Shown here: one piece after another, positions 1-64,000 of the stretch
Numbering within the stretch: the first letter of the stretch is position 1
Layout of the letters: every line of letters starts with the position of its first letter
Virus record (IMG/VR): IMGVR_UViG_3300001525_000506
Coordinates: 1 to 64,000 of that record
Source: a virus
Lineage: Duplodnaviria > Caudoviricetes
Reading direction: 5' to 3' (one strand)
Length of the DNA: 64,000 nucleotides
Notes under the pieces: generated by a model
Database searches by the model: none
Told to the model about the DNA's origin: nothing
Seen by the model: the letters and a program-made list of their open reading frames with translations, nothing else
Made by a program: the position numbers and the translations under genes

Positions 1-319
1 AGTCCGAGTACGCGCGCACACGTTCTTGTTCAGTACCTTGAATGAATATATAATATACACAAGTATATGACAAAGTAAGTTATGTTTGGAGTATATAAGT
101 GAAGTTCATAAGAACGTGAATGGTGTCGGCATAGGCGTTGTGGCTATATCGGATAGGCATAGGTGTCGGTATTGTGGCTGTAACTGGTGTCGAAATCATA
201 TCATATCGTACTGGTGTCGGTATCAGTATCAGGCTGCATCGGTATCAGAGCCGTGCTATGACTGTAATCGGTATCGGAACTGTACCGAAGAAAAAAGTTT
301 ATTTATTTTTGCAAAACTC

Positions 320-348
320 TTGACAATTGAAAACATATATGGTATATT
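320..348 (+). promoter_or_regulatory. sigma-A promoter (class I) with no downstream ORF
   Basis: TTGACA-17 bp-TATATT, preceded by TTTTGCAAAA. Confidence 0.8.
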
Positions 349-350
349 AT

Positions 351-490
351 AGATGTAACAAAGGGAAAGCAAAAAGCGTTACGTCTCAATGGGATAGAGT
401 AGTACATCGACACACACCCTTGGTAAGACCGACTACCGAAAGCAACACGTCGATAAAGCAGAGCGACTATGGAACAGTCGCTCTCTTTTT
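351..490 (+). ncRNA. candidate small RNA
   Basis: Between promoter 320-348 and terminator 460-490; no ORF; stems AGATGTAAC/GTTACGTCT and ATCGAC/GTCGAT. Confidence 0.45.
460..490 (+). terminator. intrinsic terminator
   Basis: AGAGCGACT-loop-AGTCGCTCT then T-run. Confidence 0.8.
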
Positions 491-632
491 ATTCTCGCAG
501 CCCTTAATCGATTTTAAGGAGGTGTTAGCATTAAACCTGATAAGTTATCGATTAAAGTCATAACCGTGCTTAAATTGCGTTTGGCGACGTCGATGGGAAA
601 ATAAAAAATCTAAAATATTTTCATAAAAGGTA

Positions 633-661
633 TTGACAAACGATATTATATTTGATATAAT
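633..661 (+). promoter_or_regulatory. class I promoter
   Basis: TTGACA-17-TATAAT. Confidence 0.9.
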
Positions 662-716
662 CTAATTGTAAAAAGGTTGAGAGAACATCAACCGAAACAA
701 AAGGAGATATGAAACT

Positions 717-1094
717 ATGAAAAAACTTACCGCAATTAAGAACTTGCTTACGGACGGACTTGCAGACCACGAAGTCGTAGATATCAACAACCGCTATCAA
801 GACGAAGTCAATGGCGATACCTACATTTATTCAATGGACGACTTTGACGAACTTATGAATGGGAAAACGCCGAGTGAAATCGCAAATATGGCGACCTATG
901 GCGACTACAATCCCTTCCGTATGTGGTTTTGGTTTAATGGTTACGGCAATATTGTAACGAGTGATTATCCTGAGGATTGCAATGGTTATGACATCGATGC
1001 TATTGCCGAATACGCAATCGACAACGACGAAGATTTTGACAATGACGAAATCCGAGAAATCCTCGACGACGAATACGAAGAGTATGAAGAATAA
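717..1094 (+). CDS. highly acidic early protein (DNA-mimic candidate)
   Basis: AAAGGAG RBS, own promoter and terminator; about 34 D/E vs 7 K/R by hand count; WFWFNGYGN motif. Confidence 0.85.
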   Translation: MKKLTAIKNLLTDGLADHEVVDINNRYQDEVNGDTYIYSMDDFDELMNGKTPSEIANMATYGDYNPFRMWFWFNGYGNIVTSDYPEDCNGYDIDAIAEYAIDNDEDFDNDEIREILDDEYEEYEE

Positions 1095-1099
1095 AAAAG

Positions 1100-1130
1100 G
1101 AGCGGAGCGGAAACGCCCCGCTTTTCTTTT
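1100..1130 (+). terminator. intrinsic terminator
   Basis: GCGGAGCG-GAAA-CGCCCCGC then T-run. Confidence 0.7.
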
Positions 1131-1201
1131 ATTATCGAGACCGTGCTATATATGATGCGGAAAACTTGTGAAACAATTTTGAAAAACATTCATAAAAGGT
1201 A

Positions 1202-1230
1202 TTGACAAGCGATGTTATATGTGGTATATT
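1202..1230 (+). promoter_or_regulatory. class I promoter
   Basis: TTGACA-17-TATATT. Confidence 0.85.
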
Positions 1231-1280
1231 ATATACGTAATCAAGAGGTAACAGCCTCGGAACAAAAGGAGTATGGCATT

Positions 1281-1676
1281 ATGAACAGACCGAAAACAAT
1301 TAGAGCAACAATCAAGAGCAGCAAAGGCTTTTACATTGGCGATATATGCTATGTGTTGAGCGATGACGTATATGACGGCGTATGGGGCAAAAACGGGCAA
1401 TATCAGGACGGCGAATACGTAACCGACGACGGTTACAAGTTCGCAATGGCATCGACGGCATATGGCGACGGTTGCTATGACGACGACAACGACAACGTTT
1501 ACAGTGTGGACGCAGGCGTAATCGGTATCGTACCGCTTGAACTCGTAGTGAATTGGGACAAGGCGCAATGGGGCGCAGTATTCGAAGGCGGCGGCGAGGC
1601 GACAATGGTTGCGAGAGACGGCGAATTTGAGTTTACACTACCGAACGGACGCAAGATTAAAATCGATACGAAATAA
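1281..1676 (+). CDS. hypothetical phage protein (YIGDxCY...TAYGDGxY...VDAGxIG family)
   Basis: Start moved to ATG 1281 after the AAAGGAG RBS. Confidence 0.8.
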   Translation: MNRPKTIRATIKSSKGFYIGDICYVLSDDVYDGVWGKNGQYQDGEYVTDDGYKFAMASTAYGDGCYDDDNDNVYSVDAGVIGIVPLELVVNWDKAQWGAVFEGGGEATMVARDGEFEFTLPNGRKIKIDTK

Positions 1677-1685
1677 GGGAAACGG

Positions 1686-1708
1686 CGGATGAAAACATCC
1701 GCTTTTCT
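1686..1708 (+). terminator. intrinsic terminator
   Basis: GCGGATG-AAAA-CATCCGC-TTTT. Confidence 0.85.
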
Positions 1709-1780
1709 TATATCCTCGATACCGTGCTATATGCAGCAACAGAATCGATATGATTTTTCTAAAAATATTTTGCAAAACTA

Positions 1781-1809
1781 TTGACAAATAAAATTATATA
1801 TGGTATATT
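1781..1809 (+). promoter_or_regulatory. class I promoter
   Basis: TTGACA-17-TATATT. Confidence 0.85.
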
Positions 1810-1860
1810 ATATATGTAATCAAGGGGAACATAACCCCCGAAACAAAAGGAGTAACTACT

Positions 1861-2112
1861 ATGAAAGTTTATGCAGTACAGACCATTGAAACAAACGACA
1901 CAATCCCGACAGTGAAAGTTGAAGTATTCTCAACAAAAGAAAAGGCGAAAGAGTATTTTGAAGAGCAAGTACAATGGTACAAAGACCAAAACGATATGGA
2001 GAATTATGGTGTAATCGAGGACGAAACGGACGACTTGTTTTCGTGGACGGCTGGAATCGGTTTTAACGATGACGCTTTGGAAATCACCATTAACGAATGC
2101 GAAGTGAAATAA
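1861..2112 (+). CDS. hypothetical acidic protein
   Basis: AAAGGAG RBS, promoter upstream. Confidence 0.85.
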   Translation: MKVYAVQTIETNDTIPTVKVEVFSTKEKAKEYFEEQVQWYKDQNDMENYGVIEDETDDLFSWTAGIGFNDDALEITINECEVK

Positions 2113-2128
2113 GGAGGAATTAGCAGCA

Positions 2129-2269
2129 ATGGGCAAAGGAGCAAAATACAAAGTCGTTTACAAGGCTTACGGGCATTGGACGGAACAGAAGTTTAGCGAC
2201 CTCGAACTCGCTTACGAATTGGCGGTGAGGACGAACGGAATTATACTGAATGCGAAAGCGACGGACTGA
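2129..2269 (+). CDS. small hypothetical protein, 46 aa (MGKGAKYKVVYK...)
   Basis: AGGAGG RBS; below the ORF-track length cutoff; ends within the terminator. Confidence 0.7.
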   Translation: MGKGAKYKVVYKAYGHWTEQKFSDLELAYELAVRTNGIILNAKATD

Positions 2270-2284
2270 CCGTCGCTTTTTTCT
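2256..2284 (+). terminator. intrinsic terminator
   Basis: AAAGCGACGG-ACTGA-CCGTCGCTTT-TTT. Confidence 0.85.
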
Positions 2285-2309
2285 TCTCTAAAAACCGTGC
2301 TATCCCTAC

Positions 2310-2338
2310 TTGCGCCACAGGACGAATTCTGATATAAT
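2310..2338 (+). promoter_or_regulatory. class II promoter (TTGCGC -35)
   Basis: CCCTAC-TTGCGC-17-TATAAT. Confidence 0.75.
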
Positions 2339-2368
2339 ACAAGTTAATAATATCAGAAAGAGGTACTT

Positions 2369-2776
2369 ATGAACGAACTCGACATCAACCGCAGCGCCGT
2401 GCTTATGAGAAGGCTGGGAGAAGTATTTGAAAACTATGACACAGAAATAAAAAGGGAACGAGGAGAATATCAGACGAAGATGGTCGCTTTGGCTATCTTT
2501 GAGTTTGGTGTGTTGGTACTTGCAGGACTTTTGCTATGGAACTCAATCGTCCCCATACTCGAATTGAATGCGGTAATGGCTATATCTTGTGTTGGGCTTG
2601 TTGTCACACTCGGAATGGTTGCAGCAATGGTGAGGTTTACAAGGCAGTATAAGAACTTCCAGCAAAGATGTGATATGATATTGTGCGAAATCATAGGCGA
2701 AATTTTTAAGGAGTATTACGATGACCTCTGGAACGCTCTCGGCACCGTGCATTATGACGATATCGGAAAGATGTAA
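2369..2776 (+). CDS. two-TM membrane protein
   Basis: Two hydrophobic segments; GAGG RBS. Confidence 0.8.
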   Translation: MNELDINRSAVLMRRLGEVFENYDTEIKRERGEYQTKMVALAIFEFGVLVLAGLLLWNSIVPILELNAVMAISCVGLVVTLGMVAAMVRFTRQYKNFQQRCDMILCEIIGEIFKEYYDDLWNALGTVHYDDIGKM

Positions 2777-2815
2777 ATTTTGTCAAAAATATTCTAATCA
2801 AATGCGTTAAAATCA

Positions 2816-2844
2816 TTGACAATTAAAATCGTATATGATACAAT
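2816..2844 (+). promoter_or_regulatory. class I promoter
   Basis: TTGACA-17-TACAAT. Confidence 0.8.
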
Positions 2845-2892
2845 TAAGACAATCGAAGGGGGACAGCCCCAATACTAAAGGAGTACAAAACC

Positions 2893-3426
2893 ATGAAGAA
2901 AGTTATCTTTGACGGAAACGACAGCAGAACAGTAGAGACCTTGAAATCGCTTATGGACAATGGTGAATTGAAGAAAGGCGTTTATACAAAGGTTGTGTTT
3001 AAGAGCATTAAAGAGGCTTACAAGAGTTATGAGAAAGAAAATGGCAAGACCATAATCGAGAAAGTGACCGAAGGCGTAGTAAGATTTGGTATCGACTACT
3101 ACAATACGGCGACTTACAAGAACAAGATTATTGACCCGAACAAAGAACCGAACCGCAATAGCAGCAGTCAATATGATAGCCTTGTTAGCGGATACGAGGA
3201 CTTGCTTGTGGAAACGAACCGCAATGGTGTTGTGAGCCACAAAGTCAAAATGTACGCAAGCAAGAGCGATAGCTTAAGGATGGTGAGCAAATGGTATCTC
3301 AATGGCGTTGAGGTTGACAAGAGCGCACTTGACGGAATTATGAAAGCCCAAAGTCAACCGAAGAACGAGGACGACTTTATCACCTTCCAAATCAAAGCGC
3401 AAAACCTTATCTCAATCGGCGGTTGA
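2893..3426 (+). CDS. hypothetical protein
   Basis: AAAGGAG RBS. Confidence 0.85.
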   Translation: MKKVIFDGNDSRTVETLKSLMDNGELKKGVYTKVVFKSIKEAYKSYEKENGKTIIEKVTEGVVRFGIDYYNTATYKNKIIDPNKEPNRNSSSQYDSLVSGYEDLLVETNRNGVVSHKVKMYASKSDSLRMVSKWYLNGVEVDKSALDGIMKAQSQPKNEDDFITFQIKAQNLISIGG

Positions 3427-3454
3427 GATAAAAAACTAAAGGAGATATGCAACT

Positions 3455-3808
3455 ATGAAAGACATCACAAAGAACGCATTGGAACAAGACGGATTCAAGA
3501 ACTATGACGTAACATATGGCGAAAGCAACTTGCTTGACCATATCCTTGCGCAGACCATTAAGGATTTGTACACATACTCGTATCGGCTCGTATGTGAACT
3601 CAGGCAGCCAAAGGTTAGCAAGCGCAAAGTGAAGTATTTGAGAGACGAACTCGACACCATTATGGCATACTTTGATTCACCTCTCTATGCCCTACACACA
3701 ACCACACCGAAGTCGGTATGGATTGATTGGGTGAACAAAGCCGTACACAAACCGAAGATAAACATTGAGGAAACAGTCAATCGAATGTTTGAACATCAGG
3801 CGATATGA
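3455..3808 (+). CDS. hypothetical protein
   Basis: AAAGGAG RBS; terminator at 3815-3846. Confidence 0.8.
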   Translation: MKDITKNALEQDGFKNYDVTYGESNLLDHILAQTIKDLYTYSYRLVCELRQPKVSKRKVKYLRDELDTIMAYFDSPLYALHTTTPKSVWIDWVNKAVHKPKINIEETVNRMFEHQAI

Positions 3809-3894
3809 AATCAGAGCGGTATCGGAAACGGTACCGCTTTTCTTTTGTACATATATAGCACGGTAGCATTTTTGAACTTTTTTCATAACCCTAC

Positions 3895-3923
3895 TTGCGC
3901 TACAGCATACGTTTTGGTATAAT
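3895..3923 (+). promoter_or_regulatory. class II promoter with no downstream ORF
   Basis: AACCCTAC-TTGCGC-17-TATAAT. Confidence 0.75.
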
Positions 3924-3928
3924 GCAAT

Positions 3929-3993
3929 CATCAATATAGAACATTTGCACATCTCCTGCAAAGCAAAGGGACGGCAGCGATGCCGTCTTTTTG
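3929..3993 (+). ncRNA. candidate ~65-nt sRNA with anti-SD loop
   Basis: Promoter, hairpin TTTGCA-CATCTCC-TGCAAA, terminator GACGGCA-GCGA-TGCCGTC-TTTTT; no ORF. Confidence 0.6.
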
Positions 3994-4078
3994 TTTACAC
4001 TCGGAGCCGTGCTTGCTATGATGCAGGCGGCGGTGGTAATTTGATAAAAAATTCTCTAAAAATATTTTGTTAAAACTA

Positions 4079-4107
4079 TTGACAAATCAAATCATATGGT
4101 ATATAAT
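4079..4107 (+). promoter_or_regulatory. class I promoter
   Basis: TTGACA-17-TATAAT. Confidence 0.9.
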
Positions 4108-4161
4108 CTAATTGTAAAAAGGTTGAAGACATCGACAACCGATACGAAAGGAGATATGATA

Positions 4162-4668
4162 ATGAAAAAGAACAAAAAAGTAACACTTTACAGCAACGCA
4201 GTCAGTATCGAACGCATAGAAGATGCAAGACAATATTTGCTCGACGAAAACGGCGAAGAGCCGACAGACAGTGAAGTTTGGGATTTAATTTCAAACGATA
4301 TAGATATAGATTGGGACGTTTTCAAAACCAACTATAAGAAATATTTTGACACACACAATTTTGTCGTCAGGGCAAGTATAGGACGTTGGAATGGACGTTT
4401 TAGCAGCGGTAAGATATGGACGAATGGTTGGGAAGATATCCTTAACCTTGCACATTATGAAATTTTTGAAATTTTTGATGACAACGGACACCTCAAAGTC
4501 GTTGGACATCACCATGATGGAACAGACTACTTTGAAATCAGGGAACTTACTCGAAAAGGCAACGAATACGCAATTGGCTCCCACAACGACAAGAGTGAAA
4601 CCGAAGACGCACAAGCCGTATGGAACAATTTTCATAGTCGCTTGCCGAGATTGGCGGAGATGATATGA
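4162..4668 (+). CDS. hypothetical phage protein
   Basis: Start moved to ATG 4162 after the AAGGAG RBS. Confidence 0.8.
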   Translation: MKKNKKVTLYSNAVSIERIEDARQYLLDENGEEPTDSEVWDLISNDIDIDWDVFKTNYKKYFDTHNFVVRASIGRWNGRFSSGKIWTNGWEDILNLAHYEIFEIFDDNGHLKVVGHHHDGTDYFEIRELTRKGNEYAIGSHNDKSETEDAQAVWNNFHSRLPRLAEMI

Positions 4669-4910
4669 TAAGAACAGTAAAAGAACAGAAACTCGATGAC
4701 GAAGGCGGATACGTCCGCCTCGAAGTCGATATCGAGAACCAACATTGCTTTGTAACGCGCCATACGACGAATACAGGAACGATAACGACAAAGGATTTGG
4801 GAACAGACCATCCTCGCTCCATTGCCTTATTCAGAACCTTGTGTGAAGTCAGAGACACACACGAAGATATCGAAGATGTTATATATGAATTTGAAACGGC
4901 GACGAAATAG
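4665..4910 (+). CDS. hypothetical protein
   Basis: ATGA overlap with the upstream gene; terminator follows. Confidence 0.75.
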   Translation: MIRTVKEQKLDDEGGYVRLEVDIENQHCFVTRHTTNTGTITTKDLGTDHPRSIALFRTLCEVRDTHEDIEDVIYEFETATK

Positions 4911-4994
4911 TCGTCGTTTTATTTTGGCGGCGGCACCGTGCTACCATAAGAGTTGCAGCTGGCTAAAAATTGTCAAAAATATTTTGCAAAAGTA

Positions 4995-5023
4995 TTGACA
5001 AATGATGTTATATATGGTATTAT
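4995..5023 (+). promoter_or_regulatory. class I promoter
   Basis: TTGACA-17-TATTAT. Confidence 0.85.
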
Positions 5024-5069
5024 ATATATGTAAAGAGGACAAGAGCCTCGACACCAAAGGAGATATGAA

Positions 5070-5540
5070 ATGGTACAAATCAAGATAACAGACGACCTTG
5101 ATGTCGTAGTCAGTGAACCCAACGATACGCCCGAAAGCAGTTTTAACTACCTTGTTAAACAAGGGCGCAACAGCTATGCAAAGACACTTAAACCGTTTGA
5201 CAACTATGGTTGTTTTATATGGATAAATGGTGTGTATTACGATTGCATTGATAAAGATGCATTCAGCGACGAAGATTTTGCAATCGACGTCATCGAGAAT
5301 ATAAAAAAATGCAAGACAATCGAAGACTTACTCGATTTTACGACTTCCCGCAATTATCACGTAAGCAAAAATCCGTACGATTTAATCGAGGACTATGAGA
5401 TGACGCCAAGCGTTTATACACAAGAAGAAATCGACGCTTTGAAAAAACTTCCCGAAGACGAACTCAAAAAAGAACTAAAAAAATACATATACGCATTCTT
5501 TATAGACTTTGGGGCGTATGTGGCATTTATATATGATTAA
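5070..5540 (+). CDS. hypothetical acidic protein
   Basis: AAAGGAG RBS. Confidence 0.85.
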   Translation: MVQIKITDDLDVVVSEPNDTPESSFNYLVKQGRNSYAKTLKPFDNYGCFIWINGVYYDCIDKDAFSDEDFAIDVIENIKKCKTIEDLLDFTTSRNYHVSKNPYDLIEDYEMTPSVYTQEEIDALKKLPEDELKKELKKYIYAFFIDFGAYVAFIYD

Positions 5541-5557
5541 ACTAAAGGAGACCAACT

Positions 5558-5857
5558 ATGGAAGTTAATGGTAAAGAAATGACAACAAAAGATTTTGCAA
5601 AAAATTATATCCCCACGCCCGAAGAATTTTCAATTCACAATACGATTAAAATTTATTTTGAACTCGAAGATATAAAATACGTCCTCTACGAATATTTTAG
5701 TTGCGCAACAATCGACGATTTGAGCGAAGAGGAACTCAATGCCATCTTCGACCGACAAGAAGACTACCTCGAAGAACACTCATACGAGAGCAATATATTG
5801 GCAGAGATTATCGAAGAAGTCCTCGACGAATACGGCAACACAACAATTCAGAGATAA
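5558..5857 (+). CDS. highly acidic small protein
   Basis: AAAGGAG RBS; about 25 D/E vs 7 K/R in 99 aa by hand count. Confidence 0.85.
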   Translation: MEVNGKEMTTKDFAKNYIPTPEEFSIHNTIKIYFELEDIKYVLYEYFSCATIDDLSEEELNAIFDRQEDYLEEHSYESNILAEIIEEVLDEYGNTTIQR

Positions 5858-5985
5858 AGCAAAAGGCGGCGGATATTCCGTCGCTTTTCTTTTACTACTA
5901 TAGCACGGTGGACAGGTGCTGTAATGTGCAGATTTTGCACTTTGCTTTTTGCATAAAATTTGCATAAAATATTTTCATAAAACTA

Positions 5986-6014
5986 TTGACAAATCAAATT
6001 ATATATGGTAATAT
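5986..6014 (+). promoter_or_regulatory. class I promoter with tandem TT(T)TGCATAAAA upstream
   Basis: TTGACA-17-TAATAT. Confidence 0.8.
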
Positions 6015-6062
6015 ATATACGTAATCAAGAGGGACACAATCCCGAAACAAAAGGAGTATGGT

Positions 6063-6386
6063 ATGCAATACAAAGATTGGAACATCGAGGCAATGACAGG
6101 CTACAAGCCTAAGACGACGTTTTATATGGACTTTTCCATCGCCGACAAGTTTGGTGCAGCCGCAATCAAAGACACTTATAACAGGGCTTTTGAGCATTGG
6201 AAGGACAACACCGAATACGTAACCGAATTGGCTATGGTGTTGAATTGGAAGGCTTGGGAACATAACGCAAGCGGTAATGACACCTATACTGAACTCTACA
6301 CAGACTTGTATTATGCCGTTGACGAATGGTGTATGAACAATCTCAAAGGCGACGATATAAAATACTATCTCAGGACAACTGATTAA
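6063..6386 (+). CDS. conserved hypothetical phage protein (TTFxMDFSIADKFG family)
   Basis: AAAGGAG RBS; family motif recognised from memory. Confidence 0.85.
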   Translation: MQYKDWNIEAMTGYKPKTTFYMDFSIADKFGAAAIKDTYNRAFEHWKDNTEYVTELAMVLNWKAWEHNASGNDTYTELYTDLYYAVDEWCMNNLKGDDIKYYLRTTD

Positions 6387-6396
6387 GGAGGCAGCC

Positions 6397-6549
6397 ATGA
6401 GCAATCTGATTGGAGTACGTTTTATCAACCGACCCGAATTCATCATCTACACAAAGCGAATATTTGAGGCAATGTGTTTAGACCCGACCGTACAAGACAT
6501 AATCGATGTCGAGACAGGGGAAGTCCTGTATGCGAAAGCGACCGAATAG
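6397..6549 (+). CDS. small hypothetical protein, 50 aa (MSNLIGVRF...)
   Basis: AAGGAGG RBS; ends within a terminator. Confidence 0.7.
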   Translation: MSNLIGVRFINRPEFIIYTKRIFEAMCLDPTVQDIIDVETGEVLYAKATE

Positions 6550-6656
6550 AAATCGGTTGCTTTTTCTTTTATCCGTATATAGCACGGTACGGTATCGGTA
6601 TCAATACCGTGCATCTAACCGCCTCAAATTGCTTGTGATTATTTTTCTAAACCCTC

Positions 6657-6686
6657 TTGACACAGCATATGCTATGGGTGTATAAT
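6657..6686 (+). promoter_or_regulatory. class II promoter
   Basis: AAACCCTC-TTGACA-18-TATAAT; 22 bp identical to the - strand promoter at 20934-20955. Confidence 0.8.
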
Positions 6687-6720
6687 GAGTATAATCTAAG
6701 AACATAAGGAGGATACTTCC

Positions 6721-7032
6721 ATGAGTAAGTATCAAGAAATTTTGAAACAAAAACCGACCGAAGAAGAACTTCACCTCTACTACCGCACCCGTCGTTATCT
6801 TATGCTTGACGCGATTGACGACGCGCTCAGAGACGCTGGATACGATAACGGTATCGCGGACATAAACGAAGAGGATATCGATGATATGCTCGACCACCTC
6901 GACTACAAAGTTAGGTCCGTCACCGAGGACGAACAGCTCGACATCTCGCGCCGTTACGAAGAGCGTCGCGTCCGCAACGAAGAGTGGCAAGCTTTCGTGA
7001 ACGATTTGCTCGCGGAACTGAGAGTGAGGTGA
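6721..7032 (+). CDS. hypothetical acidic protein
   Basis: AAGGAGG RBS. Confidence 0.85.
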   Translation: MSKYQEILKQKPTEEELHLYYRTRRYLMLDAIDDALRDAGYDNGIADINEEDIDDMLDHLDYKVRSVTEDEQLDISRRYEERRVRNEEWQAFVNDLLAELRVR

Positions 7033-7114
7033 AGGCATAAAGAAAATAAAACAAGCACGGGTATCCCCCGCGCTTATTTTATTCTCTTTGAGGTTAGCAC
7101 GGTGAGGGGTGTTA

Positions 7115-7159
7115 TGTATAATTATGCAATATCCGTGCCAAAAACTGTATAATTATACA
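7115..7159. promoter_or_regulatory. pair of 14-bp palindromes (operator-like)
   Basis: TGTATAATTATGCA (7115-7128) and TGTATAATTATACA (7146-7159). Confidence 0.5.
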
Positions 7160-7191
7160 ATCGGCGGCGGCACTTTTTTAATAATACCCCC

Positions 7192-7221
7192 TTGCGCCAC
7201 CACCTCCATATATGGTATAAT
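7192..7221 (+). promoter_or_regulatory. class II promoter
   Basis: CCCCC-TTGCGC-18-TATAAT. Confidence 0.7.
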
Positions 7222-7260
7222 TAAGGTACAAAAACACCAAAGGAGTGACTGTTTTTTCTT

Positions 7261-7728
7261 ATGATAAGCGTCTATGATATGGTTTATAACACCCTCAAAA
7301 TCTACCCCGATAAGTCGTCAGGCACTGCGCGTACTCTCTCCCGTATCGCGCTCAAAAACAAGGACCTCGCGAAACTCGTCGCGGAAGAAATCGCGGTCGG
7401 GCTCGATGATTTTGTTATCGGAGCCAACCGCAAATACGCGACCAATTTCATCGTCGATTCCGCGGTCGTTGACAGCGCCGCTCTCGAGTACGATTCGGAC
7501 ACCCGCGATACCCTCACCCTCCACGCGTTCGTCCACATCGCCATTCGCGATATCGTCCTCAACCCTGCAGCTGTGGCGATTGCTGTTACCAGCGGGCTTA
7601 TGCCTATACTCCCCAAACCAAACGCGTTCTCGTTCGTGAGGATGTTTACATTCAAGGTCCAGGTCGATAGAGAGCACGGTACTATATACGGCATATCCGC
7701 CGCCGAACAAGAGGAGCACGGTATATAG
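7261..7728 (+). CDS. hypothetical protein
   Basis: Promoter and AAAGGAG upstream; last + strand gene. Confidence 0.7.
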   Translation: MISVYDMVYNTLKIYPDKSSGTARTLSRIALKNKDLAKLVAEEIAVGLDDFVIGANRKYATNFIVDSAVVDSAALEYDSDTRDTLTLHAFVHIAIRDIVLNPAAVAIAVTSGLMPILPKPNAFSFVRMFTFKVQVDREHGTIYGISAAEQEEHGI

Positions 7729-7825
7729 AAAAACTCCCGTTTCACGGTAGTCTTTCTGTATGAGATTGAGCACGGTATTATATTGTACGCGCGCACGCAC
7801 ACGTGAGGCGAGCACGGTATGTTAA

Positions 7826-7860
7826 GAACAGCACCCTTTGTGGGTGCTGTTCTTCTTCTT
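7826..7860. terminator. terminator between convergent units
   Basis: AACAGCACCC-TTTGT-GGGTGCTGTT next to the portal stop codon. Confidence 0.8.
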
Positions 7861-9565
7861 ATTCTTCTTTTCGACCGAACATGTTGTCTATCATCCCCTG
7901 CGTATTCGCTCCGCCGCCGTCTGCATTCGAGTACGCATCCGTCCGAGCCTGACGCGATTTCTCAAGGAACGTTTTTTCGTCCTCTTTCTCTTTCCTCGAC
8001 AACGTGTCGCCGTAGAGTTTCTCGATGTACATATTCGTCGAAATCTCTTCCATATCGTACGCCTTACCCAAGACGTCCAATTTGTTCTCAAAGCTGTCGT
8101 CCGCAAATTCATTGAACTTCACGCTGATGTTGTAAGAGTTCTTCGTTATCTTTCCCGTATCCATGAACTCTTTCGCCATCGTCAGCTGCGTCAACAACTC
8201 TTTCAAGATTTCAGTCTCGCCGTCAATGAGTCCGTTACGTGTGAATATCGTGACCTTTTCTTTCTCTCTTTGGGCGGCGGCATTGTCTTTCTTCGCAACG
8301 TCGATACCCAAAGTCGCGGGGGACAAGATTCCGTTCAAGATTTGCAACAGTATCTGTATCGCGTGGTCGTCGTACTGAGCAAACTGCAGATTCGGCTGTG
8401 TGATTTGTATCGGCTGACCCGAACTTGTTCCGTCACCGTTTCGCTGACCCTCAACCATAACGTACTTACGGTCATAAGACGTCGGCTTTTTCGGCATACC
8501 GTTCTTGTCTCTTTCCAAGAACTCGGAATTGAAATACTCAATCGGCGTACTCAGTCTCACCGCATTCGATGCTTGCGACAGCGCCTGGTCCAAATCGTCG
8601 AACAAGTCAATCTTGCCCGTAAAGATGCTGCGCCCGTATCCGCCCTGCTGTGATGTTTGCCCCAGCAATATACACGGAACTGCGAACATCTTGTCCATCG
8701 GTCCTATCTCGATTCGCGGTGGTACGTCTTTGAGTTCGGGAACGGTACTCAACTCGACCTTCTTCAAACTCGTATCCGACCCGACCCCGTCACGAGGCAG
8801 TTCGAACAGTTCGCTCTCGATTACGAGCACTCTCTCGCCCTCTTTATATATTGTACCCGCGTACGCGCGCGCACGTGAGGGAGTTTCAGGCGTTGGTCTC
8901 TCGTCAGGGAGAGCAACGGGCTTATAAACTATCCTTCGGGTCTCTATCAACACGTACCTCTTCTTGTCCGTTGTGTAGTAGTCCTTGAAGATGCACCCGA
9001 TGATTTTCTTGTTCTTGTAAACGAAATCGACGTTCTCCGCTCTGTAATAGGCGGCGGTCGGAAAATCGCTCACGTCTTTGTCCCAGTTTATCTTCCAACA
9101 GCCCCAGCCTTCGACCAACGTCAGCGGTAACTGTTCGTCTTTGTACGCCGTTTTCAATCCGCTCTCGTCAACTATCTTCATCAAGCCTTCGGTTTCGGTA
9201 TCGTCTCCCGCTCCAACCATCGGGAACGGCATGATATTCACCAAAGTATCGACTATGTTTCGGGGCTGTCCACTGTGTGTTCGCTTTATCTGCGCCTCCG
9301 AACTCGATATCGCCCAGAAGTAGTTCTTCTTGTTCCTCATATAGAACGGCTCAAAATTGAAATCGATTACGTTCGCTCTCGTGTAGAAGTTCAACAACTC
9401 GTCTCCGTCGCCGTCATACCACACGTTGTACTCTCTCAACTTCATCTTCGTTACCGATTCGCTGTCGTTGATGAACGTCAACCTGTCCGAGTCGGGTGCG
9501 GTATCGTACTTGACGAGCCCTAACATCTTTAACACGCGATTGCGTATGAATTCGCGTAGTGTCAT
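7859..9565 (-). CDS. portal protein (SPP1 gp6/A118-like)
   Basis: 568 aa; LSPATLG and FTGKIDLFDDLD motifs; size and position near the putative TerS. Confidence 0.85.
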   Translation of the reverse strand: MTLREFIRNRVLKMLGLVKYDTAPDSDRLTFINDSESVTKMKLREYNVWYDGDGDELLNFYTRANVIDFNFEPFYMRNKKNYFWAISSSEAQIKRTHSGQPRNIVDTLVNIMPFPMVGAGDDTETEGLMKIVDESGLKTAYKDEQLPLTLVEGWGCWKINWDKDVSDFPTAAYYRAENVDFVYKNKKIIGCIFKDYYTTDKKRYVLIETRRIVYKPVALPDERPTPETPSRARAYAGTIYKEGERVLVIESELFELPRDGVGSDTSLKKVELSTVPELKDVPPRIEIGPMDKMFAVPCILLGQTSQQGGYGRSIFTGKIDLFDDLDQALSQASNAVRLSTPIEYFNSEFLERDKNGMPKKPTSYDRKYVMVEGQRNGDGTSSGQPIQITQPNLQFAQYDDHAIQILLQILNGILSPATLGIDVAKKDNAAAQREKEKVTIFTRNGLIDGETEILKELLTQLTMAKEFMDTGKITKNSYNISVKFNEFADDSFENKLDVLGKAYDMEEISTNMYIEKLYGDTLSRKEKEDEKTFLEKSRQARTDAYSNADGGGANTQGMIDNMFGRKEE

Positions 9566-10153
9566 TTATTCTGTCTCCTTCTTCCTGTTTCTGTTTTCAA
9601 CTATTCTTTTTTTCATATCAGAATATAGTTGACCTTTATAATCTTCGTCGGCGGCGGCACTTGCCTCGCCTTCATAAGGCGCACACAATAATGCTTTGTC
9701 ACCTGGGTCTTCTCCAAATTGCTCTCGATATACTTTCTGCAAGTGCTTTTCGTATTCTTTGAGTTTGAATGAAATAGTCAGTTGCAGCCCAATATTCCGC
9801 TTTGCCATCGAAAAAAAATCTTCATCAAGGTCGCTCCAATTCTTAATCCACATCAGTTGCGGTTCGCGCTCGCATTCGGAACAGAAATCGTCCCAGTCTG
9901 CATATCGATTGCGCACCGAAATATAGTCGGGCACTCTCAATATATATGGCTTACCTTGATATTTTGGGCGGTCATTTCTTGGTCTGTACATAAGCCAAAA
10001 CATATTCCTCGTCAGGTCTATATACTCTGTTGTGTTGGGATTATATGAACTGGTTAAGACAAGATTCCCGTCTGTTCGGACCACAACGCGCGCGTAAAAC
10101 TTGTCAACAGTTGAGGACGCCGCCATTTCCGCATTAAGAGCATCCAAAAGCAT
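9566..10153 (-). CDS. hypothetical protein
   Basis: AAGGAG RBS, own promoter (10186-10215), abuts the portal gene. Confidence 0.75.
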   Translation of the reverse strand: MLLDALNAEMAASSTVDKFYARVVVRTDGNLVLTSSYNPNTTEYIDLTRNMFWLMYRPRNDRPKYQGKPYILRVPDYISVRNRYADWDDFCSECEREPQLMWIKNWSDLDEDFFSMAKRNIGLQLTISFKLKEYEKHLQKVYREQFGEDPGDKALLCAPYEGEASAAADEDYKGQLYSDMKKRIVENRNRKKETE

Positions 10154-10608
10154 AGCAAAACGGGCTCCTTTTCATTGATGAGAACAGTATAACACAGAGG
10201 AGGTATTGGTGTCAATAGGGTAAGCGAAAACGGGCGAAAAAAAACTGGTGGTCAGACCAAGACCAGAGCGGCGGGAAACCGCGAAAGTATAGTAGTATTA
10301 AACCGAGAGTATAGCAGGATTAAACCAAAAACAGCGTCAAAATCGAGTCCAAATCGGAGGTGTAATGTACCATTTTTGGTGCATAAAAAGCGGTCGAAAG
10401 TTTTTGCAGAAAAAGTGTAAAAAGTCGGTAAATTTAGGAAGTTTTTACAGAAATTATGCAAAAACTTTTGGGTATAAAAAAGGCTCCAGTTGCAGATAAA
10501 AGACTAAAAAAGTTCAGTTATCGCCAGTGGAGCAATATTTCTATTATGGAAGTAAAAAGAGAGCGTTAGATGCGAGAAAACACAACGTTTACGTTATCTT
10601 TTCGACCC

Positions 10609-11097
10609 TCACTCTAAGTCGTTTTTAATAGTGATATTGATAGGTTTGTTACCGTCGTCGTCGATGAGTTTAGCGAAGTGAGTTTTTGCGATAGCGACAG
10701 CGGTAGCGTTACCAGCGCAGGAGAGTTTATCGATAACTTCGCGAGCTTTCATTTTGGAGATAGTACGCATACGCCAGAAAGCGTCGTGATAATTTTGCCC
10801 ATAGAGAGCTTTGCAGAAGATATCGAGTTGTTCGGGAGTAGTTTTAAGGATAATGGGGATATCTTCGAAGTCAGCCCAGCGAGCGACAATATTTTCGAAA
10901 GTATCCTGGTCAAACCAGAAGCCCTCGACCTTATGATTAGCGCGATTAGATTCGAGGAAGTCGTCGTAATAGATGACACGCCCGATAGAAGAGCCGTCGG
11001 GGGTATGAGTGGTGTCAGCGACGGAAACTTTCGGGAGCGTAGCGCGTTTAGGAGCGGGGGAGCCGCTGGATTGAGGGTTGTTTTTCTTTGATGCCAT
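10609..11097 (-). CDS. putative terminase small subunit
   Basis: 163 aa from MASKKNN; helical body ending in PINITIKNDLE; upstream of portal; promoter 11168-11196. Confidence 0.45.
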   Translation of the reverse strand: MASKKNNPQSSGSPAPKRATLPKVSVADTTHTPDGSSIGRVIYYDDFLESNRANHKVEGFWFDQDTFENIVARWADFEDIPIILKTTPEQLDIFCKALYGQNYHDAFWRMRTISKMKAREVIDKLSCAGNATAVAIAKTHFAKLIDDDGNKPINITIKNDLE

Positions 11098-11282
11098 ATA
11101 TGTGAACTCCGAACAATGGAAGGTTGTCAAACATAGAAAGGACGTCACTCACTCTATGTTCGAGGGTATAGTAGCACACACGAAGGATAAAGTCAAGAGG
11201 AAAATGAAAAAAATTTCCAAAGAAACAAAAATCCGAGAGAAAACCGCCGCGAACGACGGTTTTTTCTCGTTTTATTCCTTTG

Positions 11283-11789
11283 TCATTTCTGCCCGTTCTT
11301 ATTCTCATTAACGAGAGCATTGAACTTAGTTAGGGACGGTTGCAGCTGCAGTTTTTGATAGCCGCGTTTATGATTATACACACGCAGGATGACTGTAGGC
11401 GAAATCGAGAACGAATCGAGTACGAAGGCGAGGAAAGATGAGGAAACATTGAGTGACGGAACGGCACTCAATCGTCTCCTCCCCTTCCCATCCTGAGCAA
11501 ACGAAACCTCCCTAACCGCGTCCAGTAGCACATCGGGTTCGAACTCGAAAGACTGGTTGCCGAAAGAGGGCGGACCAGGGAACGAGATACGGATGAGCGA
11601 ATCGGGGTTGTTCGTTAGCGGACACGAGATACGAGGGAGACGGGCAGAATCGAACACATGGAAAGTGTAGTTAAGCCCGCGACGAATCAAACACGTATCG
11701 GAAGTAGGAACGGCATTGATACCGAAGTATCGGAGCATTGCGAACGGGTCCGAAGTTGAAACTGGTGGTATGCGATAGTTAGTTCTCAT
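11283..11789 (-). CDS. hypothetical protein, near-leaderless
   Basis: TTGCGC-18-TATACT promoter (11799-11828) ends 9 nt before the ATG; no SD. Confidence 0.55.
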   Translation of the reverse strand: MRTNYRIPPVSTSDPFAMLRYFGINAVPTSDTCLIRRGLNYTFHVFDSARLPRISCPLTNNPDSLIRISFPGPPSFGNQSFEFEPDVLLDAVREVSFAQDGKGRRRLSAVPSLNVSSSFLAFVLDSFSISPTVILRVYNHKRGYQKLQLQPSLTKFNALVNENKNGQK

Positions 11790-12188
11790 AGTGGAGTAAG
11801 TATAACACACCACACACACGTAGCGCAAGAGGTCAAGGAACGGAAATTTCGCAAATTTTGCGGAATTTTCTGTCCCGCCCCCGCACCTCAAAATGTTACG
11901 CATAAAGCGAACAAAGAACAAGGTCTAAAGCCTCTCTACGTTCGACTTCAAACCGAGCTCAAATGTTTCACAAAAAGTCTATGTTAAGAAAAGCGACAGC
12001 AAAAGAAGCAGAAGAACAAAAGAAAGAAAAAGGTACGTAGTACCTACAAAGAAAGAAAACAAGAAGAGTGTGAAACATACATCTTGACAAGTGAAAATAT
12101 ATTTACTACGTAAATATATAAAGAAAAATCGAGGCAACATTTTCCGCGTTCTTTTTGAGTATTAGCCTAAGGTATTCGTATATATTAT

Positions 12189-12404
12189 TTCGTATATATA
12201 TTAACATATATATACTCATAAATATACTCATACCATTAGGCGTAGGGTTAATTTTTTTTTGCTTTCCGTACGCAAGGAAGGAAAATCGCAAGAGAAAAAA
12301 ATGAAAAAAACCTCCTTCGCGCGCGGACCGATTACGAAAATGGACGATACGCCTCATGCTATGAGTATGGGTATAGAGTATATATATGTTAATATATATA
12401 CGAA
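12189..12404. repeat. 29-bp perfect AT-rich inverted repeat in a non-coding region (origin/pac candidate)
   Basis: TTCGTATATATATTAACATATATATACTC at 12189-12217 and its reverse complement at 12376-12404. Confidence 0.85.
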
Positions 12405-12809
12405 TATACACATACGATATAGCTGAGGCTAATACTCGAAATCAACTGGGAACATGTTGTTTTTGGGAACATATTTGACACGTCTTAAATTTCCCCCCTT
12501 AGGGGGAAATTCGGGACACGAAACGTATTTGAGAGAGAGGGAAGTTCTTCTTTTTGAGGCGATACTACGTATCGCCGTTTTTCTTCTATTGGGAGTATGA
12601 GTTCTTTCGGGATGGAAGGGGCTTTTCTTAAAAAAGAGGCGAAAAAAGGTAAACTTTTGAACTAATTTGGTCAAAAATCTACCTTTTTTTCTTATTTCTT
12701 TCTTTTAAGACCCACGAAGTGGGTCTATTTCTTTCTATTGTTCTTTTGTTTGGGTTTTTCTTTTACGCTTTTTCTTTTTTCGGGCTCAAAAACTGGCTCG
12801 ATTTGGAAG

Positions 12810-13481
12810 TTACCTGCCCTCCGCACTCAATCGAGAGGCGATATCGAGGAATTGTTCGATAACGTCCTCGTAGCGGTAAACGGGACCTTTTTTACGCTTA
12901 ACGGATGCAAACGTAGCAGGGTGACGGGAACAGCTCTTCTCGCTCACACCCAAAATAATCGACCGAGCGGGTTCGGGAGCGGACTCGAGAACGGAGATAG
13001 CGAGAGCAGGGTCGGAAACACAAGCGTTCGGCGTCTTTACGGCGAAGGCTTGGCGAGCGCGAGCGGTGACGAAGTTAGAGAACTTCATAGCGGACGCAGT
13101 CTGGGGGTAGAGTTGAACGCAATCGGCGATGAAAGCATAAGCGGTCGCGGTATCGATATCGAACTTCCACGAGAGGAAGTAGGAGAGTGGCGCATCTTGT
13201 TTGAACACATCGGAGTAGAAGTTCTCGACGACGATACGAGCAAGCGCCTCCGAATTAAAAGCCGACCCGAGTGTAACGCGACACCCGAAGATATCGGCAT
13301 AGGCTTTGTACTTATTTCGAGACTTGTCGAAACAAACCCCCGACAGGAAGACGTTGCGCTGCCCCGCAACGTTTTTCTTCGAGTTCAAGTCTTGTTCATT
13401 TTCGTAATTTTCGTTATTTTTCACGAGAGTGTACCTCACAAAATCATTTATTTTCGCATTAGACAGCCTCAGACCGCCCAA
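12810..13481 (-). CDS. AP2-like DNA-binding domain protein
   Basis: GVCFDKSRNKYKAYADIFGCRVTLGSAFNSEALAR resembles an AP2 domain; start uncertain. Confidence 0.55.
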   Translation of the reverse strand: MGGLRLSNAKINDFVRYTLVKNNENYENEQDLNSKKNVAGQRNVFLSGVCFDKSRNKYKAYADIFGCRVTLGSAFNSEALARIVVENFYSDVFKQDAPLSYFLSWKFDIDTATAYAFIADCVQLYPQTASAMKFSNFVTARARQAFAVKTPNACVSDPALAISVLESAPEPARSIILGVSEKSCSRHPATFASVKRKKGPVYRYEDVIEQFLDIASRLSAEGR

Positions 13482-13547
13482 AAACGAGCGTTAGCCCTAA
13501 AATCGATAACTTGTTCGACCTCAAAGCCAACGCCTCCTTAAAATCGA

Positions 13548-13991
13548 TTACAGAAGGTCAATGCGTTTTCGTATCAAACTTTTGTACTCAATCATATCGA
13601 GTCCGTACTTTGTCATGAACAGAGCGCGAGCGGTATCGTTGAGGACTTGATGTTGCAAATCAGCGCAGACCTTGGACTCATACGACTCGTCCTCGTATTC
13701 GATAGGGAACTTGCAGTGGAGCAGTTCATGTATGAGCGTTTCTTCTTGGAACATAATAAAGTGTTCGTTCCGAGGTTGTTTGTAAATTGTTATTACGCTC
13801 GTCTTGGAATCGAAGTCGTAATCGTTATGACCGAGTTCCAATCCTTCACTTTCTTCATCCACAAGAACGTACGTTATCGCCCAGTCAGCGAGACCGAGAA
13901 CATCAGCCCATTTCTCTCCACACTTACGCATCTCGAGCCCGTTCTGGAATGATTCCCTCAACGGTTCTTTTTCTTTAATATTCATTTTCAT
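13548..13991 (-). CDS. HExxH zinc metallopeptidase-like protein
   Basis: ETLIHELLH; GGAGG RBS before ATG 13991. Confidence 0.75.
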   Translation of the reverse strand: MKMNIKEKEPLRESFQNGLEMRKCGEKWADVLGLADWAITYVLVDEESEGLELGHNDYDFDSKTSVITIYKQPRNEHFIMFQEETLIHELLHCKFPIEYEDESYESKVCADLQHQVLNDTARALFMTKYGLDMIEYKSLIRKRIDLL

Positions 13992-14139
13992 AAAACCTCC
14001 TTGTGCCATATTCGTTCGCATAAAAACGAGAACGCATTTGTTACAAATCCTCAAAATCTCAGTTTCGTTCAAACTTCGAAAATAGTCTAAACCGCTACTG
14101 AATAGAGGAAATGTCAAATGCGTTCGCAAAAGTTTTTCA

Positions 14140-14739
14140 TTAGCCTCTCTTATATTTTGTGTGTAGAATTTGATGGACGCGTTGACGGGAGAGTCCGTAA
14201 ACGGCTCCGATTTGTTTGTAGGTCAGACCGTCCTCGATATACATCTTCCGCATTTCTTCGGCGTTCGGGTTGCGATGAGAAGGAGAAATTTCGGAGACGA
14301 GTTTTTTGTATTCGTCTTTATCCTTCCTCTCGATTTGGGAGAGGCGATTCTTGCGACTTTCGCGACGAGCGTCAATTTCTTCTTTGGGCATGTATTCAAG
14401 TTCGCCTTTGTGGATGAGACGTCCGTAGCAGTTACGGCACAAGCCTTTTGCATAGACCTCTGGGAATCCGCAACAAGAGCAAACAGAGATGCCCGCAGTC
14501 TCATAATCGAAAGACGAGAGCGACCCGTATTCGTCGATAAGCGTCTTGCGCAACGAGTGTGGTGCGGGCGCGCAATTGTGACACGTCAACACACGCATTG
14601 ATACAAGGTCTTCTTCGGGGACGAGGAAGGAAGGTCCCGACCCACACGAGCATATACACTCACACACACCGTCATCGTTTTGAGAGACGACGGTGAGACG
14701 ACCGAATCTTGTTCCTTTATCTATTTTGTACTTCGGCAT
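14140..14739 (-). CDS. Zn-finger plus sigma70 region-4-like HTH protein
   Basis: GTRFGRLTV...CxCSCG N-terminus, CxxC...CxxC, C-terminal LTYKQIGAVYGLSRQRVHQI. Confidence 0.7.
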   Translation of the reverse strand: MPKYKIDKGTRFGRLTVVSQNDDGVCECICSCGSGPSFLVPEEDLVSMRVLTCHNCAPAPHSLRKTLIDEYGSLSSFDYETAGISVCSCCGFPEVYAKGLCRNCYGRLIHKGELEYMPKEEIDARRESRKNRLSQIERKDKDEYKKLVSEISPSHRNPNAEEMRKMYIEDGLTYKQIGAVYGLSRQRVHQILHTKYKRG

Positions 14740-14959
14740 TTTGTTGTCTCGCCTCCTTTTTGATTCTGCGGAGATTACGGGCGCAGATTGACCCGTCTTC
14801 GCGTTCTTGTTGAGTTGCATTGCAGTGATAATCGTGGACGCGACGAGCGCAGCCCTCGCAGTAGTACATACCGCCGCTTTGGTCGCAGGACGTTGCAATA
14901 CTACGATACCACTTTTCTTGGTCGAGTTTGATTTGTTGTCTTCTGAGTGATTCTGCCAT
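14717..14959 (-). CDS. small Cys-containing protein (MAESLRRQQ...)
   Basis: GGAGGT RBS; start reassigned. Confidence 0.65.
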   Translation of the reverse strand: MAESLRRQQIKLDQEKWYRSIATSCDQSGGMYYCEGCARRVHDYHCNATQQEREDGSICARNLRRIKKEARQQNAEVQNR

Positions 14960-14976
14960 AATAATCGTCACCTCCG

Positions 14977-15255
14977 TTATTCTTCGTCGTCGAAATCGAT
15001 ATAAATGATGTTGAAGAAAGCGCCGTTGTAACTGGGCTCGACAAGAATTTTCCACACACGATTAATATCCTTGATAGAGTTGAGGTTCTTTTCGAGCGAG
15101 GCAGCATCGCAGCGAATGACGCGATATTGCGGCGGCTTTCGTTCGATACCGATAGTTACAGCGCGGTCTTCATCCGCATCGTCCACAGTTTCTTCAGCGA
15201 CTTCGTCCACGACCTTTTCTTCTTCGTTTTCTAAAATTTTCTTTTTGTAAGGCAT
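14977..15255 (-). CDS. hypothetical acidic protein
   Basis: AGGAG RBS. Confidence 0.75.
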   Translation of the reverse strand: MPYKKKILENEEEKVVDEVAEETVDDADEDRAVTIGIERKPPQYRVIRCDAASLEKNLNSIKDINRVWKILVEPSYNGAFFNIIYIDFDDEE

Positions 15256-15279
15256 AATTTTATAATCTCCTTCTTGTTT

Positions 15280-15468
15280 TTATTTATTCTTTTCGGCGCA
15301 AGTTGCGACGCGTTTTATATATGCGGATAAATCGCGGTTTTCTTCGAGCCTGCGTTGTTTTATGACTTCGCGTTTGGCTTTGAATTCGGCATAGCCCGAA
15401 CACGAATCGTGACAGGCTAAATGCCGAATGGTACAATCTTTGCAAGGACAAGTGCAATCCAGTTTCAT
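15280..15468 (-). CDS. Cys-rich small protein, paralogue of 26716-26907
   Basis: CPCxxCxxRxxxCHxxCxxYAEFKxKRE in both; promoter 15492-15521. Confidence 0.8.
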   Translation of the reverse strand: MKLDCTCPCKDCTIRHLACHDSCSGYAEFKAKREVIKQRRLEENRDLSAYIKRVATCAEKNK

Positions 15469-15517
15469 AATTTTTCTCCTTTACAACCGATATTATATCA
15501 TAATATGACAGAACTTG

Positions 15518-15871
15518 TCAAGGGGTTTGAATCTGATTTTTCTCTTTATGCCAAAACGCCACAGTATCGATATTGGTTACGATAATTGTACCGTAGGTGG
15601 TGATATAAGAAGACGGTTGTTTCGGGTCGAGGATGATTTCAACAATGTCATTGTCATAGATTTTATAAGATTCGACTTTTGCCCATTGCGACCAATATTT
15701 TATCTGGACGTAGATGCTTTCGTATCTTTTGCCCGATACTTCTTCAAGAACGATATGAGCCGAAGATATGCCCGTCTTCGAATCCGAGTCAGAATCGCAT
15801 CCGCTGAAAAGAAAAAGTCCGAGGGCGATTACGAGAACGAGAACAATTGATATGATTGTTTTTTTAGTCAT
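15518..15871 (-). CDS. lipoprotein
   Basis: Signal peptide with lipobox LFSG-C. Confidence 0.75.
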   Translation of the reverse strand: MTKKTIISIVLVLVIALGLFLFSGCDSDSDSKTGISSAHIVLEEVSGKRYESIYVQIKYWSQWAKVESYKIYDNDIVEIILDPKQPSSYITTYGTIIVTNIDTVAFWHKEKNQIQTP

Positions 15872-16317
15872 TTTTTAGCCTCCTTTGGAATGAATCTACG
15901 GTATTTGTCAAGTCCCGCAATCTTATTAGCCCAACTCTCTGTAAAAAATTCGTAGTAGGACTTGTTGTGTTTTTTTCTGTACTTATCACCGAATGCAGCC
16001 CAACATAGAGACGGGATACCGATGACAAAGAGATAGAGCGGTCCGAGGATAAGGCTTTGAATTGAGTGTCCGTATTCATGGGCGGCAAGGGTTTCGTCAT
16101 CGTCTCTGTTCAAGAACATAAACATACCGAGAGACAGCGAGCCGTAAGGTATATTCCACTTAACCGCTTTTGCATATTTTTGATGTTCGAGCGGGGGATT
16201 TATTATGTGGCAATCGCTATTTTGATTACAACTCCACATAAGATACCAAACAAGTCCGAAAATGTTTTGTAGAAAACCCCAAGTCCACTGAATGAGTATA
16301 TATAAAAACTTTTTCAT
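15868..16317 (-). CDS. membrane protein with HExxH motif
   Basis: AHEYGHSIQS plus hydrophobic segments. Confidence 0.75.
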   Translation of the reverse strand: MKKFLYILIQWTWGFLQNIFGLVWYLMWSCNQNSDCHIINPPLEHQKYAKAVKWNIPYGSLSLGMFMFLNRDDDETLAAHEYGHSIQSLILGPLYLFVIGIPSLCWAAFGDKYRKKHNKSYYEFFTESWANKIAGLDKYRRFIPKEAKK

Positions 16318-16319
16318 TA

Positions 16320-16745
16320 TCAGACCTCCAACAACTCGGGATTATCAAAAATATTTCCGATAATTTCGAGGTCTGCATTCACACCGTCTTCAAAAGTGCG
16401 CAGATTGTGTTTTACGCCAAGCGCAACTTGAGTCATTTTGCCTTTGCAAACGGACCATTCAACACCGAACACGCAGCAAGTGAATTGGACATCGCCGTTA
16501 TAGGCACCTTCTAACGTAAGTATATCGCCCTCGAAGATAGGTTTACCGTTCTTGTCATAAAGACCTGTGAATTCCACAATGGTTTCAGGTTTGACTTCGT
16601 AAGCGGTTATGCCGCCAGTAAAGAATCCAACGCCGATGCTTTTTGCGATAAACATTTGCCCTTTTCGGTCGCAGCCTTTGACGGCATATCCGACTTCCCA
16701 TTCGTCGTTATCGATTCGCTTACCTTTACAAATAATATCTCTCAT
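16320..16745 (-). CDS. YopX family protein
   Basis: MRDIICKGKR...EFTGLYDKNGKPIFEGDI...EIIGNIFDNPELL. Confidence 0.85.
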   Translation of the reverse strand: MRDIICKGKRIDNDEWEVGYAVKGCDRKGQMFIAKSIGVGFFTGGITAYEVKPETIVEFTGLYDKNGKPIFEGDILTLEGAYNGDVQFTCCVFGVEWSVCKGKMTQVALGVKHNLRTFEDGVNADLEIIGNIFDNPELLEV

Positions 16746-17236
16746 TTTTTCGTTTCCTCCGTTTGGGTTCTTATATGATGTTTGCATCCGATACACGTTC
16801 TATCCGAATCTGTCTGCACTATACAAGGTTCAAAACAATCCATAAAATCGTTTGAACAAAGTGCGTGATATAATTCTTCGAGCCCGTTTCGCAATGTTTT
16901 ATCAATTATAGGGCTGTTTATAATTTGCAAAAGAAATGTTTTTGCCTTGAATCTTGTAATTTTTGTTCCTCCTTTGGTCGCTGGCATGGCGTTGGCGGTG
17001 TCATAGTCGCCCGTTGCGTTCGTGGTTGTAACGCCGACGCCTTTATCGAATTCGTCGTCATCAAGTTTTTTGATAAATCCTGATGCCGTTCTTATTTTTC
17101 CTCCAGGCGTTATAAGGTTTCCACCTGATTGCCCACAACAAGGACAAGTCCAGCTGTACCAAAACTGGTCACAGAAATCGATTTTAACTATTGCGCCACA
17201 TTTAGGACATTTTGTCGGTTCTAATGGGTAGTACAT
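16742..17236 (-). CDS. Zn-ribbon protein
   Basis: CPKCG...CPCCG. Confidence 0.7.
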   Translation of the reverse strand: MYYPLEPTKCPKCGAIVKIDFCDQFWYSWTCPCCGQSGGNLITPGGKIRTASGFIKKLDDDEFDKGVGVTTTNATGDYDTANAMPATKGGTKITRFKAKTFLLQIINSPIIDKTLRNGLEELYHALCSNDFMDCFEPCIVQTDSDRTCIGCKHHIRTQTEETKK

Positions 17237-17690
17237 TTCTAAACACTCCTATTGATTTTTCTTCTACTTCTACGGGTTTGATATCGTTATCGAAATCGAA
17301 TTCAGGATAAAAGTGTTCCTTTTCGTCTTTGAATTCAAATTTAACCAGGCACACCCCGTCAGGAATCGGACTTGGTTTGCGTTCGGGGACGACCAATTTT
17401 TCGTCGTCGGGTTCTATCCAAAAATACTGATATTTTTCATCTGGTCTCTCATACGCACAGAGTTGAATAAATAATTGTGCGTTTTGAATCGCATATCCAC
17501 ATACGAGCGCTTTTTCGTTGTTGTACTCGACGACGCCACTTAGATTCGGGAGAATGGCGATATGTTCTTTTTCGATTTCGCTTTCGAGTTCAACCAAACG
17601 CGCAATCAAATCGTCTTTTGTGTATCCGCGTCTGATACCGACACTGCCGTCGGACGCGACTACGGTTAAGGGCTCGTAGTTGTCATTCAT
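17202..17690 (-). CDS. hypothetical protein
   Basis: AGGAG RBS. Confidence 0.7.
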   Translation of the reverse strand: MNDNYEPLTVVASDGSVGIRRGYTKDDLIARLVELESEIEKEHIAILPNLSGVVEYNNEKALVCGYAIQNAQLFIQLCAYERPDEKYQYFWIEPDDEKLVVPERKPSPIPDGVCLVKFEFKDEKEHFYPEFDFDNDIKPVEVEEKSIGVFRNVLPIRTDKMS

Positions 17691-17702
17691 TGTTTTTTCT
17701 CC

Positions 17703-17891
17703 TTAATTTTTACAAAATTCTAATATGGTTAATACAAGGCACGTGACCGTTATCAGCCCCGTACTAAGAGCCATTCTCAAAGATAGAACGTAGATTACTT
17801 CTGGAAATTTTTTCTTTTTTGTAACGATAGCTGTTCCGATGAAATACGCGAAGAAACAGGCGCATAAAATTGTCAAAATTATTGGCAACAT
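17703..17891 (-). CDS. small two-TM membrane protein
   Basis: Hydrophobic; AGGAG RBS. Confidence 0.7.
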   Translation of the reverse strand: MLPIILTILCACFFAYFIGTAIVTKKKKFPEVIYVLSLRMALSTGLITVTCLVLTILEFCKN

Positions 17892-17949
17892 AACTTATAT
17901 CTCCTGCTGCGATTCTTTGCGATATGAACAGTATCGTGTGTATTTGTAG

Positions 17950-18231
17950 TTAGTTTTCCACACATACAACATTTTGCTTTCTGCATTTCGTTTTACTCCT
18001 TTTTCTTTCCACGTTTATCAACTGGAACGAGAGAATCCCAACATTATTAAGTTTCGACTCTTTTTCTATAAAGTCCCTTATACCATTGATTGTGTTTGCG
18101 GAATCGATTTTACGATTTATACTGATAATTGTAGTACCAATTCCGTCCGCAAAAATATATGCAATCAAATAATTATATGTTTTCATTGTTTCCTTCTTCT
18201 CCTTCACATTCGACTTCTCAGATGTTTTCAT
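17950..18231 (-). CDS. hypothetical protein
   Basis: Coupled ORF; start could be 18186. Confidence 0.6.
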   Translation of the reverse strand: MKTSEKSNVKEKKETMKTYNYLIAYIFADGIGTTIISINRKIDSANTINGIRDFIEKESKLNNVGILSFQLINVERKRSKTKCRKQNVVCVEN

Positions 18232-18832
18232 TTCTGTTCAAAGCCTTTTCGGCGTCCTCATACGTTTCATATAAGAATTGCTCTTGTGCTCTATACTTCT
18301 TTCCATAAAGCAAATATGATACGGATTTTTTATTAACAAAAACTTTTCTTATCTTATATTCCTTCACGCACTTTTCGAATTTCATAGAACGGACGTTGTA
18401 TTCGGGCTCTATTACAAAAACAGACTCACCCTGTTTGAATTTTGGTTGCGGATAGTTGTCGGTTCCATTATTTTTGTTATAAAACATTTTCATATTGCCT
18501 CTTGTGTCTATTTCTATCAAAGGCGCATTCTCGCAACAGAAAGTTGCAGCGTGAACGGCAGCACCGCATAACGCACTTAGAGTAGTTTCAAGGTCGTCTA
18601 TAATGAGTCCTTCTTTTTTAATTTCTTCTTTCGTTTCGGGATACACTTTTAGTTGTTCCCAAACTTTTACCGAAAGCGGCATGGGTATATCATATCCCAA
18701 GTTCTGTGCTTGCCAGCATATACATCTTGCCGCTCCCTCGTTGAATGTAAGGATTCGGCGCCCCGTTTCTGCCGATTCTTGTATGAGTCTTGTTGTCTTT
18801 CCTGAGGCGCGACCGCCAACAATTATTTTCAT
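18218..18832 (-). CDS. small P-loop protein with C-terminal extension
   Basis: Walker A GGRASGKTT, Walker-B-like LIIDD. Confidence 0.7.
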   Translation of the reverse strand: MKIIVGGRASGKTTRLIQESAETGRRILTFNEGAARCICWQAQNLGYDIPMPLSVKVWEQLKVYPETKEEIKKEGLIIDDLETTLSALCGAAVHAATFCCENAPLIEIDTRGNMKMFYNKNNGTDNYPQPKFKQGESVFVIEPEYNVRSMKFEKCVKEYKIRKVFVNKKSVSYLLYGKKYRAQEQFLYETYEDAEKALNRNENI

Positions 18833-19479
18833 TCTTCGTTCCATCTCCTTTCAGCTTCTTCCTCATCTTGCTTTTTCCACATTTCGAATACACGTTTCCA
18901 GCACTCGACGGCGTCATCGCATTCGCATTCGCCCTCGACACCGCCGCAGTAGTCGAACATTTCTTCGTCGAGCGGTGAATAGTTACAAGGCGAATCAAAA
19001 CTGTCTGCAAGATGTTTTGCAACCATTCTCGTAAATTTTTCGATTTCTTTATCGAGTTGACGCTCGAATTCGGTCTGCGGCGACTTCAAAATTGCGAACG
19101 GGATTTTATCGGGGAGAAAATATTTCGTCGGATGGATTTCGAGACCGCATATCGTCGGCGGGATATCAAGTACCTTAGTACGCCCTCCGCCCTGGTCGAT
19201 AGAGATAGGGATAGAAGGGGTTTTGCAAACATTTTCGTTTACGATAATCGTGTTTGCGAATACTTTCTCACGCAATGCAACGTCTTGTGCTTTTTTGATT
19301 TTTTGGACAATGTCTTCGAGCGTTTTCGTTTCAAAAGCGTCGTCTTTTGCCTTCTCGATGTCTTTTTCGGAAATGAATATACGATAATGTTCGTCTTTTG
19401 TCGCATTATATAAATCGACTTGATACATATTTATATTGCCGATAAATTCGATTGCGTCTATTTCAATTCTGTCACTCAT
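18829..19479 (-). CDS. hypothetical protein
   Basis: Translationally coupled ORF. Confidence 0.7.
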   Translation of the reverse strand: MSDRIEIDAIEFIGNINMYQVDLYNATKDEHYRIFISEKDIEKAKDDAFETKTLEDIVQKIKKAQDVALREKVFANTIIVNENVCKTPSIPISIDQGGGRTKVLDIPPTICGLEIHPTKYFLPDKIPFAILKSPQTEFERQLDKEIEKFTRMVAKHLADSFDSPCNYSPLDEEMFDYCGGVEGECECDDAVECWKRVFEMWKKQDEEEAERRWNEE

Positions 19480-19774
19480 TATGTTCCTCATTTTTCTTCT
19501 CGATTTCGAAATAAATCGTTTTCGGGTCGTACCCGCGTTTTTCCAATTCCTCGATAAAAGTTGGATAGTCTATCCATTCTTTCTTCTCCTTATCCCATTC
19601 ACGATTTCTTATGGGACGGTTTAAGAATAAGTCAAATAAGAGAAATAAATCCCATCTTCCTTTGCTATTTTCGGGTACAATTCCAAAGAAATCGTTTCCG
19701 AGGTCGGGATTGTTCTCGATATAAGCAAATTTCATTTTATTGCTTGGCTTAAACCCTCTTTTTCTTGGTTTCAT
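19472..19774 (-). CDS. hypothetical protein
   Basis: Translationally coupled ORF. Confidence 0.7.
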   Translation of the reverse strand: MKPRKRGFKPSNKMKFAYIENNPDLGNDFFGIVPENSKGRWDLFLLFDLFLNRPIRNREWDKEKKEWIDYPTFIEELEKRGYDPKTIYFEIEKKNEEHNE

Positions 19775-20172
19775 TGCGCCCTTTCCTCCAACTGGTCAAC
19801 AATATATTTACACTGGTCTTCGACGTATTCGAGCCCCCATACAACGCCGTTTTGCAAATAGGAAAAATCGTTTTCTCTTTGGTCTCTTGTTTCGGCATCA
19901 ATTAGACCGTATTCATAAGCCGTATCAAAGTCGCGGTCGTCGCCACAATGTCCGCAATCGAAACCAATGTAATATTTTGCCTTTTGTCCATAATCGTAAG
20001 GTAATGTGCCTGAAAAAGACAAACCGCCGTGACAATCGATATCGTAATCAATATAATCTTTATCCGTAGGCACCGACACATAGCCGTTTCGGAAACCCAT
20101 GTGAGTGAATACAATAATACAATCGTGACCTTTGTACTCGAATTGCTTTTCTACTATACCGAATTTATTCAT
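19771..20172 (-). CDS. conserved phage protein (GYV...HGGLSF...IGFDCGH family)
   Basis: Motifs in the translation. Confidence 0.75.
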   Translation of the reverse strand: MNKFGIVEKQFEYKGHDCIIVFTHMGFRNGYVSVPTDKDYIDYDIDCHGGLSFSGTLPYDYGQKAKYYIGFDCGHCGDDRDFDTAYEYGLIDAETRDQRENDFSYLQNGVVWGLEYVEDQCKYIVDQLEERAQ

Positions 20173-20521
20173 TGTCTTCTACCTCCTCCAAGTTTGGTTC
20201 TTGCAAAAATTCAAAGAATTGTGCCTGTATCTCATACGGTGCTATGTTTCCCCATTTTTCAGCATAAGACATCAATCGCGATGCAAAATTAACTAATGTT
20301 TCAGTTCGATATTGCTTAAGTTTCGCAATCTCGGTTTTATACTCGGAAACATCGCCGTAACCTGCCTTAATGAGTAACTCTGCACAATCTTCGGCGGTAT
20401 TAAAATTTTCCACATAATAAAGTGTCCCATCGGACATAACGCCTGTTTGTTTGACATTTTTACCAGCAGCGATTTTGATAATCTCTGCCATTCTTTTAAT
20501 TTGTTCTTGTTCAGTCTGCAT
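20165..20521 (-). CDS. hypothetical protein, GYGDVSEYK paralogue family
   Basis: Motif shared with 27536 and 39298. Confidence 0.75.
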   Translation of the reverse strand: MQTEQEQIKRMAEIIKIAAGKNVKQTGVMSDGTLYYVENFNTAEDCAELLIKAGYGDVSEYKTEIAKLKQYRTETLVNFASRLMSYAEKWGNIAPYEIQAQFFEFLQEPNLEEVEDNE

Positions 20522-20882
20522 GTTCTACCTCCTTGATGAGTTCGTCTATAAAGTATTTCACGTTATCTTTTGTGGCAAATGGGTTATATGGACTAATATC
20601 ATAAATGTGCTTTTTCACTTTATTCAGCACGTCGATTTGCGCTTGTTTTTTTGACTCTTCCAATTCAACAAGTTCAAAGTTGTTCTCGATAATGGTTTGG
20701 TCTTGCTTAATAATCTTTGTTTTTAGCCGCTCAATCTTGTTTTCATATTTACATATAAGAGCAAGAATATCTTTTAGCGTTTTTATCGGAATCCAATCTG
20801 CATGACCCTTATCCTCGTTTTTTGCATAGTTTATCTCGTATTCCAAAATTTGTTTAATATCTTTACTACGAATCTTTGCCAT
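20511..20882 (-). CDS. coiled-coil protein, KQAQIDVLNK...IDELIKEV family
   Basis: Motif and DNA identity shared with 39298-39744; promoter 20918-20947. Confidence 0.75.
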   Translation of the reverse strand: MAKIRSKDIKQILEYEINYAKNEDKGHADWIPIKTLKDILALICKYENKIERLKTKIIKQDQTIIENNFELVELEESKKQAQIDVLNKVKKHIYDISPYNPFATKDNVKYFIDELIKEVEHAD

Positions 20883-20985
20883 TTTACAATTACTCCTTTT
20901 GTTTGATTTGTACTCGTATTATAGCAGAATACTATATGCTGTGTCAAGAGGGTTTAATAAAGAAAAAGACCGAAATTTATTCGGT

Positions 20986-21297
20986 CTATATCCTTCCGAC
21001 GATTTCTCGTATCTTATCCACGATGTTCTCGTAATACTCCTTTTCCGATTTCAGCTTTTGTTCGTCTTTTAATTCGGAAATTTCTCGTTGCAGGGCTTGA
21101 ATTTGCGATTGCAGGTCTTTCTTTTCTTCTTCGTAGTCGGCTACGATATCGGCAACGTATCCGAATCCAGAATTGAACAGTTTATTCGCACAAAACTCAG
21201 CGAACCCTTCGAGAGAAAGATTGAAAAGTGCCGTTTCATAAATGATATTTTTCATAGACTCGATTTGTTTGCCATATCGCTCATTCGGTCTGTTCAT
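20986..21297 (-). CDS. hypothetical coiled-coil protein
   Basis: AGGAGG RBS; terminator near 20967-20987. Confidence 0.7.
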   Translation of the reverse strand: MNRPNERYGKQIESMKNIIYETALFNLSLEGFAEFCANKLFNSGFGYVADIVADYEEEKKDLQSQIQALQREISELKDEQKLKSEKEYYENIVDKIREIVGRI

Positions 21298-21550
21298 TTG
21301 GGTCCTCCTTATATTCGCTTGTGTCCAGTCCGATAATATCGCCTACAACACGAAACATTGCTCTCAGCTGCTTTTGAATCTCGATGTCCGACCAGTATTC
21401 GTGTTTGTCGCATTGTTGTATTGTGTCTGTCATCATCCTATCAATTATGAACAATAGAACAAATTCGTGTTGTTCTGCCGTTTCTGTATATGCGTCGAAT
21501 TTTCTTCTGAGTTCAATTGCGTCTTCCCTTGTTACTATCTTCATATCCAC
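21281..21550 (-). CDS. hypothetical protein
   Basis: Coupled ORF. Confidence 0.7.
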   Translation of the reverse strand: MDMKIVTREDAIELRRKFDAYTETAEQHEFVLLFIIDRMMTDTIQQCDKHEYWSDIEIQKQLRAMFRVVGDIIGLDTSEYKEDPNEQTE

Positions 21551-21783
21551 TCCTTTTCCCCGAACACGACATATCCATTTTGTTGTGCATAATCGGTAAT
21601 ATACGTAATTTGATAGAACTTCCCAAACATCTTCTTGTTCAGTTCGGCGTCGTCAACGACATTGTACATAACGATATCGCCGACTTCGTAATTGCGGTCG
21701 TTCTTGCGAATCTCGAACATTTTATCGCCGTTGAGTTTCGGTAACGCGAATTGCGCTTGTATCTTTAAGTTGTGAATTTTCAT
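21541..21783 (-). CDS. DUF3850 (ASCH/PUA-like) protein
   Basis: HNLKI...KMFEIRKNDRNYEVGD; paralogue of 38490. Confidence 0.8.
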   Translation of the reverse strand: MKIHNLKIQAQFALPKLNGDKMFEIRKNDRNYEVGDIVMYNVVDDAELNKKMFGKFYQITYITDYAQQNGYVVFGEKEWI

Positions 21784-22883
21784 TACGGCGACACTCCTTC
21801 TTTATTGAATATCCCACTATCGATAAGTCTTGTTACGAGCCTTTTAATCATTAGTGGTGGTACACTCATTCCGCATATATATTCTGATTTTTCTATGCCC
21901 AAATCGTAATCTTCAGGGAATGTTTGTGCGTGAAGCACATCTTCATCGCTTGGGTGATTACCTTTTTCTGTCCATATATCTCCGTGTCCCGCTGTTTGTG
22001 TTGGATATATATCGCTTTCTTTAACTACTCTATGAGTTATTCCGCTATTAACTCCATAGATACGCATCATACATTCGTTTACGGCTTCATTTGGTCGAAT
22101 TTGTTTTATTGCCTCGCTCATCTTGCCTTTTGCAATCTTTTCGTGGTCAGTCTTAAAATCGCCATATTTTATAGGCTCATAGTAGAAGTTGAGGTCAATA
22201 TCTTGCAAGTCAAAGTCCAATCTTGTTGCTACAAAAAATACACGATGACGAGTTTGTGGTACGCCCATATCTTCGCCCTTTAAGAGTTCGTGTCGCACTT
22301 TATAGCCTATGTCGTGGAACATTTTATAGATTTGTTTGACATACTTCCAAGCATTACCCAAAAGCAATCCCTCCACATTCTCCATAATCGCAACCTTTGG
22401 TCTTAATTTTGCAACAGTTTCGATAAAAACGAATACAAGGTCATCAAGAGTTTGTACTTTTTGCCCCTCTCTGAATTTCTTTTCTTTACCCCAAGCGTTC
22501 TCTCGTTCTCCTGCCATACTAAATGTTGAGCAAGGGGGCGAGCCATCAAGAATATCAAGGTGGTAAAGTTCTTCGGGTAGGTCATCAAGATTGTTAAAAT
22601 CTCGAATATCCATAAGATAGTTGTACTTTGGGTGATGGTTTTTTACATAGACATTGTTCATTCTTTTGTCGAGTTCACAATCTCCAATTACATCGCACCC
22701 TGCAAGTTTATATCCCATTGTACTGCCCCCCCCACAAGCAAAGCAAGAAAAGACTTTCAAGCCATTTTTAGGAGGATAGTCGGCAAAACTCCATTTCCAA
22801 TCTGTTGATTTTTCTCTTTTCAAATGATTTTTCATTTTATCATCTTCTGACAAAAAATCAAAAATACTTTGTTCGTTGTCCAT
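21783..22883 (-). CDS. DNA cytosine-C5 methyltransferase
   Basis: FACGGG (motif I), GSPPC (IV), ENV (VI), QxRxRxF (VIII), GMSVPP (X); start at MDNEQ. Confidence 0.95.
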   Translation of the reverse strand: MDNEQSIFDFLSEDDKMKNHLKREKSTDWKWSFADYPPKNGLKVFSCFACGGGSTMGYKLAGCDVIGDCELDKRMNNVYVKNHHPKYNYLMDIRDFNNLDDLPEELYHLDILDGSPPCSTFSMAGERENAWGKEKKFREGQKVQTLDDLVFVFIETVAKLRPKVAIMENVEGLLLGNAWKYVKQIYKMFHDIGYKVRHELLKGEDMGVPQTRHRVFFVATRLDFDLQDIDLNFYYEPIKYGDFKTDHEKIAKGKMSEAIKQIRPNEAVNECMMRIYGVNSGITHRVVKESDIYPTQTAGHGDIWTEKGNHPSDEDVLHAQTFPEDYDLGIEKSEYICGMSVPPLMIKRLVTRLIDSGIFNKEGVSP

Positions 22884-22885
22884 AA

Positions 22886-23209
22886 TTAATACCCCTCCTT
22901 TGTTATTCTTTTTTCGCAACGTTCCATAAGCCATTCTTTGCCGCAGAAACGAATATCGCGTATGAATCTCTCGTGTTCAGGTCCGAAACCGCAATAGCCT
23001 GGTTCGTACACGCAGGTGGTTGCGTCTTCATACAATCTCTTTACGAGTCTGTCGTGGTCGTGAAGTAGCGCATAAGCGGACTTGTATTCGGCGCTGTCTT
23101 CAGAATAGTCCAAGAGCGTGTTCTCGAGTCCGCCGAGAATGTCGTTCGCCGCATATTTGATGTTGTAAAACGCTTTCTTTTGTCTTTGATTCATTTTGCT
23201 AACTTTCAT
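22886..23209 (-). CDS. hypothetical protein
   Basis: ORF in operon. Confidence 0.7.
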   Translation of the reverse strand: MKVSKMNQRQKKAFYNIKYAANDILGGLENTLLDYSEDSAEYKSAYALLHDHDRLVKRLYEDATTCVYEPGYCGFGPEHERFIRDIRFCGKEWLMERCEKRITKEGY

Positions 23210-23224
23210 AATATACCCTTCCAT

Positions 23225-23374
23225 TTATTCAATAGCACTTTGCATATAGTCCAACACTTCGTCGATACTGTTAAGAGCCGAATTGAGATTGTCCATAACG
23301 GATTCAAGACGGTCTCTAAGTTCTTGCATTTGGTCTGCTATGTTTTCAATTTCTTTTCTGCGTTGTTTGTTCAT
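23225..23374 (-). CDS. small coiled-coil protein, 49 aa (MNKQRRKEIE...)
   Basis: AAAGGAG RBS and promoter upstream; not in the ORF track. Confidence 0.7.
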   Translation of the reverse strand: MNKQRRKEIENIADQMQELRDRLESVMDNLNSALNSIDEVLDYMQSAIE

Positions 23375-23461
23375 GGTAGTTACTCCTTTTGTGTTTTTGT
23401 GTCATTATCATATCATATGTCAACAGTCTGCGTCAAGTAGGGTTATGAAAAAAAATATAAA

Positions 23462-23545
23462 AGAAAAAAAGGCGTTTGCAGACACCTTTTTTCTCGTAGT
23501 TTCCTAAAATGCAAGGAAATAGCCACATGTTAATATGTATGTATT
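23462..23545 (-). ncRNA. candidate sRNA, copy 1
   Basis: TTGACA-17-TAAAAT promoter (23552-23580), hairpin TTTCCT/AGGAAA, terminator AAGGTGT/ACGCCTT plus U-run; duplicated at 28.8 kb. Confidence 0.6.
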
Positions 23546-23605
23546 TTCTTTATTTTATCACATCGATACCCGTTTGTCAATGGGTTTTCAAAAAGTTAAT
23601 AGCGA

Positions 23606-23875
23606 TTAAGATAGCCAAGAATCGTCATCGATTTCGTCGTTGCCTATGTTTTCGAGAACGAATTTTATTATGCCGATGAGCCAATCGAATGCGGCTTGCG
23701 AATGCGAGTCCGAGCGCTCCGATTCGTCCGCTTTGTCGGCTTGTTCGATGAGCTCTTCAAGTTTTTGTATGTTCGGGTCAAAAACCATTTTACGCTCAAG
23801 GCTGTCAGGCTCGTATTCGTTTGCCTTATCTTTGAATTCTTGTACTGCTTTTAACAAATCTTCATAGGTTGCCAT
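23606..23875 (-). CDS. hypothetical acidic protein
   Basis: GGAGG RBS. Confidence 0.75.
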   Translation of the reverse strand: MATYEDLLKAVQEFKDKANEYEPDSLERKMVFDPNIQKLEELIEQADKADESERSDSHSQAAFDWLIGIIKFVLENIGNDEIDDDSWLS

Positions 23876-24288
23876 TATTCCTCCTCCTTTTCTGTTTCTA
23901 CATCGCGAAAGCGTACGGTTTCGATTTCGTCTGTGTAAAACGTTGCAGGTACAGTAACTCTACTTTCAAGACAAAGCCTTCCATCCCTAAATGTGTAAAT
24001 TTTCCCGCAATTATCGCGGCGGTATCTCTGTCCTTGTTTTTGATTCTTGATAATATCTGACAGTTTCAAGTTAAACGGATGTCGTTTCTGGTATTCAACC
24101 AATTCTTGTGCTGCTTTTTTTATATGCTCGGAATCGGAAGGGATATAATTGGCATTTGGATTATCATAACATTCATGCTCCATCCATTTTATTATTTTTT
24201 TTCGTGCGTTATCGCAATCGCCTTTCACATCACCAAAATCTTCAAGCGGTATTTTAACTGCCATTTTTACTTCAAATTCAATTAACAT
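23875..24288 (-). CDS. hypothetical protein
   Basis: Coupled ORF. Confidence 0.7.
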   Translation of the reverse strand: MLIEFEVKMAVKIPLEDFGDVKGDCDNARKKIIKWMEHECYDNPNANYIPSDSEHIKKAAQELVEYQKRHPFNLKLSDIIKNQKQGQRYRRDNCGKIYTFRDGRLCLESRVTVPATFYTDEIETVRFRDVETEKEEE

Positions 24289-24476
24289 TATTTACTCCTT
24301 TTTCTGCACTCATCGCAGACTTTATTTCCTTTTGTGATTTCGGGACAAAAACAATATTCTTCATCACACTTATGTATTATATATGTTGTACTTGTTTCTC
24401 TTTTACATTCGGTTGCAATGCACTTGTTACCGTGAATATACTTGCAATTACTCGGACAGCCTGTCGTTATTTCCAT
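24288..24476 (-). CDS. small Cys-rich protein
   Basis: 8 Cys in 62 aa. Confidence 0.65.
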   Translation of the reverse strand: MEITTGCPSNCKYIHGNKCIATECKRETSTTYIIHKCDEEYCFCPEITKGNKVCDECRKRSK

Positions 24477-24726
24477 TCTTCAATTCCTCTCTCCTTTTAT
24501 TGCTTCTTTCCACAAAATCGAACATTGCTTTTTCAAACTTTTCTTCCTCTGTCAACTCGTGTCGTGTCTTATTCGGTTTTGACAACCTATATTGCCTTTT
24601 AGCCTCACGAATATTGTTCCGTCTTTTTCGATTGTTTAGTGGATATACTTTGTCATCAGAAAACGACATACATTGATTTAGAAACGCAATCACTCTTGGT
24701 ATTCTATAATCACTTTTACTTTTCAT
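24448..24726 (-). CDS. hypothetical basic protein
   Basis: Coupled ORF. Confidence 0.6.
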   Translation of the reverse strand: MKSKSDYRIPRVIAFLNQCMSFSDDKVYPLNNRKRRNNIREAKRQYRLSKPNKTRHELTEEEKFEKAMFDFVERSNKRREELKNGNNDRLSE

Positions 24727-25087
24727 TTTTCAATTCCTCCAACTTCTTTTCGGCTGCGGCTTTGTCGAAAAACAGTCTATCGCCTACTCCACTCAAATAT
24801 TCAGCGTTATAATCATCTGTACCGTCATTCCCTAATCTGAATAGAATATCCCAACCTAAAATGTCTATTCTTGCAACTTTCCATTCTTGAATATAATTGC
24901 CATAACAAGTGTAAGCGGCATCTCCGACCTTGCAAGGCAACTCTATAAGTGTTCCAGCCTCGATTTTATCTTCGAGTTCCCAAAGCCTGTCGATTAGGTC
25001 TTGAATTGTGACCTTGCCTTTACTTGTAACCGTTTTTATGTTTCTACCGTTTACGACTTGTGTTGTTGTCAATCTTTTATATTCCAT
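24716..25087 (-). CDS. hypothetical phage protein (YEDxxExGxLIxLPCKVGD family)
   Basis: LIELPCKVGD motif. Confidence 0.75.
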   Translation of the reverse strand: MEYKRLTTTQVVNGRNIKTVTSKGKVTIQDLIDRLWELEDKIEAGTLIELPCKVGDAAYTCYGNYIQEWKVARIDILGWDILFRLGNDGTDDYNAEYLSGVGDRLFFDKAAAEKKLEELKNEK

Positions 25088-25089
25088 AT

Positions 25090-25452
25090 TTATTCTTCCT
25101 CCTTATGATTTTCATAATACAACTTTGCGTGTTCACTTTTCTCGAAGAAGTATTGCAGTATATCCATCAAATTGCATACGTGACATAACATTTTGTTGAA
25201 TTTATCGAAGTCTGAATCGCTTGCAATTTCAGTATGAGGAATATGTACTCGTATTCGTTTGAGGTAAGAATCGTCTTCCGTAAAATCTGCGTAGAATTCG
25301 ATTTGCGGATATTCTACGCTTTCAATGTGAGCCATACAGATATTCCCATTCGGCTTTTGGCTGAACCAAAATCGGCAATCAAGATATCTATATCTATAAA
25401 AAATCGTTCCGTCTTGTTCTTTACTTGTATATTCTACTTCAAATCCTTTCAT
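25090..25452 (-). CDS. hypothetical protein
   Basis: Coupled ORF. Confidence 0.7.
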   Translation of the reverse strand: MKGFEVEYTSKEQDGTIFYRYRYLDCRFWFSQKPNGNICMAHIESVEYPQIEFYADFTEDDSYLKRIRVHIPHTEIASDSDFDKFNKMLCHVCNLMDILQYFFEKSEHAKLYYENHKEEE

Positions 25453-26132
25453 TCTTCATTATCCTCCGATACATACTGCCAACCTTTTGGCGGGTTTCTT
25501 AATATATTTCCGCAATGTTCTTCCCAATAGTCGTATTGACCGCCGTGGTATAAAGCATATTCTTCTTCGTCGGGCGGTATTGTTATGATACCGTATTTGC
25601 AAGCGCGATAATAGTGATACGGGTCGGGGCAAGGTTTGAAGAAGTCGCTGACCTGTTTGGGTTCGTCATATATCTTCAAATCGGATATGCGCCAGCCATA
25701 AAGCGGTTTGCCTTTGCCTAGTTTTTCGAGTTCAGAGCATTTCAAGTCAGTCGCTTCGCTGTGGCACTTCAAATACGGAAAGTAAGATGTACAATCATTT
25801 GGATAATCTACATAATACTTGTGGTCGTGGTTGTATTGCCATTCTATAATTTTGTCGCATACGAACTCGCCGATAACGTGTTCGTTACCGATATTCCAAT
25901 CAACATTGCCATCTACGTCGCAATTAAATGCGTTTCGGTAATCGCCAATAATGGCGTGGCGACCGTCTTTGCTTATAAGCAATGAGTTGCCCTGTGTTCC
26001 TTTTGTCGCATAAATATATCCCTTAAACGGCACTCCGCATTTCGGTGCGGTCTTGGACACGAGTACGGTACAATCGCCGTTTGCGACTTTTTCACAAATT
26101 CGGGGTGATACCGATTTCATTACTGCTTTCAT
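25449..26132 (-). CDS. ASCH/PUA-like protein
   Basis: MKAVMKSVSP...VIGEFVCD...LYGWRISDLKIYDEP...PPKGWQYV. Confidence 0.7.
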   Translation of the reverse strand: MKAVMKSVSPRICEKVANGDCTVLVSKTAPKCGVPFKGYIYATKGTQGNSLLISKDGRHAIIGDYRNAFNCDVDGNVDWNIGNEHVIGEFVCDKIIEWQYNHDHKYYVDYPNDCTSYFPYLKCHSEATDLKCSELEKLGKGKPLYGWRISDLKIYDEPKQVSDFFKPCPDPYHYYRACKYGIITIPPDEEEYALYHGGQYDYWEEHCGNILRNPPKGWQYVSEDNEE

Positions 26133-26713
26133 TTCAGTCCACCTCCGAATAGCCAAGTCAATCCGAAAAGGCTCAAAATTGATAATATAAACGTCATAAA
26201 GTTCATTTTTTTTGCACCTCCAAAAATATGTTCATTTACCGCATTCTTAAACGGGATACATTGATAGTCTTTCAATACAAACATCCACGCATTCGGCGCG
26301 TCGTATTCGTATAGTTGGAATATGCAGTCCTTCCAGTTCTTCATATTTGCAGATTTGAAGCGAGGCACTTGTATTTGATACTTTTTATCGTTGACAAAAA
26401 ACTCCAATTCCATAGCCATACCGTAATTGAATTCGATTACTGAATCGAATTTAACCTTATCGGCATTATTTCCGAAAAACATCTTAAATATGAATTTTAT
26501 CGTTTTTTCGGTTTCTTTGGTTTTCGATTCTCCCCATACATTATGCAAGTCCATATACAAGCCATAATCGTCAAATCCGTTCACGATAGCAGCTGCATAA
26601 CCGTTAAGGGCATCTAATTCGATTTCGATGTTTTTCTTTTCAAACTCGCGAAAATCGATTACTTTCTTTACTTGTTCAAGACTCTCCGTACAAGGTATTA
26701 TATTATCAAACAT
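26129..26713 (-). CDS. hypothetical protein with C-terminal hydrophobic anchor
   Basis: GGAG RBS. Confidence 0.7.
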   Translation of the reverse strand: MFDNIIPCTESLEQVKKVIDFREFEKKNIEIELDALNGYAAAIVNGFDDYGLYMDLHNVWGESKTKETEKTIKFIFKMFFGNNADKVKFDSVIEFNYGMAMELEFFVNDKKYQIQVPRFKSANMKNWKDCIFQLYEYDAPNAWMFVLKDYQCIPFKNAVNEHIFGGAKKMNFMTFILSILSLFGLTWLFGGGLK

Positions 26714-26715
26714 AT

Positions 26716-26907
26716 TTATTTCTCCTTCCACATTCTGTGTTTATTTCTTCTGCGGACACGAGCCGCATAATCGTATTTTTCTGCGCGAACGCTATCGAGC
26801 ATAATTTCACGTTTGGTTTTGAATTCGGCATAATCCGAACACGTAGCGTGACAGGTTTCGGTACGAGACGTGCAGTGCCTACAAGGGCAGTCGGATTCAA
26901 TCTTCAT
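26716..26907 (-). CDS. Cys-rich small protein, paralogue of 15280-15468
   Basis: DCPCRHC...CHATCSDYAEFK. Confidence 0.75.
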   Translation of the reverse strand: MKIESDCPCRHCTSRTETCHATCSDYAEFKTKREIMLDSVRAEKYDYAARVRRRNKHRMWKEK

Positions 26908-27091
26908 TTTCTTCCACTCCCTGATTCGTTTCATCGATGTCATCGATGTAATCAAGAAAATAGCATTTGCATTTGACACCGAGTATGTTATCATCCAATG
27001 CTTTGTCGCAAGTTGCTCCGTCATTGGTCTCTTGTTTGTGCAATTTGCAATATCCGTTCAACCAAAATAGACAATTCTCACAATGTGTCAT
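26897..27091 (-). CDS. Cys-rich small protein
   Basis: CxxC...C pattern. Confidence 0.65.
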   Translation of the reverse strand: MTHCENCLFWLNGYCKLHKQETNDGATCDKALDDNILGVKCKCYFLDYIDDIDETNQGVEENED

Positions 27092-27389
27092 CTTTTACTC
27101 CTAATGCTCTATCGATATTCTCTACCATTTTATCGCGCAATTCAGGGTGGAATTCACCATCTTTGTGTATTTTCCCTTGCGCCCAATCTTTAAGGCAATT
27201 GAGATACTCGTCCTTTACTTTGACTTTATGCTCAAGAGATAAGACACTCTTGTAGTTCATTAGACAAAGAGTGCTAATTGTATTCGCGAGGACATCAGGA
27301 CGAGATTTCAAAAAACCAAGAATGAACTCTTCGTCTGACAAACAATTTCCTAAATGACGATATTTGTCAACATATTCTATTAGTGTCAT
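27078..27389 (-). CDS. hypothetical protein
   Basis: GGAGGT RBS within the upstream gene. Confidence 0.7.
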   Translation of the reverse strand: MTLIEYVDKYRHLGNCLSDEEFILGFLKSRPDVLANTISTLCLMNYKSVLSLEHKVKVKDEYLNCLKDWAQGKIHKDGEFHPELRDKMVENIDRALGVKDDTL

Positions 27390-27555
27390 TATTTTCCACC
27401 TCCGCTTGTTTACATTCGGCACAACGCTTTCCGAGTGGTACTTTCTTGTGCAAAAGAATGCACCAGTAAAAGCCCGCCATATCGTAGTATTTGTATATAC
27501 ATCCGTCGCAATATTTGCCGCCTGGCACTTCCGTTTCAACCTTTATCTTCACCAT
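27367..27555 (-). CDS. Cys-rich miniprotein (CxxCKQAEVE family)
   Basis: Paralogous to 38725, 38915, 39111. Confidence 0.7.
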   Translation of the reverse strand: MVKIKVETEVPGGKYCDGCIYKYYDMAGFYWCILLHKKVPLGKRCAECKQAEVENNDTNRIC

Positions 27556-27946
27556 CTCGTACCTCTTTGATGAGCTTTTCTATTTCGGACTTAGGAACAC
27601 CAATAAAGTGTCCATCAGATACAACCTTATCAAGAGCCATATTCAAGACTGTCTCTGCAATAAGTTTTTGATTTACCTTGCCACTAATGTTATCTCCCAT
27701 CCCCATATAATATCCATCCCAGACTCCATAATTATAACATTTTGAACGCAACTCTCTTGATTCAATTTCTTCTTTATATTCTGATACGTCACCGTAACCA
27801 TTTTTAATGAGCACATTTGCGCAAATTTCACAAACCTTGGCTTCCCAAAATGCCGCGTTTTTCAGAGATGCAGAATAATTATTGTTAGTAAGTGCTTCAA
27901 ACAAAATTTTTTTAAGCGTATCTTTTTCTTCTTGTTCAGTTTTCAT
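27536..27946 (-). CDS. hypothetical protein, GYGDVSEYK family
   Basis: GGAGG RBS; shared motif. Confidence 0.75.
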   Translation of the reverse strand: MKTEQEEKDTLKKILFEALTNNNYSASLKNAAFWEAKVCEICANVLIKNGYGDVSEYKEEIESRELRSKCYNYGVWDGYYMGMGDNISGKVNQKLIAETVLNMALDKVVSDGHFIGVPKSEIEKLIKEVRDGEDKG

Positions 27947-28082
27947 TTTCGTCTCCTCCTTTATCCGATTCCCACATATCTCCGAATCGGCACTGGTCAC
28001 AATATTTTTCATTACAGCCTTTGCAACGGTACGTGTATGTTCCGAGGGTTGCATCTTCTGGCTCTTTTCCGTACATAATCAT
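27936..28082 (-). CDS. small Cys-containing protein, 48 aa
   Basis: AAGGAG RBS; CKGC...CDQC; overlaps both neighbours. Confidence 0.55.
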   Translation of the reverse strand: MIMYGKEPEDATLGTYTYRCKGCNEKYCDQCRFGDMWESDKGGDENEN

Positions 28083-28702
28083 TCCTTCTCCTTTGCCAAA
28101 AACGTATTCACCGATATCTCGTAAGCAGTTCGTATCTCAATCGATTCGTCATCGTGAATTTTCTGATATTCTCGTGACTGAAAACGTCCCGAAACCGTTA
28201 TCATGTCGCCCTTTTTATAGTGCATTATACGTCTTGCATTGCCGTTCCAAACCAAACAAGGTACAAATGAAACGTGACCGTCTTCGGTCTTGGTTACGCA
28301 AATGAAATCGGCAATAACTCGTCCCTTTGGCGTTTCGCGAATTAACGGCGAATTATACATCGTTCCGTTGAATTCGACAAAGTTATAATACTCGTCTTCG
28401 ATTTCAGCCCCGTCTGTAAACGATTCGCCATAAGCGCGGATAATTGCTCGTTTTTTCATTATGTATCTGTCGTATCGGCTATAAGTAATAACCTTCCCGT
28501 AAACAGCTACAACATCACCGAAACCGTACTTAAACGGCGTTTTTGCGCTATATTGAACCTTGATTATATCATCAACGCCCGAATCGCGCTTAATTGCGAG
28601 GTCGAATTCGTATTCGTCGATTTCGATATCGAATGCGATTTTAACTTTTTGTGGAATGCTTGCCACAATGCCTTTTAATCTTAAAGTGTTTTGATAATCC
28701 AA
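28079..28702 (-). CDS. ssb: single-stranded DNA-binding protein (double OB-fold)
   Basis: IRETPKGRVIAD...PCLVWNGNAR...SGRFQSREYQK...AYEISVN; promoter 28738-28767. Confidence 0.9.
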   Translation of the reverse strand: MDYQNTLRLKGIVASIPQKVKIAFDIEIDEYEFDLAIKRDSGVDDIIKVQYSAKTPFKYGFGDVVAVYGKVITYSRYDRYIMKKRAIIRAYGESFTDGAEIEDEYYNFVEFNGTMYNSPLIRETPKGRVIADFICVTKTEDGHVSFVPCLVWNGNARRIMHYKKGDMITVSGRFQSREYQKIHDDESIEIRTAYEISVNTFLAKEKE

Positions 28703-28792
28703 TGTTTTCTATTGCTCCTTTTGTGTTTTGTGCCTTTATTATATCAATCGTCAATATACTGTGTCAAGTAGGGTTATGAAAAAAATATAAAA

Positions 28793-28872
28793 GAAAAAAG
28801 GCGTTTGCAGACACCTTCTTTCTCGTAATTTCCTAAAATGCAGAGGAAATTGCCACAGTTTGTTTAGTTTCT
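28793..28872 (-). ncRNA. candidate sRNA, copy 2
   Basis: Same promoter (28879-28907), hairpin AATTTCCT/AGGAAATT and terminator as copy 1. Confidence 0.6.
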
Positions 28873-28903
28873 TTCTTTATTTTACCATATCGATACCCGT
28901 TTG

Positions 28904-30442
28904 TCAATGGGTTTTGAAAGTTTTCCATCTTCGCAGCGACGGCAATAACGGCGCCTTTGCATATTCAACACACGTCAATACGTGGTCGTTGCCGTCTTCA
29001 CGAGCCTCACCTTTTTTGCCACGACGTGCGTTCTTAATCTCTCGAACGAGGTTTTTGCACTTATCGGACACAAGGAAGTCGCCGTAAGCCATCAAAAGTC
29101 TATCGAAGTCAACACGAGTTTGAATTGAGAGTTTCGTTGATGCCATAAAACGAAGATTATACAGCCCATATTCGTGTGCTTTCATTTCCAAAACTTGTCT
29201 GAAACCGACGTCGGCGCTGTCAACATAAACGTTTATAGTTCCTCGCATAAGAATTGTTCCGAGATTGCCATAATATTCCGTCCATTTAATGATTTCGTTG
29301 ATAAGCCTATCCGCTTGTTCGGGCAAGCCTATGCTCTCGCGGTCGTCCGTATTCATATAGTTATCGGCTTTATTATTGCTGTGGAAATACTCGTCTATTG
29401 TCGCAATTTTCTGCAAATCAGCCGTAACCGCACACAAAGACATAGTCGTCGCCGCACGCACCTTCAAATCCGCATTTTCGTTTTTACCGACTTTGAGGAC
29501 GTGACCGCCACCGTCAGAGAGACCAGTATCGATACCGATTGAGAAGTCAGCCCATTGCGTACGCGTACCCGTAAGCCCCAATAGCGTCGGCAACGGTACT
29601 ATCAGCGAATCGTTCCATTCGGGATAAACTGCAGCCGTCGTGTTACCGAACATCCCCAAGAACTCAACTTTATATATTTCGGGCGCCTTTCTCTTCATTT
29701 CGAGTGCTGCCGCATCATAAGAGTCCTTATCGCGGAATTCGTTGATTTTATATGTGGATTTGTGCAAATATAAGCCTTTGCCGTAAGGACCTATGAATTC
29801 GGGGTCATAATAGTCCACATACGTCACGTCATCGCGGTCGAGCGTCGCATAATCGTCGTCGAGCCTATTCTTGAAGAATTCTTGATTGAGCCACGAATCG
29901 CCGTCCCAAGCGTTGAAACACATCGTAATTTGAAAATTTAACGGATACGGCAATTTACCACGCAATGAACCGTCGATTTTACGAAAGTCCTCAAACGACG
30001 GAACTTCAAACGCCTCGTCGATATATGCGTCTGTAAAATAACCGTTTGCAAATGTGATACCGTTTAGAGATGTCGGGTTGTTCAAACCACGGAAAATAAT
30101 TTGTTGTCTGGTCGGCTTATATTCGATTACGAGCGGATTCTTTGAGATTTTGAACGCATCTTCGAGACCTAAATCGACAATACAACCACACACGTTCTCG
30201 AACGTTGATTGTCTGTTATCGCTGTCGTTTTGACGGGCGATAAGGACGTTTCGCCTCGAATCCGATATTATCTTCATAATCGGCTCGTATCCGATTATAT
30301 TCTTCGATTTCTTTGTGGAACGCGCACCGCAAAAGAGACGGTAACGGCAGTGGTTATTCATAAACCACGCTTTTGTGTAACCGCCTCCAATGAGTTTTTT
30401 AAGGGACATTTCCCCATTTGGCAAAAAGATATCGTCTCTCAC
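28904..30442 (-). CDS. terL: terminase large subunit (PBSX family)
   Basis: Walker A GARSTKKS, IIFRGL, Walker B YIDEAF, nuclease GIDTG, VDSAD, DGNDHVLT. Confidence 0.92.
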   Translation of the reverse strand: MRDDIFLPNGEMSLKKLIGGGYTKAWFMNNHCRYRLFCGARSTKKSKNIIGYEPIMKIISDSRRNVLIARQNDSDNRQSTFENVCGCIVDLGLEDAFKISKNPLVIEYKPTRQQIIFRGLNNPTSLNGITFANGYFTDAYIDEAFEVPSFEDFRKIDGSLRGKLPYPLNFQITMCFNAWDGDSWLNQEFFKNRLDDDYATLDRDDVTYVDYYDPEFIGPYGKGLYLHKSTYKINEFRDKDSYDAAALEMKRKAPEIYKVEFLGMFGNTTAAVYPEWNDSLIVPLPTLLGLTGTRTQWADFSIGIDTGLSDGGGHVLKVGKNENADLKVRAATTMSLCAVTADLQKIATIDEYFHSNNKADNYMNTDDRESIGLPEQADRLINEIIKWTEYYGNLGTILMRGTINVYVDSADVGFRQVLEMKAHEYGLYNLRFMASTKLSIQTRVDFDRLLMAYGDFLVSDKCKNLVREIKNARRGKKGEAREDGNDHVLTCVEYAKAPLLPSLRRWKTFKTH

Positions 30443-30924
30443 TTGTTTTCTTCTTCCTTTTCTTGCTCGACTTCGATAAGTTCAATCATATCGGCGTCGA
30501 GAAGTCTTTTTATTTCGTCTGCACAATACTTATCGAGGTGCGTTGACGCATAATAAACGTTGTGGTCGAAAGGGTCAAGACTTGCAAAACCGACCCAACC
30601 GTCAACAAACGGCTCGATTTGAATTCGCCAATCGGTCAGAACATGTCTGAACTGGTCTGTAATAACGGCTTTGCCGCGTTTATATTTCAACCCGAGGCGA
30701 GTGCTGATAAGTTTTTCGTTCTTCGCATAGATTTTAGAACGCCATGTACCGTCGTTGTAAATGTGTTTGAGATTCCCTTGTACGAGTTCGCCGTCGAAGT
30801 CTTGCGGAATAATTTTTACAAGAACGGGATTCTCTGACGGAATCAAATCGTAATCCATATCGTTGAATTTATTGAGGTCAACGCCCTCTTTTACTCTATA
30901 TACTTTTCCTTTTATTGTTGCCAT
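30439..30924 (-). CDS. hypothetical protein
   Basis: GAGG RBS; coupled to terL. Confidence 0.75.
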   Translation of the reverse strand: MATIKGKVYRVKEGVDLNKFNDMDYDLIPSENPVLVKIIPQDFDGELVQGNLKHIYNDGTWRSKIYAKNEKLISTRLGLKYKRGKAVITDQFRHVLTDWRIQIEPFVDGWVGFASLDPFDHNVYYASTHLDKYCADEIKRLLDADMIELIEVEQEKEEENK

Positions 30925-30925
30925 G

Positions 30926-32344
30926 TTAAAACCTCTTTTTTAATGCTCTTCTTCTTTGAGTGTACGCTTTTTCGCAATATGGAATATTTGTGTCCACATA
31001 ATCATAAATAAGCGGTTGTTTTTTGCCTTCGAGATAGCGTTCAATTCGACCTGCGCATTGCACAATCAAGCCTTTTTCTTTTGCAGGCGAGCAAAAATGC
31101 AATGTATCGAGTTCTTTTATAGAAACGCCTTCTTTTAGGAGTGCATAAGTTGCGACGATAACGTCCCAATCAATTTGTTGTTTCAATATCTTTTCGCGCC
31201 GTTTTGCAGGTGTTTCTCCAACACACAAAACTGCGTTTACGCCTCGTTCTTGTAACATCTGAACTAAGACTTTACAATGTTCAACTCTGAGTGAAAGAAC
31301 GATTTGCTTTCTACCTTCTTGCGCGCATTTGACAATGTTTTCGACAATGACTTCATTTCGTGTCTGTTTTTCGCATAGGAACGGAATCAGTTTCATATAA
31401 TCAGTCATACCTGCGCTATCGAGAAGTTGCATCTGGTCGCGCATCGTAATCGGATAATCCAAATCGATTCTTATGTGTTTCGCCTCCATTGTCTTTACGC
31501 GCTCTCTATCGACCTTATACGTGGGGGAGAATGTCCCGTTAGGATTTGCTCCGATATACGCGTACATCGCGTTAATGAGCCCGTCAGCGCGTACAGGAGT
31601 CGCTGTAAGCCCGAATTTGTAACGGGCAGGTATCTTTGACAATACGCTCGTGAACATCTTCAATTTTGTAGGCGTTCCGCATACATGCGCTGCCTCATCA
31701 CATATTATAACACCGAATTTATCTTTATACAAGTTCGGGTCGATTTTACACATTGTTTGAACCGTTGAAATTGTAATATCTTCGCCGATTTCGAGTTTGC
31801 CTTCGGTTGTGAGCCCGACTTTTGCCATAGGATACAGCTTGAGCAAATCATCTTTTGCCTGTCGGAGCAAATCTCCTGTATGGCAGAGCCAAAGCGCCCT
31901 TTTCCCGAGCCGTTTTATAAGTTCCATTCCGAGATATGTTTTACCCGAACCGCACCCTGCAACGATTACGCCGCCTTTTGCATCGATAGCGGCATTGATT
32001 GCATCTTCTTGATAATCGAAGAACTCATCAATGCCCTGTACTTTGGCGCTCTTAAACGAAATATCCGAGGCATTGTTGAAAGATTGATAAATCTTACAGC
32101 CTGCTCTATTAAATGCGGGTAAAAGCGCATACAGACAGCCATACGGCACCACGAGGATATCTCCGTCAAGATAATAGAGATATATCTTCTCTGGGATGCG
32201 TTTCCAACGAATATAATCGTCTTTGCCCATTCGTTTCAATTGTTGGTATTCAGGGTTATCATAAACAAGATAACGATTGCACCATGAAACGACTTCTGGC
32301 GTCGGATTTTCTATTCTGATTTCATTCGATACTATCGCTCGCAT
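30926..32344 (-). CDS. superfamily 2 (DEAD/DEAH-like) helicase
   Basis: GCGSGKT, DEAAH, GLTATP, QCAGRIER. Confidence 0.93.
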   Translation of the reverse strand: MRAIVSNEIRIENPTPEVVSWCNRYLVYDNPEYQQLKRMGKDDYIRWKRIPEKIYLYYLDGDILVVPYGCLYALLPAFNRAGCKIYQSFNNASDISFKSAKVQGIDEFFDYQEDAINAAIDAKGGVIVAGCGSGKTYLGMELIKRLGKRALWLCHTGDLLRQAKDDLLKLYPMAKVGLTTEGKLEIGEDITISTVQTMCKIDPNLYKDKFGVIICDEAAHVCGTPTKLKMFTSVLSKIPARYKFGLTATPVRADGLINAMYAYIGANPNGTFSPTYKVDRERVKTMEAKHIRIDLDYPITMRDQMQLLDSAGMTDYMKLIPFLCEKQTRNEVIVENIVKCAQEGRKQIVLSLRVEHCKVLVQMLQERGVNAVLCVGETPAKRREKILKQQIDWDVIVATYALLKEGVSIKELDTLHFCSPAKEKGLIVQCAGRIERYLEGKKQPLIYDYVDTNIPYCEKAYTQRRRALKKRF

Positions 32345-32750
32345 ATTCTAAAACCGCCTTAAATTCGTTTAAGTCCTCAATTTTTACTGATTTTTTGCCT
32401 TCTCTTTCTGACCTTAAGACTCTATCATAAGGCAAAAAATACAGTTTTTCGGGAGTGCGCTCCCAGTATATAACAAAACCCATATTGGTTATGTGTGCAA
32501 AGTTTTGGGCATACGACATTGACGTTTTTTGGTTTGGTTCAATTCTTTCAAAAGAGAATGAGGCTTTCTCTTCTTCAAGATGCTTTGCGTCAACAAACCA
32601 GATATCATCACATCTGCAAGCAATGATATCAAAGGGTTGTCCGCCAACCTTTTTCGGCAATATGTATGCCCAGTATCCATTCTCCCGAAGGAAATTGGCT
32701 ATAAAGTTTTCCGTGGAGTTACCCACGATGTTTTGTACGTTTCCCATCAA
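32322..32750 (-). CDS. PD-(D/E)xK nuclease, Holliday-junction resolvase-like
   Basis: E...PFDII...FVDAK. Confidence 0.75.
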   Translation of the reverse strand: MMGNVQNIVGNSTENFIANFLRENGYWAYILPKKVGGQPFDIIACRCDDIWFVDAKHLEEEKASFSFERIEPNQKTSMSYAQNFAHITNMGFVIYWERTPEKLYFLPYDRVLRSEREGKKSVKIEDLNEFKAVLEYASDSIE

Positions 32751-35254
32751 TCTTTTCTCCTGATATTAACGCCGTTCAGCCTTATGCCGTAATAGCACCA
32801 CGCTTTTACGCCGTTACGTTGTCTGTTAATTCCGTCTTTTGAAGTAAGTTCGGAACTAAATTGACTTTCTTTCTTAACGAAATCGGTATTGTTTTGCGCC
32901 CAAACTTTATATGCCTCGTAAAGTTCGGTGCATTCAATAACCGAGTGCTTATCAATGATACATTTTTCGTCGATAAATTGCAAAACTTGGTCGTTTTTCT
33001 TCTTAAATTCAGCCGTATCGGATACGGTTTGTTTTGCTTTGATAAGGTGTCCGAGTTCTTGATATTTCAAGAAACCTTTTATACACCAACCGAGAATTTT
33101 ATCGGCGTCCATTCGCAATTTCGACGGGAGCGATTTGTCTTTTTGGTCGTCTCCGAAAATGTTCCTAAACACAAACAAGAAAAGACGTCGCCACATACCG
33201 TAATCGTTACCGCGAATGTTCGGAAGGTGGTTTGTTGCCATCCAAATCTTGAAGTTCGGGATGAACGTGAACGGATTTCCATACGGGAAACGAGCGTTTA
33301 CGGGGTCGCTACCAGTCAAAATCTTGGTTTGAGCCTCCGACAAGCGTCCGCCTTCGTCCGTTTCACCCGTCGTAACAAATCTTACTTTTTGCAGACTTGC
33401 AATCGCATATTCAGCGGGCGAATTCGACTGTCCTTTTTGCGTAACGAGCAATTTCGAGTCCATATTCGTTCCGTAATCGCCAATTACGTTCGAAATCGTT
33501 TCCACGAGCGTTGATTTGCCGTTTGAACCGTCGCCATATAGCAAGAACATACATTGTTCTGCGGTTGAACCCGTCAGCGAATAACCGATACACGTTTGCA
33601 ATGAGTCTATAATCTCTTGCGTGTCCGCAATGTTACCGTTGTCGAATACGCTCCAAAGGAATTTTTCCCAGACTTCCGAACGCTCAAACGATACTTTCGT
33701 GTGCGTGTTCTTTGCCAACAATTTCGTCTTGTCAAAAGGTGTTATCGCACCCGTTCTCAAATCGACGATTCCCGATTCCGTATTCAGTAGATAATCGTAT
33801 CTATCAAACACGTCATTTTTTACGGGGATATCCTTTAATGTTTGAAGTTCGAACAACATTGCGTCTTTGCCCGCTTTGTTAGCGACACGAGCTGTATTCT
33901 TCTCCGACGCGTCGAGAATTTTTGTCATTCTCTTTGCCTCATCAACACGACCTTGCGCTGTCAATACTTCGATTTTGTCTGCCATTGCGCGGTCATCTTC
34001 TTTCATTATTTCGATGAGTTTATTTGCGTATTTACGAATAATATTCGTTGCGTCTTTTATCCACGTTTTACCCGTCCAAAACATAAACACTTTGTCAGTA
34101 ACGTTATATTTGAACAAATCTCCGAAATAATCATAGAATTTCAACGCATTGCCCGTATCCGAATACGGATATGACCCAAATATCTTCTTGATTCTAAAAA
34201 TCGGCTCTCCGTCTTCATCGAGACTCGGCGTATAATTGAGTTCGGGTGACGTTTCGGTTTCGTTTTCGGTCGGTTTTGGCTTTTCAATAACGACCGTTTT
34301 CTTGCCGATATTGACCTTGTCAACGAGTTTCGTCTTTACAAAAGTTTCGCCTACGTTTCTGCATGCAACATCGATAGTAAGTTGTCCGTATGTTTTTACA
34401 CCCCTATGCTCGTCCCATTTCGGGCGCATAAGACCGCTGTTTCGGAAAATCCTATCCATTTGCGCCTCGTCCTTATTGCACCAAAACGCGAGCATACTGC
34501 AAAATGCCATATCCGCTTTCGACGCGTCTCCACCTTGTAGGCTTATATCGCCTTTATCGTAATAGCGGAAGAACGTATCGCATTGTCTCGAATTCGCAAC
34601 ATTTGCGAGGACTTCTTCGTCCGAAAGTTTCAATGTTTCATACATTTCCGTGTTTGGACGCGAATATGCGGGTGTTTGGATTACGGGCGCAGGTGTGAAT
34701 ACATATTTCTCCCAAAGTGGCTTAATTTCGTCCTCACGGTCTTGTACGGGGATATTTCGTATCGCTTTACCCGTAAATGCAAAAAAACGATTGGCGTCAT
34801 ACATTTCCACGCAGCCCTTTCGTCTTGAACCTTCGGGGAGTTTGCCTTTGCAGATTATGTGAATTCCTTTTCCGCTTTGCGACCATTCCGTATATGAGTT
34901 CAAAGTCGCCACGAATTCGTTCGCAAGTCGTTTGAATTCCGCCTCGTCTTCTTCCGATTGTCCTTCGGGTCCGATATGGTTATCCAAATCGACGCCAAAG
35001 ATACCGTCACCGAGAACGAAACCGATTCCGTCAAAGTTATATTTTTCGCACCCCGATAGCGCAAGTTTGAAGGTGGACCACGTGAGAGAATCGTTTACCT
35101 TCGCCATTTCTCCACTAAGAGAATTATAGGGACGTTTCGTAAGTTTCCCACTGGCGAGGGTTTCGACCTTGTATCCTACCCATCGTTTTAAGTTTTTCAA
35201 TTCTTGCGGTATTTTATTATATCGCAAGGAAAGTTCGTCAACCGTCATAAACAT
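32747..35254 (-). CDS. primase-polymerase plus SF3 (D5/P4-like) helicase
   Basis: N-terminal GIGFV...GVDLD, YTEWSQSGKGIH; C-terminal GDGSNGKST; promoter 35301-35330. Confidence 0.92.
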   Translation of the reverse strand: MFMTVDELSLRYNKIPQELKNLKRWVGYKVETLASGKLTKRPYNSLSGEMAKVNDSLTWSTFKLALSGCEKYNFDGIGFVLGDGIFGVDLDNHIGPEGQSEEDEAEFKRLANEFVATLNSYTEWSQSGKGIHIICKGKLPEGSRRKGCVEMYDANRFFAFTGKAIRNIPVQDREDEIKPLWEKYVFTPAPVIQTPAYSRPNTEMYETLKLSDEEVLANVANSRQCDTFFRYYDKGDISLQGGDASKADMAFCSMLAFWCNKDEAQMDRIFRNSGLMRPKWDEHRGVKTYGQLTIDVACRNVGETFVKTKLVDKVNIGKKTVVIEKPKPTENETETSPELNYTPSLDEDGEPIFRIKKIFGSYPYSDTGNALKFYDYFGDLFKYNVTDKVFMFWTGKTWIKDATNIIRKYANKLIEIMKEDDRAMADKIEVLTAQGRVDEAKRMTKILDASEKNTARVANKAGKDAMLFELQTLKDIPVKNDVFDRYDYLLNTESGIVDLRTGAITPFDKTKLLAKNTHTKVSFERSEVWEKFLWSVFDNGNIADTQEIIDSLQTCIGYSLTGSTAEQCMFLLYGDGSNGKSTLVETISNVIGDYGTNMDSKLLVTQKGQSNSPAEYAIASLQKVRFVTTGETDEGGRLSEAQTKILTGSDPVNARFPYGNPFTFIPNFKIWMATNHLPNIRGNDYGMWRRLFLFVFRNIFGDDQKDKSLPSKLRMDADKILGWCIKGFLKYQELGHLIKAKQTVSDTAEFKKKNDQVLQFIDEKCIIDKHSVIECTELYEAYKVWAQNNTDFVKKESQFSSELTSKDGINRQRNGVKAWCYYGIRLNGVNIRRKD

Positions 35255-35359
35255 TAGCCTCTTTATTGTTTATTTCTTTTGTTTTTGCAGATGTAGTCTT
35301 ATAATAACAAACCCCACTGCGCTGTGTCAATGGGGTTTGTGAGTGAAATTTTACTTTTT

Positions 35360-35839
35360 TTAGAACGGGAGGTCTCCGTCAATAGGTTGCCAATTCTCTT
35401 CGTCTTGAGCAGGACCTGTCACTGCACCGCCGCCGACTTCGGACGGTCTGTAGGAGAGATATTTTACAACGTTCTTATCGGATGAGTGGTATTGGTTTGC
35501 GGGCTCGACGTCAACGGAGATAATCATATTTTTGCCGTTGAAGTATTGAACGAGGTCGTCATAGTCGTCGAAATCGAGTTTTGCATTCGGAATTGCCGCG
35601 AGAATTGCGTTGATTTTTGTCTTGTTATAATCGTCGGTACCTCTTGCTTTGTAAATTGCGTCAAAGACAAATCTTCCGCCGAAAGGTTGTTCAACGTCGT
35701 TTCTGATTTGGAATTTGCAGTTGATATACGTACTGTCGCCTGATGCCGTTTTTTTGTATTCGCATTGAAGCGTTACTTCATAATCGCCTTTTTCGACGAG
35801 TTCAAAATTTGAGTCCACTTTACCTGAAAAATTAAGCAT
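35360..35839 (-). CDS. DUF669-like ssDNA-binding protein
   Basis: VEKGDYEV...C-terminal DGDLPF. Confidence 0.8.
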   Translation of the reverse strand: MLNFSGKVDSNFELVEKGDYEVTLQCEYKKTASGDSTYINCKFQIRNDVEQPFGGRFVFDAIYKARGTDDYNKTKINAILAAIPNAKLDFDDYDDLVQYFNGKNMIISVDVEPANQYHSSDKNVVKYLSYRPSEVGGGAVTGPAQDEENWQPIDGDLPF

Positions 35840-35857
35840 AATTTGTTATTCTCCTTG

Positions 35858-36385
35858 TTATTTGTTTTCGTTTTCGTTTTGTTTTTTGTCGTATTCGTCC
35901 TTGCACTCTTTGGAGCACAATGCAATGCCGTATTTTGCCACGCTTGCGTCATAAATGTTCTTGTCGATAATCTTACCGCAGACACTGCAAGCATATTGTT
36001 GTTTCGTCTCTGGTACCGCCTTTTTAAGTTGTTTCGGAGCGGGCGTATCTTTGATTCTGAGACAAGGAACCATATCACGTTGATATTTTGTAGTCGTTGC
36101 GAATACGACGACTTGTTTACCAATCCAACCGTCTGTGTCGCCAGTTCCGAGCGCCTTCTCGATTGCTTTACAATTTGTCTTGTTGAGTATCATCGGCTTG
36201 ATTTCCACGCCGTTTACGTGGTCTTCGACAAAATGTGCCACAATGCAAGGGTCTTGTTTGCCGTTCGGACCCGTTACGAGTTCTTGCGCAACACTTTTGA
36301 TTGTTACCGTTACTTCTTTTGCTATGCCGTCGAGCGAAAATGCGCCCATATAATTGTAATCGGCAAGTTGTTTCCAATGAGCCAT
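35858..36385 (-). CDS. recombination-associated protein with C-terminal Zn ribbon
   Basis: HWK...KPMILNKTN; CSVCG...CSKEC; next to the exonuclease. Confidence 0.65.
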   Translation of the reverse strand: MAHWKQLADYNYMGAFSLDGIAKEVTVTIKSVAQELVTGPNGKQDPCIVAHFVEDHVNGVEIKPMILNKTNCKAIEKALGTGDTDGWIGKQVVVFATTTKYQRDMVPCLRIKDTPAPKQLKKAVPETKQQYACSVCGKIIDKNIYDASVAKYGIALCSKECKDEYDKKQNENENK

Positions 36386-36386
36386 A

Positions 36387-37211
36387 TTATTTCTCCTTCT
36401 TTTTTACCTTTTCATCAACGCATTCGTAGCCAGCCTCTCTGAGTTGGTCGCCCGTTGCGCCAATGTAATTAAAATCGATTATTTTTGCTTTTTTTGTTTC
36501 CTTACAGTAAGAACAGCATTCACATCTGTTCGGTGCGATTTCGCCGTCGAGAATACCTTTAATTCGGGGTAGATTGTGTTTTACAATGTTCAACGCTTTA
36601 TCGAGGTCTTCTTGCGGAATATTGAACACTCCGATATCTGACGGCGTTTCCTTCGTTATACACACGAGATAACAAGGGAGTCGGTTGCCCGTATTTTGAT
36701 ATACGATTTCTTGGAAGATTGCGAGTTCGATGTCGTAATTGTATGCGAGAACGAAGTTAGTATATCCTCCGAAAGCGTCCGACCATACCTTTTTGAAATC
36801 TTTCATAACCTTCAAATCGACAATAGCCTCGTCTTTAAGATATGAGTCCATTTTGATTTTGAAAGGCACTCCGTCGATTTCGCCCGTCATTATCGATTGC
36901 TTTTCGCCGTTCAAAAAGTGTGTCATTTCGGGGTCGAGTTTGATTCTGTCAATCAATTCGTCGGCTTTTTTGAAACCTGCTTTGAGTTCGCCCGATTTCA
37001 AGAAGATTTCGGGATGTTCAATCTTAAAATCGTCCATTTCTTCGCTGAAATATGCGTCCACATACGACCCGATAAGTTGCGATTCCGTTGATGGTGTGTG
37101 ATAATTCGCAGCCGCGCTCGCCTCGCATTCAAGAAAGCGACAGAATCTCGAATACGACATATAATCGTGATTGTCTTTATAGTTTTGTTTCGTCAACGGT
37201 GTTAAGTTCAT
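36387..37211 (-). CDS. PD-(D/E)xK exonuclease (DUF3799/RecE-like)
   Basis: YMSYS...KIKMDSY...IVDLK...CECCSYC. Confidence 0.85.
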   Translation of the reverse strand: MNLTPLTKQNYKDNHDYMSYSRFCRFLECEASAAANYHTPSTESQLIGSYVDAYFSEEMDDFKIEHPEIFLKSGELKAGFKKADELIDRIKLDPEMTHFLNGEKQSIMTGEIDGVPFKIKMDSYLKDEAIVDLKVMKDFKKVWSDAFGGYTNFVLAYNYDIELAIFQEIVYQNTGNRLPCYLVCITKETPSDIGVFNIPQEDLDKALNIVKHNLPRIKGILDGEIAPNRCECCSYCKETKKAKIIDFNYIGATGDQLREAGYECVDEKVKKKEK

Positions 37212-37419
37212 CTTCTAACTCGATTATTGCCTCCTTGCTGTCCAAGTTAAGTCCGTTTACAATCTTTATAAACGTTGCGGGTTGAGGTGCGCAAATACCT
37301 TTTTCAATATTTCGCAAATGGACCTCTGAAATCCCTGTCTGTTTCGATGCGTCTGCTATTGAAAGCCCTTTCAAGTAGCGTTGACTTCGAACGTATGCTC
37401 CAAATCGTTTAGTGTTCAC
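37177..37419 (-). CDS. XRE-family HTH regulator
   Basis: R...GLSIADASKQTGISEVHLRNIEKG. Confidence 0.85.
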   Translation of the reverse strand: MNTKRFGAYVRSQRYLKGLSIADASKQTGISEVHLRNIEKGICAPQPATFIKIVNGLNLDSKEAIIELEDELNTVDETKL

Positions 37420-37775
37420 TCGTTCCCTCCTTGCGCATTTTCTTTCTTTGCTTTTTCCATTGCCGCAGACACAATATCGAGGTCGGAAAGCGGTATTAAG
37501 AAAAGTTTATTCATTGCAGCAAAGCGCGGATTGAATTCGCATTCTCCGTCGTCGTCGATATAAATCGTAATCGTCGGCACTTTGAGTTCGACTTTGACTG
37601 CAAATCGTAACGACCTCTCGTCGAAACACGCGTAAGCCTTGTCAACTCTAATAAACGAATTCAATTGGTCTATGAGTTCTTGCTGATGGCTATATTTCGA
37701 CGCCTTGTCCATTACCGAACCCGAAATCGCGTCGAGTCTGGCGTTGATATCGTCTATGTCTTTTTTTCGTATCAT
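37416..37775 (-). CDS. hypothetical protein
   Basis: GGAGG RBS; coupled. Confidence 0.7.
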   Translation of the reverse strand: MIRKKDIDDINARLDAISGSVMDKASKYSHQQELIDQLNSFIRVDKAYACFDERSLRFAVKVELKVPTITIYIDDDGECEFNPRFAAMNKLFLIPLSDLDIVSAAMEKAKKENAQGGNE

Positions 37776-37776
37776 T

Positions 37777-38106
37777 TTATCGTTCCACCTCCATCACTAC
37801 CGCCCTGGGTATCTTTTTGACTTCGACGGGTACGATATCGAATCTCACTTGTTTGCAATAAGGTTCTATTGCGTGATAGATGTCGGTGTCGCGAACGAAC
37901 TCGCCCTTGAACACATATTGACCGTCTGTTCTCATAAACGAAACGACCTTGTCCCATATCATAGCCGCAGGTGCCTTTGAGAACTGCATCGTCACGTACT
38001 TGGTATCGTCATGAAGTATTGACATCGCCTCTGAATACAATATCGATTCCAAAGACTGTGCGAATTCATGTTCGTTTGTCGCGATAACAAATGCTATTTT
38101 ATACAT
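37777..38106 (-). CDS. hypothetical protein
   Basis: GGAGG RBS. Confidence 0.7.
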   Translation of the reverse strand: MYKIAFVIATNEHEFAQSLESILYSEAMSILHDDTKYVTMQFSKAPAAMIWDKVVSFMRTDGQYVFKGEFVRDTDIYHAIEPYCKQVRFDIVPVEVKKIPRAVVMEVER

Positions 38107-38497
38107 TATCTTTTACCTCCTGTTTTGGTTCTTCAACGTCATCAAAAAATACATAGTTGACTTTTGCTCCGAGTGGGTTTCTTTCTTCAACGACAATTCC
38201 CACGAGGTCCATTCTATCGATGTGATTTGGAACCCCTATAATCTTTTTCACGTCATAATAACGATATTGGCTCGGTTTGACATCGGGATGTGCCTTGTAA
38301 TAATCTCCGTCATCGGGTTCGGTTATTTGCCATACCATAACGGTTTCGAGTTTATGGTATCTATGGTAATAAGCTATTATGCCTCTATCATTTTCTGTCA
38401 CGATTTCTTCGCGATAGATTTCAACCGTCGTATTCGGTGCCACGAACTTTTTTACGAAATAATTAAGTTGCATTGGATATTCCTGCTGTTCATTCAT
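38099..38497 (-). CDS. hypothetical protein
   Basis: Coupled ORF. Confidence 0.7.
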   Translation of the reverse strand: MNEQQEYPMQLNYFVKKFVAPNTTVEIYREEIVTENDRGIIAYYHRYHKLETVMVWQITEPDDGDYYKAHPDVKPSQYRYYDVKKIIGVPNHIDRMDLVGIVVEERNPLGAKVNYVFFDDVEEPKQEVKDNV

Positions 38498-38750
38498 CTT
38501 TCATCTCCGTTTCAACCTCTTCATCACAGAACACAACATAACCTTTTTGTTGCATGTAGTCTGTGATATAGACAATGTGATAGAATTTGTCTTTGATTTT
38601 ATCGTTTACATACGGGCTATCAATACAGGTGTATTTAATAATATCGCCCACTTGATAATCACGGTCATTTAGTCGTATCTCAAACGGTTTAACGCCTTTT
38701 AATTTTGCATTTGCATATTCTGCTTTAATCTTTAACTCGTGTAATTTCAT
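38490..38750 (-). CDS. DUF3850 (ASCH/PUA-like) protein
   Basis: HELKI...KPFEIRLNDRDYQVGD. Confidence 0.8.
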   Translation of the reverse strand: MKLHELKIKAEYANAKLKGVKPFEIRLNDRDYQVGDIIKYTCIDSPYVNDKIKDKFYHIVYITDYMQQKGYVVFCDEEVETEMKDE

Positions 38751-38931
38751 CTTCCACCTCCGATTGTTTACATTGTTCGCATTGGTAATATATTGTTTCG
38801 TCTTTAGATACCCCGTTGCAAGTTATTGCGGAGAAACCAACTTCTTCATTGAAAAGGTCGCAAACATAACTGATATAAGTCGGACCGTAATGAGGGGCTG
38901 CGTGTTCGCAAAATTCACAATTCTTTTCCAT
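38725..38931 (-). CDS. Cys-rich miniprotein (CxxCKQSEVE family)
   Basis: Shared C-terminus. Confidence 0.7.
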   Translation of the reverse strand: MEKNCEFCEHAAPHYGPTYISYVCDLFNEEVGFSAITCNGVSKDETIYYQCEQCKQSEVEDEITRVKD

Positions 38932-39130
38932 CTTCTACCTCCGCTTGCCTACATTGTTCAAGTCTATTATAGAAACTATCGGGAGTTATCGGGAGATACT
39001 CATTAAACGCCATGCAATATGGTACTAACGAATGATTATCGATAAACTGACATCCATAACATTTTGAAGTATCGCCTTGCTTGTCGTTATTTATAAGTTC
39101 TATGTCCACTTTAATCTTTATTTTTGGCAT
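38915..39130 (-). CDS. Cys-rich miniprotein (QCRQAEVE family)
   Basis: Shared C-terminus. Confidence 0.7.
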   Translation of the reverse strand: MPKIKIKVDIELINNDKQGDTSKCYGCQFIDNHSLVPYCMAFNEYLPITPDSFYNRLEQCRQAEVEDGKEL

Positions 39131-39317
39131 CTTCCACCTCTGCTTTTTTGCACTCGTCGCAACGTATGCAATAGTAGTGGTTTTCGTTATCTTCTTTTAA
39201 TTCGCAATTATGAAAAGCACTGCAACGTGATATTCCATAATTGTCGGTATAATACATAGAACAGTAACGTTCATTATCACAATATTGTTCAGGCACTTCA
39301 ACCATTATCTTCGACAT
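39111..39317 (-). CDS. Cys-rich miniprotein (CxxCKKAEVE family)
   Basis: Shared C-terminus. Confidence 0.7.
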   Translation of the reverse strand: MSKIMVEVPEQYCDNERYCSMYYTDNYGISRCSAFHNCELKEDNENHYYCIRCDECKKAEVEDAKNKD

Positions 39318-39744
39318 TTTGCACCTCCTTGATGAGTTCGTCTATACCGCACGTAACAACGTCATAAGTTAAAGTGCTATCCAAGAGTGACAGCGCCTCC
39401 GCTTCTTTGATGTTTTTTACACCTAAATAGTCAAAAAAAATATCTTTCAACTTGTTCAGCACGTCGATTTGCGCTTGTTTGACTTTCGATTTGACAAGTT
39501 CTTCGTTTTCACAATACTCAATAATGTGTGTGAGCCGCTCAATCTCGGCTTTGTATTCGGACACGTCGCCGTAGCCTGCTTCGATAATAGCATCTGCGCA
39601 AAGTTCATAGACTTTATATTGCCAGCATCCATCATTCTCGGGGTCAACCTTGTCTGTATAATATGGCGGATTACTTTTGTCAGTAAGCGCATCATCGAAT
39701 ATATCTATCAACACATCTTTCAATTCTTCTTTACTCTTTATCAT
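39298..39744 (-). CDS. hypothetical protein carrying both GYGDVSEYK and KQAQIDVLNK modules
   Basis: Motifs shared with 20165, 20511, 27536. Confidence 0.75.
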   Translation of the reverse strand: MIKSKEELKDVLIDIFDDALTDKSNPPYYTDKVDPENDGCWQYKVYELCADAIIEAGYGDVSEYKAEIERLTHIIEYCENEELVKSKVKQAQIDVLNKLKDIFFDYLGVKNIKEAEALSLLDSTLTYDVVTCGIDELIKEVQNVEDNG

Positions 39745-39970
39745 ATCTTTTCATCCACTCCTCGTTTGCGATTTCTTCGAGTTTTTGAGGCATATATGCC
39801 CATAATACAACGGTGTCGAATTCGTTTTCGAAATCATCACATTGTGAGCAGTTGAAATGCCCATCATATACATTTAACGTAGCAATATAACCTGTTGCAC
39901 AAAGAACAAGAACTTCTCCGTTCCTCGGCTTTTTCTCTTCGGGTTTGAACCATTCAATAGTTGTCTTCAT
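39731..39970 (-). CDS. DUF551-like small protein
   Basis: WFKPEEKKP...VVLWAYMP; promoter 39999-40028. Confidence 0.7.
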   Translation of the reverse strand: MKTTIEWFKPEEKKPRNGEVLVLCATGYIATLNVYDGHFNCSQCDDFENEFDTVVLWAYMPQKLEEIANEEWMKRYDKE

Positions 39971-40062
39971 ATTTGTCTCCTTTTGTTTTTGTGCCTATAT
40001 AATAGCAAACTCCCCTGCGATAACGCAAGGGGGTTTGTGAAAAATTTTTTGTTTTTTTGTTT

Positions 40063-40257
40063 TTATTTTTGTTCGGTTTCGATTGGGATATCGGTTTCGA
40101 TATAAATCGGTGCTATCAGACCCCGTTCAAAGAACCAGTCATCAACCCAATCTTCCGCGACGTCGTAATCGTGTTTGTCCTTAGAATTGTGTATCTTTAC
40201 GCCTTTATCGCTCCACCTACGGATATGGTTTGTGTTGAATATTTCGCTTACTATCAT
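40063..40257 (-). CDS. small hypothetical protein
   Basis: Coupled to the LRR gene. Confidence 0.65.
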   Translation of the reverse strand: MIVSEIFNTNHIRRWSDKGVKIHNSKDKHDYDVAEDWVDDWFFERGLIAPIYIETDIPIETEQK

Positions 40258-41540
40258 TATGCTGTCACCTCACTTGCTTTGTATATATAATCCGCATACG
40301 TTGACCAATTCGCTGCTGCTATCCATTCGTCATAGAGCGAATCTGGGACGATGATTTTCGCAATGGCATTTATTCTATAAAAAGCATTGTTTCCCAGAGA
40401 AGGGATGCTCGTAAATTGAGAAAAATTATAATTCATTAGTGAATAACAATTATCAAATACACTGTACCCCAGTTTTGTAACACTATTTGGAATTATCACG
40501 CTTTCTAAAACACTACAACCGCTGAAGGCGCTATAACCAATTTCAGAGGGTGAACCCGAAAACGTAACGTTTGTCAAATTAGAACAAGAAGAAAACACCG
40601 AAGGACCAATAACATTACACGGAATTGTAACACTTGTAAGCGATTTACAATCACCAAAAGCACTACCATAAAGGGACTTTACGTTGTTGTGAATTACTAT
40701 TTCTGACAATGCGATACATTCCATAAAAGCATATGTTTGAATCTCTGTAATATTCTTGCTAATCGCAATGTTTGTCAACGCTCTACATTGCCAGAAAGCA
40801 TTAGTGCCGATGCGTGATATACCCATACCAAGACTCACACTTGTCAATCTATCACAACCTTGAAAAGCATAAAGGGAACCTGTTGTAACGCTGTTAGGGA
40901 TTATTATATGTGTTAATATACGACAAAAACTAAAAGTATGGCTACCAATATCCGTAATCTTATTTGATAATGTTACTGTTGCTAAAGACCAACTAAATCC
41001 AAAAGCATAAGCGCCAATTTCAGTTATATTTGCCAACCTTGCAGTAACACAATAATAATTAAGAGTATTTGTCGATTGCCCAAACAATCCGCTATCCTCG
41101 GACGTTGTCATCGTCGTCCCATCACATTTGATAGTATAATCCCCGTATGTAGTATATGTATGTGTCGTTTCTGTATCACTCGTGCCATCGCCCCAGTCTT
41201 TTGTGCCGTCCATATTAAGCGTCACTGATAATCCCGTAACCTTTGTCAATGTGATATCGAATTCGTTTTGACCGCTCGCCGTAGTGTAAACAGCACCGAC
41301 CATAACGTTATTGTCGGCGATAGTAATTTTATTATCTGTAATTGCTTGCGAGGCGCTCCATTCTTGGAACACCAGTCCTTCGTGAGACGGCGCAGCAGGC
41401 AAATCGAAACTGTCGCCGTTGTTGCCGCGTTTCTCGAGCAATACGGTTCCGTCATAATCTATAACTTTAACCCAAAAATCGCCTGTACCTACGCCATGGT
41501 CGATTTCGGTTTCGGGAATGAGTCGTACTATTTTCGCCAT
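40257..41540 (-). CDS. BspA-type leucine-rich-repeat protein (putative adhesin/RBP)
   Basis: About 8 repeats like ITEIGAYAF..C..LTSVTIPNSV. Confidence 0.9.
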   Translation of the reverse strand: MAKIVRLIPETEIDHGVGTGDFWVKVIDYDGTVLLEKRGNNGDSFDLPAAPSHEGLVFQEWSASQAITDNKITIADNNVMVGAVYTTASGQNEFDITLTKVTGLSVTLNMDGTKDWGDGTSDTETTHTYTTYGDYTIKCDGTTMTTSEDSGLFGQSTNTLNYYCVTARLANITEIGAYAFGFSWSLATVTLSNKITDIGSHTFSFCRILTHIIIPNSVTTGSLYAFQGCDRLTSVSLGMGISRIGTNAFWQCRALTNIAISKNITEIQTYAFMECIALSEIVIHNNVKSLYGSAFGDCKSLTSVTIPCNVIGPSVFSSCSNLTNVTFSGSPSEIGYSAFSGCSVLESVIIPNSVTKLGYSVFDNCYSLMNYNFSQFTSIPSLGNNAFYRINAIAKIIVPDSLYDEWIAAANWSTYADYIYKASEVTA

Positions 41541-41541
41541 A

Positions 41542-43254
41542 TTAGTCCTCCATTACGATATATAATGCTTGATTTATGTATTTTGTGCCAGTTTCGCCTG
41601 TATATTGATATACTTTACCGATATTGCTACCTGTCGCTTTCGCGTCCAATTCCGCCTCGGATTGTGCCTCTTCAAACACGCTATTGGATAGTTGCTGTTC
41701 GAGTACGTAACTGGGTCCGATAGTGGTTGTTTTTGTAAAGTTCGCGGTCTTACCGAATATAGCGTTAAAGATGTCGGGACGGTTAATTTTTGTTATAGTC
41801 GCAGGTGCCGTATATGTCGTCCCGTCAATTTCGATGCTCTCAGGAATCGTAATGCTTGCTTTTGTAGGCGTTTCATCTTCGGGGCTTATGATATACGGGT
41901 CTTCTACTCCAAGTTCGGCATAAGCTATCAATACTGCAGCGTCGCCACCCTTTGCGATTGTGGGAGATATCATAGCACCATAATCATCATTTTCGCTTAC
42001 GGGATATGGATTTTCTTGGTTTAAGAAAATATATGTTGCTGTATCCGATGCGAATTCGGCGCTTGGTATCTTTTCTACTAAGGCATAAAATTCGTCGTAA
42101 GTGATAGATTGGTTCACATACATAGTCGAACCCACAAAAGCATCACCGACTTCGAACGGAGACTCGGCTGCGTAGTCATTGTGTTGTATATATTTTTCTG
42201 CGACCTTATATACGCCACCCTCAATATACTTGTTGTTGACTTCGCTACCTGCCATGTTTGTAAGTATTAAAGCGTCATCGACAGCAACTGTGTATGAACC
42301 CGTTCTATTTACATAAAGCAATTGGATAACTCCGTTCAAAGAATCCATTGTAGATTCACCTGTATCACCTTCGAAGTTTGTCCAACCTACATCCCAGTCT
42401 TCATCGGCAGTCCAAGTATCTATGACTGTACCAGACTTTATGTGATACAAGAACGCAGGAGTTGTGACATTACTTACTTCATTGCCTGCGCTATTGAGAT
42501 AGCTTGCCTCAATACCCAAAGCATAACCATGCGTACCGTCAATATTTGTAAATTTATATACTTTAGTTTTAATGTAATATGTTAAAGCCGCTGAGCCAGA
42601 ACCGCCAGTAATAGTTAGACTAAGCACAACCTTTTCGCTTTCACCCGCAAGCCACTTGTCAATATATGAACACATACGCTGAATGCCTATGCTCTCGTAA
42701 TTGAATTTAGCCTGGTCATAAGTTGCAGCTGCAGGCAATGCCATATGATATTTTGCATATTCCATTCTCACAAACGAGTCTTTATACTCTGCAGCGATAT
42801 ATGCGTCCATTTCGGCATCGGTCGTAGCGATATATGGATTCGATACGCCTCCGTCCACGTTGACGGTCACTTGACTGTAAGCATTCACGCCGTCATCTGC
42901 AGGATAATATATACCGTTTTCGGTGACGACCTTATCCGAAACTTTATATTGTCCTTCCAGTTTCTCGCCTTTGCCGTTATATGCTTGATATCCGTCAAGA
43001 ACCTTCGAGGAATCCGCAGGATTATTTAACGCCTCAAGGTAAAAATACGGCGCGAAAAAATAAACATACTCGAGTCCTTCCAATTTTCTGGACACTCGAT
43101 AGATATATCCGTTTTCGTATTCGGTCGCACTCGTTCCCGTATATTTTACGAACATGTCTAAATAGCGTTCGCTTAAATATTTAGGCATTTGCGACGAACT
43201 TGTAACAATTATGGGATTGGTATCGAGCCAAACCGATAACATTCTTCCTATCAT
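41542..43254 (-). CDS. putative tail/receptor-binding structural protein
   Basis: 570 aa, T/Y/G/S-rich, between the collagen-like and LRR genes. Confidence 0.6.
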   Translation of the reverse strand: MIGRMLSVWLDTNPIIVTSSSQMPKYLSERYLDMFVKYTGTSATEYENGYIYRVSRKLEGLEYVYFFAPYFYLEALNNPADSSKVLDGYQAYNGKGEKLEGQYKVSDKVVTENGIYYPADDGVNAYSQVTVNVDGGVSNPYIATTDAEMDAYIAAEYKDSFVRMEYAKYHMALPAAATYDQAKFNYESIGIQRMCSYIDKWLAGESEKVVLSLTITGGSGSAALTYYIKTKVYKFTNIDGTHGYALGIEASYLNSAGNEVSNVTTPAFLYHIKSGTVIDTWTADEDWDVGWTNFEGDTGESTMDSLNGVIQLLYVNRTGSYTVAVDDALILTNMAGSEVNNKYIEGGVYKVAEKYIQHNDYAAESPFEVGDAFVGSTMYVNQSITYDEFYALVEKIPSAEFASDTATYIFLNQENPYPVSENDDYGAMISPTIAKGGDAAVLIAYAELGVEDPYIISPEDETPTKASITIPESIEIDGTTYTAPATITKINRPDIFNAIFGKTANFTKTTTIGPSYVLEQQLSNSVFEEAQSEAELDAKATGSNIGKVYQYTGETGTKYINQALYIVMED

Positions 43255-43263
43255 TTTATCACC

Positions 43264-45519
43264 TCACGCCATTATATGAGTCAACACGACATTAAACGTT
43301 TTTTCTTCTGTCGGTATCTTCTTCGCATAGATTCTTATACCAAAAATGTCTGCGCCCCAAGTTTCAACAAATGGCGCAAAATTACCGCTATATATATCAT
43401 CTACGCTTGTCGGGATTACTTCGGGAACATATGTATTTATATCATACACAATATTTTGCCTAATGCTGGCTGGACATATCAATTCAATGCTATAATTATA
43501 TCCATATTCTTGATATTTTGTATCTTGTGTCCAAGAAGATACTCCTGCCGTTACCGAAAACGAAACTATGTTTGTATCGATTGAGTTTTTCGCCGTTATA
43601 TCTATCGAGTCAGTCAAGGTTCCATCTGTTTTCGAAAACACAACGGTTGTCGTTGTGTTATCTTCGGTAATTTCCGTTTTTGTTACTCTTGCGGTGCTAA
43701 TACCGACGCCCTGTTCGCCTTGTTGTCCTTTTACATTTTTGAAAGCAAAAGCAAAACGGGGTGCCAATGTTGTTCCGCTTTTTGTCACATCTACTGACGG
43801 AGTACCGACATTATTATCAACGGTAGCAGATATAGTTATATTTGGTGTCGCACCTGTATCGCCTTGCCCGCCTTTTAATCCTTTGAATTTCAAATTAAAA
43901 GTAGGATTCTCCGCAGTTCCGCTTTTTGTCACATCTACTGACGGAGTACCTGTCGTATTCTCAACGAGTGCAGACATGTTTATATCTGGCGTATTTCCAA
44001 TTTCACCCTTTAGGTTGCTGAAAGCAAAATCAAATACTTTTCCACCAGGATAATCACCGTCATTACCAGTTGTAACTTTTACAGAAGGCGTCCCTACATT
44101 ATTGTCAACCGTTGCCGTGGCTCGCACGTGCGGAGTTGTGCCATTATCTCCCTTTTGACCTTTTAAGTTTTTGAAGGCAAGAGTAAATTTTGGGTAATCT
44201 ATAGAGGTACTTTTTGTTATTTCTACAGACGGGATGCCGACATTATCGTCGATGGTTGCCTCCATTGTTATAAACGGTGTTTTTCCCGTCTCGCCTTTTA
44301 TATTTTTGAACGCAAAGTCAAAAACAGGATTTGAAAGTGTACCACTTTTTGTGACTTCTGCAGAAGGCGTCCCTACATTATTATCGACAGTTGCGGATAT
44401 GCTTATATTTGGAGGAGCACCTCTTGTTGCGAGAACAGCATATACATACAAAGGTTCTTTTATATCAGACGCGCCTCCAATATGTCCGATAACCAAAAAA
44501 GTATCACCCGAAACAGAGTTTTCCCAAAAATATATTATATCATCATATATGGATACTTCTCTATTATACCATTGCGCTTGTCCAGACAAATCGTACCAAC
44601 CGTTAATTTGAGGGTCAGTGTCGAATACGAGTTTTGTTTGACAAATAACATATCCTAAACCTGTTTTTCCCGTATTACCCGTAAAACAAACCGCAGTCGT
44701 GCTGTCGAATTGCGCCGAAACGATTTCGTCATCGGATATATTAGTAACCGTTGCCATTACGACATAGTCTTTGGAAGTGTCCTCGAGTTCGTAAAAATAC
44801 AAGAAACTCTCGTCTTTTTTCGGCATTCTGTTGAAATCATCCGCTTTCATTTGCATGCTGAAAACAGTCCCGTCTTTTGTAAACGCGTCTTCGGATTCTT
44901 TTTGGTCTATTTTGTTGTAAACGAGTTGCGGTCTGAGATAATCGCCGAGAATATATTGTTGCAAAAGCCAGTTAAACTCAGAACTGTTCACGATACCGTC
45001 GGGCAACAGAACCGCATCCTCGACCGTAAACGCAACGCGTTCGAGAGAAAGCCAATTTGATATGACAGTAGAATCTGCAACGGCAACTTTTCCAGCCTGA
45101 ATCGTCATCAAGACCGTTCCGCCACGCTTAAACACATCGCCTTCGGAAACGTATTCGATAGTGGTTTTGTCTGCGTTTGCGAGTTCGGAAAGCCTTCCAC
45201 ACGGAACTTCTATTGCAAAGAACTCGTACTCTTTGCCGTATTGGAAGTGTTTAAGGTCACGGTTCCTGTCGAACGGAACGGTTTTTGTCACGAGATTATC
45301 ATCGCGGGTTACGGAATAATCTTCGTTCAAAACCTCGCCGTCTGCGAGTTGGAACCAGTATTTTAATGAATATATGTTTTTCGCGATTTTGCCCGAATCG
45401 GGTCTGCTGGCATCTTCGATAAAAACATTGACCGTATTCACGCCAACGTTGTATTGTCGCAATGCCTCATCGTTTATAGTTTCGAGCAATGTGCCCTTGC
45501 TGTCAAAATATAAATACAC
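43264..45519 (-). CDS. BppU-like baseplate/fibre protein with repeated ATVDNNVGTPSV...FxFKNxKGxxG units
   Basis: GTG start after AAGGAG; N-terminus paralogous to 56983; about six ~45-aa repeats; own promoter 45550-45578. Confidence 0.8.
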   Translation of the reverse strand: MYLYFDSKGTLLETINDEALRQYNVGVNTVNVFIEDASRPDSGKIAKNIYSLKYWFQLADGEVLNEDYSVTRDDNLVTKTVPFDRNRDLKHFQYGKEYEFFAIEVPCGRLSELANADKTTIEYVSEGDVFKRGGTVLMTIQAGKVAVADSTVISNWLSLERVAFTVEDAVLLPDGIVNSSEFNWLLQQYILGDYLRPQLVYNKIDQKESEDAFTKDGTVFSMQMKADDFNRMPKKDESFLYFYELEDTSKDYVVMATVTNISDDEIVSAQFDSTTAVCFTGNTGKTGLGYVICQTKLVFDTDPQINGWYDLSGQAQWYNREVSIYDDIIYFWENSVSGDTFLVIGHIGGASDIKEPLYVYAVLATRGAPPNISISATVDNNVGTPSAEVTKSGTLSNPVFDFAFKNIKGETGKTPFITMEATIDDNVGIPSVEITKSTSIDYPKFTLAFKNLKGQKGDNGTTPHVRATATVDNNVGTPSVKVTTGNDGDYPGGKVFDFAFSNLKGEIGNTPDINMSALVENTTGTPSVDVTKSGTAENPTFNLKFKGLKGGQGDTGATPNITISATVDNNVGTPSVDVTKSGTTLAPRFAFAFKNVKGQQGEQGVGISTARVTKTEITEDNTTTTVVFSKTDGTLTDSIDITAKNSIDTNIVSFSVTAGVSSWTQDTKYQEYGYNYSIELICPASIRQNIVYDINTYVPEVIPTSVDDIYSGNFAPFVETWGADIFGIRIYAKKIPTEEKTFNVVLTHIMA

Positions 45520-45590
45520 GGAAATTATCTCCTTTTTCGTTATATCATTAGTATAAAACAAAAAAATATGTTAGTCAAGATTTACAGAAC

Positions 45591-45740
45591 AAAAAAATCC
45601 GCCCCACCAAAGTATTAACGACGGCTCGGAAAGCGAGCAATCTTCTTTGAGTAGAGCGGTTGTGTTACGGGTTCACGGCAAACTAAACAACATTCGCTAT
45701 CCGTAACGATTGTGTAAGATTACTTTCGGAGGAACCTCAC
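45591..45740 (-). ncRNA. candidate ~150-nt rod-shaped RNA
   Basis: TTGACA-17-TAGAAT promoter (45747-45775); nested stems GTAATCTT/AAGATTGC and GTTACGG/CCGTAAC; U-run end; no ORF. Confidence 0.55.
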
Positions 45741-45778
45741 ACACATATTCTAAAATATTTGTACGACGTTGTCAACCC

Positions 45779-46228
45779 CTATTTGACGACTCTCATATAA
45801 TATTTTAATGTTTTGCATTTACCGACGTCTTTATCATCGAGCCAGTCTTTTGCCAATTGTGCATACGTTGCCGTATCGAAACGCGGATTATAGTAGTCGC
45901 TGTAGCACATATTTATTGCAGAGAAGAAGTCAGACGGGTCGGCATCGGGCGCGTATTGCTTTCGAACCGATTCCGTTTCTTCCCACGTCCAATGACCACC
46001 TCGAGAGCCGTCCTTGTTCTCCATAGCCGAAACCCATTCTTTCGCGAGGTCTTCTCCGAGATGACCATCATGAGCGATTTTATGGACTTTGTAAACGATT
46101 TCGCAATACTCGTCCTTGTCGCTCTCACGCAAATCTTCGACTACTTCATTGAACAATTCTTCGAGTTTCTGCATATCTTCGGGCTTACCGTGTTCGATTA
46201 TATGACGTATATCGTGTTTTAATATCAT
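45779..46228 (-). CDS. hypothetical protein (cassette gene 6)
   Basis: WVSAMENKDGSRGGHWTWEET motif. Confidence 0.8.
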   Translation of the reverse strand: MILKHDIRHIIEHGKPEDMQKLEELFNEVVEDLRESDKDEYCEIVYKVHKIAHDGHLGEDLAKEWVSAMENKDGSRGGHWTWEETESVRKQYAPDADPSDFFSAINMCYSDYYNPRFDTATYAQLAKDWLDDKDVGKCKTLKYYMRVVK

Positions 46229-46422
46229 TTTTGTTGTCCCTTTAAGAGAGCTATTATCTCTTCGTTCTGTTTTATGATGGTTGCCAGCATAGAGTTTTGG
46301 TTCTTTCGGAGTTCATCCATGATGCCGTCCACTTGTTGTTGGTTCAAATTCAGGTTTTCTAACCCGATTATGAACGAAAGTACCGTTAATACATCTAAAA
46401 AATCTAAATTCCAATCGTCCAT
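46225..46422 (-). CDS. small protein (cassette gene 5)
   Basis: LDVLTVLSFIIGLENL...Q/N-rich coil. Confidence 0.75.
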   Translation of the reverse strand: MDDWNLDFLDVLTVLSFIIGLENLNLNQQQVDGIMDELRKNQNSMLATIIKQNEEIIALLKGQQK

Positions 46423-46440
46423 ACTGACAACCGCCACAAA

Positions 46441-46857
46441 TTAGAGTTTAACTACGGTCATATCCGCATTCGAAACCGTAATCGCCACACCGCTGTTCAA
46501 GAGCGTAAGCGTATCAATAATGTTTTGACTATTGTACGTTCTTACGATTGCCGCGAATGACAAGCTGCGGACTTCGGTCGTTGCCGTCGTTATGGTCGTG
46601 CTTGCAGTTCCACCTACAACTGCCGTGCCGTTTTGTTGGAGTGCGATTGTAACCGTACCCGCAGCAGGAGCCGTGAACGTAACCGTCACATTTACGAGAT
46701 AGAAGTTGGAACCGCAGTCGCTTATTGCTACTCCAGTACCTGATTGCACTATCTCTCCACCGCGTCTACGCACAGTATTTGAAAACGGGATTACAGCATT
46801 TGCCAAGACGGAAGTTGAAGTCGTTGTTGCAACATCAATCAATGATTTACAAGACAT
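46441..46857 (-). CDS. BclA C-terminal (C1q/TNF-like) domain protein
   Basis: IPF...YLVNVTVTF...LQQNG...MTVVKL beta-sandwich pattern. Confidence 0.65.
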   Translation of the reverse strand: MSCKSLIDVATTTSTSVLANAVIPFSNTVRRRGGEIVQSGTGVAISDCGSNFYLVNVTVTFTAPAAGTVTIALQQNGTAVVGGTASTTITTATTEVRSLSFAAIVRTYNSQNIIDTLTLLNSGVAITVSNADMTVVKL

Positions 46858-46959
46858 ATTTGAATCTCCTTTATTTTATTTTTGAAAGAGGGACAAGGTT
46901 TTTGCCCTGCCCCTCTAAAATCGTCGGCTAACAGAGCCTTAATTCAGTTTAGACCCAAA

Positions 46960-47520
46960 TTAGATTGTGCCGTAGCCATATCCGCAACCGCAACCGCTGC
47001 AGAACGGGGATGCGCCCGCGTTATAAGTGATTGCTTGAGGATAACGGACTACGCCAGACAACGCTTGTTGAAGTTCAAGTTGGCTGATTTTGCCTTGCAA
47101 TGCCGAAATCTTGTCCTCAGAGAGTCTGTCGAGAATCTTTTGAGTTTGTGCCGTAACGTTCGCGTTGATAAGCGCGGTGGATTGGTCGATACGAGAATAC
47201 GTCGAACCAAATTGCTGTGCCATTTCGTAACCGAGACTGCACAAACCGTTTTGGATTGCGTCCGTTTTGCGTTCGACAACGTTACCGTTGTTCATTACTT
47301 GGCTTTCGAGACGAGTGAAGTTTGCGCTGTTGTTCAAATCTTCAACAGTTGCGCATCTGCCGTCAGCTCCGCGGTTGCCCCAGAGACCGCCACCGCCCCA
47401 CATCATAGCGAGTATGGCGAAGATAACCAAAAAGGAACCATCACCGCCGAAAATTCCATCGTTACCATAGCCGTAGCCAGGGTTCATACTCATTACAGGT
47501 TGAATACCAGAACCTTCCAT
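46960..47520 (-). CDS. Gly-rich hydrophobic N-terminus plus coiled-coil protein (cassette gene 3)
   Basis: FGGDG...MMWGGGGLWG; TQKILDRL...; C-terminal CSGCGCG. Confidence 0.8.
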   Translation of the reverse strand: MEGSGIQPVMSMNPGYGYGNDGIFGGDGSFLVIFAILAMMWGGGGLWGNRGADGRCATVEDLNNSANFTRLESQVMNNGNVVERKTDAIQNGLCSLGYEMAQQFGSTYSRIDQSTALINANVTAQTQKILDRLSEDKISALQGKISQLELQQALSGVVRYPQAITYNAGASPFCSGCGCGYGYGTI

Positions 47521-47585
47521 TTTTTGCTTCTCCTTTTATAAATTTATTTATACACATCGACATAGACGTCATTTGCCGATTTGTA

Positions 47586-47834
47586 TCATTGTTTCAGCGC
47601 GTTTATCAAATCTTGCGGATTGATACCTTGCTGTTTGCACATATTTTCCAAGACCGTTTGCGGATTTTGTCCTTTGCACATTCGCATAACTTGTGCGAAT
47701 CTTGGGTCGTTTTGTAACATAGCCATAGGATTGCCTCGTGCCATTCCCATAATGCCTTTGACTTGTTGAATATTTTGCATTAGTTGCGGAGGCAAACCGC
47801 CGCCGCTACCACCGCCGTTTCCAAGTATGTTCAT
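47586..47834 (-). CDS. Gln/Met/Asn-rich small protein (cassette gene 2)
   Basis: GNP...NPQ...CKQQGINP. Confidence 0.8.
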   Translation of the reverse strand: MNILGNGGGSGGGLPPQLMQNIQQVKGIMGMARGNPMAMLQNDPRFAQVMRMCKGQNPQTVLENMCKQQGINPQDLINALKQ

Positions 47835-47933
47835 TTTTCGTCTCCTATTCCGATAAATTCACGAAGTGCTTTGTTTTCGCGTTCGAGTTCGACTACGCGT
47901 TCGCGCAGTTTCTTGTTTTCGGTCGCGAGTCGC

Positions 47934-48413
47934 TTACTTGGCTGTGCCGTTGTTGCTACTGTTGACGATGTTTGTTCCTGTTCCATTCGCAGTTCCACTC
48001 CTTACTACTGTTATTTTCGATATTTTGTCTGTAAGCGCTTTCAATTCGTCCTGTAATGCCTCAAATTCGCCTCTCGGCACATATCCCGACAAATCCACTT
48101 GCGGTTGCGCTTGTTGCGTCGTATCGCTGTTACACTCGGTTATTTCATAGGCTTTGACTTCGAATTGTCCATTCGCGTCAACTTTCTTTTGATACAATAT
48201 CGATTTCTCGTTATCTAAGAATATAAATTCACTATTAGGCGGGAGCGGACGCATACGAACATCCTCGATACCGCTTACGAACGTTTTATTCGTGTTCACT
48301 TGCGACGGGACAGGTTGTTGTTGCGGTGGCATCGAATACGGATTAAACGGATATCCGAACGGTTGCGTCGCTGTCGGCATCGTGTTGAAACTGTAATTGG
48401 GATAATTAGCCAT
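47934..48413 (-). CDS. Pro/Gln-rich protein (cassette gene 1)
   Basis: GGAGG RBS; FVSGIE...FLDNE...YVPRGEFEAL. Confidence 0.8.
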   Translation of the reverse strand: MANYPNYSFNTMPTATQPFGYPFNPYSMPPQQQPVPSQVNTNKTFVSGIEDVRMRPLPPNSEFIFLDNEKSILYQKKVDANGQFEVKAYEITECNSDTTQQAQPQVDLSGYVPRGEFEALQDELKALTDKISKITVVRSGTANGTGTNIVNSSNNGTAK

Positions 48414-48519
48414 TTTCGTTTTCCTCCAGGATTAAAAATATATGTTCATCGTTGTCGAGTACGGTATATATCGAACTCGGCTCGACTTGTATCAATCCTA
48501 ATTCTTCATAAATTTCCAT
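48406..48519 (-). CDS. possible 37-aa acidic peptide (MEIYEELG...)
   Basis: ORF between promoter TTGAAT-17-TACAAT and cassette gene 1. Confidence 0.35.
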   Translation of the reverse strand: MEIYEELGLIQVEPSSIYTVLDNDEHIFLILEENENG

Positions 48520-48612
48520 AGCCGTACCGCCTTGTGATTTCTTTCAACTTGATTGTAAAGCCTGTTTTTGCGAAATTCAATCTACAGTTAATCTACATTT
48601 TCGAAAAAGTTG

Positions 48613-48652
48613 TATAAAAAAACGAGAAAAACCGTCAGAAATGACGGTTAAT
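48613..48652 (-). terminator. terminator of the ncRNA cluster
   Basis: AACCGTCA-TTTC-TGACGGTT then U-rich tail. Confidence 0.8.
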
Positions 48653-48790
48653 CTCGGTTACTATGATATAGAGGAGTTAGTTGCGCCTTTATGCTCGCCT
48701 ACGGTTGCGACCCTTATCTCTCCTATGCAACATTACGGAGTGATTAGTTCCATATAGGACTAATCAAATATAAACGGGCACAAAGGCTTG

Positions 48791-48871
48791 TGGTGGAGCT
48801 GACGAGAATCGAACTCGTTTCTTACGCAGTGCGCTTTGGCTTTATGCGCAATCGAAACCATTCTCAACCCC
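48791..48871 (-). ncRNA. mini-tmRNA: tRNA-like domain only (81 nt)
   Basis: GGGGTTG-AGAATGGTTTCGA-TTGCGCA-(16 nt)-TGCGTAA-GAA-ACGAG-TTCGATT-CTCGT-CAGCTCC-A-CCA; G3:U70, A73, encoded CCA. Confidence 0.8.
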
Positions 48872-48959
48872 ATATTCCGCGCGACTTTTTACATCCACAC
48901 GGAACTCAAATAGGGAGGAATAAAACGTTCCGTATCGCGCTTGTGGATATTGTGGGGTT

Positions 48960-49049
48960 GTAGACGACGTCGGATTTGCACCCAACAATTCAGGTTATTA
49001 GAGGAGAACGTTACCTGCGTGTTTCGTTACACTAATCGTCCACGTCGTT
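48960..49049 (-). ncRNA. degenerate tRNA-like element
   Basis: ACGACGT/ACGTCGT acceptor-like stem, GGTGCAAATCC T-loop-like, CAGGT/ACCTG stem with 17-nt loop; no canonical anticodon loop or CCA. Confidence 0.4.
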
Positions 49050-49058
49050 TGTGCCATT

Positions 49059-49088
49059 ATAATATCACTTCATATATGGCTGTGTCAA
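49059..49088 (-). promoter_or_regulatory. class II promoter of the ncRNA cluster
   Basis: CCCCTC-TTGACA-18-TATTAT. Confidence 0.7.
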
Positions 49089-49530
49089 GAGGGGTTATCA
49101 ATATATTTTTGCAATTTCTTTTTATAACGCCACCTGTCTTGCTTTATCGTTTGCGCGTCAACAAAATATCGTTTCGCAATATCTTCGTCTTGTTCCGTTC
49201 CGCGTATGATATCCCACACGTATTCGATACGGTTATGGCGCACTTTGCTTTCAAGACAAATCGATATGAATTCGTCCTTGGTGCAAGAATAAATCGATAT
49301 CTTCGGCGTTTGAGCCTCTTTTAGCGCGTTTCTGACATCGACATAGTCTTGAATCTTGTACAAAATAAAGCACAAAATCAATTCTACGACCACACCCGAT
49401 AATATGCTGTTATATGCTTGTCGAATAAGAACGCGAACGCAAATATCATCAAGAATATAAAGGCATATAATCCGTACTTGTACGCTAAGAATTTTATGCG
49501 CAATCTTTTAGGTAATAAATTATTTTGCAT
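49085..49530 (-). pseudogene. membrane-anchored HTH regulator split by a 1-nt frameshift near 49408
   Basis: ORF 49384-49530 plus ORF 49085-49393; adding one A joins FDKHIT to SILSGVVVELILCF (TM) and a C-terminal HTH (EDIAKRYFVDAQTIK). Confidence 0.6.
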
Positions 49531-49672
49531 CTTTCTTAGACTCTTTTTCCTTGATAATCGCGATAGTCTTTTCGATAGCAGCGATATCGTCGGGATTTTT
49601 AAGTGTCTTCTTGAAATCTTCAAGTTGTGCTACAGTTTTGGACATAAACAATGAACCCAAGAACCAACCCAT
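49520..49672 (-). CDS. 50-aa peptide (MGWFLGSLFMSKTV...)
   Basis: AAGGAGG RBS; coupled to both neighbours; not in the ORF track. Confidence 0.7.
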   Translation of the reverse strand: MGWFLGSLFMSKTVAQLEDFKKTLKNPDDIAAIEKTIAIIKEKESKKDAK

Positions 49673-50241
49673 TATTCAACAGCCTCCTTTTTAGTTTTTC
49701 TTAAACACACGTACATATAGTACAGCGCTATCATAATATAATAATCTATTGCGAAAACGACTGTAAATATGACATTGTTCGCAAATATAGCCAATTCTTT
49801 TCCTCTTATATACAATGACGCAATTTGGAATAAAACGTTCAAAGCCAATCCCAAGAATCCCGTCCACCACTTCTTGCTCAAAACTGCGGGCAATACGATA
49901 AACATAACGCATTCGAGCGCAAAACCGATTTTGGGGAAGAAAAATTTTATGAACCAAACGGGTATATTTACGCTTTCGATTACAAGTAGTTGTTTCCAAC
50001 TCGGTTTCGGCGTAAGTCCCGATGACAAGATAATGAACGTGTTCGAAACTACTGATAATGCACCACCGACGATATAGGTTACATATATGCCGTCGGATGA
50101 TAGCCAATTACAAACGTCTATAAAACGTTGGTTCGAGATTGCGACTTCAAAAACTTTGCTACCGCATAACTTGAATATCATACATATTGCCAGCAAGCAC
50201 CAGCATATTATGATACAAGTCTTTATCGCTTTCTTATTCAT
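49672..50241 (-). CDS. polytopic membrane protein
   Basis: About 6 hydrophobic segments. Confidence 0.8.
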   Translation of the reverse strand: MNKKAIKTCIIICWCLLAICMIFKLCGSKVFEVAISNQRFIDVCNWLSSDGIYVTYIVGGALSVVSNTFIILSSGLTPKPSWKQLLVIESVNIPVWFIKFFFPKIGFALECVMFIVLPAVLSKKWWTGFLGLALNVLFQIASLYIRGKELAIFANNVIFTVVFAIDYYIMIALYYMYVCLRKTKKEAVE

Positions 50242-50318
50242 AATTTTTCCCTTTTGCGTATAAAAATCCCCTAATGAAAAGCATTCAACTTTATCATTAG
50301 GGGTTTAGGTTTGGTCTA

Positions 50319-51353
50319 TTATTTAGTTTGTTCTGCTTTCCAGGCTTGGAAGTTGCCTTTATATCCGTTTGCAATCGCAACTCTAAATGCTTGCTCTTCT
50401 TTCGCCTTTTCGACTTCTGCCGCCTTCTCAGCTTCTGCTTTTTGTTTCTCGGCAACATAATCGTCAAGAGAAACATCTACGGAGACGGAACCATCAAGCA
50501 TACCTGCGCGCCATTCGGATTCATATTTAGTCCTTGCGGCTTCTGCTTGAGCTTTTTCTTGTTCCAACTTTTCTTCCTCAGCTTGTTTCGCAGCCTCTTC
50601 CTCAGCCTCGAAATCTTGCTCCGCTTTCAAAATCGCGTCATAAGCCTTATCGAAACCGACTTTTTCAGCAATCTTTCTGCCTTCATATTGTTTTACATTC
50701 TCGAAGCCAGCGCCTTTTACGCCGAAAATGTTCGCGATAAACAACACGATACAGATAATAACGCCGATGCAAATATTTGCCCACAACGGGAGCTCTACGT
50801 GACCGACGAGCAAACCGCAAGTGGTTGCGCCGCCTGTTGCTACAGAAGCAATAAGACCAGAAACCATACCAACGATGGTCTTCGGGTTTCTCTTCAAAAA
50901 GTTCAAGAATTTGTTTTCCTTGATTTTTTCCTTACACATATCTATAAACCTCAATATTTTATTTATTTTATCGTTACCTTCTTTATAGGTAAGCTTTTTT
51001 ACTGCAGGTTTCAGTACAACTGTAATACCTTTCGCAAGTCCCTTTGCTGTGACTTTTACGGTTTGTGTTAGTACAACTACTAATAAAAACGATAAGGTTT
51101 TGGCGATAACGGTTGTTATTGTGTATGCTATTGCCTCTTCTATAAATTCTTCTATAATTTCGTATGTAAGAAGTAATCCGAACCCCTTACAAAACGTCTT
51201 TATCCAAGAACCAAATTTCCCCTTGTTTTCGTGAACCTTATTACAAGACGAGCGACACCATTTCGGGCACAGCGTCGGATGCGACTTCAACAACGTTTTG
51301 CTCATCTTGCGCCTCCGATGCCTCAACAACGGGCTCTTCAACCACATCGACAA
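50319..51353 (-). CDS. membrane protein with charged coiled-coil tail (start uncertain)
   Basis: TM segments then an E/K/A-rich tail; 5' end overlaps the upstream gene. Confidence 0.65.
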   Translation of the reverse strand: MSMWLKSPLLRHRRRKMSKTLLKSHPTLCPKWCRSSCNKVHENKGKFGSWIKTFCKGFGLLLTYEIIEEFIEEAIAYTITTVIAKTLSFLLVVVLTQTVKVTAKGLAKGITVVLKPAVKKLTYKEGNDKINKILRFIDMCKEKIKENKFLNFLKRNPKTIVGMVSGLIASVATGGATTCGLLVGHVELPLWANICIGVIICIVLFIANIFGVKGAGFENVKQYEGRKIAEKVGFDKAYDAILKAEQDFEAEEEAAKQAEEEKLEQEKAQAEAARTKYESEWRAGMLDGSVSVDVSLDDYVAEKQKAEAEKAAEVEKAKEEQAFRVAIANGYKGNFQAWKAEQTK

Positions 51354-51558
51354 TACCCAATCTCGATTTCAAATCATCACGATAGGCAATTACTTGCGCA
51401 ATATTTTCTTCGGTGTATTCCGCAACATTCGCTTGTGCTTGTTCGTAAGCAATCTTTGCTTCTTCAAGTTTTTCAACGGCTTTATCTTTGCCGTCAATCC
51501 ACTCGTTACACTCATCGAGTTTATCTCGCATAAGTTTTTCGATGTTGATAAGTTCCAT
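51241..51558 (-). CDS. acidic coiled-coil protein
   Basis: AGGAG RBS. Confidence 0.75.
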   Translation of the reverse strand: MELINIEKLMRDKLDECNEWIDGKDKAVEKLEEAKIAYEQAQANVAEYTEENIAQVIAYRDDLKSRLGIVDVVEEPVVEASEAQDEQNVVEVASDAVPEMVSLVL

Positions 51559-51580
51559 AATATATCTCCTAATGATATTT

Positions 51581-52207
51581 TCAAATAATTTTTAGTCCAC
51601 TCAATACGCCGAGTGTTATTGCCCCAGCCAGTATTAGACCGAATATAATCCACACTGTGACCTTAATTCTCGGTCGTGTGCGTTCGTCCGCTTTCTCGTA
51701 GCGACAAATGATACCGTCAATCCCGTCTATCAACATTCTAACAAATCCGCACGGTACTTTGATTACAAGTACGCCGATAAGATAGAACGGTGTCAAGAGC
51801 GGAACGACTATCATCTGCAACCACTTGGGCAAGTGAGAAACGATGTTGAACGTGTCAAAAAGCGTCTTGTTGCTGTCGAACTCGGACTTTTGCAACTCGG
51901 TTTCGCTGTCTTTCAAGTCCTTTTTCGTCTTGGTGATTTTCGCTTGTTGCTCACCAATGAGTTCGTCTTGCTTGCCTTTCGCGAGGGCTTGAACGGTTGC
52001 TTCATCTTCCACCGCTTTCGCCGTCGCCATTGCGTTCACGACATCTTTCGCTTGCTCTTCGTAGGATTGGTCTGTATTGAGTTTGAATTTGACATCTTTC
52101 AGCGAAACATCGGCAATCGGCTTGTCCGTGGTATCAGCCACTTGCATAGCCTTTTCTTGCGCATTTTCGCTTTCGATTTTGTCAAAGTCAACCATATCAA
52201 CCATCAT
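51581..52207 (-). CDS. coiled-coil protein with C-terminal TM segments
   Basis: Two hydrophobic C-terminal segments; promoter near 52225-52255. Confidence 0.75.
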   Translation of the reverse strand: MMVDMVDFDKIESENAQEKAMQVADTTDKPIADVSLKDVKFKLNTDQSYEEQAKDVVNAMATAKAVEDEATVQALAKGKQDELIGEQQAKITKTKKDLKDSETELQKSEFDSNKTLFDTFNIVSHLPKWLQMIVVPLLTPFYLIGVLVIKVPCGFVRMLIDGIDGIICRYEKADERTRPRIKVTVWIIFGLILAGAITLGVLSGLKII

Positions 52208-52284
52208 TCTACCTACTCATCTCGCACTATAAACCTTTTATCCGCGAATGTCAATACTTTATGACAATTTTGTTGGAAAAATTT

Positions 52285-52650
52285 TTACAGCAACTTGATT
52301 GTAGCCTCTTTGCTCGCAATCGCCGCCTCGTAATCGTTGATTTGTTTGCGCCAACTCTTGCGTTGCTCTTTAATCGGCGCATAGTCAACTTCAAGCATTT
52401 CGCCCTCCGCAAACTTAATCGCTTGGTAGTCGGTTTTGTTGAGGTTGCGTTTCAAGTCCGAGATTGTGCGCACCAACTCATTGATTTCGTCACGAATTGC
52501 AGCGATATTCAAATTCCTGTTGCGTTGCGAAGTCGCCTCGTCCGCTTTCGCTTGGAAATATGCGCTGTCCTCTTCCGTCATAATGTGCGCATTGTCTGGG
52601 AGAATGTACTTTTGTTTGCTACCATCTTCTTTATCTACTACATATATCAT
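52285..52650 (-). CDS. tail-fibre-associated/assembly-like small protein
   Basis: LNKTDYQAIKFAEG...RKSWRKQIN motif typical of genes ending fibre operons. Confidence 0.6.
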   Translation of the reverse strand: MIYVVDKEDGSKQKYILPDNAHIMTEEDSAYFQAKADEATSQRNRNLNIAAIRDEINELVRTISDLKRNLNKTDYQAIKFAEGEMLEVDYAPIKEQRKSWRKQINDYEAAIASKEATIKLL

Positions 52651-52663
52651 AGATTATACCTCG

Positions 52664-53767
52664 TTAGCCAATCTGTGTTCTTATGTATTCTGCCATAAGA
52701 ATAGCATTCGCTGCTTGAACTGTTATAGGGTCATACAAGACTGTGATTGTGACCTGATTGGTATCTGAATTTTGTACGGTACTATAAGCATTATGACAAA
52801 AACAAATAGTTGGGTCGTTTGACATATCGCTCGAAACCAAAGAATAACCTGTATATGATGCCAACGGAGCACCATTTTTTTCATAGGCAATGAAATCACT
52901 TGAAGAAAAGTTTTTCCATTTACTCAAAAAACTATCAATATCGAAACTATCTTTTATTACATAAGTTCCGCAAGTCATTGCGCCCCTAATTGTCCCACTA
53001 CGGACTTCTTGCCCAGTTATTTTACCGTTGAACTCGGCAACGAGATAACCAATTGCTTTGGCATAGCTTCTTCCTGAATATATTAAATTCCAAGCACCAG
53101 CTCGCCCGTTCTGTGGCGTGGTTTTTTGAGAAGATAGCGCACTGTCTTGTAAATTGTTTAGATTTGTATACGAACCGACATCGGTAGTCGTCCCGCAAAT
53201 AACAGTGAACAAATCGTTTAGCACGCGACAAACTATTGATGTAGCGTAACATTGTGTTGCGGGTATTCCAACGACTGTATCCTCTTTTAGAAATGCGCTT
53301 TCGTTTATGCCAAAACAAAACTGCGGGACATTATTGTCGAACGCTACTTGCGCAAGACCAATTACTAATTTTGCGCCATAACTCGTATGTGAGCCAAGTG
53401 CTGCGTATGAAGTATATGCGCCAGTACAATCAAATACATATTCGACCCCTGAATCGTTCCACGGAATATCGCTCCAATATTTGTCGCTGGTAGGTGCAAC
53501 TTGTGTAAACGCCACATAAATGCCGTTAATAACGAAACGTTTATGGTCGCTGTCATAAGACACTTCTTTATCCCACACTCCATAAACAGTGTCGTACTTT
53601 AACAAATAAGCCAATTGGTCAGGGTCGCTAACATCATTTACTGCTGCAACTGTTATCGTGTAGCCGCCAATAGAAGAAAAATCGTTAAATTTACTATCAA
53701 AAAGCATTCTCAACAATCGTCTGCCGAGAACACCAAGACCGTTTATACCAACTTTCAATTCTGCCAA
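52664..53767 (-). CDS. gap: GAPDH (class I) homologue lacking catalytic Cys and His
   Basis: GINGLGVLGR, AVND, YLLKYDTVYG, IPW..SGVEYVFDCTG, GRAGAWNLI, AKAIG...GKITG, LVSSD; ASCTT replaced by PATQC, HAYT by GSYT; TTG start after AAGGAGG. Confidence 0.88.
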   Translation of the reverse strand: MAELKVGINGLGVLGRRLLRMLFDSKFNDFSSIGGYTITVAAVNDVSDPDQLAYLLKYDTVYGVWDKEVSYDSDHKRFVINGIYVAFTQVAPTSDKYWSDIPWNDSGVEYVFDCTGAYTSYAALGSHTSYGAKLVIGLAQVAFDNNVPQFCFGINESAFLKEDTVVGIPATQCYATSIVCRVLNDLFTVICGTTTDVGSYTNLNNLQDSALSSQKTTPQNGRAGAWNLIYSGRSYAKAIGYLVAEFNGKITGQEVRSGTIRGAMTCGTYVIKDSFDIDSFLSKWKNFSSSDFIAYEKNGAPLASYTGYSLVSSDMSNDPTICFCHNAYSTVQNSDTNQVTITVLYDPITVQAANAILMAEYIRTQIG

Positions 53768-53779
53768 AACTATTCCTCC

Positions 53780-55399
53780 TTAATATATATCATTGAAAAA
53801 ACTCGTTGTCTGTGTACCACCACTAATCGTGCCCAAGTCAATAAGACCGCTGCTGTCAGCCGTATATGTCGTTCCATTCACCTTGACTTGCAAATTCACC
53901 CATTTCGGGGCTAACGAACCGCCTTGCGACATCGCAAATTGACTTGATGAACCGCTGTTACCGCTGAATTGTAAAGACTTTGAAACGTTTATTCCACTAC
54001 TGAATGTTTTGAAACCAGAAAAAGTTTGCGCCTCACCATCCGACATTGTTTGTTGCTTTACCCAAGGACTCCAACTGGCTGGAGGAACTACTGAATAACG
54101 GACATAAGTAGTGAACTCAACAGTGCTATAAGGTCCGATTTTATACAATGTCTGTTTAGCATAATTATTTTTACTCTTTTCAATTTCAAGTATAAACGGC
54201 ATAGTATCCGTAATATCACTCGGTCTATGTGTACAAGTATTACCGCTTGCTGCACGATACCAGCCAACTTCCATAATTGAGTTCAAATTTTCGTTTGTGA
54301 GTTCAGTGTACCCGTGTTTCGAGTTGTCCGTCTCACTGGGAATTGTTGGCTTATCAGCCAGGTCGTTATAAGAACCCGAAGTCGCAACAGCTGCGAGGTC
54401 TGATTTTTCTGCATAATCGACATTTTCTGCTGATGTTACACGACCTTGTGAATTCACATGAACGTTATTATATTTACCTTCAGTTACTCCTGTATTAGCT
54501 AAATTAACTGTAAGACCAGTCCCCTTACCGCTACTTCGTTGTGTGAGTGAAAACGAGCCAGGTGGAAAATAAATCATCTTATATTCAGACCCGTCGTAAT
54601 CAAATTCTCTTCGTACTGAATTGTTTTCAGTTCCAGATACATTTAATACATTTGCAACTTTACTTGCGGTCGGAGTTCCCAAATCCACCAATCCAGTATC
54701 GTCTGGCGATTTCGTTTCGTCTCCTATCTTAACCTGTGTTACAGTGCCCTTATTTGTTGTGTATCCACTATCGTTCGTGAGTTCGGACACTTTGGTCGGC
54801 ACGTCCGAGTACAGAGCCAAGTCATTGCTGTTGTACTTAGGTCTTGTTTCTTTACCACGCAAACGAGCATTATACGAGGAACTACCCATCGTCAGGTCGG
54901 TAGCGTTCATAAAGCCGAATATTGTGCTTGTGCCGCTGTCGGTTATTTGACCGTTCTCACCGTTGTTAAGAGCAATTTTAGACGCATTTGCGCCGTCACC
55001 ACCCGTTACTTTAAGTGGGCTCGTGAGAGTACCGCCCGCAAGTCCGTCAATAGATGTTACCGCACTCGGGACGTCCGATGCCAATGCTAAATCTTTATAC
55101 GTAGTGCCATCGGTTGTGTATTGAGGGCGTGCCAAACTACCACGCAACGTAATTGGGAACGTGGTCTGTCCGAAAAACACTCGCTCGGCATTGAAATGAT
55201 ACATCGCATTGCCTTTCGAGTTTTCAAGCGTGTCCATTTTGGGAGTACCTGTAAATGTCCAAACACCCGAAATCGTTTCCGCATCTGCTTTCTTGGCATA
55301 AACCGAAAGGTCGGGTGGATTGGATAACACATTATATGGTATCCTTACCTCCTCTTTTTCGGTGGCACTTGTTTTTTTATATATCTTATATGTTGCCAT
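53780..55399 (-). CDS. tail fibre protein
   Basis: TGVTEGKYNNVHVNSQGRVT fibre repeat; internal RGxxxRP..DLALxSDVP repeat. Confidence 0.8.
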   Translation of the reverse strand: MATYKIYKKTSATEKEEVRIPYNVLSNPPDLSVYAKKADAETISGVWTFTGTPKMDTLENSKGNAMYHFNAERVFFGQTTFPITLRGSLARPQYTTDGTTYKDLALASDVPSAVTSIDGLAGGTLTSPLKVTGGDGANASKIALNNGENGQITDSGTSTIFGFMNATDLTMGSSSYNARLRGKETRPKYNSNDLALYSDVPTKVSELTNDSGYTTNKGTVTQVKIGDETKSPDDTGLVDLGTPTASKVANVLNVSGTENNSVRREFDYDGSEYKMIYFPPGSFSLTQRSSGKGTGLTVNLANTGVTEGKYNNVHVNSQGRVTSAENVDYAEKSDLAAVATSGSYNDLADKPTIPSETDNSKHGYTELTNENLNSIMEVGWYRAASGNTCTHRPSDITDTMPFILEIEKSKNNYAKQTLYKIGPYSTVEFTTYVRYSVVPPASWSPWVKQQTMSDGEAQTFSGFKTFSSGINVSKSLQFSGNSGSSSQFAMSQGGSLAPKWVNLQVKVNGTTYTADSSGLIDLGTISGGTQTTSFFNDIY

Positions 55400-55420
55400 T
55401 GCGTTTCCGACCTCGTACGA

Positions 55421-56968
55421 TTATGATTGCAACTCCATAAACAAGCCACCAATCATAAGACTATCACTGGGCTTTGTTTGACCTTTTGTTCCCCATTCAA
55501 TGGATTGTCCACCAGCAGTTACACGACCTTTTGCATTTACATTTACGGCGCTGTATTGACCTGCAACAACACCCGTCGGACGAAGATGGATATTTGTTCC
55601 AGTATATTCCGAACCGTCATAAACGTTGTCCGATACGGCATTGCCATAGAAGTCATCTTTATCGAAAGACAAAACCTTCTTTTCCGAGCCGTCATAAGCA
55701 TTGTGAGTTATCTCACTGCTGTTTGTCTCGTCAGGTGTCGTAATCAAGAACTTGTTCGCGACCTTATCCGATGACGCAGCGTGTTTTGCCTCTTTTACGG
55801 TCGTTGTGTTGCCGTCAAAGATATCGCTTATATTTCGGTCGCCGATTTTTTCGGTAACTTTTTTAGCCGTATCCGCAGATGTTGCGTGGTCTGCCTCAGC
55901 TGCCTTGCCTACTGCTGTCGTGCCATCTTTGATGTTTGAAATCTCGGTCGCATTCGCATTCGCTTTCGAAAGCGCATTATCTGCAGTCTCTTTTACTTCG
56001 TTGATTGCACCGACAATCGTCTTAGCGTCGGTTTCAAGCTTCTCATCTTCTTTCTTTTGATAATCGTCCAAATCCGTTGCCAAATCGTCTTTGGTTACGT
56101 AATTCGTCAAATCGACCTTTTCCGTTTCCAACTTCGAGAAAGTGAAGTAGCCAACGGTAAGACCATAAGTAGTATCGAGCGCATCAACAATTGCTTGGTC
56201 AGTTGTATAAGTATAAAGTGTGCTAACAGCATTAACACGAGATACCCACAAATCTGGCACACCGAGTGTCTTGATATACACATTATCACCGACACCCATT
56301 GCAGTTGAACCCAAAGCATCAGTTGCGGTTACAAACGCCTGATAGTTATCATACGTGAATGTTCTCGCTTTTCCTGCAATAGCCTCTTGCAACTCTTGCT
56401 TGGTCGCATAGCCTTTATCTTCTGCCTCAAGAACACGACCTTTGTTATCGACCTTAATGCCCTGATAAGTGCCAGGTGTAACACCAGTCTTTTTCAATGA
56501 ATAAGACACCGATTGCGTAGAAGAGGACGTATTGCCCTCCATAACAAAGTCATCGCCGTCCATCGACAATTGCGTATCTTTTGAACCGTCATACGGAACA
56601 GAAGTTATACCGCCGCCGTCAAGTGTGCCAGATAAGCGCAAGTCGTGAGTAACCTTGCCTGCCTCTTTAACGACTTTATCTTTATCGGCGGTATTGTCAA
56701 CGTTACCGAGACCAACTGCAGCCTTGGACAATTTCGCAATCTTATCTTCGACAATTGACTCGCCGTTTACGTCTTGTACATCATCTACTTTGCCTGCACT
56801 TGCGACGCCTTCAGCCAATTCTTGAAGAGCGCCTTCAACATTTGTGGAAGTAAACTTGTCGCCAGCATCAGCAAGCGTTACTTGCTCAGCCGAAGTTTCG
56901 GGAAGGACTTGTATTAGAGTACCGTCAGCGTCCACAACGCGATGTATTCTTCGTTTTTCAGTTGCCAT
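55421..56968 (-). CDS. tail fibre protein
   Basis: KAAVGLGNVDNTAD, TGVTPGTY..VDNKGRV, TGVVAGQY..VNAKGRVT, YDGS repeats. Confidence 0.85.
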   Translation of the reverse strand: MATEKRRIHRVVDADGTLIQVLPETSAEQVTLADAGDKFTSTNVEGALQELAEGVASAGKVDDVQDVNGESIVEDKIAKLSKAAVGLGNVDNTADKDKVVKEAGKVTHDLRLSGTLDGGGITSVPYDGSKDTQLSMDGDDFVMEGNTSSSTQSVSYSLKKTGVTPGTYQGIKVDNKGRVLEAEDKGYATKQELQEAIAGKARTFTYDNYQAFVTATDALGSTAMGVGDNVYIKTLGVPDLWVSRVNAVSTLYTYTTDQAIVDALDTTYGLTVGYFTFSKLETEKVDLTNYVTKDDLATDLDDYQKKEDEKLETDAKTIVGAINEVKETADNALSKANANATEISNIKDGTTAVGKAAEADHATSADTAKKVTEKIGDRNISDIFDGNTTTVKEAKHAASSDKVANKFLITTPDETNSSEITHNAYDGSEKKVLSFDKDDFYGNAVSDNVYDGSEYTGTNIHLRPTGVVAGQYSAVNVNAKGRVTAGGQSIEWGTKGQTKPSDSLMIGGLFMELQS

Positions 56969-56982
56969 ATTTTATTCTCCTA

Positions 56983-57837
56983 TTAGTTTTCAATATATAC
57001 ATAATCGTCTTTGTCAAGTTTGCTAAAATCGACTTCGCTTACATCCTTGACCGCAACGATTTTTGTTGTCATATCCTTGACCTCTTGTAAGGTCATTCTA
57101 AAGCCGACACCGTTATCACTGACAAACACTTCAGCCGATTGTCTAAACGTCTTTGTCGGCGGCACAGCGAGGCTACGGAACGATTTCAGATTTATCGGCA
57201 CCAGCCCCAAATCCTCTGCGGTTTTATTCCCTTGCAGTGTCACGTCATTGATTGACGGCTTGTTGATAAGATTGTTGTAATCTTTATTATCCGCAGCCGA
57301 TTTTTCGACCACTCTCAATAGATATTCGAATTGCGAGACCGAAATCGAATCCGACGGAATCACGACTTCTTTTTCGATTGTGAACACGACTTTGCCGAGA
57401 GTTAGTTCTTTTACGCCTTTCTCGTATATAGCCTTTATCGACAACGAAACTGGTCCCGAATCCTCGAATATGTTGTATTCATAGATATCGTTCCCGTCCT
57501 CGTCCTTGTCGATAATCTTTCCGCTCGGCATTCGGATTTTGAACATCTTGTACTGAACGCCGTACTTGAACTTCTGCAAATCGCGCTTTGAGTTCATCGG
57601 AATGGTCTCGATAACGATTTCGTCGCCAGGGTGGTCGATTGTCGAATACACTTCGGTTTCGTCACCGTTCGGGCGCTCGAACCAGTATTGTAGATAACTC
57701 AACCCGTCGGGCAATTCCGTTGTAGGCGAATTCTCGATGTAAACATACATCGTATTCACGTCATAGTTATATTGTCTTAAAGCCTCGTCGTTTATGACTT
57801 CGAGCAAGACGCCTTTTGGGTCAAAATACAAATACAT
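56983..57837 (-). CDS. BppU-like baseplate/fibre-anchor protein
   Basis: MYLYFDxKGxLLExINDEALRQYN shared with 45519; DYNNLINKPSINDVTLQGNKT. Confidence 0.7.
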   Translation of the reverse strand: MYLYFDPKGVLLEVINDEALRQYNYDVNTMYVYIENSPTTELPDGLSYLQYWFERPNGDETEVYSTIDHPGDEIVIETIPMNSKRDLQKFKYGVQYKMFKIRMPSGKIIDKDEDGNDIYEYNIFEDSGPVSLSIKAIYEKGVKELTLGKVVFTIEKEVVIPSDSISVSQFEYLLRVVEKSAADNKDYNNLINKPSINDVTLQGNKTAEDLGLVPINLKSFRSLAVPPTKTFRQSAEVFVSDNGVGFRMTLQEVKDMTTKIVAVKDVSEVDFSKLDKDDYVYIEN

Positions 57838-57841
57838 CTCG

Positions 57842-58213
57842 TTACCTTATCAATGTTATGTACCAAAAATACACCATTTCTGAACTGAACTCAGTCTCTT
57901 TCATCGATATACGCTTTTGGATAGTATCGACGCGCCAAAGTTGATTGTTATATTTGACGATTGAGTTCTCAGTCATTCCCGTCAAGTCGTCTCTGCTTTC
58001 GAGTTGGACATCGTGCCTATCGACGAGGAACGTTCCCATTATGGTGTTTTGTCCGTCGTTTTGAGCATCGATTTCTTTCGCATAGAAATATCCAGACGGC
58101 TTTTTGTTGTAAACATATTCTTCGGAGTTGCCGACACCGTCCTCGTTCCGAATCCAGAACGGGCAAAGGTTGTACATACTTCTTCGAGAATGATACAAAT
58201 CTATTCTTGACAT
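57842..58213 (-). CDS. head-closure-like protein
   Basis: 123 aa, beta-rich, directly after the adaptor-like gene. Confidence 0.55.
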   Translation of the reverse strand: MSRIDLYHSRRSMYNLCPFWIRNEDGVGNSEEYVYNKKPSGYFYAKEIDAQNDGQNTIMGTFLVDRHDVQLESRDDLTGMTENSIVKYNNQLWRVDTIQKRISMKETEFSSEMVYFWYITLIR

Positions 58214-58214
58214 C

Positions 58215-58652
58215 TCAACAACTCCACAATCCCGTTCCAGCCCAATCGCTCATACGGATTTTCTTGCTCCACAAACCGCACAGTTGCAATTCGCGCTTTG
58301 CATTCGGAGCCAAAGCTAACTTTTTCAATGTTTCAATATCGACTATGATGCCCTTTTCGGGGTCCATACCGCTATCGACCGAAATGTCGCCGTTCTTGAA
58401 TATATATATGGCTTGTTCGAGCAATGCTCTTTTATAGTGTTCTTTTTGGTAATCAGAAAAATTAGGGTACTCGACACTAACCTTTCGGAAACATTCTGCG
58501 TCTATCATCGATTCCATTCTGTCCTCGATACGTTTCAAGAACGCCATTTGCTTATTACTCGGATTAGTATCGTCTTTCAATATCGACAAATCGATACCGA
58601 AATAGTCCCTAAAATCGTCTGGTGTTATATACTTTGTTTGAAGTTGTCCCAT
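58215..58652 (-). CDS. head-tail adaptor-like protein
   Basis: YITPDDF...KRALLEQAIYI helical pattern; promoter TTGCAA-17-TACACT upstream. Confidence 0.65.
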   Translation of the reverse strand: MGQLQTKYITPDDFRDYFGIDLSILKDDTNPSNKQMAFLKRIEDRMESMIDAECFRKVSVEYPNFSDYQKEHYKRALLEQAIYIFKNGDISVDSGMDPEKGIIVDIETLKKLALAPNAKRELQLCGLWSKKIRMSDWAGTGLWSC

Positions 58653-58715
58653 GTTCTTACCTCAACTTAGAGTGTACCACAATCGTAGGCGAATTGCAAG
58701 CGTTATTTTTATGTT

Positions 58716-61700
58716 TTAAGTCGTCGTTTCGATTTGTGTTCTAACCGAAGAAGATATAGAAACTTCGTTTACTTCGAAATGGAAATCAACATAACCATCT
58801 TGCAAGTTTACTGCTATGTTTACGGGGATTGCGAAAGATTTTGTACTTTTCGCCCCCATTTCTTCATCGAAATCTTTTTTAGCTGCGCCATTTTTATCAA
58901 AGATATTACCTTTGACCGATACCGCAATAGGATTCGGGTTAAAAACGGTTAAGTCCACGTATTGCCTTGAAGCGCCTATTTCGGAACTTGCACTATAATC
59001 GGTCGGTGTTGCAATCGAAAGTTTCAATTGTACAGCTTTTTGTTCGGGCGCTACCGTCAATTCGTATGAGTTTTTCTTTATAACTTGGTTGCCTATAACC
59101 CACGATTCGAAGATTTCACTTTCACATTGCAAAGGCACTTGCTCTCCCACATAACGACTTATACTATTGGTCTCGAATACGTTATCGACTAAACTATCGA
59201 CATTGAACTTAACCATATTCGGACTCGTTGCTATCGGGTCAAAAGTCTGATATGTCGGTGGTTCATATTCTCCATTCTCGTCAACGCAATTGTGTACGAT
59301 ACCGACTTGTCTGCCTACGCTATCATAAACGCGTTCGTCTCTGTTTGTCGTCTTCGTGATATAGATGTCGATATAACCGCGGTCGAAATCTTCTTTGGTT
59401 ACATTGACACCAAACACGAAATGATAGCCAGAACGGTCAGGCGTGCTCTTGTAATAAGACGCGCTATTGGTATAATCTCGTTGATATGCCGAGTCGAAAT
59501 CGAAATACCAGTATCTTATCGATTGCGTTCCAGACGGAACTTGGTCTAATGCAACACGTAACTTCTTCTCGGGGACGCCTTTGTCCCTGTCGTTCACTAT
59601 AGAGAATACTTCGGAAGGCTTTATCGTCGCGAACTTTTTGCCATCGTCATTATAGTTATAAGGCAAAATCTTTGACGCGATAGTTTTGTTTATAGCTTCT
59701 TCGCTAAATTCCAAAAACATATTACGCTCTACAAGCATATTTTTCTCATAGTTTATATATGATTGTCCATCGGCACCGCTTGTAGATAATCCAGTTGGAC
59801 CAGATGACATACTTGGTGAGACCTCATACTTATAATCAAAAACTTCATCATAGAGACCACGCGCTATTGGATGGAACTCAATCTTATTTAATTGCGTGAT
59901 ACTTTGACCACTATTCTTTGTCCATCGAGTTATTTCTCCGTCGCCCTTTAATATCAAATGCTTTTTATCAATTCCCGCTTCTGATACATACTCCCAATAA
60001 ATACTTTGTGCGTTAAAGTTACATTGCATCCACGCGCTTTCATACCCAGTAGTTTTTACTGAAATATCTAATGTAAATTTTTGAGCGTTTTCCGCTCCTC
60101 CCTTATTTGATAATAAATTTTTAATATATCTATAACTTGTATCGGTTTGAATTTGAATTGTTTTGCCTGTGCCTTGACTCGTTTCTATAAGAGAATATGA
60201 GAAAAAAACAGGCTCCCCCATTGATGTTCCGCTATAATTTTGACTATAACCATTTATTCGCGGTTTTGTATCCATAGATACATCGATTTTTGCATTTCTA
60301 TTCGTCAAAACTAAATCGCTTAATTTTAAGAGATATTGACCGATAACAATATTTTTATCAGATGCAATTGGCTCAACCTGAAATGTCATATCTATGCGTT
60401 CTTTATTATCTTTGTGTATGTTTTTTTCAGAAGACGACATACTGAGCAATCGTTGTTCTCCTGGCAGTGATAATGTTTTTACAGGAAGATTTTTGCAATA
60501 CGAATAGAATTGGTCCAGTGTCGCTCTACCCGAATCATTATCTAACACCAAATTAGGTATAGAGACATCTGTATGGCTTAATTGATAATCCATATCTTTT
60601 ATTGCCCCAGTTTCGCGGTCATCTACAATATCATACCATTGTTGTTCCGAACCGACATAATATTGGTCATCTTCAGAAGGATGCAAAGCCAAAATTTTCC
60701 AATCAGAACTCCAAGTATCAATAAAATTACCTCCTGAAATATTATCAGGCATTGCAACATTAAAACACAAACTGTTGCCGCTCGTAAATGTCTGCTCATC
60801 TACAAAAAACGGGTTCTTATCTGCGTGCGTTTTTATTATCGCATTATTTATGTCGCATATTCTGCTCGAAGGCAAAAATGCGCTAAACAATGTTTCTACG
60901 CCTATTTCTGTTATCTTATCTGCCTCTTCTTCTTCAAACCAATCGACAAAATATGGCATTATGCTTATTTCGTCTATTATTTGATAAAGAATTATAAGAT
61001 ACTTACCGTTTCTATCTTCTTGACCGCCTTCGCCCGTTATTGTAATAGGTAAAAAATAATGTTTACCTATTGTAAGAGAATAAGCATCAAGTATGCCACC
61101 TGCTAAAAAAATCTTTCCTTTGAAAGCATCCCATACTGATGACTGAGAAGATATTGTTTGCGAACATTTTATGGTTTCAAAGTTATATTTGTGCCCCTTT
61201 ATCTCAAAAAATGTTTTTTCGTCTTTATGTTTTTTGTTTTTAGACAAAAGTATAAGCGTTTTTTTATTTTCAGCCCGATTCACAGATTCGCCATAAGACA
61301 TAAGCTGATATGTCCTATATTTTGCATAAACACTTGTATAAAAATTCTTCAAGACATAATCTTGTATCCCCGCATATGACACGGAAATATAATTATCGAA
61401 TATCGAATATTCTCTGCGATAAATGATTACGTCATCATCTGCACCAATAGTACCCGTATTCCCAAGCCTTAATATATTCGCAACAGAATAATTATTGCCA
61501 TCGAGACGACCTTTTAACAAATGTGTCTTATTTGCGAATCTGTTTAATTTCTCTTTTTGAGATAACCCATCTTTTTCGAGTAGTGTGAGAGAAGAAGAAG
61601 AATTATCATTAGAAATAATATTATCTCTGCCCTCATCTCTTGAGTGTACTATTGCCCCATCATAAAATCCCTCATATTCTATTTCAAAAAACACCGTTTT

Positions 61701-63359
61701 TAGACGTTGGGTATTAGATATCCCTTCAAAGGGATATAATTTTTCAAAATTTGATACCCAATTATTTGGTATAAAAGTATTTACAAGAACATAATTTTTT
61801 GCCGATATATTTTGTTCTTTATAAGTTGCTCCATTATACAAATAAATCATTCCGTGGGTAAAATCGTCTGTTGTAGTTCCCGTATGTCGATAATAATTAT
61901 TCTCAATGGGCGTAAAATCGCTTTCAGAGAGGTCTTGTTCTTTTATATTAAGCTCATTTTCTTTTTCCCTTAGAAAATCTTGCATTTGAGCGAATTCTGT
62001 TATTTCGTCTATCGCATAATTCGCGCATACTTTTTTTAAGATATTTTCAATATAAGTAGCTGTTACGTTATAGACCGAAAGACCATCACCACCCTCTACT
62101 ATTTGGTCAACACGAGAACCCCACCCTTCTATTGTGTTTCCACCTATAGAATATGATACTGTACTAATCTTAAATTTTGCCAAATCTTCAATAGAGGTAG
62201 GTATTTCTTTTAATTTTTTCCAATCCTGACTAAGCAAATTCCACTCGGTTTTTTCCTTTACCAATGGTAAAATATCATATTTTGACAATGTATAAACAGG
62301 TGTAACTTCTGCGTTTTCTAAACGTATAACTTCGCAAGAGAGATAAAAACACATATTGAATTTTTTTACTTTATACAATTTATGTGTTGTTTCCAAACGC
62401 ATATTTTCAAGTATCATCAAAGCACTATCTTTGCTTCTAAACCCAAAATATTCTATAAAATTACACGTGCCATCTTGAGAAAGGGCATCAGAATATTGTC
62501 TTCTTGTACCATCACAAAAATCAGAGCTACCCATTTGCCCGACGATACGCGAAATCATACCTTCTTTTTGCAAGGTAGCAAGGTCGTATGTTTTTGTCCC
62601 CCAAGGGGTTTCTGTTCTTTCCGAAATCGCCTTTGCATATATCACGTTATCTTTGACATACGGTATCATATCCAAAGTAATCATAAGTGAAGATAAAACA
62701 TCTCTCAAATTCGGATTCGATAACGAGAAATCTTGAGAATAAAAATCACTAAAAATGGATTTGAGTTCTGGTGCAACTGTGTATTTTTGCACATATTCCC
62801 AAGAGTTAATATCTACGTTTTTATCATCATCGTGGATGATTTTGTATTTTTTATACTTTGGAGAATACAAGTTTACGAAACGCACCAAATACGTATATAT
62901 GTCAATCTTCTTCGAAACCACCAACGGTTGCGTAACTGAAATATTCGGGAGCTGAACGACTTCAAGCCCCTTAGTTTCGCTAAAAAGTTCAAGCGAATAT
63001 GAATATATGTCTTCACTAAGATTAATAATATCTTCCGTGAATTTATCAACAAGCAAATGACGATAAAACGGGATTCTTACACCCGTTTCTTTGTCAATTT
63101 CATCTCCGTCGTGAAGCGTACCGCCGCGTCTCCAAAGTCCGATATGCGAGCCAAACCATTTTGTCTCATCTTCGCCTTCGGGCGCGCTTTCGTAAATATA
63201 CACATCATCATATGGTTTTAAGCCTACGATTTGCCCCTTGATATGAGACAATCTAACTACGCCGCTATCAAGCGTTTCGTTATATTCTTCGGTAAAAGTC
63301 ACACCTTGCGCGACTTCGTGTATATATTCTTTATCGTGTATTCTAACAGTTAAGTTCAT
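58716..63359 (-). CDS. large virion (tail tip/hub) protein
   Basis: 1547 aa in the structural module; AT-rich central part. Confidence 0.65.
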   Translation of the reverse strand: MNLTVRIHDKEYIHEVAQGVTFTEEYNETLDSGVVRLSHIKGQIVGLKPYDDVYIYESAPEGEDETKWFGSHIGLWRRGGTLHDGDEIDKETGVRIPFYRHLLVDKFTEDIINLSEDIYSYSLELFSETKGLEVVQLPNISVTQPLVVSKKIDIYTYLVRFVNLYSPKYKKYKIIHDDDKNVDINSWEYVQKYTVAPELKSIFSDFYSQDFSLSNPNLRDVLSSLMITLDMIPYVKDNVIYAKAISERTETPWGTKTYDLATLQKEGMISRIVGQMGSSDFCDGTRRQYSDALSQDGTCNFIEYFGFRSKDSALMILENMRLETTHKLYKVKKFNMCFYLSCEVIRLENAEVTPVYTLSKYDILPLVKEKTEWNLLSQDWKKLKEIPTSIEDLAKFKISTVSYSIGGNTIEGWGSRVDQIVEGGDGLSVYNVTATYIENILKKVCANYAIDEITEFAQMQDFLREKENELNIKEQDLSESDFTPIENNYYRHTGTTTDDFTHGMIYLYNGATYKEQNISAKNYVLVNTFIPNNWVSNFEKLYPFEGISNTQRLKTVFFEIEYEGFYDGAIVHSRDEGRDNIISNDNSSSSLTLLEKDGLSQKEKLNRFANKTHLLKGRLDGNNYSVANILRLGNTGTIGADDDVIIYRREYSIFDNYISVSYAGIQDYVLKNFYTSVYAKYRTYQLMSYGESVNRAENKKTLILLSKNKKHKDEKTFFEIKGHKYNFETIKCSQTISSQSSVWDAFKGKIFLAGGILDAYSLTIGKHYFLPITITGEGGQEDRNGKYLIILYQIIDEISIMPYFVDWFEEEEADKITEIGVETLFSAFLPSSRICDINNAIIKTHADKNPFFVDEQTFTSGNSLCFNVAMPDNISGGNFIDTWSSDWKILALHPSEDDQYYVGSEQQWYDIVDDRETGAIKDMDYQLSHTDVSIPNLVLDNDSGRATLDQFYSYCKNLPVKTLSLPGEQRLLSMSSSEKNIHKDNKERIDMTFQVEPIASDKNIVIGQYLLKLSDLVLTNRNAKIDVSMDTKPRINGYSQNYSGTSMGEPVFFSYSLIETSQGTGKTIQIQTDTSYRYIKNLLSNKGGAENAQKFTLDISVKTTGYESAWMQCNFNAQSIYWEYVSEAGIDKKHLILKGDGEITRWTKNSGQSITQLNKIEFHPIARGLYDEVFDYKYEVSPSMSSGPTGLSTSGADGQSYINYEKNMLVERNMFLEFSEEAINKTIASKILPYNYNDDGKKFATIKPSEVFSIVNDRDKGVPEKKLRVALDQVPSGTQSIRYWYFDFDSAYQRDYTNSASYYKSTPDRSGYHFVFGVNVTKEDFDRGYIDIYITKTTNRDERVYDSVGRQVGIVHNCVDENGEYEPPTYQTFDPIATSPNMVKFNVDSLVDNVFETNSISRYVGEQVPLQCESEIFESWVIGNQVIKKNSYELTVAPEQKAVQLKLSIATPTDYSASSEIGASRQYVDLTVFNPNPIAVSVKGNIFDKNGAAKKDFDEEMGAKSTKSFAIPVNIAVNLQDGYVDFHFEVNEVSISSSVRTQIETTT

Positions 63360-63362
63360 AGT

Positions 63363-63980
63363 TTAATACTCCGTTCCCCTTCCGCCATTTACAAGACTGG
63401 CTCGCGATGCCATAAATTCGGTTTGTGCATTTATAGCATTCAATTGCATATTATGTTGTTCGATTTTTTGGTCGCGTTCTGCCCTCGTCATTATACCAGT
63501 CTTTACACCGCTTGATATTGCGCCTATTACCGCTCCCACAGCCATTACTCCAATGTTGCCAGTAACAGCACCAGCCGCTGCACCAGCCGCAGCGCCCGAA
63601 CCAATTGAAGACAACATCGATTTCGCCGTTCCAATTTGCGTCTGAATAGCATTCATTTTGTTTTGTCCCAAGTAGTCTTCAGTAAGCGTAAAATATCGAT
63701 TATGCTCCATCATTGCTATTGAATATGCCGTAGATAAAGCATCTCCTAATACTTTTGCGCCTATACCAACCGCTGCCGTTGCGCCACTGCTACCTCCAAG
63801 AAAATCAATCGCGGCATTCTTTACGTCTTCTTGAGCTGTTTGTATCGGGTGCAAAACCTTATTTAATCCTTCTCGCATTAAATCGGCAGGCGTTTTTTCT
63901 TTTTTCTTTGGTGCTCCGCCACCACCGTCACCAGTACCACCTTCGCCCAATATGGTTATTACGATATCGCCTCTTTCCAT
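63363..63980 (-). CDS. Gly/Ala-rich virion protein (short tape-measure/ejection-like)
   Basis: GAAAGAAAGAVTG glycine-zipper segments; upstream of the tail-tip gene. Confidence 0.5.
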   Translation of the reverse strand: MERGDIVITILGEGGTGDGGGGAPKKKEKTPADLMREGLNKVLHPIQTAQEDVKNAAIDFLGGSSGATAAVGIGAKVLGDALSTAYSIAMMEHNRYFTLTEDYLGQNKMNAIQTQIGTAKSMLSSIGSGAAAGAAAGAVTGNIGVMAVGAVIGAISSGVKTGIMTRAERDQKIEQHNMQLNAINAQTEFMASRASLVNGGRGTEY

Positions 63981-64000
63981 ACATTACTCCACAAAAGCCA

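Follow-up and report, generated by a model that had tools for sequence, protein, structure and literature searches.

A strand-polar CCGTGC array in the early region of an uncultured phage clade: a possible Chi-type signal

What defines a Chi word is an excess in the host chromosome together with a skew between the replication strands. On recognising Chi, RecBCD and AddAB stop degrading DNA and load RecA. The Chi-rich lambdoid phages described so far are without a recombination module. In Staphylococcus phage K (KF766114), all of the copies of the S. aureus Chi GAAGCGG (40/40) lie in the two 8,486-bp terminal repeats, and the 131-kb unique part has zero copies. These repeats consist of early cassettes on the + strand that converge on genes on the − strand, and Chi is found both within ORFs and at junctions; T5 has no such array. 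Oriented Chi arrays clustered at the ends have been described in phages LLS and MD8 (PMC12315714), and P1 has a Chi-dense zone where its headful ends fall (bioRxiv 10.1101/2021.07.08.451572). These phages carry one polar word in tens of copies close to the ends, pointing at the end by which the nuclease enters, and the arrays are thought both to protect the DNA and to drive recombination-dependent growth or circularisation.

Four other systems are relevant. In SPO1- and Twort-like phages the host-takeover modules line up small genes of unknown function, and every gene has a strong promoter of host type, a strong ribosome-binding site and a terminator; no polar word in them is described in the literature searched. 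In the PeSL regions of T4-type phages, repeated early promoter blocks lie beside swappable genes, content and order vary among relatives, and exchange uses the repeated promoter plus stem-loop. The stoperators of Cluster A mycobacteriophages are asymmetric intergenic protein-binding sites that act one way, with an orientation that follows transcription. Finally, Tus-Ter and RTP-Ter have two opposed groups of asymmetric sites, each 20-30 bp long; to our knowledge, there are no Ter sites in phages.

The window analysed here is the first 64,000 nt of a 75,551-bp viral record (IMGVR_UViG_3300001525_000506). CCGTGC occurs 22 times in the window and 27 times in the record. Twenty copies lie at 251-7817, and five more, all on the + strand, at 73164-75078 of the record, just ahead of the contig start. 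These two stretches form the early zone, which thus holds 25 of the 27 copies in the 75.5-kb genome, the only others being at 46623 and 51749. The total for the window is unremarkable (22, against 18.8 ± 3.9 in dinucleotide shuffles), and it is the distribution that is unusual. In the 10.75-kb early zone, 25 copies are observed where Markov models of orders 1-3 expect 2.4-3.2, and CCGTGC is the first-ranked hexamer at orders 2 and 3. The remaining 64.8 kb has 2 copies where the same models expect 17-19. One-letter neighbours of CCGTGC are at 0.4-0.6 of expectation and CCGTGC itself at 0.1, and part of its depletion outside the zone is accounted for by a general scarcity of CGTGC and CCGTG. A first-pass annotation of this DNA had reported 19 copies in 7.8 kb and sporadic ones elsewhere. 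It was one copy short, but the enrichment is stronger than it claimed, the sporadic occurrence elsewhere is borne out, and the oriented genome-wide k-mer count that it proposed finds the word both enriched over a Markov background and polar.

The consensus over 151 sites is A-CCGTGC-T-A around an invariant CCGTGC core. The word is short and non-palindromic and is arranged in strand-polar blocks, as would suit a Chi word (5-8 nt, read in one orientation). It is concluded that the array is a true, selected, polar signal, and that some protein must read it.

The early region is built of promoter-gene(s)-terminator cassettes, as had been proposed, which occupy 300-7820, all on the + strand, and continue upstream at 73.2-75.1 kb of the record. 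Up to 4941, nine of the ten motif copies are on the + strand; the polarity is as annotated earlier, although the count given then was eight of nine. The copy at 251-256 lies upstream of the window's first early promoter (−35 at 320), and that at 564-569 lies between a terminator (459-494) and a promoter at 633. The ACCGTGCTA copies at 1141-1146, 1722-1727 and 2295-2300 follow terminators at 1101-1131 (with its T-tract 10 nt earlier), 1684-1712 and 2254-2289, and the last has a −35 of the TTGCGC class 10 nt on. Two copies with non-consensus flanks, at 2397-2402 and 2745-2750, are within ORF 2369-2776. The sole reverse copy of the forward block, a ACCGTGCTA copy at 3858-3863, follows terminator 3815-3847; a + copy at 4007-4012 follows terminator 3969-3997, and the block ends with a ACCGTGCTA copy on the + strand at 4936-4941, after terminator 4895-4927.

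From 5903 onwards eight of the ten copies are on the − strand, the same count as in the first-pass annotation. This reverse or mixed part opens with a ACCGTGCTA copy on the − strand at 5903-5908, which follows terminator 5866-5893. It includes an inverted pair GCACGG-N19-CCGTGC at 6582-6612 (6582 reverse, 6607 forward) after terminator 6535-6572, a − copy at 7055-7060 that is part of a terminator stem (7053-7075), and a second pair, GCACGG-N30-CCGTGC, at 7097-7138 (7097 reverse, 7133 forward) before a TTGCGC promoter at 7192. Four reverse copies (7674, 7716, 7770 and 7812) are packed into 7674-7817 at the convergence with the portal operon, where four had indeed been noticed earlier. A hairpin terminator at 7824-7854 separates the array from the portal operon, and the portal gene itself (7859-9565, − strand) has zero motif copies in this genome.

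The two-block orientation has a permutation p of 0.0024 in this genome and of <5e-5 to 0.014 in six other representatives, and the polarity relative to portal is identical across all 7. Read from the portal gene, the first block lies beside that gene or within it, a mixed zone follows in which inward-facing copies bracket cassettes, and the opposite block comes last. Close inverted pairs (<100 bp) are invariably GCACGG..CCGTGC, by 29 to 0. Two palindromic, origin-like modules lie on either side of the array, U1 at 11955-12459 and its twin U2 at 75114-75551 of the record. Motif copies flank both sides of the non-coding U2, and the polarity does not flip there.

Most copies, in whichever orientation, lie 6-11 nt past the T-tract of a terminator, and this tight placement is seen in near and distant clades alike. 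The next −35 follows most copies by 39-127 nt. The claim that copies lie between a terminator and the next promoter holds for most, but not for the four within ORFs (2397, 2745, 7674 and 7716), nor for 2-7 copies within the portal gene of distant relatives. The promoters themselves are of two classes, a TTGACA-17-TATAAT type and a TTGCGC class. Self-BLAST finds promoter blocks of 50-160 bp with 72-87% identity, and the early genes have AAAGGAG ribosome-binding sites, which confirms the reuse of a near-identical promoter block and site reported earlier. The resemblance to SPO1-type host-takeover regions was aptly drawn and extends to Twort-type phages: here too, small early genes of unknown function stand in a row, every one of them with a strong host-type promoter, a strong ribosome-binding site and a terminator to itself.

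This placement bears on whether the word could be an ordinary operator, by which a regulator turns early promoters on or off, the orientation pattern being a historical accident. There is a single site per intergenic spacer ahead of most early promoters, and the phage has genes for HTH and sigma-like proteins. Against this, it is the distance to the preceding terminator that is tight and the distance to the −35 that is broad, copies occur in the portal ORF and around the non-coding U2, and the polarity of the blocks is kept across a deep clade. We consider an operator very unlikely. Binding of an activator, one of the functions first suggested, also fits poorly with sites anchored to terminators rather than promoters, and nothing was found in support of another suggestion, a decoy for a defence system.

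The array is present, with the same word and polarity, in all sampled members of a deep clade (portal identity down to ~36%), and in a portal tree the array-bearing phages, all uncultured and from gut and rumen, form a single clade. Per genome, 16-33 copies fall within 7-16 kb, and only 0-3 occur across the 63-80 kb elsewhere; outside the array, across the clade, the motif is ~6-fold rarer than its reversed control. Density peaks at the portal end, at about one copy per 200 bp. In the near relatives compared, 2-4 tandem copies are kept at the portal convergence while the spacers differ, and in distant members the 2-7 copies within the portal ORF use all three frames, on the sense strand only. 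The motif is under selection at the DNA level.

Cassette order and content were compared across relatives, a check that had been suggested at the outset. Cassette families sit at different positions in six genomes, and their order and combination vary among relatives. Families F04, F03 and F10 have a flanking motif in either orientation, according to their position in the array; the direction of the cassette's genes is constant across genomes while the orientation of the flanking motif changes. Motif orientation is set by array position, independently of cassette identity. The first-pass annotation had proposed that the repeats allow cassettes to be swapped, and in a specific form of this proposal a site-specific recombinase or nuclease would act at the word and so move cassettes. 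The cassettes are indeed reshuffled, the word is at nearly all junctions including both flanks of U2, and the mixed-zone cassettes between inward-facing copies resemble elements with terminal inverted repeats. However, an integron-like system would have a fixed site orientation per cassette together with a recombinase, whereas here the orientation varies, no conservation is seen in the spacers flanking the motif, the portal-ORF copies are away from junctions, and neither a recombinase nor a transposase was detected among the proteins scanned. We regard an exchange site as the least probable of the readings considered. As in PeSL, order and content vary and repeated promoter blocks lie at the borders, and exchange seems to be better fitted by the 50-160-bp promoter and terminator homologies than by a word of 8-9 nt, which is too short for exchange and, unlike PeSL, has an orientation independent of the cassette. 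The idea that a recombination factor binds CCGTGC survives only as a Chi-type signal, not as a cassette swapping site.

The two opposed groups of asymmetric sites have the geometry of Ter systems, and asymmetric intergenic sites, at which binding is putative, also recall stoperators. The array may be a phage-encoded polar protein-DNA barrier akin to either. A clade-specific protein would bind ACCGTGCT as a monomer and halt RNA polymerase and/or the replisome from one side only, and the opposed blocks would act as a trap or insulator that keeps the rightward early module apart from the leftward late genes. The candidate reader is a clade-specific helical, HTH-like protein (10609-11100, − strand) with an invariant GN.TA motif. 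Its gene and a neighbour are present only in array-bearing phages, as is the clade-specific gene at 9566-10153 (− strand), whose product is without a fold match. Sites 6-11 nt past terminators, in either orientation, are where a bound protein escapes transcription; inverted pairs that are always GCACGG..CCGTGC would be expected if barriers face outward; and copies on the sense strand only of the portal ORF could permit portal transcription. The rarity of the motif outside the array and the two origin-like palindromes that flank it also suit a barrier.

Several observations nevertheless make a barrier unlikely, although it is the leading alternative to the explanation favoured below. Co-occurrence of reader and array amounts to a single evolutionary event and is not independent evidence, and the HTH-like fold matches of the protein are weak (Z ≤ 5.2; Foldseek E > 1). 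The reader family diverges to 20-35% identity while the word is unchanged, and the word is 8-9 nt long, against 20-30 bp for Ter. The orientation flips within a co-directional gene array, unlike that of stoperators, and is unflipped at U2; moreover we know of no fork trap in a phage. Such a system, improbable as it is, would be the first viral fork-and-transcription trap to be described, separating a hyperactive early module from an opposed late genome, and a phage-encoded reader would make it a new kind of polar DNA barrier.

The same HTH-like protein could instead be a small terminase subunit with the word as its recognition site, the sites lying on both sides of the packaging cut zone with one block cosB-like (initiation) and the other cosQ-like (termination). 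Its gene adjoins the portal gene, and in the basal member L079 lies between large terminase and portal. The protein's predicted layout, which runs from a disordered head through HTH-like helices, a long helix and a conserved strand to an acidic tail, is one that suits small terminases. The large terminase is PBSX/Terminase_3-like, a type associated with headful packaging, and avoidance of the word elsewhere would avert stray cutting. Even so, the protein has no profile or fold match to a small terminase above noise, and a different small gene occupies the usual place directly upstream of the large terminase. While the array covers 7-16 kb, the pac and cos sites that are known cluster within a few hundred bases, next to the gene for the small terminase; nor does packaging offer a rationale for a site after each early terminator. 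A terminase signal is therefore improbable.

The best explanation, to which we give a little less than an even chance, is that an AddAB/RecBCD-like enzyme of the host reads the array as a polar signal of the Chi type, and that the early zone holding the array is terminal or end-prone. It is supported by a short asymmetric word that is invariant across a deep clade and confined to the early zone, by two opposed blocks with orientation set by position and one-strand copies in the portal ORF, and by phage K as calibrator together with the published oriented clusters of LLS, MD8 and P1. The parallel with phage K is close: an asymmetric word is confined to an 8-10-kb early host-takeover block on the + strand that converges on − strand genes, with copies in ORFs and at cassette junctions, some as inverted pairs. 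In phage K, however, the two orientations (13 and 7 copies per repeat) are intermingled and form no blocks; the word there is an experimentally supported Chi, and the repeat borders are annotated. The arrays of LLS, MD8 and P1 are unidirectional, with a known enzyme and host; here there are two opposed blocks tied to terminators, and outside the array the word is nearly missing.

On this reading we infer that the signal is (T)AGCACGG(T), the complement of ACCGTGCT, and that its reader is a helicase-nuclease of the AddAB/RecBCD class from the host, which would read single-stranded DNA after entering at a double-strand end. Each block would be turned to the side from which the enzyme arrives, such that many correctly oriented copies are met from either side. 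At the signal degradation would cease and RecA be loaded; the early genes would be protected and circularisation or recombination-dependent replication aided, with a concentration of recombination at cassette borders as a by-product.

Chi function does not predict the 6-11-nt spacing after T-tracts, nor the form of the close inverted pairs (29 to 0), and both count against this reading. So do the phage's own PDDEXK/DUF669 recombination genes, given the contrast with the Chi-rich lambdoid phages, and the lack of such an array in T5. In the only bacterial bin holding a related contig, AGCACGGT shows no enrichment, with 16 copies in 400 kb against 13.9 expected; the bin is probably not the host, because its Bacteroidaceae label clashes with the Shine-Dalgarno sites and sigma-70-type promoters of the phage.

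If the Chi reading is true, the array reveals the Chi word of an uncultured gut and rumen Bacillota group and could aid phage-host matching. Together with phage K it would indicate that lytic Gram-positive phages routinely load host Chi into an early region at or near the ends. Beyond lambdoid phages and P1 there are hardly any descriptions of such a defence against end-degrading nucleases. No Chi array described so far has the two-block geometry, the link to terminators or the constant form of inverted pairs seen here.

A Chi-type signal would also place the early-gene zone in the part of the chromosome that carries or adjoins double-strand ends. Their source could be a long terminal repeat of the kind seen in phage K or SPO1, the end zone left by a series of headful packaging events (the proposal made for P1), or rolling-circle tails begun at U1 and U2, the palindromes on either side of the array. 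Assembly gives circular genomes with end overlaps of 99-127 bp, which fits a collapsed terminal redundancy, and the contig of one relative begins, behind a sequencing adapter, ~130 nt to the left of the array.

The window covers bases 1-64000 of a phage record in IMG/VR, and CCGTGC occurs 27 times in the whole 75,551-bp record. The overall total is unremarkable, while the spread along the genome is extreme. The first-pass annotation had counted 19 copies in the early region and proposed that this exceeds the background; the enrichment holds, although the exact number is 20 (251-7817). Two copies lie in the remainder of the window, and five more, all on the + strand, are found at record positions 73164-75078, immediately ahead of the contig start. 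An early zone of about 10 kb therefore holds 25 of the 27 copies, compared to 2.4-3.2 expected from Markov models of orders 1-3, and CCGTGC ranks first among its hexamers under orders 2 and 3. The other 64.8 kb contains 2 copies against 17-19 expected (orders 1-3), a depletion that is partly common to words containing CGTGC generally. The consensus is A-CCGTGC-T-A when 151 distinct sites, drawn from six genomes, are aligned, and these sites share no second element at a constant spacing. A promoter for a phage sigma-like factor was rejected, because there is no such fixed-distance element and the word is missing from the middle and late regions.

Within the window, the zone is a row of + strand cassettes (300-7820), each consisting of a sigma-70-type promoter, an AAAGGAG ribosome-binding site, one or two small genes and a hairpin terminator. 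There are two classes of promoter, TTGACA-17-TATAAT and a second, TTGCGC class, and the promoter blocks are mutually 72-87% identical, which bears out the earlier suggestion that a shared block and ribosome-binding site are reused in each cassette. The row is closed by a hairpin (7824-7854) common to the convergent portal gene (7859-9565, - strand). The neighbouring early proteins gave no matches in Pfam, PHROGs or NCBIfam, or in sequence and fold searches of the PDB.

Of the ten sites up to 4941, nine have the motif in forward orientation; of the ten from 5903 onward, eight have it in reverse, four of these being crowded at 7674-7817. The polarity switch described in the annotation is thus present, with its reverse count as claimed and its forward count (eight of nine) in need of correction. 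A mixed zone separates the two blocks, and its junctions bear both orientations. Close inverted pairs take a fixed form, with 29 pairs less than 100 bp apart arranged as GCACGG..CCGTGC and none in the opposite arrangement. In the near relatives, most motif copies follow the terminator T-tract by 6-11 nt, whichever way they point, while the distance from the motif to the next -35 is broad (39-127 nt), and it is concluded that the motif is tied to the cassette end before it and not to the promoter that follows. The coupling extends to distant subclades, where a T-tract ends 5-12 nt before 32% of 315 sites, compared to 5% of random positions. A polar barrier encoded by the phage would explain this spacing, as well as the form of the inverted pairs and the avoidance of the word elsewhere, and we regard it as a possible but unlikely reading. 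That the word is an ordinary operator is highly improbable.

The orientation of the motif is set by position and not by the cassette. The motif copies that flank one cassette family are forward in one genome, reverse in a second and mixed in a third, while the gene direction of the family is constant and the spacer sequences vary. The proposal that the motif is a site for swapping cassettes does not survive this comparison, and a cassette recombination site is the least probable of the readings considered here. In distant subclades, two to seven copies fall within the portal reading frame, all on the sense strand and in all three frames, some of them at residues coded by other codons in this genome. 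It is concluded that selection acts on the DNA word itself.

The early zone has some further features. The paralogous early genes at window 717-1094 and record 73318-73710 have 67% DNA identity over 557 bp, and the family sits at the polarity switch in four relatives. A putative long reverse ORF (record 73746-74879, - strand; 9746-10879 in the extracted sequence L021) carries one internal motif copy, and has no family match. The sequence GTACGCGCGCAC..ACACGT occurs at window 8-24, near the contig start, and at 7785-7805, flanked by the final two motif copies; it was rejected as the mark of a repeat boundary, being absent from the relatives and possibly due to chance.

Five near relatives (portal 70-86% identical) have 23-32 copies in an early array of 10-15 kb and one to three elsewhere, with the same polarity. 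A profile search gave 79 portal-anchored loci, and the array and the identical word are present in every sampled member of one well-supported clade, down to a portal identity of about 36%. In three complete relatives (G007, G010 and G011) all copies lie within a single stretch of 9-13 kb, and the two-block pattern is significant in 7 of 7 representatives tested. The sister clade is without the array. No DNA match to the early region was found in isolated phages, the nearest of which are phages of Anaerostipes, Clostridium and Solobacterium, with portal proteins 27-31% identical. Searching IMG/VR for loci with three closely spaced copies of the word brought up mainly high-GC contigs and tandem repeats in coding sequence, with no comparable array in unrelated phages, and nothing pertinent to the word turned up in the literature searched. 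One unrelated 38.6-kb viral contig (L108, 1208-2053) has nine copies of TACCGTGCT in 845 bp, in both orientations and iteron-like. In three of the relatives (G001, at about 15000-15380 of sequence L015, G004 and G005) the last cassette before the portal has a TTTACA-class promoter, about 300 nt of C-rich sequence lacking an ORF, and a terminator; it may encode a non-coding RNA.

The word is short, invariant and asymmetric, is concentrated in one zone with a polarity that depends on position, has copies within coding sequence, and is densest at one border, which suggests a direction-sensing reader that moves along the DNA or enters at an end. Chi is the best-documented class of such directional words. 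Staphylococcus phage K (KF766114) has 40 copies of GAAGCGG, the Chi heptamer of S. aureus, and every one falls in its two long terminal repeats of 8,486 bp (1-8486 and 139832-148317; 20 in each), with none in the 131-kb unique part, a confinement that we did not find stated in the literature searched. The near-absence of CCGTGC outside the early zone is thus compatible with a true Chi. As in the early zone here, the phage K repeat consists of + strand early cassettes converging on - strand genes, and its GAAGCGG sites are found within ORFs as well as at junctions. In published cases, oriented Chi copies cluster by the tens at the DNA ends of phages LLS and MD8 (PMC12315714), or in the region of the headful ends in P1 (bioRxiv 10.1101/2021.07.08.451572). 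T5, tried as a second calibrator, differs in that each of its terminal repeats has just two Chi sites. The likeliest reading, which we hold tentatively, is that the word acts as a Chi-type signal and that the early zone is terminal or prone to DNA ends. A zone that forms a terminal repeat would have AGCACGGT as its active strand, directed outward, and ACCGTGCT would be the active strand if the DNA ends lay within the mixed zone. A Chi signal leaves unexplained both the tight post-terminator spacing and the fixed form of the inverted pairs, and the invariance of the word would demand a single Chi common to all hosts of an old clade.

The promoters, Shine-Dalgarno sites and nearest isolates point to the Bacillota as the probable host group. 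The sole MAG association is of one related contig with a Bacteroidaceae MAG, in which the word is not enriched; Bacteroidaceae is an improbable host, and the placement was judged to be a binning artefact.

The early zone is bracketed by two palindromic origin-like modules, U1 (11955-12459) and U2 (record 75114-75551). In relatives, U2 occupies a slot in the array with two forward motif copies directly flanking it, and several subclades have a U1-like palindrome 3-4.3 kb upstream of the portal stop. The polarity is constant across U2, and a distance of 0.6-2.6 kb separates the switch from the point midway between U1 and U2, so that a simple link between polarity and bidirectional replication firing was rejected.

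A terminase-related signal is also improbable as the function of the word. The large terminase is PBSX-like, and in the sister clade it is directly upstream of the portal. In the array-bearing phages the portal is 8-19 kb from it (here 7859-9565 and 28904-30442), and the early array intervenes between the portal and the other head genes. Two small - strand genes directly upstream of the portal (within 9566-11148) are limited to array-bearing phages; since the array arose once, their co-occurrence with it is a lead rather than independent evidence. Neither product matched anything in Pfam, PHROGs or NCBIfam, and PDB searches gave weak sequence or fold matches only. The 10609-11100 product is helical with an invariant GN.TA motif, and its weak fold matches are HTH-like; by eye it resembles a small terminase. 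The 9566-10153 product has no fold match.

GATC is absent from the entire 75.5-kb record. In the 64.8 kb outside the early zone, TTTAAA, GTCGAC and AGTACT are absent and GTATAC, ATGCAT and GTTAAC strongly depleted, a broad avoidance of palindromic restriction sites. The terminal repeats flagged in some relatives are only assembly overlaps of 99-127 bp. The G005 contig opens (L018, 1-46) with the remnant of a Nextera adapter, and phage DNA takes over some 130 nt to the left of the first motif copy; the junction is within a conserved G-rich/C-rich inverted repeat, and may hint at a physical DNA end.

Follow-up and report, generated by a model that had tools for sequence, protein, structure and literature searches.

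The window, by which we mean the whole stretch of 64,000 nucleotides that was analysed, carries at 48871..48791 on the minus strand an 81-nt gene for a tmRNA tRNA-like domain (TLD) without a tag frame, referred to here as mini-tmRNA. This segment matches positions 1-374 of the Rfam tmRNA model RF00023 with 56.9 bits (E 1.2e-19, gathering score 47), and 14 inserted nucleotides in the alignment take the place of the 308 central model positions that comprise the pseudoknots and the tag frame. Pseudoknots PK1-PK4 are absent from mini-tmRNA in this alignment, and with 16 nt between the P2 strands it contains neither a resume codon nor a tag reading frame. The shortest known tmRNA tags comprise 2 codons (PMC11915505). 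The sole in-frame stop, the UAA of UGCGUAA, lies within the P2 helix and is gone in the sister phage described below. A preliminary description of the locus had listed the structural elements of a TLD, and all of them were found where it had placed them, on the minus strand, by direct reading as well as by the RF00023 alignment (Table 1). The E. coli ssrA strings quoted there are also correct, and a direct comparison confirmed that the final 11 nt of E. coli ssrA are identical to the final 11 nt of mini-tmRNA (48791..48801). Mini-tmRNA is a real, well-supported RNA gene.

Both ARAGORN and the Infernal/Rfam models had been suggested for checking the assignment. The latter gave the RF00023 match above the cut-off, whereas ARAGORN remained silent and found neither a tRNA nor a tmRNA in the whole window. 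The possibility of an ordinary tRNA-Ala, raised in the preliminary description, did not hold: in the Rfam clan competition at 48871..48791 the tmRNA match outranks tRNA, a D-stem is absent and the 16-nt loop lacks a U33-NNN-R37 anticodon frame, and together with the negative ARAGORN result this led us to reject a canonical tRNA-Ala. A match to the tmRNA_permuted model (16.6 bits, E 0.4) was also discarded; since this weak match merely re-reads the T-arm and the CCA, we dropped the reading as a two-piece tmRNA. In a covariance model (R1), mini-tmRNA scores 96.5 bits and the TLD of mycobacteriophage DS6A 79.5 bits, and both align in one model.

Table 1. Features of mini-tmRNA and of the predicted transcription unit around it (positions in the window).
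Feature	Position	Strand	Basis
Acceptor stem GGGGUUG/CAGCUCC, 7 bp	48871-48865 with 48801-48795	minus	direct sequence reading
G3:U70 wobble of the acceptor stem	48869:48797	minus	direct sequence reading
Discriminator A and encoded CCA	48794 (A), 48793-48791 (CCA)	minus	direct sequence reading
Stemless D-loop AGAAUGGUUUCGA, 13 nt, ending GGUUUCGA	48864-48852	minus	fits Rfam tmRNA consensus GAu.cuGGaUUCGA
P2-like helix UUGCGCA/UGCGUAA, 7 bp	48851-48845 with 48828-48822	minus	covaries in the family
Apical loop, 16 nt, at the place of pseudoknots and tag frame	48844-48829	minus	direct sequence reading
Linker GAA	48821-48819	minus	consensus is GAC
T-arm ACGAG-UUCGAUU-CUCGU, 5-bp stem	48818-48802	minus	covaries in the family
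Putative sigma-70-type promoter TTGACA-18-TATTAT with TG extension	49059..49088	minus	11/12 consensus matches
Putative intrinsic terminator, 8-bp stem and U tract	48620..48649	minus	sole terminator-like site on this strand in 48300-49500
tRNA-shaped RNA with acceptor, D and T arms	48961..49041	minus	Rfam tRNA 28.0 bits (gathering score 29)
Small structured RNA, C-rich loop CCUCCC, possible pseudoknot pairing	48875..48955	minus	blocks conserved in four relatives
Structured trailer RNA, directly 3' of the CCA	48684..48788	minus	fold energy against shuffles

The source record (75,551 bp, CheckV completeness 100%) is that of a tailed dsDNA phage encoding a primase-helicase, a helicase, a large terminase and tail proteins, and mini-tmRNA is its only tmRNA-like match. 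No close relative was found among 50,697 GenBank phages. Since the nearest cultured-phage proteins (30-37% identical) come from phages of Staphylococcus, Listeria, Enterococcus and Lactobacillus, all Bacillota, the host of this phage is likely a member of this phylum as well. A search with the 81-nt query in 401 Bacillota genomes returned only 3'-end matches of 24-31 nt, so that no donor or host tmRNA was identified among these genomes. In the complete phage genome, ARAGORN called no canonical tRNA gene, an SmpB gene was not found, tyrosine integrase (PF00589) and resolvase (PF00239) gave no match, and neither an RF-1/ArfB domain (PF00472) nor Pth (PF01195) was found. The link to tRNA- or mRNA-cleaving defences that had been drawn earlier for this RNA is unsupported in this genome. 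Two antisense ORFs over the locus on the plus strand (48790-48963 and 48941-49324) match no Pfam family and were dismissed. Apart from the RNA locus, a 367-aa protein in the structural-gene region (52664-53767, minus strand) contains both GAPDH domains (Pfam Gp_dh_N 6e-22, Gp_dh_C 3e-10), and a 427-aa protein adjoining the tail genes (40257-41540, minus strand) carries BspA-type leucine-rich repeats (PF13306, 2.8e-51) and is likely a host-adhesion module.

A sister phage from another metagenome (IMGVR_UViG_3300013947_000035, here G001; 78,008 bp, 100% complete), assembled independently, carries this 81-nt element in syntenic position with 76/81 identical nucleotides (94%). One of the five differences falls into the apical loop and the other four into stems, where all changes preserve pairing: G25:C46 is replaced by A:U in a compensatory double change and G23:U48 by G:C, both in P2, and U5:G73 by U:A. 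The gene neighbouring mini-tmRNA shows 77-80% DNA identity between the window and the sister phage, and blastn detected no similarity within the 0.7-1.2 kb intergenic region outside the 81-nt element. These pair-preserving changes in combination with diverged flanks rule out an assembly collapse as well as a decaying relic, and by the same pattern of substitutions the mini-tmRNA gene is under selection. The suspicion that a full-length ssrA might have been collapsed, which the preliminary description had voiced, is likewise countered by the 81-nt form of this independent assembly.

Besides mini-tmRNA, the intergenic region appears to encode three further structured RNAs, and we predict a non-coding unit of about 410 nt which, from promoter to terminator, would comprise the tRNA-shaped RNA, the small RNA with the C-rich loop, mini-tmRNA and the structured trailer. 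The putative promoter (49088..49059) is located about 180 nt upstream of mini-tmRNA; its hexamers and the TG extension are kept at the equivalent site in G001 and in two more distant relatives (L048 and L050), with diverged spacers, and the terminator tail UUUUCUCGUUUUU is found again in L048. As these relatives keep the promoter hexamers together with the TG and a similar terminator tail, both signals are probably real. The RNAs of the unit would presumably be co-transcribed and then processed through RNase P and 3' trimming.

The tRNA-shaped RNA has a 17-nt pyrimidine-rich loop, AACGUUCUCCUCUAAUA, at the position of the anticodon loop and a T-loop UGCAAAU, and does not encode the CCA. ARAGORN did not call it, no counterpart was detected in the sister phage, and when viral contigs were scanned with a pattern for its relatives, only chance matches came up. 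The small RNA downstream matches no Rfam family. Its blocks AGCGCRAUACG and AAAAANUYGCGC are invariant in four related phages, with counterparts at L040:1203-1290, L050:7428-7515 and L048:6462-6550, and its flanking stem AUCCACA/UGUGGAU covaries, being AUCUACA/UGUAGAU in L050 and GUCGAA/UUCGAC in G001. The loop occurs in the variants CCUCCC, CUCCCC and CUCCCACCC and in this respect resembles the loops of anti-Shine-Dalgarno-type sRNAs. For the region of the trailer (48625-48790), the predicted fold has an energy of -53.4 kcal/mol (z -4.7), which was reached by 0/200 shuffles; the trailer is not conserved in the sister phage. It shows a long-range stem GCCUUUGUGC/GCAUAAAGGC around hairpins, and its 3' strand is similar to a part of the P2/loop sequence of mini-tmRNA (GCAUAAAG..GCGCA).

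In more distant relatives, whose protein from the neighbouring 344-aa gene is 57-64% identical, promoter, small RNA and terminator are all retained. At the syntenic site of four of them (L048-L051), neither a tmRNA nor a tRNA was found. That this site lacks a TLD or tRNA argues that the non-coding cassette is variable and that mini-tmRNA entered the lineage as its cargo, and these relatives lend no support to an in-situ shortening of a full-length gene. As far as synteny can tell, the cassette between two conserved genes shows that the element was acquired already in its mini form.

To see how far this architecture is distributed, the preliminary description had proposed a search of viral databases for tmRNA 5' and 3' motifs in close spacing, and such a search in IMG/VR uncovered 38 loci with a TLD-only architecture. 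A strict pattern, which required 20-50 nt between the 5' and 3' motifs of the TLD and fixed G1-G4, G7 and their partners, accounts for 31 of these, and a relaxed pattern, which left acceptor positions 3-7 and 66-70 free, added seven more together with four chance matches across tandem tRNAs. All family loci scanned against Rfam reach 53-75 bits on RF00023, and many lie inside phage tRNA arrays. In ARAGORN runs covering DS6A, 20 related loci and the remainder of the phage genome, no mini-tmRNA was ever called. Among prokaryotes, the strict pattern was found at only 4 loci in 185,579 species represented by one genome each. Two of these loci belong to Christensenella MAGs that combine a normal ssrA of 390 nt with a mini form of 80 nt; the latter is located on a separate contig, within a tRNA array, and its TLD differs from that of the ssrA in the same MAG. 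In these MAGs the mini form is an extra copy and not a replacement.

The structure is further supported by covariation. In 23 distinct sequences aligned to the covariance model, 97.2% of the pair cells hold a standard pair, compared with 69.2% in shuffles (0/500 shuffles as high), 126 cells are changed on both sides (36.7 in shuffles) and the covariation score is 0.764 (0.189 in shuffles), all measured on an alignment fitted to the same model that was used for it; slid-partner controls paired to 58% at most. All seven pairs of P2 and 4/5 pairs of the T-stem covary, the latter with 100% of its cells paired, and acceptor pairs 5 and 6 covary with four to five pair types. Hence Rfam, the changes in the sister phage and the covariation of the family all back the earlier reading as a complete TLD without a tag frame.

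For the acceptor stem, part of the family invariance is imposed by the search, as the strict pattern fixes G1-G4, G7 and their partners. With a pattern that does not impose G3:U70, this pair was nevertheless present in 6/6 further distinct sequences. G3:U70 together with A73 constitutes the identity of alanyl-tRNA synthetase (AlaRS), and SmpB binds the elbow of the TLD (PMC3968760, PMC3022190). Mini-tmRNA has the complete AlaRS identity set, i.e. a 7-bp acceptor with G3:U70, a discriminator A and a 3' CCA. Since a single U-to-C change would strengthen pair 3:70 and the wobble is kept all the same, the wobble itself appears to be under selection, which in turn points to charging by AlaRS. On these comparative grounds, the family probably has a selected, charged function.

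This gene joins a known but barely studied class of RNAs. The preliminary description was aware of no phage example, but mycobacteriophage DS6A has been in the literature as 'TLD only' since 2009/2014, so that the present case is not the first one. Hudson, Lau and Williams list 'Mycobacterium phage DS6A (TLD only)' (Hudson et al., 2014; PMC4131195), and the statement on DS6A there, citing Mao et al. (2009), is that a DS6A-like molecule acts as a strong inhibitor of tmRNA whether or not it can be charged, perhaps via titration of SmpB. In line with this, the 2025 tmRNA database paper, which likewise has DS6A as 'TLD only', states that the DS6A form expressed in E. coli inhibits the endogenous tmRNA (PMC11915505). 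The DS6A element (NC_023744.1 28478-28560, equal to L036:1501-1583; tmRNA Website tmID 11587 / Phage__Mycobacterium.9) shares with mini-tmRNA the 7-bp acceptor with G3:U70, the stemless D-loop, a P2 helix of 6-7 bp, an apical loop that is A-rich on its 5' side and contains a small hairpin, the 5-bp T-stem with a UUCGAUU loop and the lack of a tag frame. It is located between protein genes, unannotated in RefSeq and uncalled by ARAGORN. In contrast to mini-tmRNA, which scores 56.9 bits and encodes the CCA, the DS6A element remains at 43.2 bits on RF00023, below the cut-off of 47, and ends with ACUA. The hosts differ too, with Mycobacterium for DS6A and probably Bacillota for our phage. Finally, mini-tmRNA, unlike the DS6A element, belongs to a dedicated predicted non-coding unit in common with other structured RNAs; this stand-alone unit, which also comprises the tRNA-shaped RNA and the conserved small RNA, is specific to this phage.

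TLD-only forms also exist outside phages. Jacob et al. reportedly described tmRNAs without a coding sequence (CDS-less) in jakobid mitochondria in 2004. They are known from these mitochondria and from some (Mallomonadaceae) plastids, where the mRNA-like region is lost and the RNA relies on an SmpB that is encoded elsewhere (PMC11915505). As in mini-tmRNA, an alanine-type TLD is kept while the whole mRNA-like region is missing. These organellar forms are, however, the only tmRNA of the organelle, whereas the mini form is an extra copy in the Christensenella MAGs and presumably also in the host of our phage. Full-length phage tmRNAs, as mycobacteriophage PegLeg gp91, those of Bxz1-like phages and the two-piece tmRNA of Melnitz (PMC9004378), often adjoin tRNA genes and have homologous TLD ends, and a blastn search of mini-tmRNA against full-length phage tmRNAs matched the 3' 36-47 nt. 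In contrast to mini-tmRNA with its 308 missing model positions, these RNAs have about 400 nt with pseudoknots and a tag frame. A like design was used in the TLD fragments for co-crystals with SmpB (Gutmann et al., 2003; Bessho et al., 2007), which, in the descriptions of the constructs in PMC3022190 and PMC3968760, consist of the acceptor, T-arm, D-loop and a capped P2a stub as found here; according to the same descriptions, such laboratory fragments bind SmpB 1:1. They were engineered, whereas mini-tmRNA is a natural gene under selection. 

As the most probable function, to which we assign a probability of about 0.6, we propose that mini-tmRNA, dependent on host SmpB and probably alanylated, competes with the host tmRNA and would thereby lower SsrA tagging during infection. 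Trans-translation is the main ribosome-rescue and quality-control route of bacteria. In the proposed sequence of events, host RNA polymerase would use the unit's own consensus promoter to transcribe about 410 nt of non-coding RNA, and tRNA-processing enzymes would excise mini-tmRNA, presumably with RNase P cutting at G1 and the 3' end being trimmed back to the encoded CCA. Once charged with alanine by host AlaRS, the RNA would associate with SmpB of the host (and with EF-Tu), competing with the full-length host tmRNA for SmpB and stalled ribosomes; as a net outcome, host trans-translation and tagging would be suppressed during infection. Because the recognition elements for AlaRS and SmpB are kept and the phage has no recognizable SmpB of its own, charging, binding to host SmpB and competition are to be expected, and because resume codon and tag frame are missing, the SsrA degradation tag cannot be added. 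Specific point mutations in the TLD may abolish binding of SmpB; these play no part in our argument.

The existence of the gene, its structure and conservation and its lack of a tag frame are direct observations, and the proposed function fits the behaviour of the DS6A-type molecule as far as it is described in the relevant statements of PMC4131195 and PMC11915505. In particular, the inhibitory outcome would be expected by analogy with that published experiment, which was done in E. coli as a heterologous system. On the other hand, since the cited inhibition does not require chargeability, the conserved G3:U70 is not explained by a pure sponge model, and the many phages carrying full-length tmRNAs imply that blocking trans-translation is not uniformly useful to phages. 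The linker GAA, a departure from the consensus GAC, also speaks against the proposal.

The main alternative, which we consider possible, albeit doubtful, is a productive rescue without tagging. Alanyl-mini-tmRNA together with host SmpB and EF-Tu would enter the stalled ribosome, accept the nascent chain and add one alanine; host ArfA/RF2, ArfB, drop-off with Pth or further rounds of the same reaction would resolve the complex, so that ribosomes become available again and phage proteins translated from damaged mRNAs are spared SsrA-directed proteolysis. Such a role would make sense of G3:U70, A73 and CCA being strictly conserved while neighbouring acceptor pairs vary, as this set is superfluous for an SmpB sponge. 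It would also agree with the persistence of CDS-less tmRNAs together with SmpB in organelles, where they are thought to help with incomplete mRNAs (PMC11915505), and with the frequent location of the gene within tRNA arrays of other phages, i.e. among translation-supporting genes. However, no release-factor-like protein (PF00472) and no Pth (PF01195) with which the reaction could be completed was recognized in our phage, and the one experiment reported in the statements on DS6A gave inhibition and not rescue. Competition and rescue without tagging differ only in the events after ribosome entry; the conserved alanine identity favours such an entry, and the reported experiment favours inhibition. 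An extended version, which is speculative and which we regard as unlikely, combines a charged, ribosome-entering RNA that recycles ribosomes on cleaved mRNAs (e.g. those of an RNase-based defence) without marking for degradation with co-expression, from one non-coding operon, of a second tRNA mimic lacking an anticodon and of an sRNA whose loop is anti-Shine-Dalgarno-like. If true, the non-coding unit would be a small "translation-manipulation RNA cassette".

The setting of the TLD among three other structured RNAs in one promoter-terminator unit, and the relatives which retain the unit and the sRNA without any TLD, might also be taken to mean that the fold merely serves as an RNase P or 3'-end signal that frees the flanking small RNAs, the excised TLD itself having no role. 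We consider this improbable, as this TLD-only RNA is found in many unrelated settings, tRNA arrays among them, as tmRNA-specific features that a processing signal does not need (stemless D-loop, G3:U70, P2 helix) are kept, and as the TLD is 94% identical in the sister phage between entirely different flanks. Least probable is an element without any function, be it a relic of ssrA, an attP-type fragment serving integration into the ssrA gene of the host or an assembly collapse. It is true that ssrA-integrating phages carry the ssrA 3' end beside an integrase; in mycobacteriophage Validus, for example, the attP fragment matches the T-arm and the 3' strand of the acceptor. But such fragments hold the 3' part only, whereas in mini-tmRNA both the 5' and the 3' half are present and paired, and neither a tyrosine integrase nor a resolvase was found in the complete phage genome. 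A relic or a collapse is at odds with an independent assembly that has the same 81-nt form with compensatory changes, and a relic also with the strong, conserved promoter that we predict. The relic, attP and artefact readings are thus contradicted.

A phage RNA that hijacks SmpB, as in the competition with host tmRNA that we favour, would represent a compact, RNA-only takeover of trans-translation. Dozens of uncultured phages share the class, whose helices covary strongly and whose alanine identity is conserved. Since ARAGORN called no copy that was tested and DS6A falls below the Rfam cut-off, routine annotation overlooks these RNAs. The present instance adds a clean stand-alone case in a phage without tRNA genes and a genetic setting in which two conserved genes enclose a variable cassette of non-coding RNAs.

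Further observations concern individual members of the family and their possible sources. In a Saccharibacteria MAG (G007, 0.5 Mb), the best tmRNA match is a 73-nt TLD-only form with 76.8 bits (L044:3324-3396), and a full-length ssrA was not found in this MAG, which is possibly incomplete, or the contig may be viral. The ssrA genes of the two Christensenella MAGs (L054, G005:C2:17121-17510; L053, G006:C13:35421-35809) start with GGGC instead of GGGG and have the T-loops UGCAAGU/UGCAAAU. Their P2a ends (UCGAUUGCG...CGUAAGAC) are similar to those of mini-tmRNA from our phage, and this likeness may be taken as a weak hint at a Clostridia-type origin. At four other loci (L003:46-126, L021:337-416, L076 and L077), the 5' acceptor strand is GGGGUGG or GGGAUGG and faces CACCUCC/CAUCUCC, so that in a fixed 7-bp register two or three positions stay unpaired or a C is bulged out. 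As they recur in independent sequences, these irregular acceptors are probably real.

Follow-up and report, generated by a model that had tools for sequence, protein, structure and literature searches.

[quoted passage not shown] The gene lies in a conserved three-gene cassette, directly behind a tail-fibre-like gene with a characteristic C-terminal motif and ahead of a gene for a small coiled-coil protein, and it is replaced on its own between closely related phages. These observations suggest that a dead GAPDH behind a fibre gene has been recycled as a swappable part, either for host binding or as a helper of the fibre. The window analysed was the 64,000-nucleotide stretch at positions 1 to 64,000 of IMG/VR record IMGVR_UViG_3300001525_000506 (Caudoviricetes), and the features discussed below are listed in Table 1.

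Table 1. Features of the GAPDH-like gene and its neighbourhood; coordinates are positions in the window.
Feature	Position	Strand	Details
GAPDH-like pseudoenzyme gene, protein P0001	52664..53767	minus	367 aa, TTG start; Pfam, AF2, Foldseek
TTG start codon	53767-53765	minus
Glycine loop GxGxxG, dinucleotide-binding, residues 10-15	53723..53740	minus	retained in alignment
Asp45 codon, conserved, Asp32 position	53633-53635	minus	alignment
Thr171 codon, position of catalytic Cys149 of canonical GAPDH	53255..53257	minus	alignments
Cys173 codon, non-conserved Cys	53249-53251	minus	alignments
Gly198 codon, position of catalytic His176	53174..53176	minus	alignment
S-loop region, residues 200-229	53081..53170	minus	family motif YTNLNNL(Q/E)DS ... 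PQxGRAGAWN(I/L)I
GGAGG ribosome-binding site	53775..53779	minus	directly after upstream stop TAA (53782-53780)
539-aa tail-fibre-like protein	53780..55399	minus	two PTKVSELTNDSGY... repeats; end ...FFNDIY-stop
515-aa second fibre-like protein, upstream	55421..56968	minus	weak PHROG tail-fibre match phrog_7389, 2e-5
121-aa coiled-coil partner gene, conserved	52285..52650	minus	sequence MIYVVDKEDGSKQKY...
Promoter-like site TTGACA-17-TATAGT	52226..52254	minus	consensus match only; end of fibre/GAPDH-like/121-aa unit

A GAPDH homologue without the catalytic dyad

The open reading frame reported in the initial annotation is real and lies on the minus strand, and its relatives share a start point in the alignment (MA..KVGINGxG). 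The protein matches both GAPDH families of Pfam, Gp_dh_N (PF00044, 6.2e-22) and Gp_dh_C (PF02800, 3.1e-10), and is a full-length two-domain homologue with a Rossmann and a catalytic domain. A phmmer comparison with the GAPDHs in the PDB gave 2e-31, and Foldseek matched the AF2 model (pLDDT 88.8) to solved GAPDHs with E ~1e-34 and TM 0.8-0.9. Against TIGR01534, the type I GAPDH equivalog, the protein scores 145.3 bits, below the cut-off of 367.2. Neither Pfam nor PHROG gave any homology to gp38 or Caudo_TAP, the GAPDH domains and an unnamed PHROG being the only matches.

The column of the catalytic Cys149, which is Cys in 47/47 canonical enzymes, holds Gly in 56, Ala in 5, Thr in 1 and a gap in 5 of the 67 aligned family members. 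That of His176, likewise His in 47/47 canonical enzymes, holds Cys (38), Val (9), Gly (7) or Thr (6) and His in none, so that 0/67 members keep either catalytic residue. In the protein studied here, the Cys of SCTTN aligns with Thr171 and the His column with Gly198, as had been read from the motifs, and the changes of GRIGR to GVLGR and of WYDNE to LYDPI were also upheld by the alignments. It had been left open that a shifted cysteine might sustain dehydrogenase activity; Cys173 is placed two residues past the Cys column and is absent even from the closest relatives. The family alignment (67 members) contains no conserved replacement nucleophile, and the Cys149, Thr150 and His176 positions vary by subfamily (G/A/T, D/Q and C/V/G/T, respectively).

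Residues associated with cofactor and phosphate have fared unevenly. The glycines of GxGxxG are retained in 64-65/67 members and the Asp at the Asp32 position in 64/67; Thr179 (65/67), the RVP Arg (61/67) and the second S-loop Arg (67/67) are kept as well. At the nicotinamide end, Ser119 is replaced by Cys in 60 and Asn313 by Ala or Pro in 58 of the 67. The glycine loop is absent from the 346-aa copy of locus L027 and, as the gene is called, from the first copy of locus L004, both of which still hold their place in the cassette; going by these loop-less copies, a cofactor may not be essential in the family. We take Thr179, the S-loop Arg pair, Arg231 and Thr208-Gly209 to be the phosphate sites, in B. 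stearothermophilus numbering. Of the former phosphate site only a part survives, because the first Arg of the S-loop RxxR pair is Gln in 66/67 members, the retained Arg of RAGA being the second of the pair, and the Thr208-Gly209 loop is lost together with Asn313 in the same alignment. Only in the S-loop region does the AF2 model fall to pLDDT <50, and N202, L203, N204, N205, L206, D208, R222, A223, A225, W226, N227 and I229 are invariant in 67/67 members.

One clade under purifying selection

The family occurs in metagenomic phages and comprises ~70 clusters at 90% identity, or ~30 at 50%, with the reading frame intact across the ~70. In the tree, all 72 sequences lacking the Cys and His fall into a single clade (support 0.999, stem 0.64). 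Pairwise dN/dS is 0.18-0.22 with dS saturated, and 31 columns are invariant in a 37-sequence alignment of the family. The missing dyad, the low equivalog score, the single clade and the purifying selection lend strong support to the proposal that the protein is a pseudoenzyme rather than the product of a metabolic auxiliary gene; decay, which dN/dS might have exposed, is contradicted by the value of ~0.2. On these sequence data the gene is not a decayed metabolic gene. We also rejected an active phage-borne gap serving as an auxiliary metabolic gene, since the catalytic residues are gone and the clade is separate from host-type gap.

Related loci come from pig-gut metagenomes, according to their record names, and a scan of JGI metagenomes yielded one true member (locus L009). 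Phages of the L003/L019 type are temperate, as they carry an integrase, and a Roseburia phage lead makes Lachnospiraceae, among the Clostridia of the pig gut, candidate hosts. A peptide-pattern scan of IMG/VR returned no relatives, and the DNA pattern ...NDIY-TAA-GGAGG found a single chance match there, in a 65-aa ORF. Species-representative genomes held canonical Saccharibacteria GAPDHs and no family member, and tblastn against 50,697 phage records recovered canonical GAPDHs only; the matches in phage records that were inspected proved to be contamination, consisting of pieces of bacterial gap-pgk-tpi in records marked UNVERIFIED. Foldseek did not find the GAPDH fold among viral structure models (BFVD). 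Our literature search turned up no publication describing a phage tail protein of GAPDH type, and no cultured phage is known to carry the family.

A fixed cassette that includes the fibre gene

The same cassette was found in all 14 non-redundant loci. Its order is a variable tail-fibre-like protein, then a ribosome-binding site (GGAGG), a single GAPDH-like gene or a pair of them, and a coiled-coil protein of ~121 aa. The earlier assignment to the tail-fibre apparatus is thus supported, and sharpened to a fixed cassette with an ...NDIY fibre gene.

A tail-fibre-like gene directly precedes the first GAPDH-like gene in 14/14 loci, and its product always ends in (Y/F)N(D/E/N)IY-stop (14/14). An ORF ending in N[DEN]IY is unique to this slot in the 14 loci, locus L004 being the exception, with another ORF of this kind at its far end, and in the window only the 539-aa protein has this end. 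The Ile codon of the terminus is ATA, ATC or ATT, and therefore the constraint acts on the protein. The upstream proteins are otherwise unrelated (114-891 aa) and include collagen-like proteins (tail-fibre PHROGs, 1e-94), BspA-type LRR proteins and fibre repeats. The last 35 aa of the 539-aa protein are 80-83% identical to the C-termini of its otherwise unrelated counterparts in loci L001 and L002, and the protein has two segments in common with the 515-aa fibre-like protein encoded further upstream.

The tight coupling described earlier was confirmed on both sides of the gene. Upstream, the stop codon of the fibre gene is followed by GGAGG and the TTG start, and the stop-GGAGG arrangement recurs in 11/11 loci read; downstream, the neighbouring gene has its ATG, together with a GAGG, 13 nt past the GAPDH-like stop. 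As had been noted, no promoter of its own is visible: nothing promoter-like precedes the GAPDH-like gene, and a strong site is found only after the 121-aa gene, with membrane-protein genes beyond it. In loci L001, L004 and L005, more large structural genes follow the cassette.

The 121-aa gene follows the GAPDH-like gene in 13/14 loci, and a search that started from the 121-aa family led to six further places, with a GAPDH-like gene directly upstream in 6/6. The protein has no match in Pfam, NCBIfam or the PDB, and its PHROG matches are weak and to unnamed families. It may resemble tail-fibre assembly proteins, a likeness for which its feature similarity of 0.87 to the PF16778/PF11192 clusters is a lead.

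Exchange of a single ORF

Between phages whose flanks are 85-90% identical, the GAPDH-like ORF alone is replaced, gene-sized, and the alleles are 33-45% identical. Loci L003 and L009 share 100% identity in the fibre C-terminus, 71% in the 121-aa protein and 33% in the GAPDH-like protein; their DNA homology (88%) ends 8 nt inside the GAPDH-like ORF and restarts a single nucleotide short of its stop. Comparison of L003 with L019 and of L002 with L018 likewise places the breaks in homology at the borders of the ORF. Identity in the fibre C-terminus is correlated with that in the 121-aa protein (rho 0.60) and uncorrelated with that in the GAPDH-like protein (rho 0.00). In 44/45 pairs the 121-aa protein is better conserved than the GAPDH-like protein.

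Possible functions

We tentatively favour, at a little short of an even chance, the explanation that the GAPDH-like protein is a non-enzymatic module, tied to the C-terminal tail of the fibre, that provides a variable host-binding surface. It would be a dedicated member of the three-gene cassette, with the ...(Y/F)NDIY-COOH fibre and the 121-aa coiled-coil protein as the other members. Its invariant part, the S-loop motif together with what remains of the anion-binding cleft, would engage a conserved partner, for which the fibre C-terminal tail is the best candidate. The remaining surface, being variable, could set host specificity, and we propose that phages therefore change specificity by swapping one ORF. 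The 121-aa protein may act as a helper or chaperone of the unit. Fibre-tail binding, presence in the virion and receptor binding by the GAPDH-like protein are steps that we infer. A complex prediction for the GAPDH-like protein and the last 50 aa of the fibre (score 0.01) speaks neither for nor against such binding. We find rather doubtful the more specific version, in which a GAPDH captured once by gut phages now serves as an exchangeable receptor-binding fibre head that plugs onto ...YNDIY-COOH, in the manner of CP12, through the cleft remnant and S-loop.

Several points weigh against a fibre-binding module. GAPDH is a tetramer and phage fibres are trimers, so the stoichiometry of a complex is not obvious. 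The former phosphate site is kept only in part, with its first S-loop Arg replaced by Gln, and the invariant motif might just as well function in self-assembly or in contacts with the 121-aa protein. No fused fibre-GAPDH-like protein was found, the fusions matched being canonical GAPDH-PGK or multi-GAPDH proteins and one mis-called high-GC ORF. The distal end of the tail operon is also a site of morons and accessory genes, and fast allele exchange is typical of anti-defence and exclusion genes too.

Helpers that stay outside the virion are known for phage fibres, of the T4 gp57A/gp38 and lambda Tfa types. The GAPDH-like protein could likewise, with the 121-aa protein, aid folding, trimerization or attachment of the ...NDIY fibre and then be released. 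Its position directly after the fibre gene, the translational coupling and the conserved fibre terminus all accord with such a role, but a helper of a conserved client end would be expected to be conserved alongside it, as the 121-aa protein is and the GAPDH-like protein is not, and the ORF is replaced alone between near-identical phages. We therefore consider an assembly factor unlikely.

The retained glycine loop and Asp32 position, together with Thr179, the second S-loop Arg and the RVP Arg, would suit an enzyme of new chemistry, tail-associated or cytoplasmic, that would hold NAD(P) in its Rossmann fold and have as its substrate either a polymer of the host surface or the C-terminal tyrosine tail of the fibre. 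We regard this as improbable: the old catalytic positions vary by subfamily with no conserved nucleophile in their stead, Cys173 is missing from the nearest relatives, Asn313 and Ser119 are replaced, and some cassette members have lost the glycine loop.

No better placed is an intracellular effector, whether a subunit that poisons host GAPDH tetramers in dominant-negative fashion or a binder of nucleotides or ADP-ribose derivatives directed against host defence. The GAPDH fold with its dinucleotide loop is in keeping with this, and counter-defence genes typically show fast allele turnover. An effector would nevertheless leave unexplained the obligatory ...NDIY neighbour and the coupling of a late-operon gene to a fibre gene, some members are without the glycine loop, and a target that is itself conserved would not account for divergence to 33% between near-identical phages. 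The S-loop, which lies at the core of the tetramer, is invariant in the family yet unlike canonical S-loops. The poisoning of host GAPDH, which the initial annotation had raised, is accordingly disfavoured.

Bacterial surface GAPDH binds mucin, plasminogen and fibronectin, and a virion adhesin for such animal mucus or host-tissue proteins, rather than for a bacterial receptor, might be imagined by analogy. The origin of related loci in pig-gut metagenomes and a solved streptococcal surface GAPDH among the Foldseek matches would fit, but deep allelic diversity and cassette exchange are better matched to changing bacterial receptors than to a common mucus ligand, and we judge this role highly improbable. 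A decaying, functionless remnant of a captured host gap gene, for which the lost catalytic residues might speak, is scarcely tenable in the face of an intact frame across ~70 clusters, one ancient clade, a dN/dS of ~0.2 and 31 invariant columns.

Comparison with known systems

With type I GAPDH (GapA; S. aureus GAPDH1, PDB 3LVF/3K73) the phage protein shares the two-domain fold (TM 0.8-0.9) at 25-32% identity, and it keeps GxGxxG, Asp32, Thr179, the second S-loop Arg and the RVP Arg. It differs from these enzymes in lacking the catalytic Cys and His, Asn313 and the Thr208-Gly209 loop, in falling below the equivalog cut-off, and in belonging to a separate, fast-evolving clade with its own invariant S-loop motif. 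The genomic context is a tail-fibre cassette, whereas canonical GAPDH genes lie in gap-pgk-tpi. Bacillota supply the canonical sequences and Atlas models nearest to it. The moonlighting GAPDH adhesins of Gram-positive bacteria, such as group A streptococcal SDH (PDB 6ITE), have the same fold but are active housekeeping enzymes, and the phage family consists of separate, dead paralogues.

Tip adhesins and assembly proteins encoded after the fibre gene are well established in phages. Like T2/T6-type gp38, lambda Tfa/Mu U and Caudo_TAP, the GAPDH-like protein is encoded by a coupled gene right behind the fibre gene; the fibre C-terminus is conserved, and the gene behind the fibre varies more than any other element and is swapped among related phages. 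The GAPDH-like protein has no sequence or fold relation to these proteins, however; its fold is that of a glycolytic enzyme, and its gene is followed by a third, conserved small gene.

The proposed docking of the fibre tail would resemble that of CP12 and of the C-terminal extension of GapB, in which a short acidic C-terminal tail reaches into the active-site cleft of photosynthetic GAPDH, where it touches arginines as well as the cofactor (PMC6800369, PMC4436894). The analogy lies in a conserved short tail, here ...(Y/F)NDIY on the product of the neighbouring phage gene. CP12 regulates an active enzyme in phototrophs, whereas the phage GAPDH is dead and its candidate partner is a phage fibre.

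Significance

Even if the protein turns out to be a fibre helper, its family is of considerable size, and under current annotation the members would be wrongly labelled "glyceraldehyde-3-phosphate dehydrogenase" and scored as phage metabolic genes. If the favoured reading is true, one of the most conserved metabolic enzymes would have given rise to a new class of phage host-recognition module, with a simple plug, the five-residue fibre terminus, and a socket, such that one fibre could be re-targeted by the swap of a single ORF. Such a module would help to predict which hosts uncultured gut phages can infect and to understand the origins of pseudoenzymes, and may offer a natural modular scaffold for studies of fibre re-targeting in laboratory phage-host pairs.

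A GAPDH-like protein without the catalytic dyad

In the product of the GAPDH-like gene, Pfam recognises both GAPDH domains (6.2e-22 and 3.1e-10), and the protein also matches solved GAPDHs (2e-31, ~30% identity). Its TTG start is credible because GGAGG lies 7 nt upstream, right behind the TAA that ends the preceding gene, and because aligned relatives start there too. With 37 relatives as input, AF2 gave a model (pLDDT 88.8) that superposes on GAPDH structures (Foldseek E ~1e-34, TM 0.8-0.9). The initial annotation had read the motifs as those of a catalytically dead enzyme, and our alignments bear this out: Thr171 stands at the position of the SCTTN nucleophile and Gly198 at that of the catalytic His, GRIGR has become GVLGR, and WYDNE has become LYDPI. 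Cys173, near the lost nucleophile position, is missing in the closest relatives.

A large protein collection holds ~70 related clusters (90% identity level), 33-59% identical to the query, all unnamed and on metagenomic contigs of phage size; the identity of canonical GAPDHs to the query starts at ~32%. Scanning 1.84 billion representatives in full with an HMM added more short members, and the best 144 HMM hits include ~30 representatives (50% level) that lack the dyad, Cys149 and His176, and carry the family Trp. Also among these 144 are GAPDH-like representatives with an altered dyad and without the family Trp, either with Cys changed to Met and His to Arg (P0227, P0247, P0248, P0252, P0278) or with Cys kept and His changed to Arg (P0234, P0241, P0250, P0272, P0346); they may be further non-canonical paralogue groups, or alignment slips.

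We compared 67 family members with 47 canonical enzymes, using what we take to be B. stearothermophilus numbering, mapped through alignments. Neither Cys149 (Gly in 56, Ala in 5, Thr in 1, a gap in 5) nor His176 (Cys in 38, Val in 9, Gly in 7, Thr in 6) is ever kept, the Thr208-Gly209 loop is lost, Asn313 is Ala or Pro in 58, Ser119 is Cys in 60, and the first Arg of the S-loop RxxR pair, invariant in canonical enzymes, is Gln in 66. Retained are the second S-loop Arg (67/67), Thr179 (65/67), GxGxxG (64-65/67), Asp32 (64/67) and the RVP Arg (61/67). The most conserved stretch of the protein is an invariant, family-specific S-loop, YTNLNNL(Q/E)DS ... PQxGRAGAWN(I/L)I, the sole part of the AF2 monomer model with pLDDT below 50.

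A maximum-likelihood tree places all 72 Cys/His-less sequences in a single clade (support 0.999, stem 0.64), which contains no catalytic sequence and has branches ~5x longer than those of its sister enzymes. Pairwise dN/dS is 0.18-0.22 (dS saturated), so the check for decay proposed in the initial annotation points instead to a family maintained by selection. Against the NCBIfam type I GAPDH cut-off of 367 bits, the window protein scores 145. Taken together, the residue comparison, the single clade, the dN/dS and this score mean that a single, ancient loss removed the dyad and that the family has since been kept by selection for a role other than GAPDH chemistry. The relatives are all uncultured, several coming from pig-gut metagenomes by their record names, and a Bacillota host, perhaps in the Lachnospiraceae, is only a lead.

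A cassette tied to a conserved fibre terminus

The window covers bases 1-64000 of a 75,551-base IMG/VR virus record that is rated 100% complete and encodes portal, large terminase, primase, helicase and C5 methylase. Almost all its genes lie on the minus strand, where the head genes (major head and scaffold proteins, encoded just outside the window) are followed by a 1547-aa protein, small proteins (one with a weak head-tail adaptor match), a 515-aa protein with a weak tail-fibre match, a fibre-like 539-aa protein, the GAPDH-like protein and a 121-aa protein. A strong promoter-like site and membrane-protein genes first appear only past the 121-aa gene, which makes the GAPDH-like gene second to last in the late structural unit. 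The three membrane-type proteins (208, 344 and 189 aa) have 2-5 hydrophobic segments, two of them with weak DUF2207_C matches, and may form a lysis or exclusion module, near which no endolysin was recognised.

Thirteen further non-redundant loci were fetched, 10 through the GAPDH-like protein and 3 through the 121-aa protein. In 14/14 loci, the window included, the gene immediately 5' of the first GAPDH-like gene has (Y/F)N(D/E/N)IY as its last residues before the stop. GGAGG follows the stop in 11/11 junctions read. A six-frame scan found exactly one N(D/E/N)IY-ending ORF per locus, the sole exception being L004, where a second, ending ...VYNDIY, lies at the locus edge beyond two GAPDH-like genes. 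The terminus codons vary (Ile ATA/ATC/ATT, Asn AAT/AAC), and it is therefore the peptide that is constrained, not the DNA. The proteins that carry the terminus are otherwise unrelated to each other: collagen-like proteins of 790-891 aa (tail-fibre PHROGs at 1e-94), a BspA-type LRR protein, others with PTKVSxLTNDxGY repeats, and short ones down to 114 aa. In most, the ~35 last residues are conserved; in the most distant, only the last 5-6.

The gene with this terminus is followed by one GAPDH-like gene or, in L004, L005 and L027, by two, and the ~121-aa coiled-coil protein is next in 13/14 loci. Locus L027 has two units, the first GAPDH-like copy having diverged so far that it is found by profile comparison only (hhalign 96%). 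Further large structural genes stand after the cassette in L001, L004 and L005, so it is embedded in a fibre cluster, not appended to one.

Several neighbouring features were also recorded. Residues 468-514 of the 1547-aa protein (47 aa) are 62% identical to part of the 180-aa ...NDIY protein of L004, a short module that the giant tail protein and the mini fibre have in common. A second surface-type gene group, 7-12 kb downstream in the window, encodes a BspA-type LRR_5 protein (2.8e-51) and a 765-aa protein with minor-tail PHROG matches; LRR_5 is also present in the ...NDIY protein of L005 and close to the cassette in L027. In the siphovirus-like loci L002 and L018, genes for thymidine hypermodification (thymidylate synthase, 5-hmdU DNA kinase HMUDK_HMUD1 and TAGT) lie a few kb downstream of the module that holds the tail and GAPDH-like genes, and in L018 they adjoin it directly.

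Coordinates of features in the window and in fetched loci
Feature	Location	Position	Strand	Remarks
GAPDH-like ORF	window	52664-53767	-	367 aa, TTG start
Promoter-like site	window	52254-52226	-	precedes three membrane-protein genes
Membrane-type genes	window	49672-52207	-	three genes
1547-aa protein gene	window	58716-63359	-	
Surface-type gene group	window	40257-41540; 43264-45561	-	
Second ...VYNDIY ORF	L004	19852-21039		
Hypermodification locus	L002	16937-21101		
Hypermodification locus	L018	11214-16907		
Fibre/DGR module	L031 (LR596903.1)	5679-9192		Roseburia phage Shimadzu

Exchange of whole alleles

Across 45 locus pairs, which are not independent and make the numbers descriptive, fibre-terminus and 121-aa identities co-vary (rho 0.60), whereas GAPDH-like and fibre-terminus identities do not (rho 0.00), and of the three the GAPDH-like protein has the lowest identity in 44/45. 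Between loci L003 and L009 the fibre termini are identical and the fibre genes 88% identical, yet the GAPDH-like proteins only 33%; nucleotide homology stops 8 nt past the start codon and restarts 1 nt before the stop. Homology breaks likewise at the ORF borders in L003/L019 and L002/L018. The allele nearest to that of L003 is that of L001 (65%), though the flanks of L001 differ. The gene is thus replaced as a unit by deeply diverged alleles. Host-range determinants and counter-defence genes are known to be swapped gene-sized in this way.

What the GAPDH-like protein may do

The protein is dead for GAPDH chemistry, under selection, tied to ...NDIY fibres and swapped as a unit. We tentatively favour an adhesin or specificity module. 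The invariant S-loop and the cleft remnant would bind a conserved partner, for which the C-terminal tail of the fibre is the best candidate, since nothing else adjoining the gene is universally conserved; the variable remainder would give specificity. Structurally there is a precedent in CP12-GAPDH, a possible docking analogy for a fibre tail in the cleft. The glycine loop is lost from the first GAPDH-like copy of L027 and, as the gene is called, from that of L004, so the cofactor seems dispensable, which argues for a binding or structural role and against a redox role.

That the protein is instead a fibre helper outside the virion is unlikely. The 121-aa protein, which co-varies with the fibre terminus, is the better chaperone candidate. 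Its C-terminal half has a counterpart in Roseburia phage Shimadzu, where the tail-fibre/DGR module ends. There orf25 (73 aa), 45% identical to that half, follows the tail fibre gene and a diversity-generating retroelement (Avd, reverse transcriptase) and precedes the endolysin; this slot is the cassette slot, filled by another way of varying the fibre. A new enzyme is improbable, the apparent dispensability of the cofactor speaking against redox chemistry, and an intracellular effector is just as doubtful. A mucus adhesin is very unlikely. Decay, given the dN/dS, is hardly credible.

Our literature search found no paper tying a GAPDH-like protein to phage tails, the PHROG that the family matches is annotated only as 'unknown function', no record of the cultured-phage collection holds a family member, and BFVD has no GAPDH-fold viral model. 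Two 'UNVERIFIED: Bacteriophage sp.' records from human faeces, L020 (MT835613.1) and L021 (MT835916.1), carry ordinary bacterial gap-pgk-tpi operons, so that GAPDH matches in phage collections can stem from host contamination.

The phage protein shares fold and ancestry with type I GAPDH and falls outside it on the dyad and the curated cut-off, while gp38/Tfa-type genes share the genomic logic of the cassette without homology. Streptococcal surface GAPDH puts this fold to use as an adhesin and is still an active enzyme. The cassette, with a GAPDH fold never before reported in that role, belongs with the fibre-tip accessory cassettes and with the pseudoenzymes.
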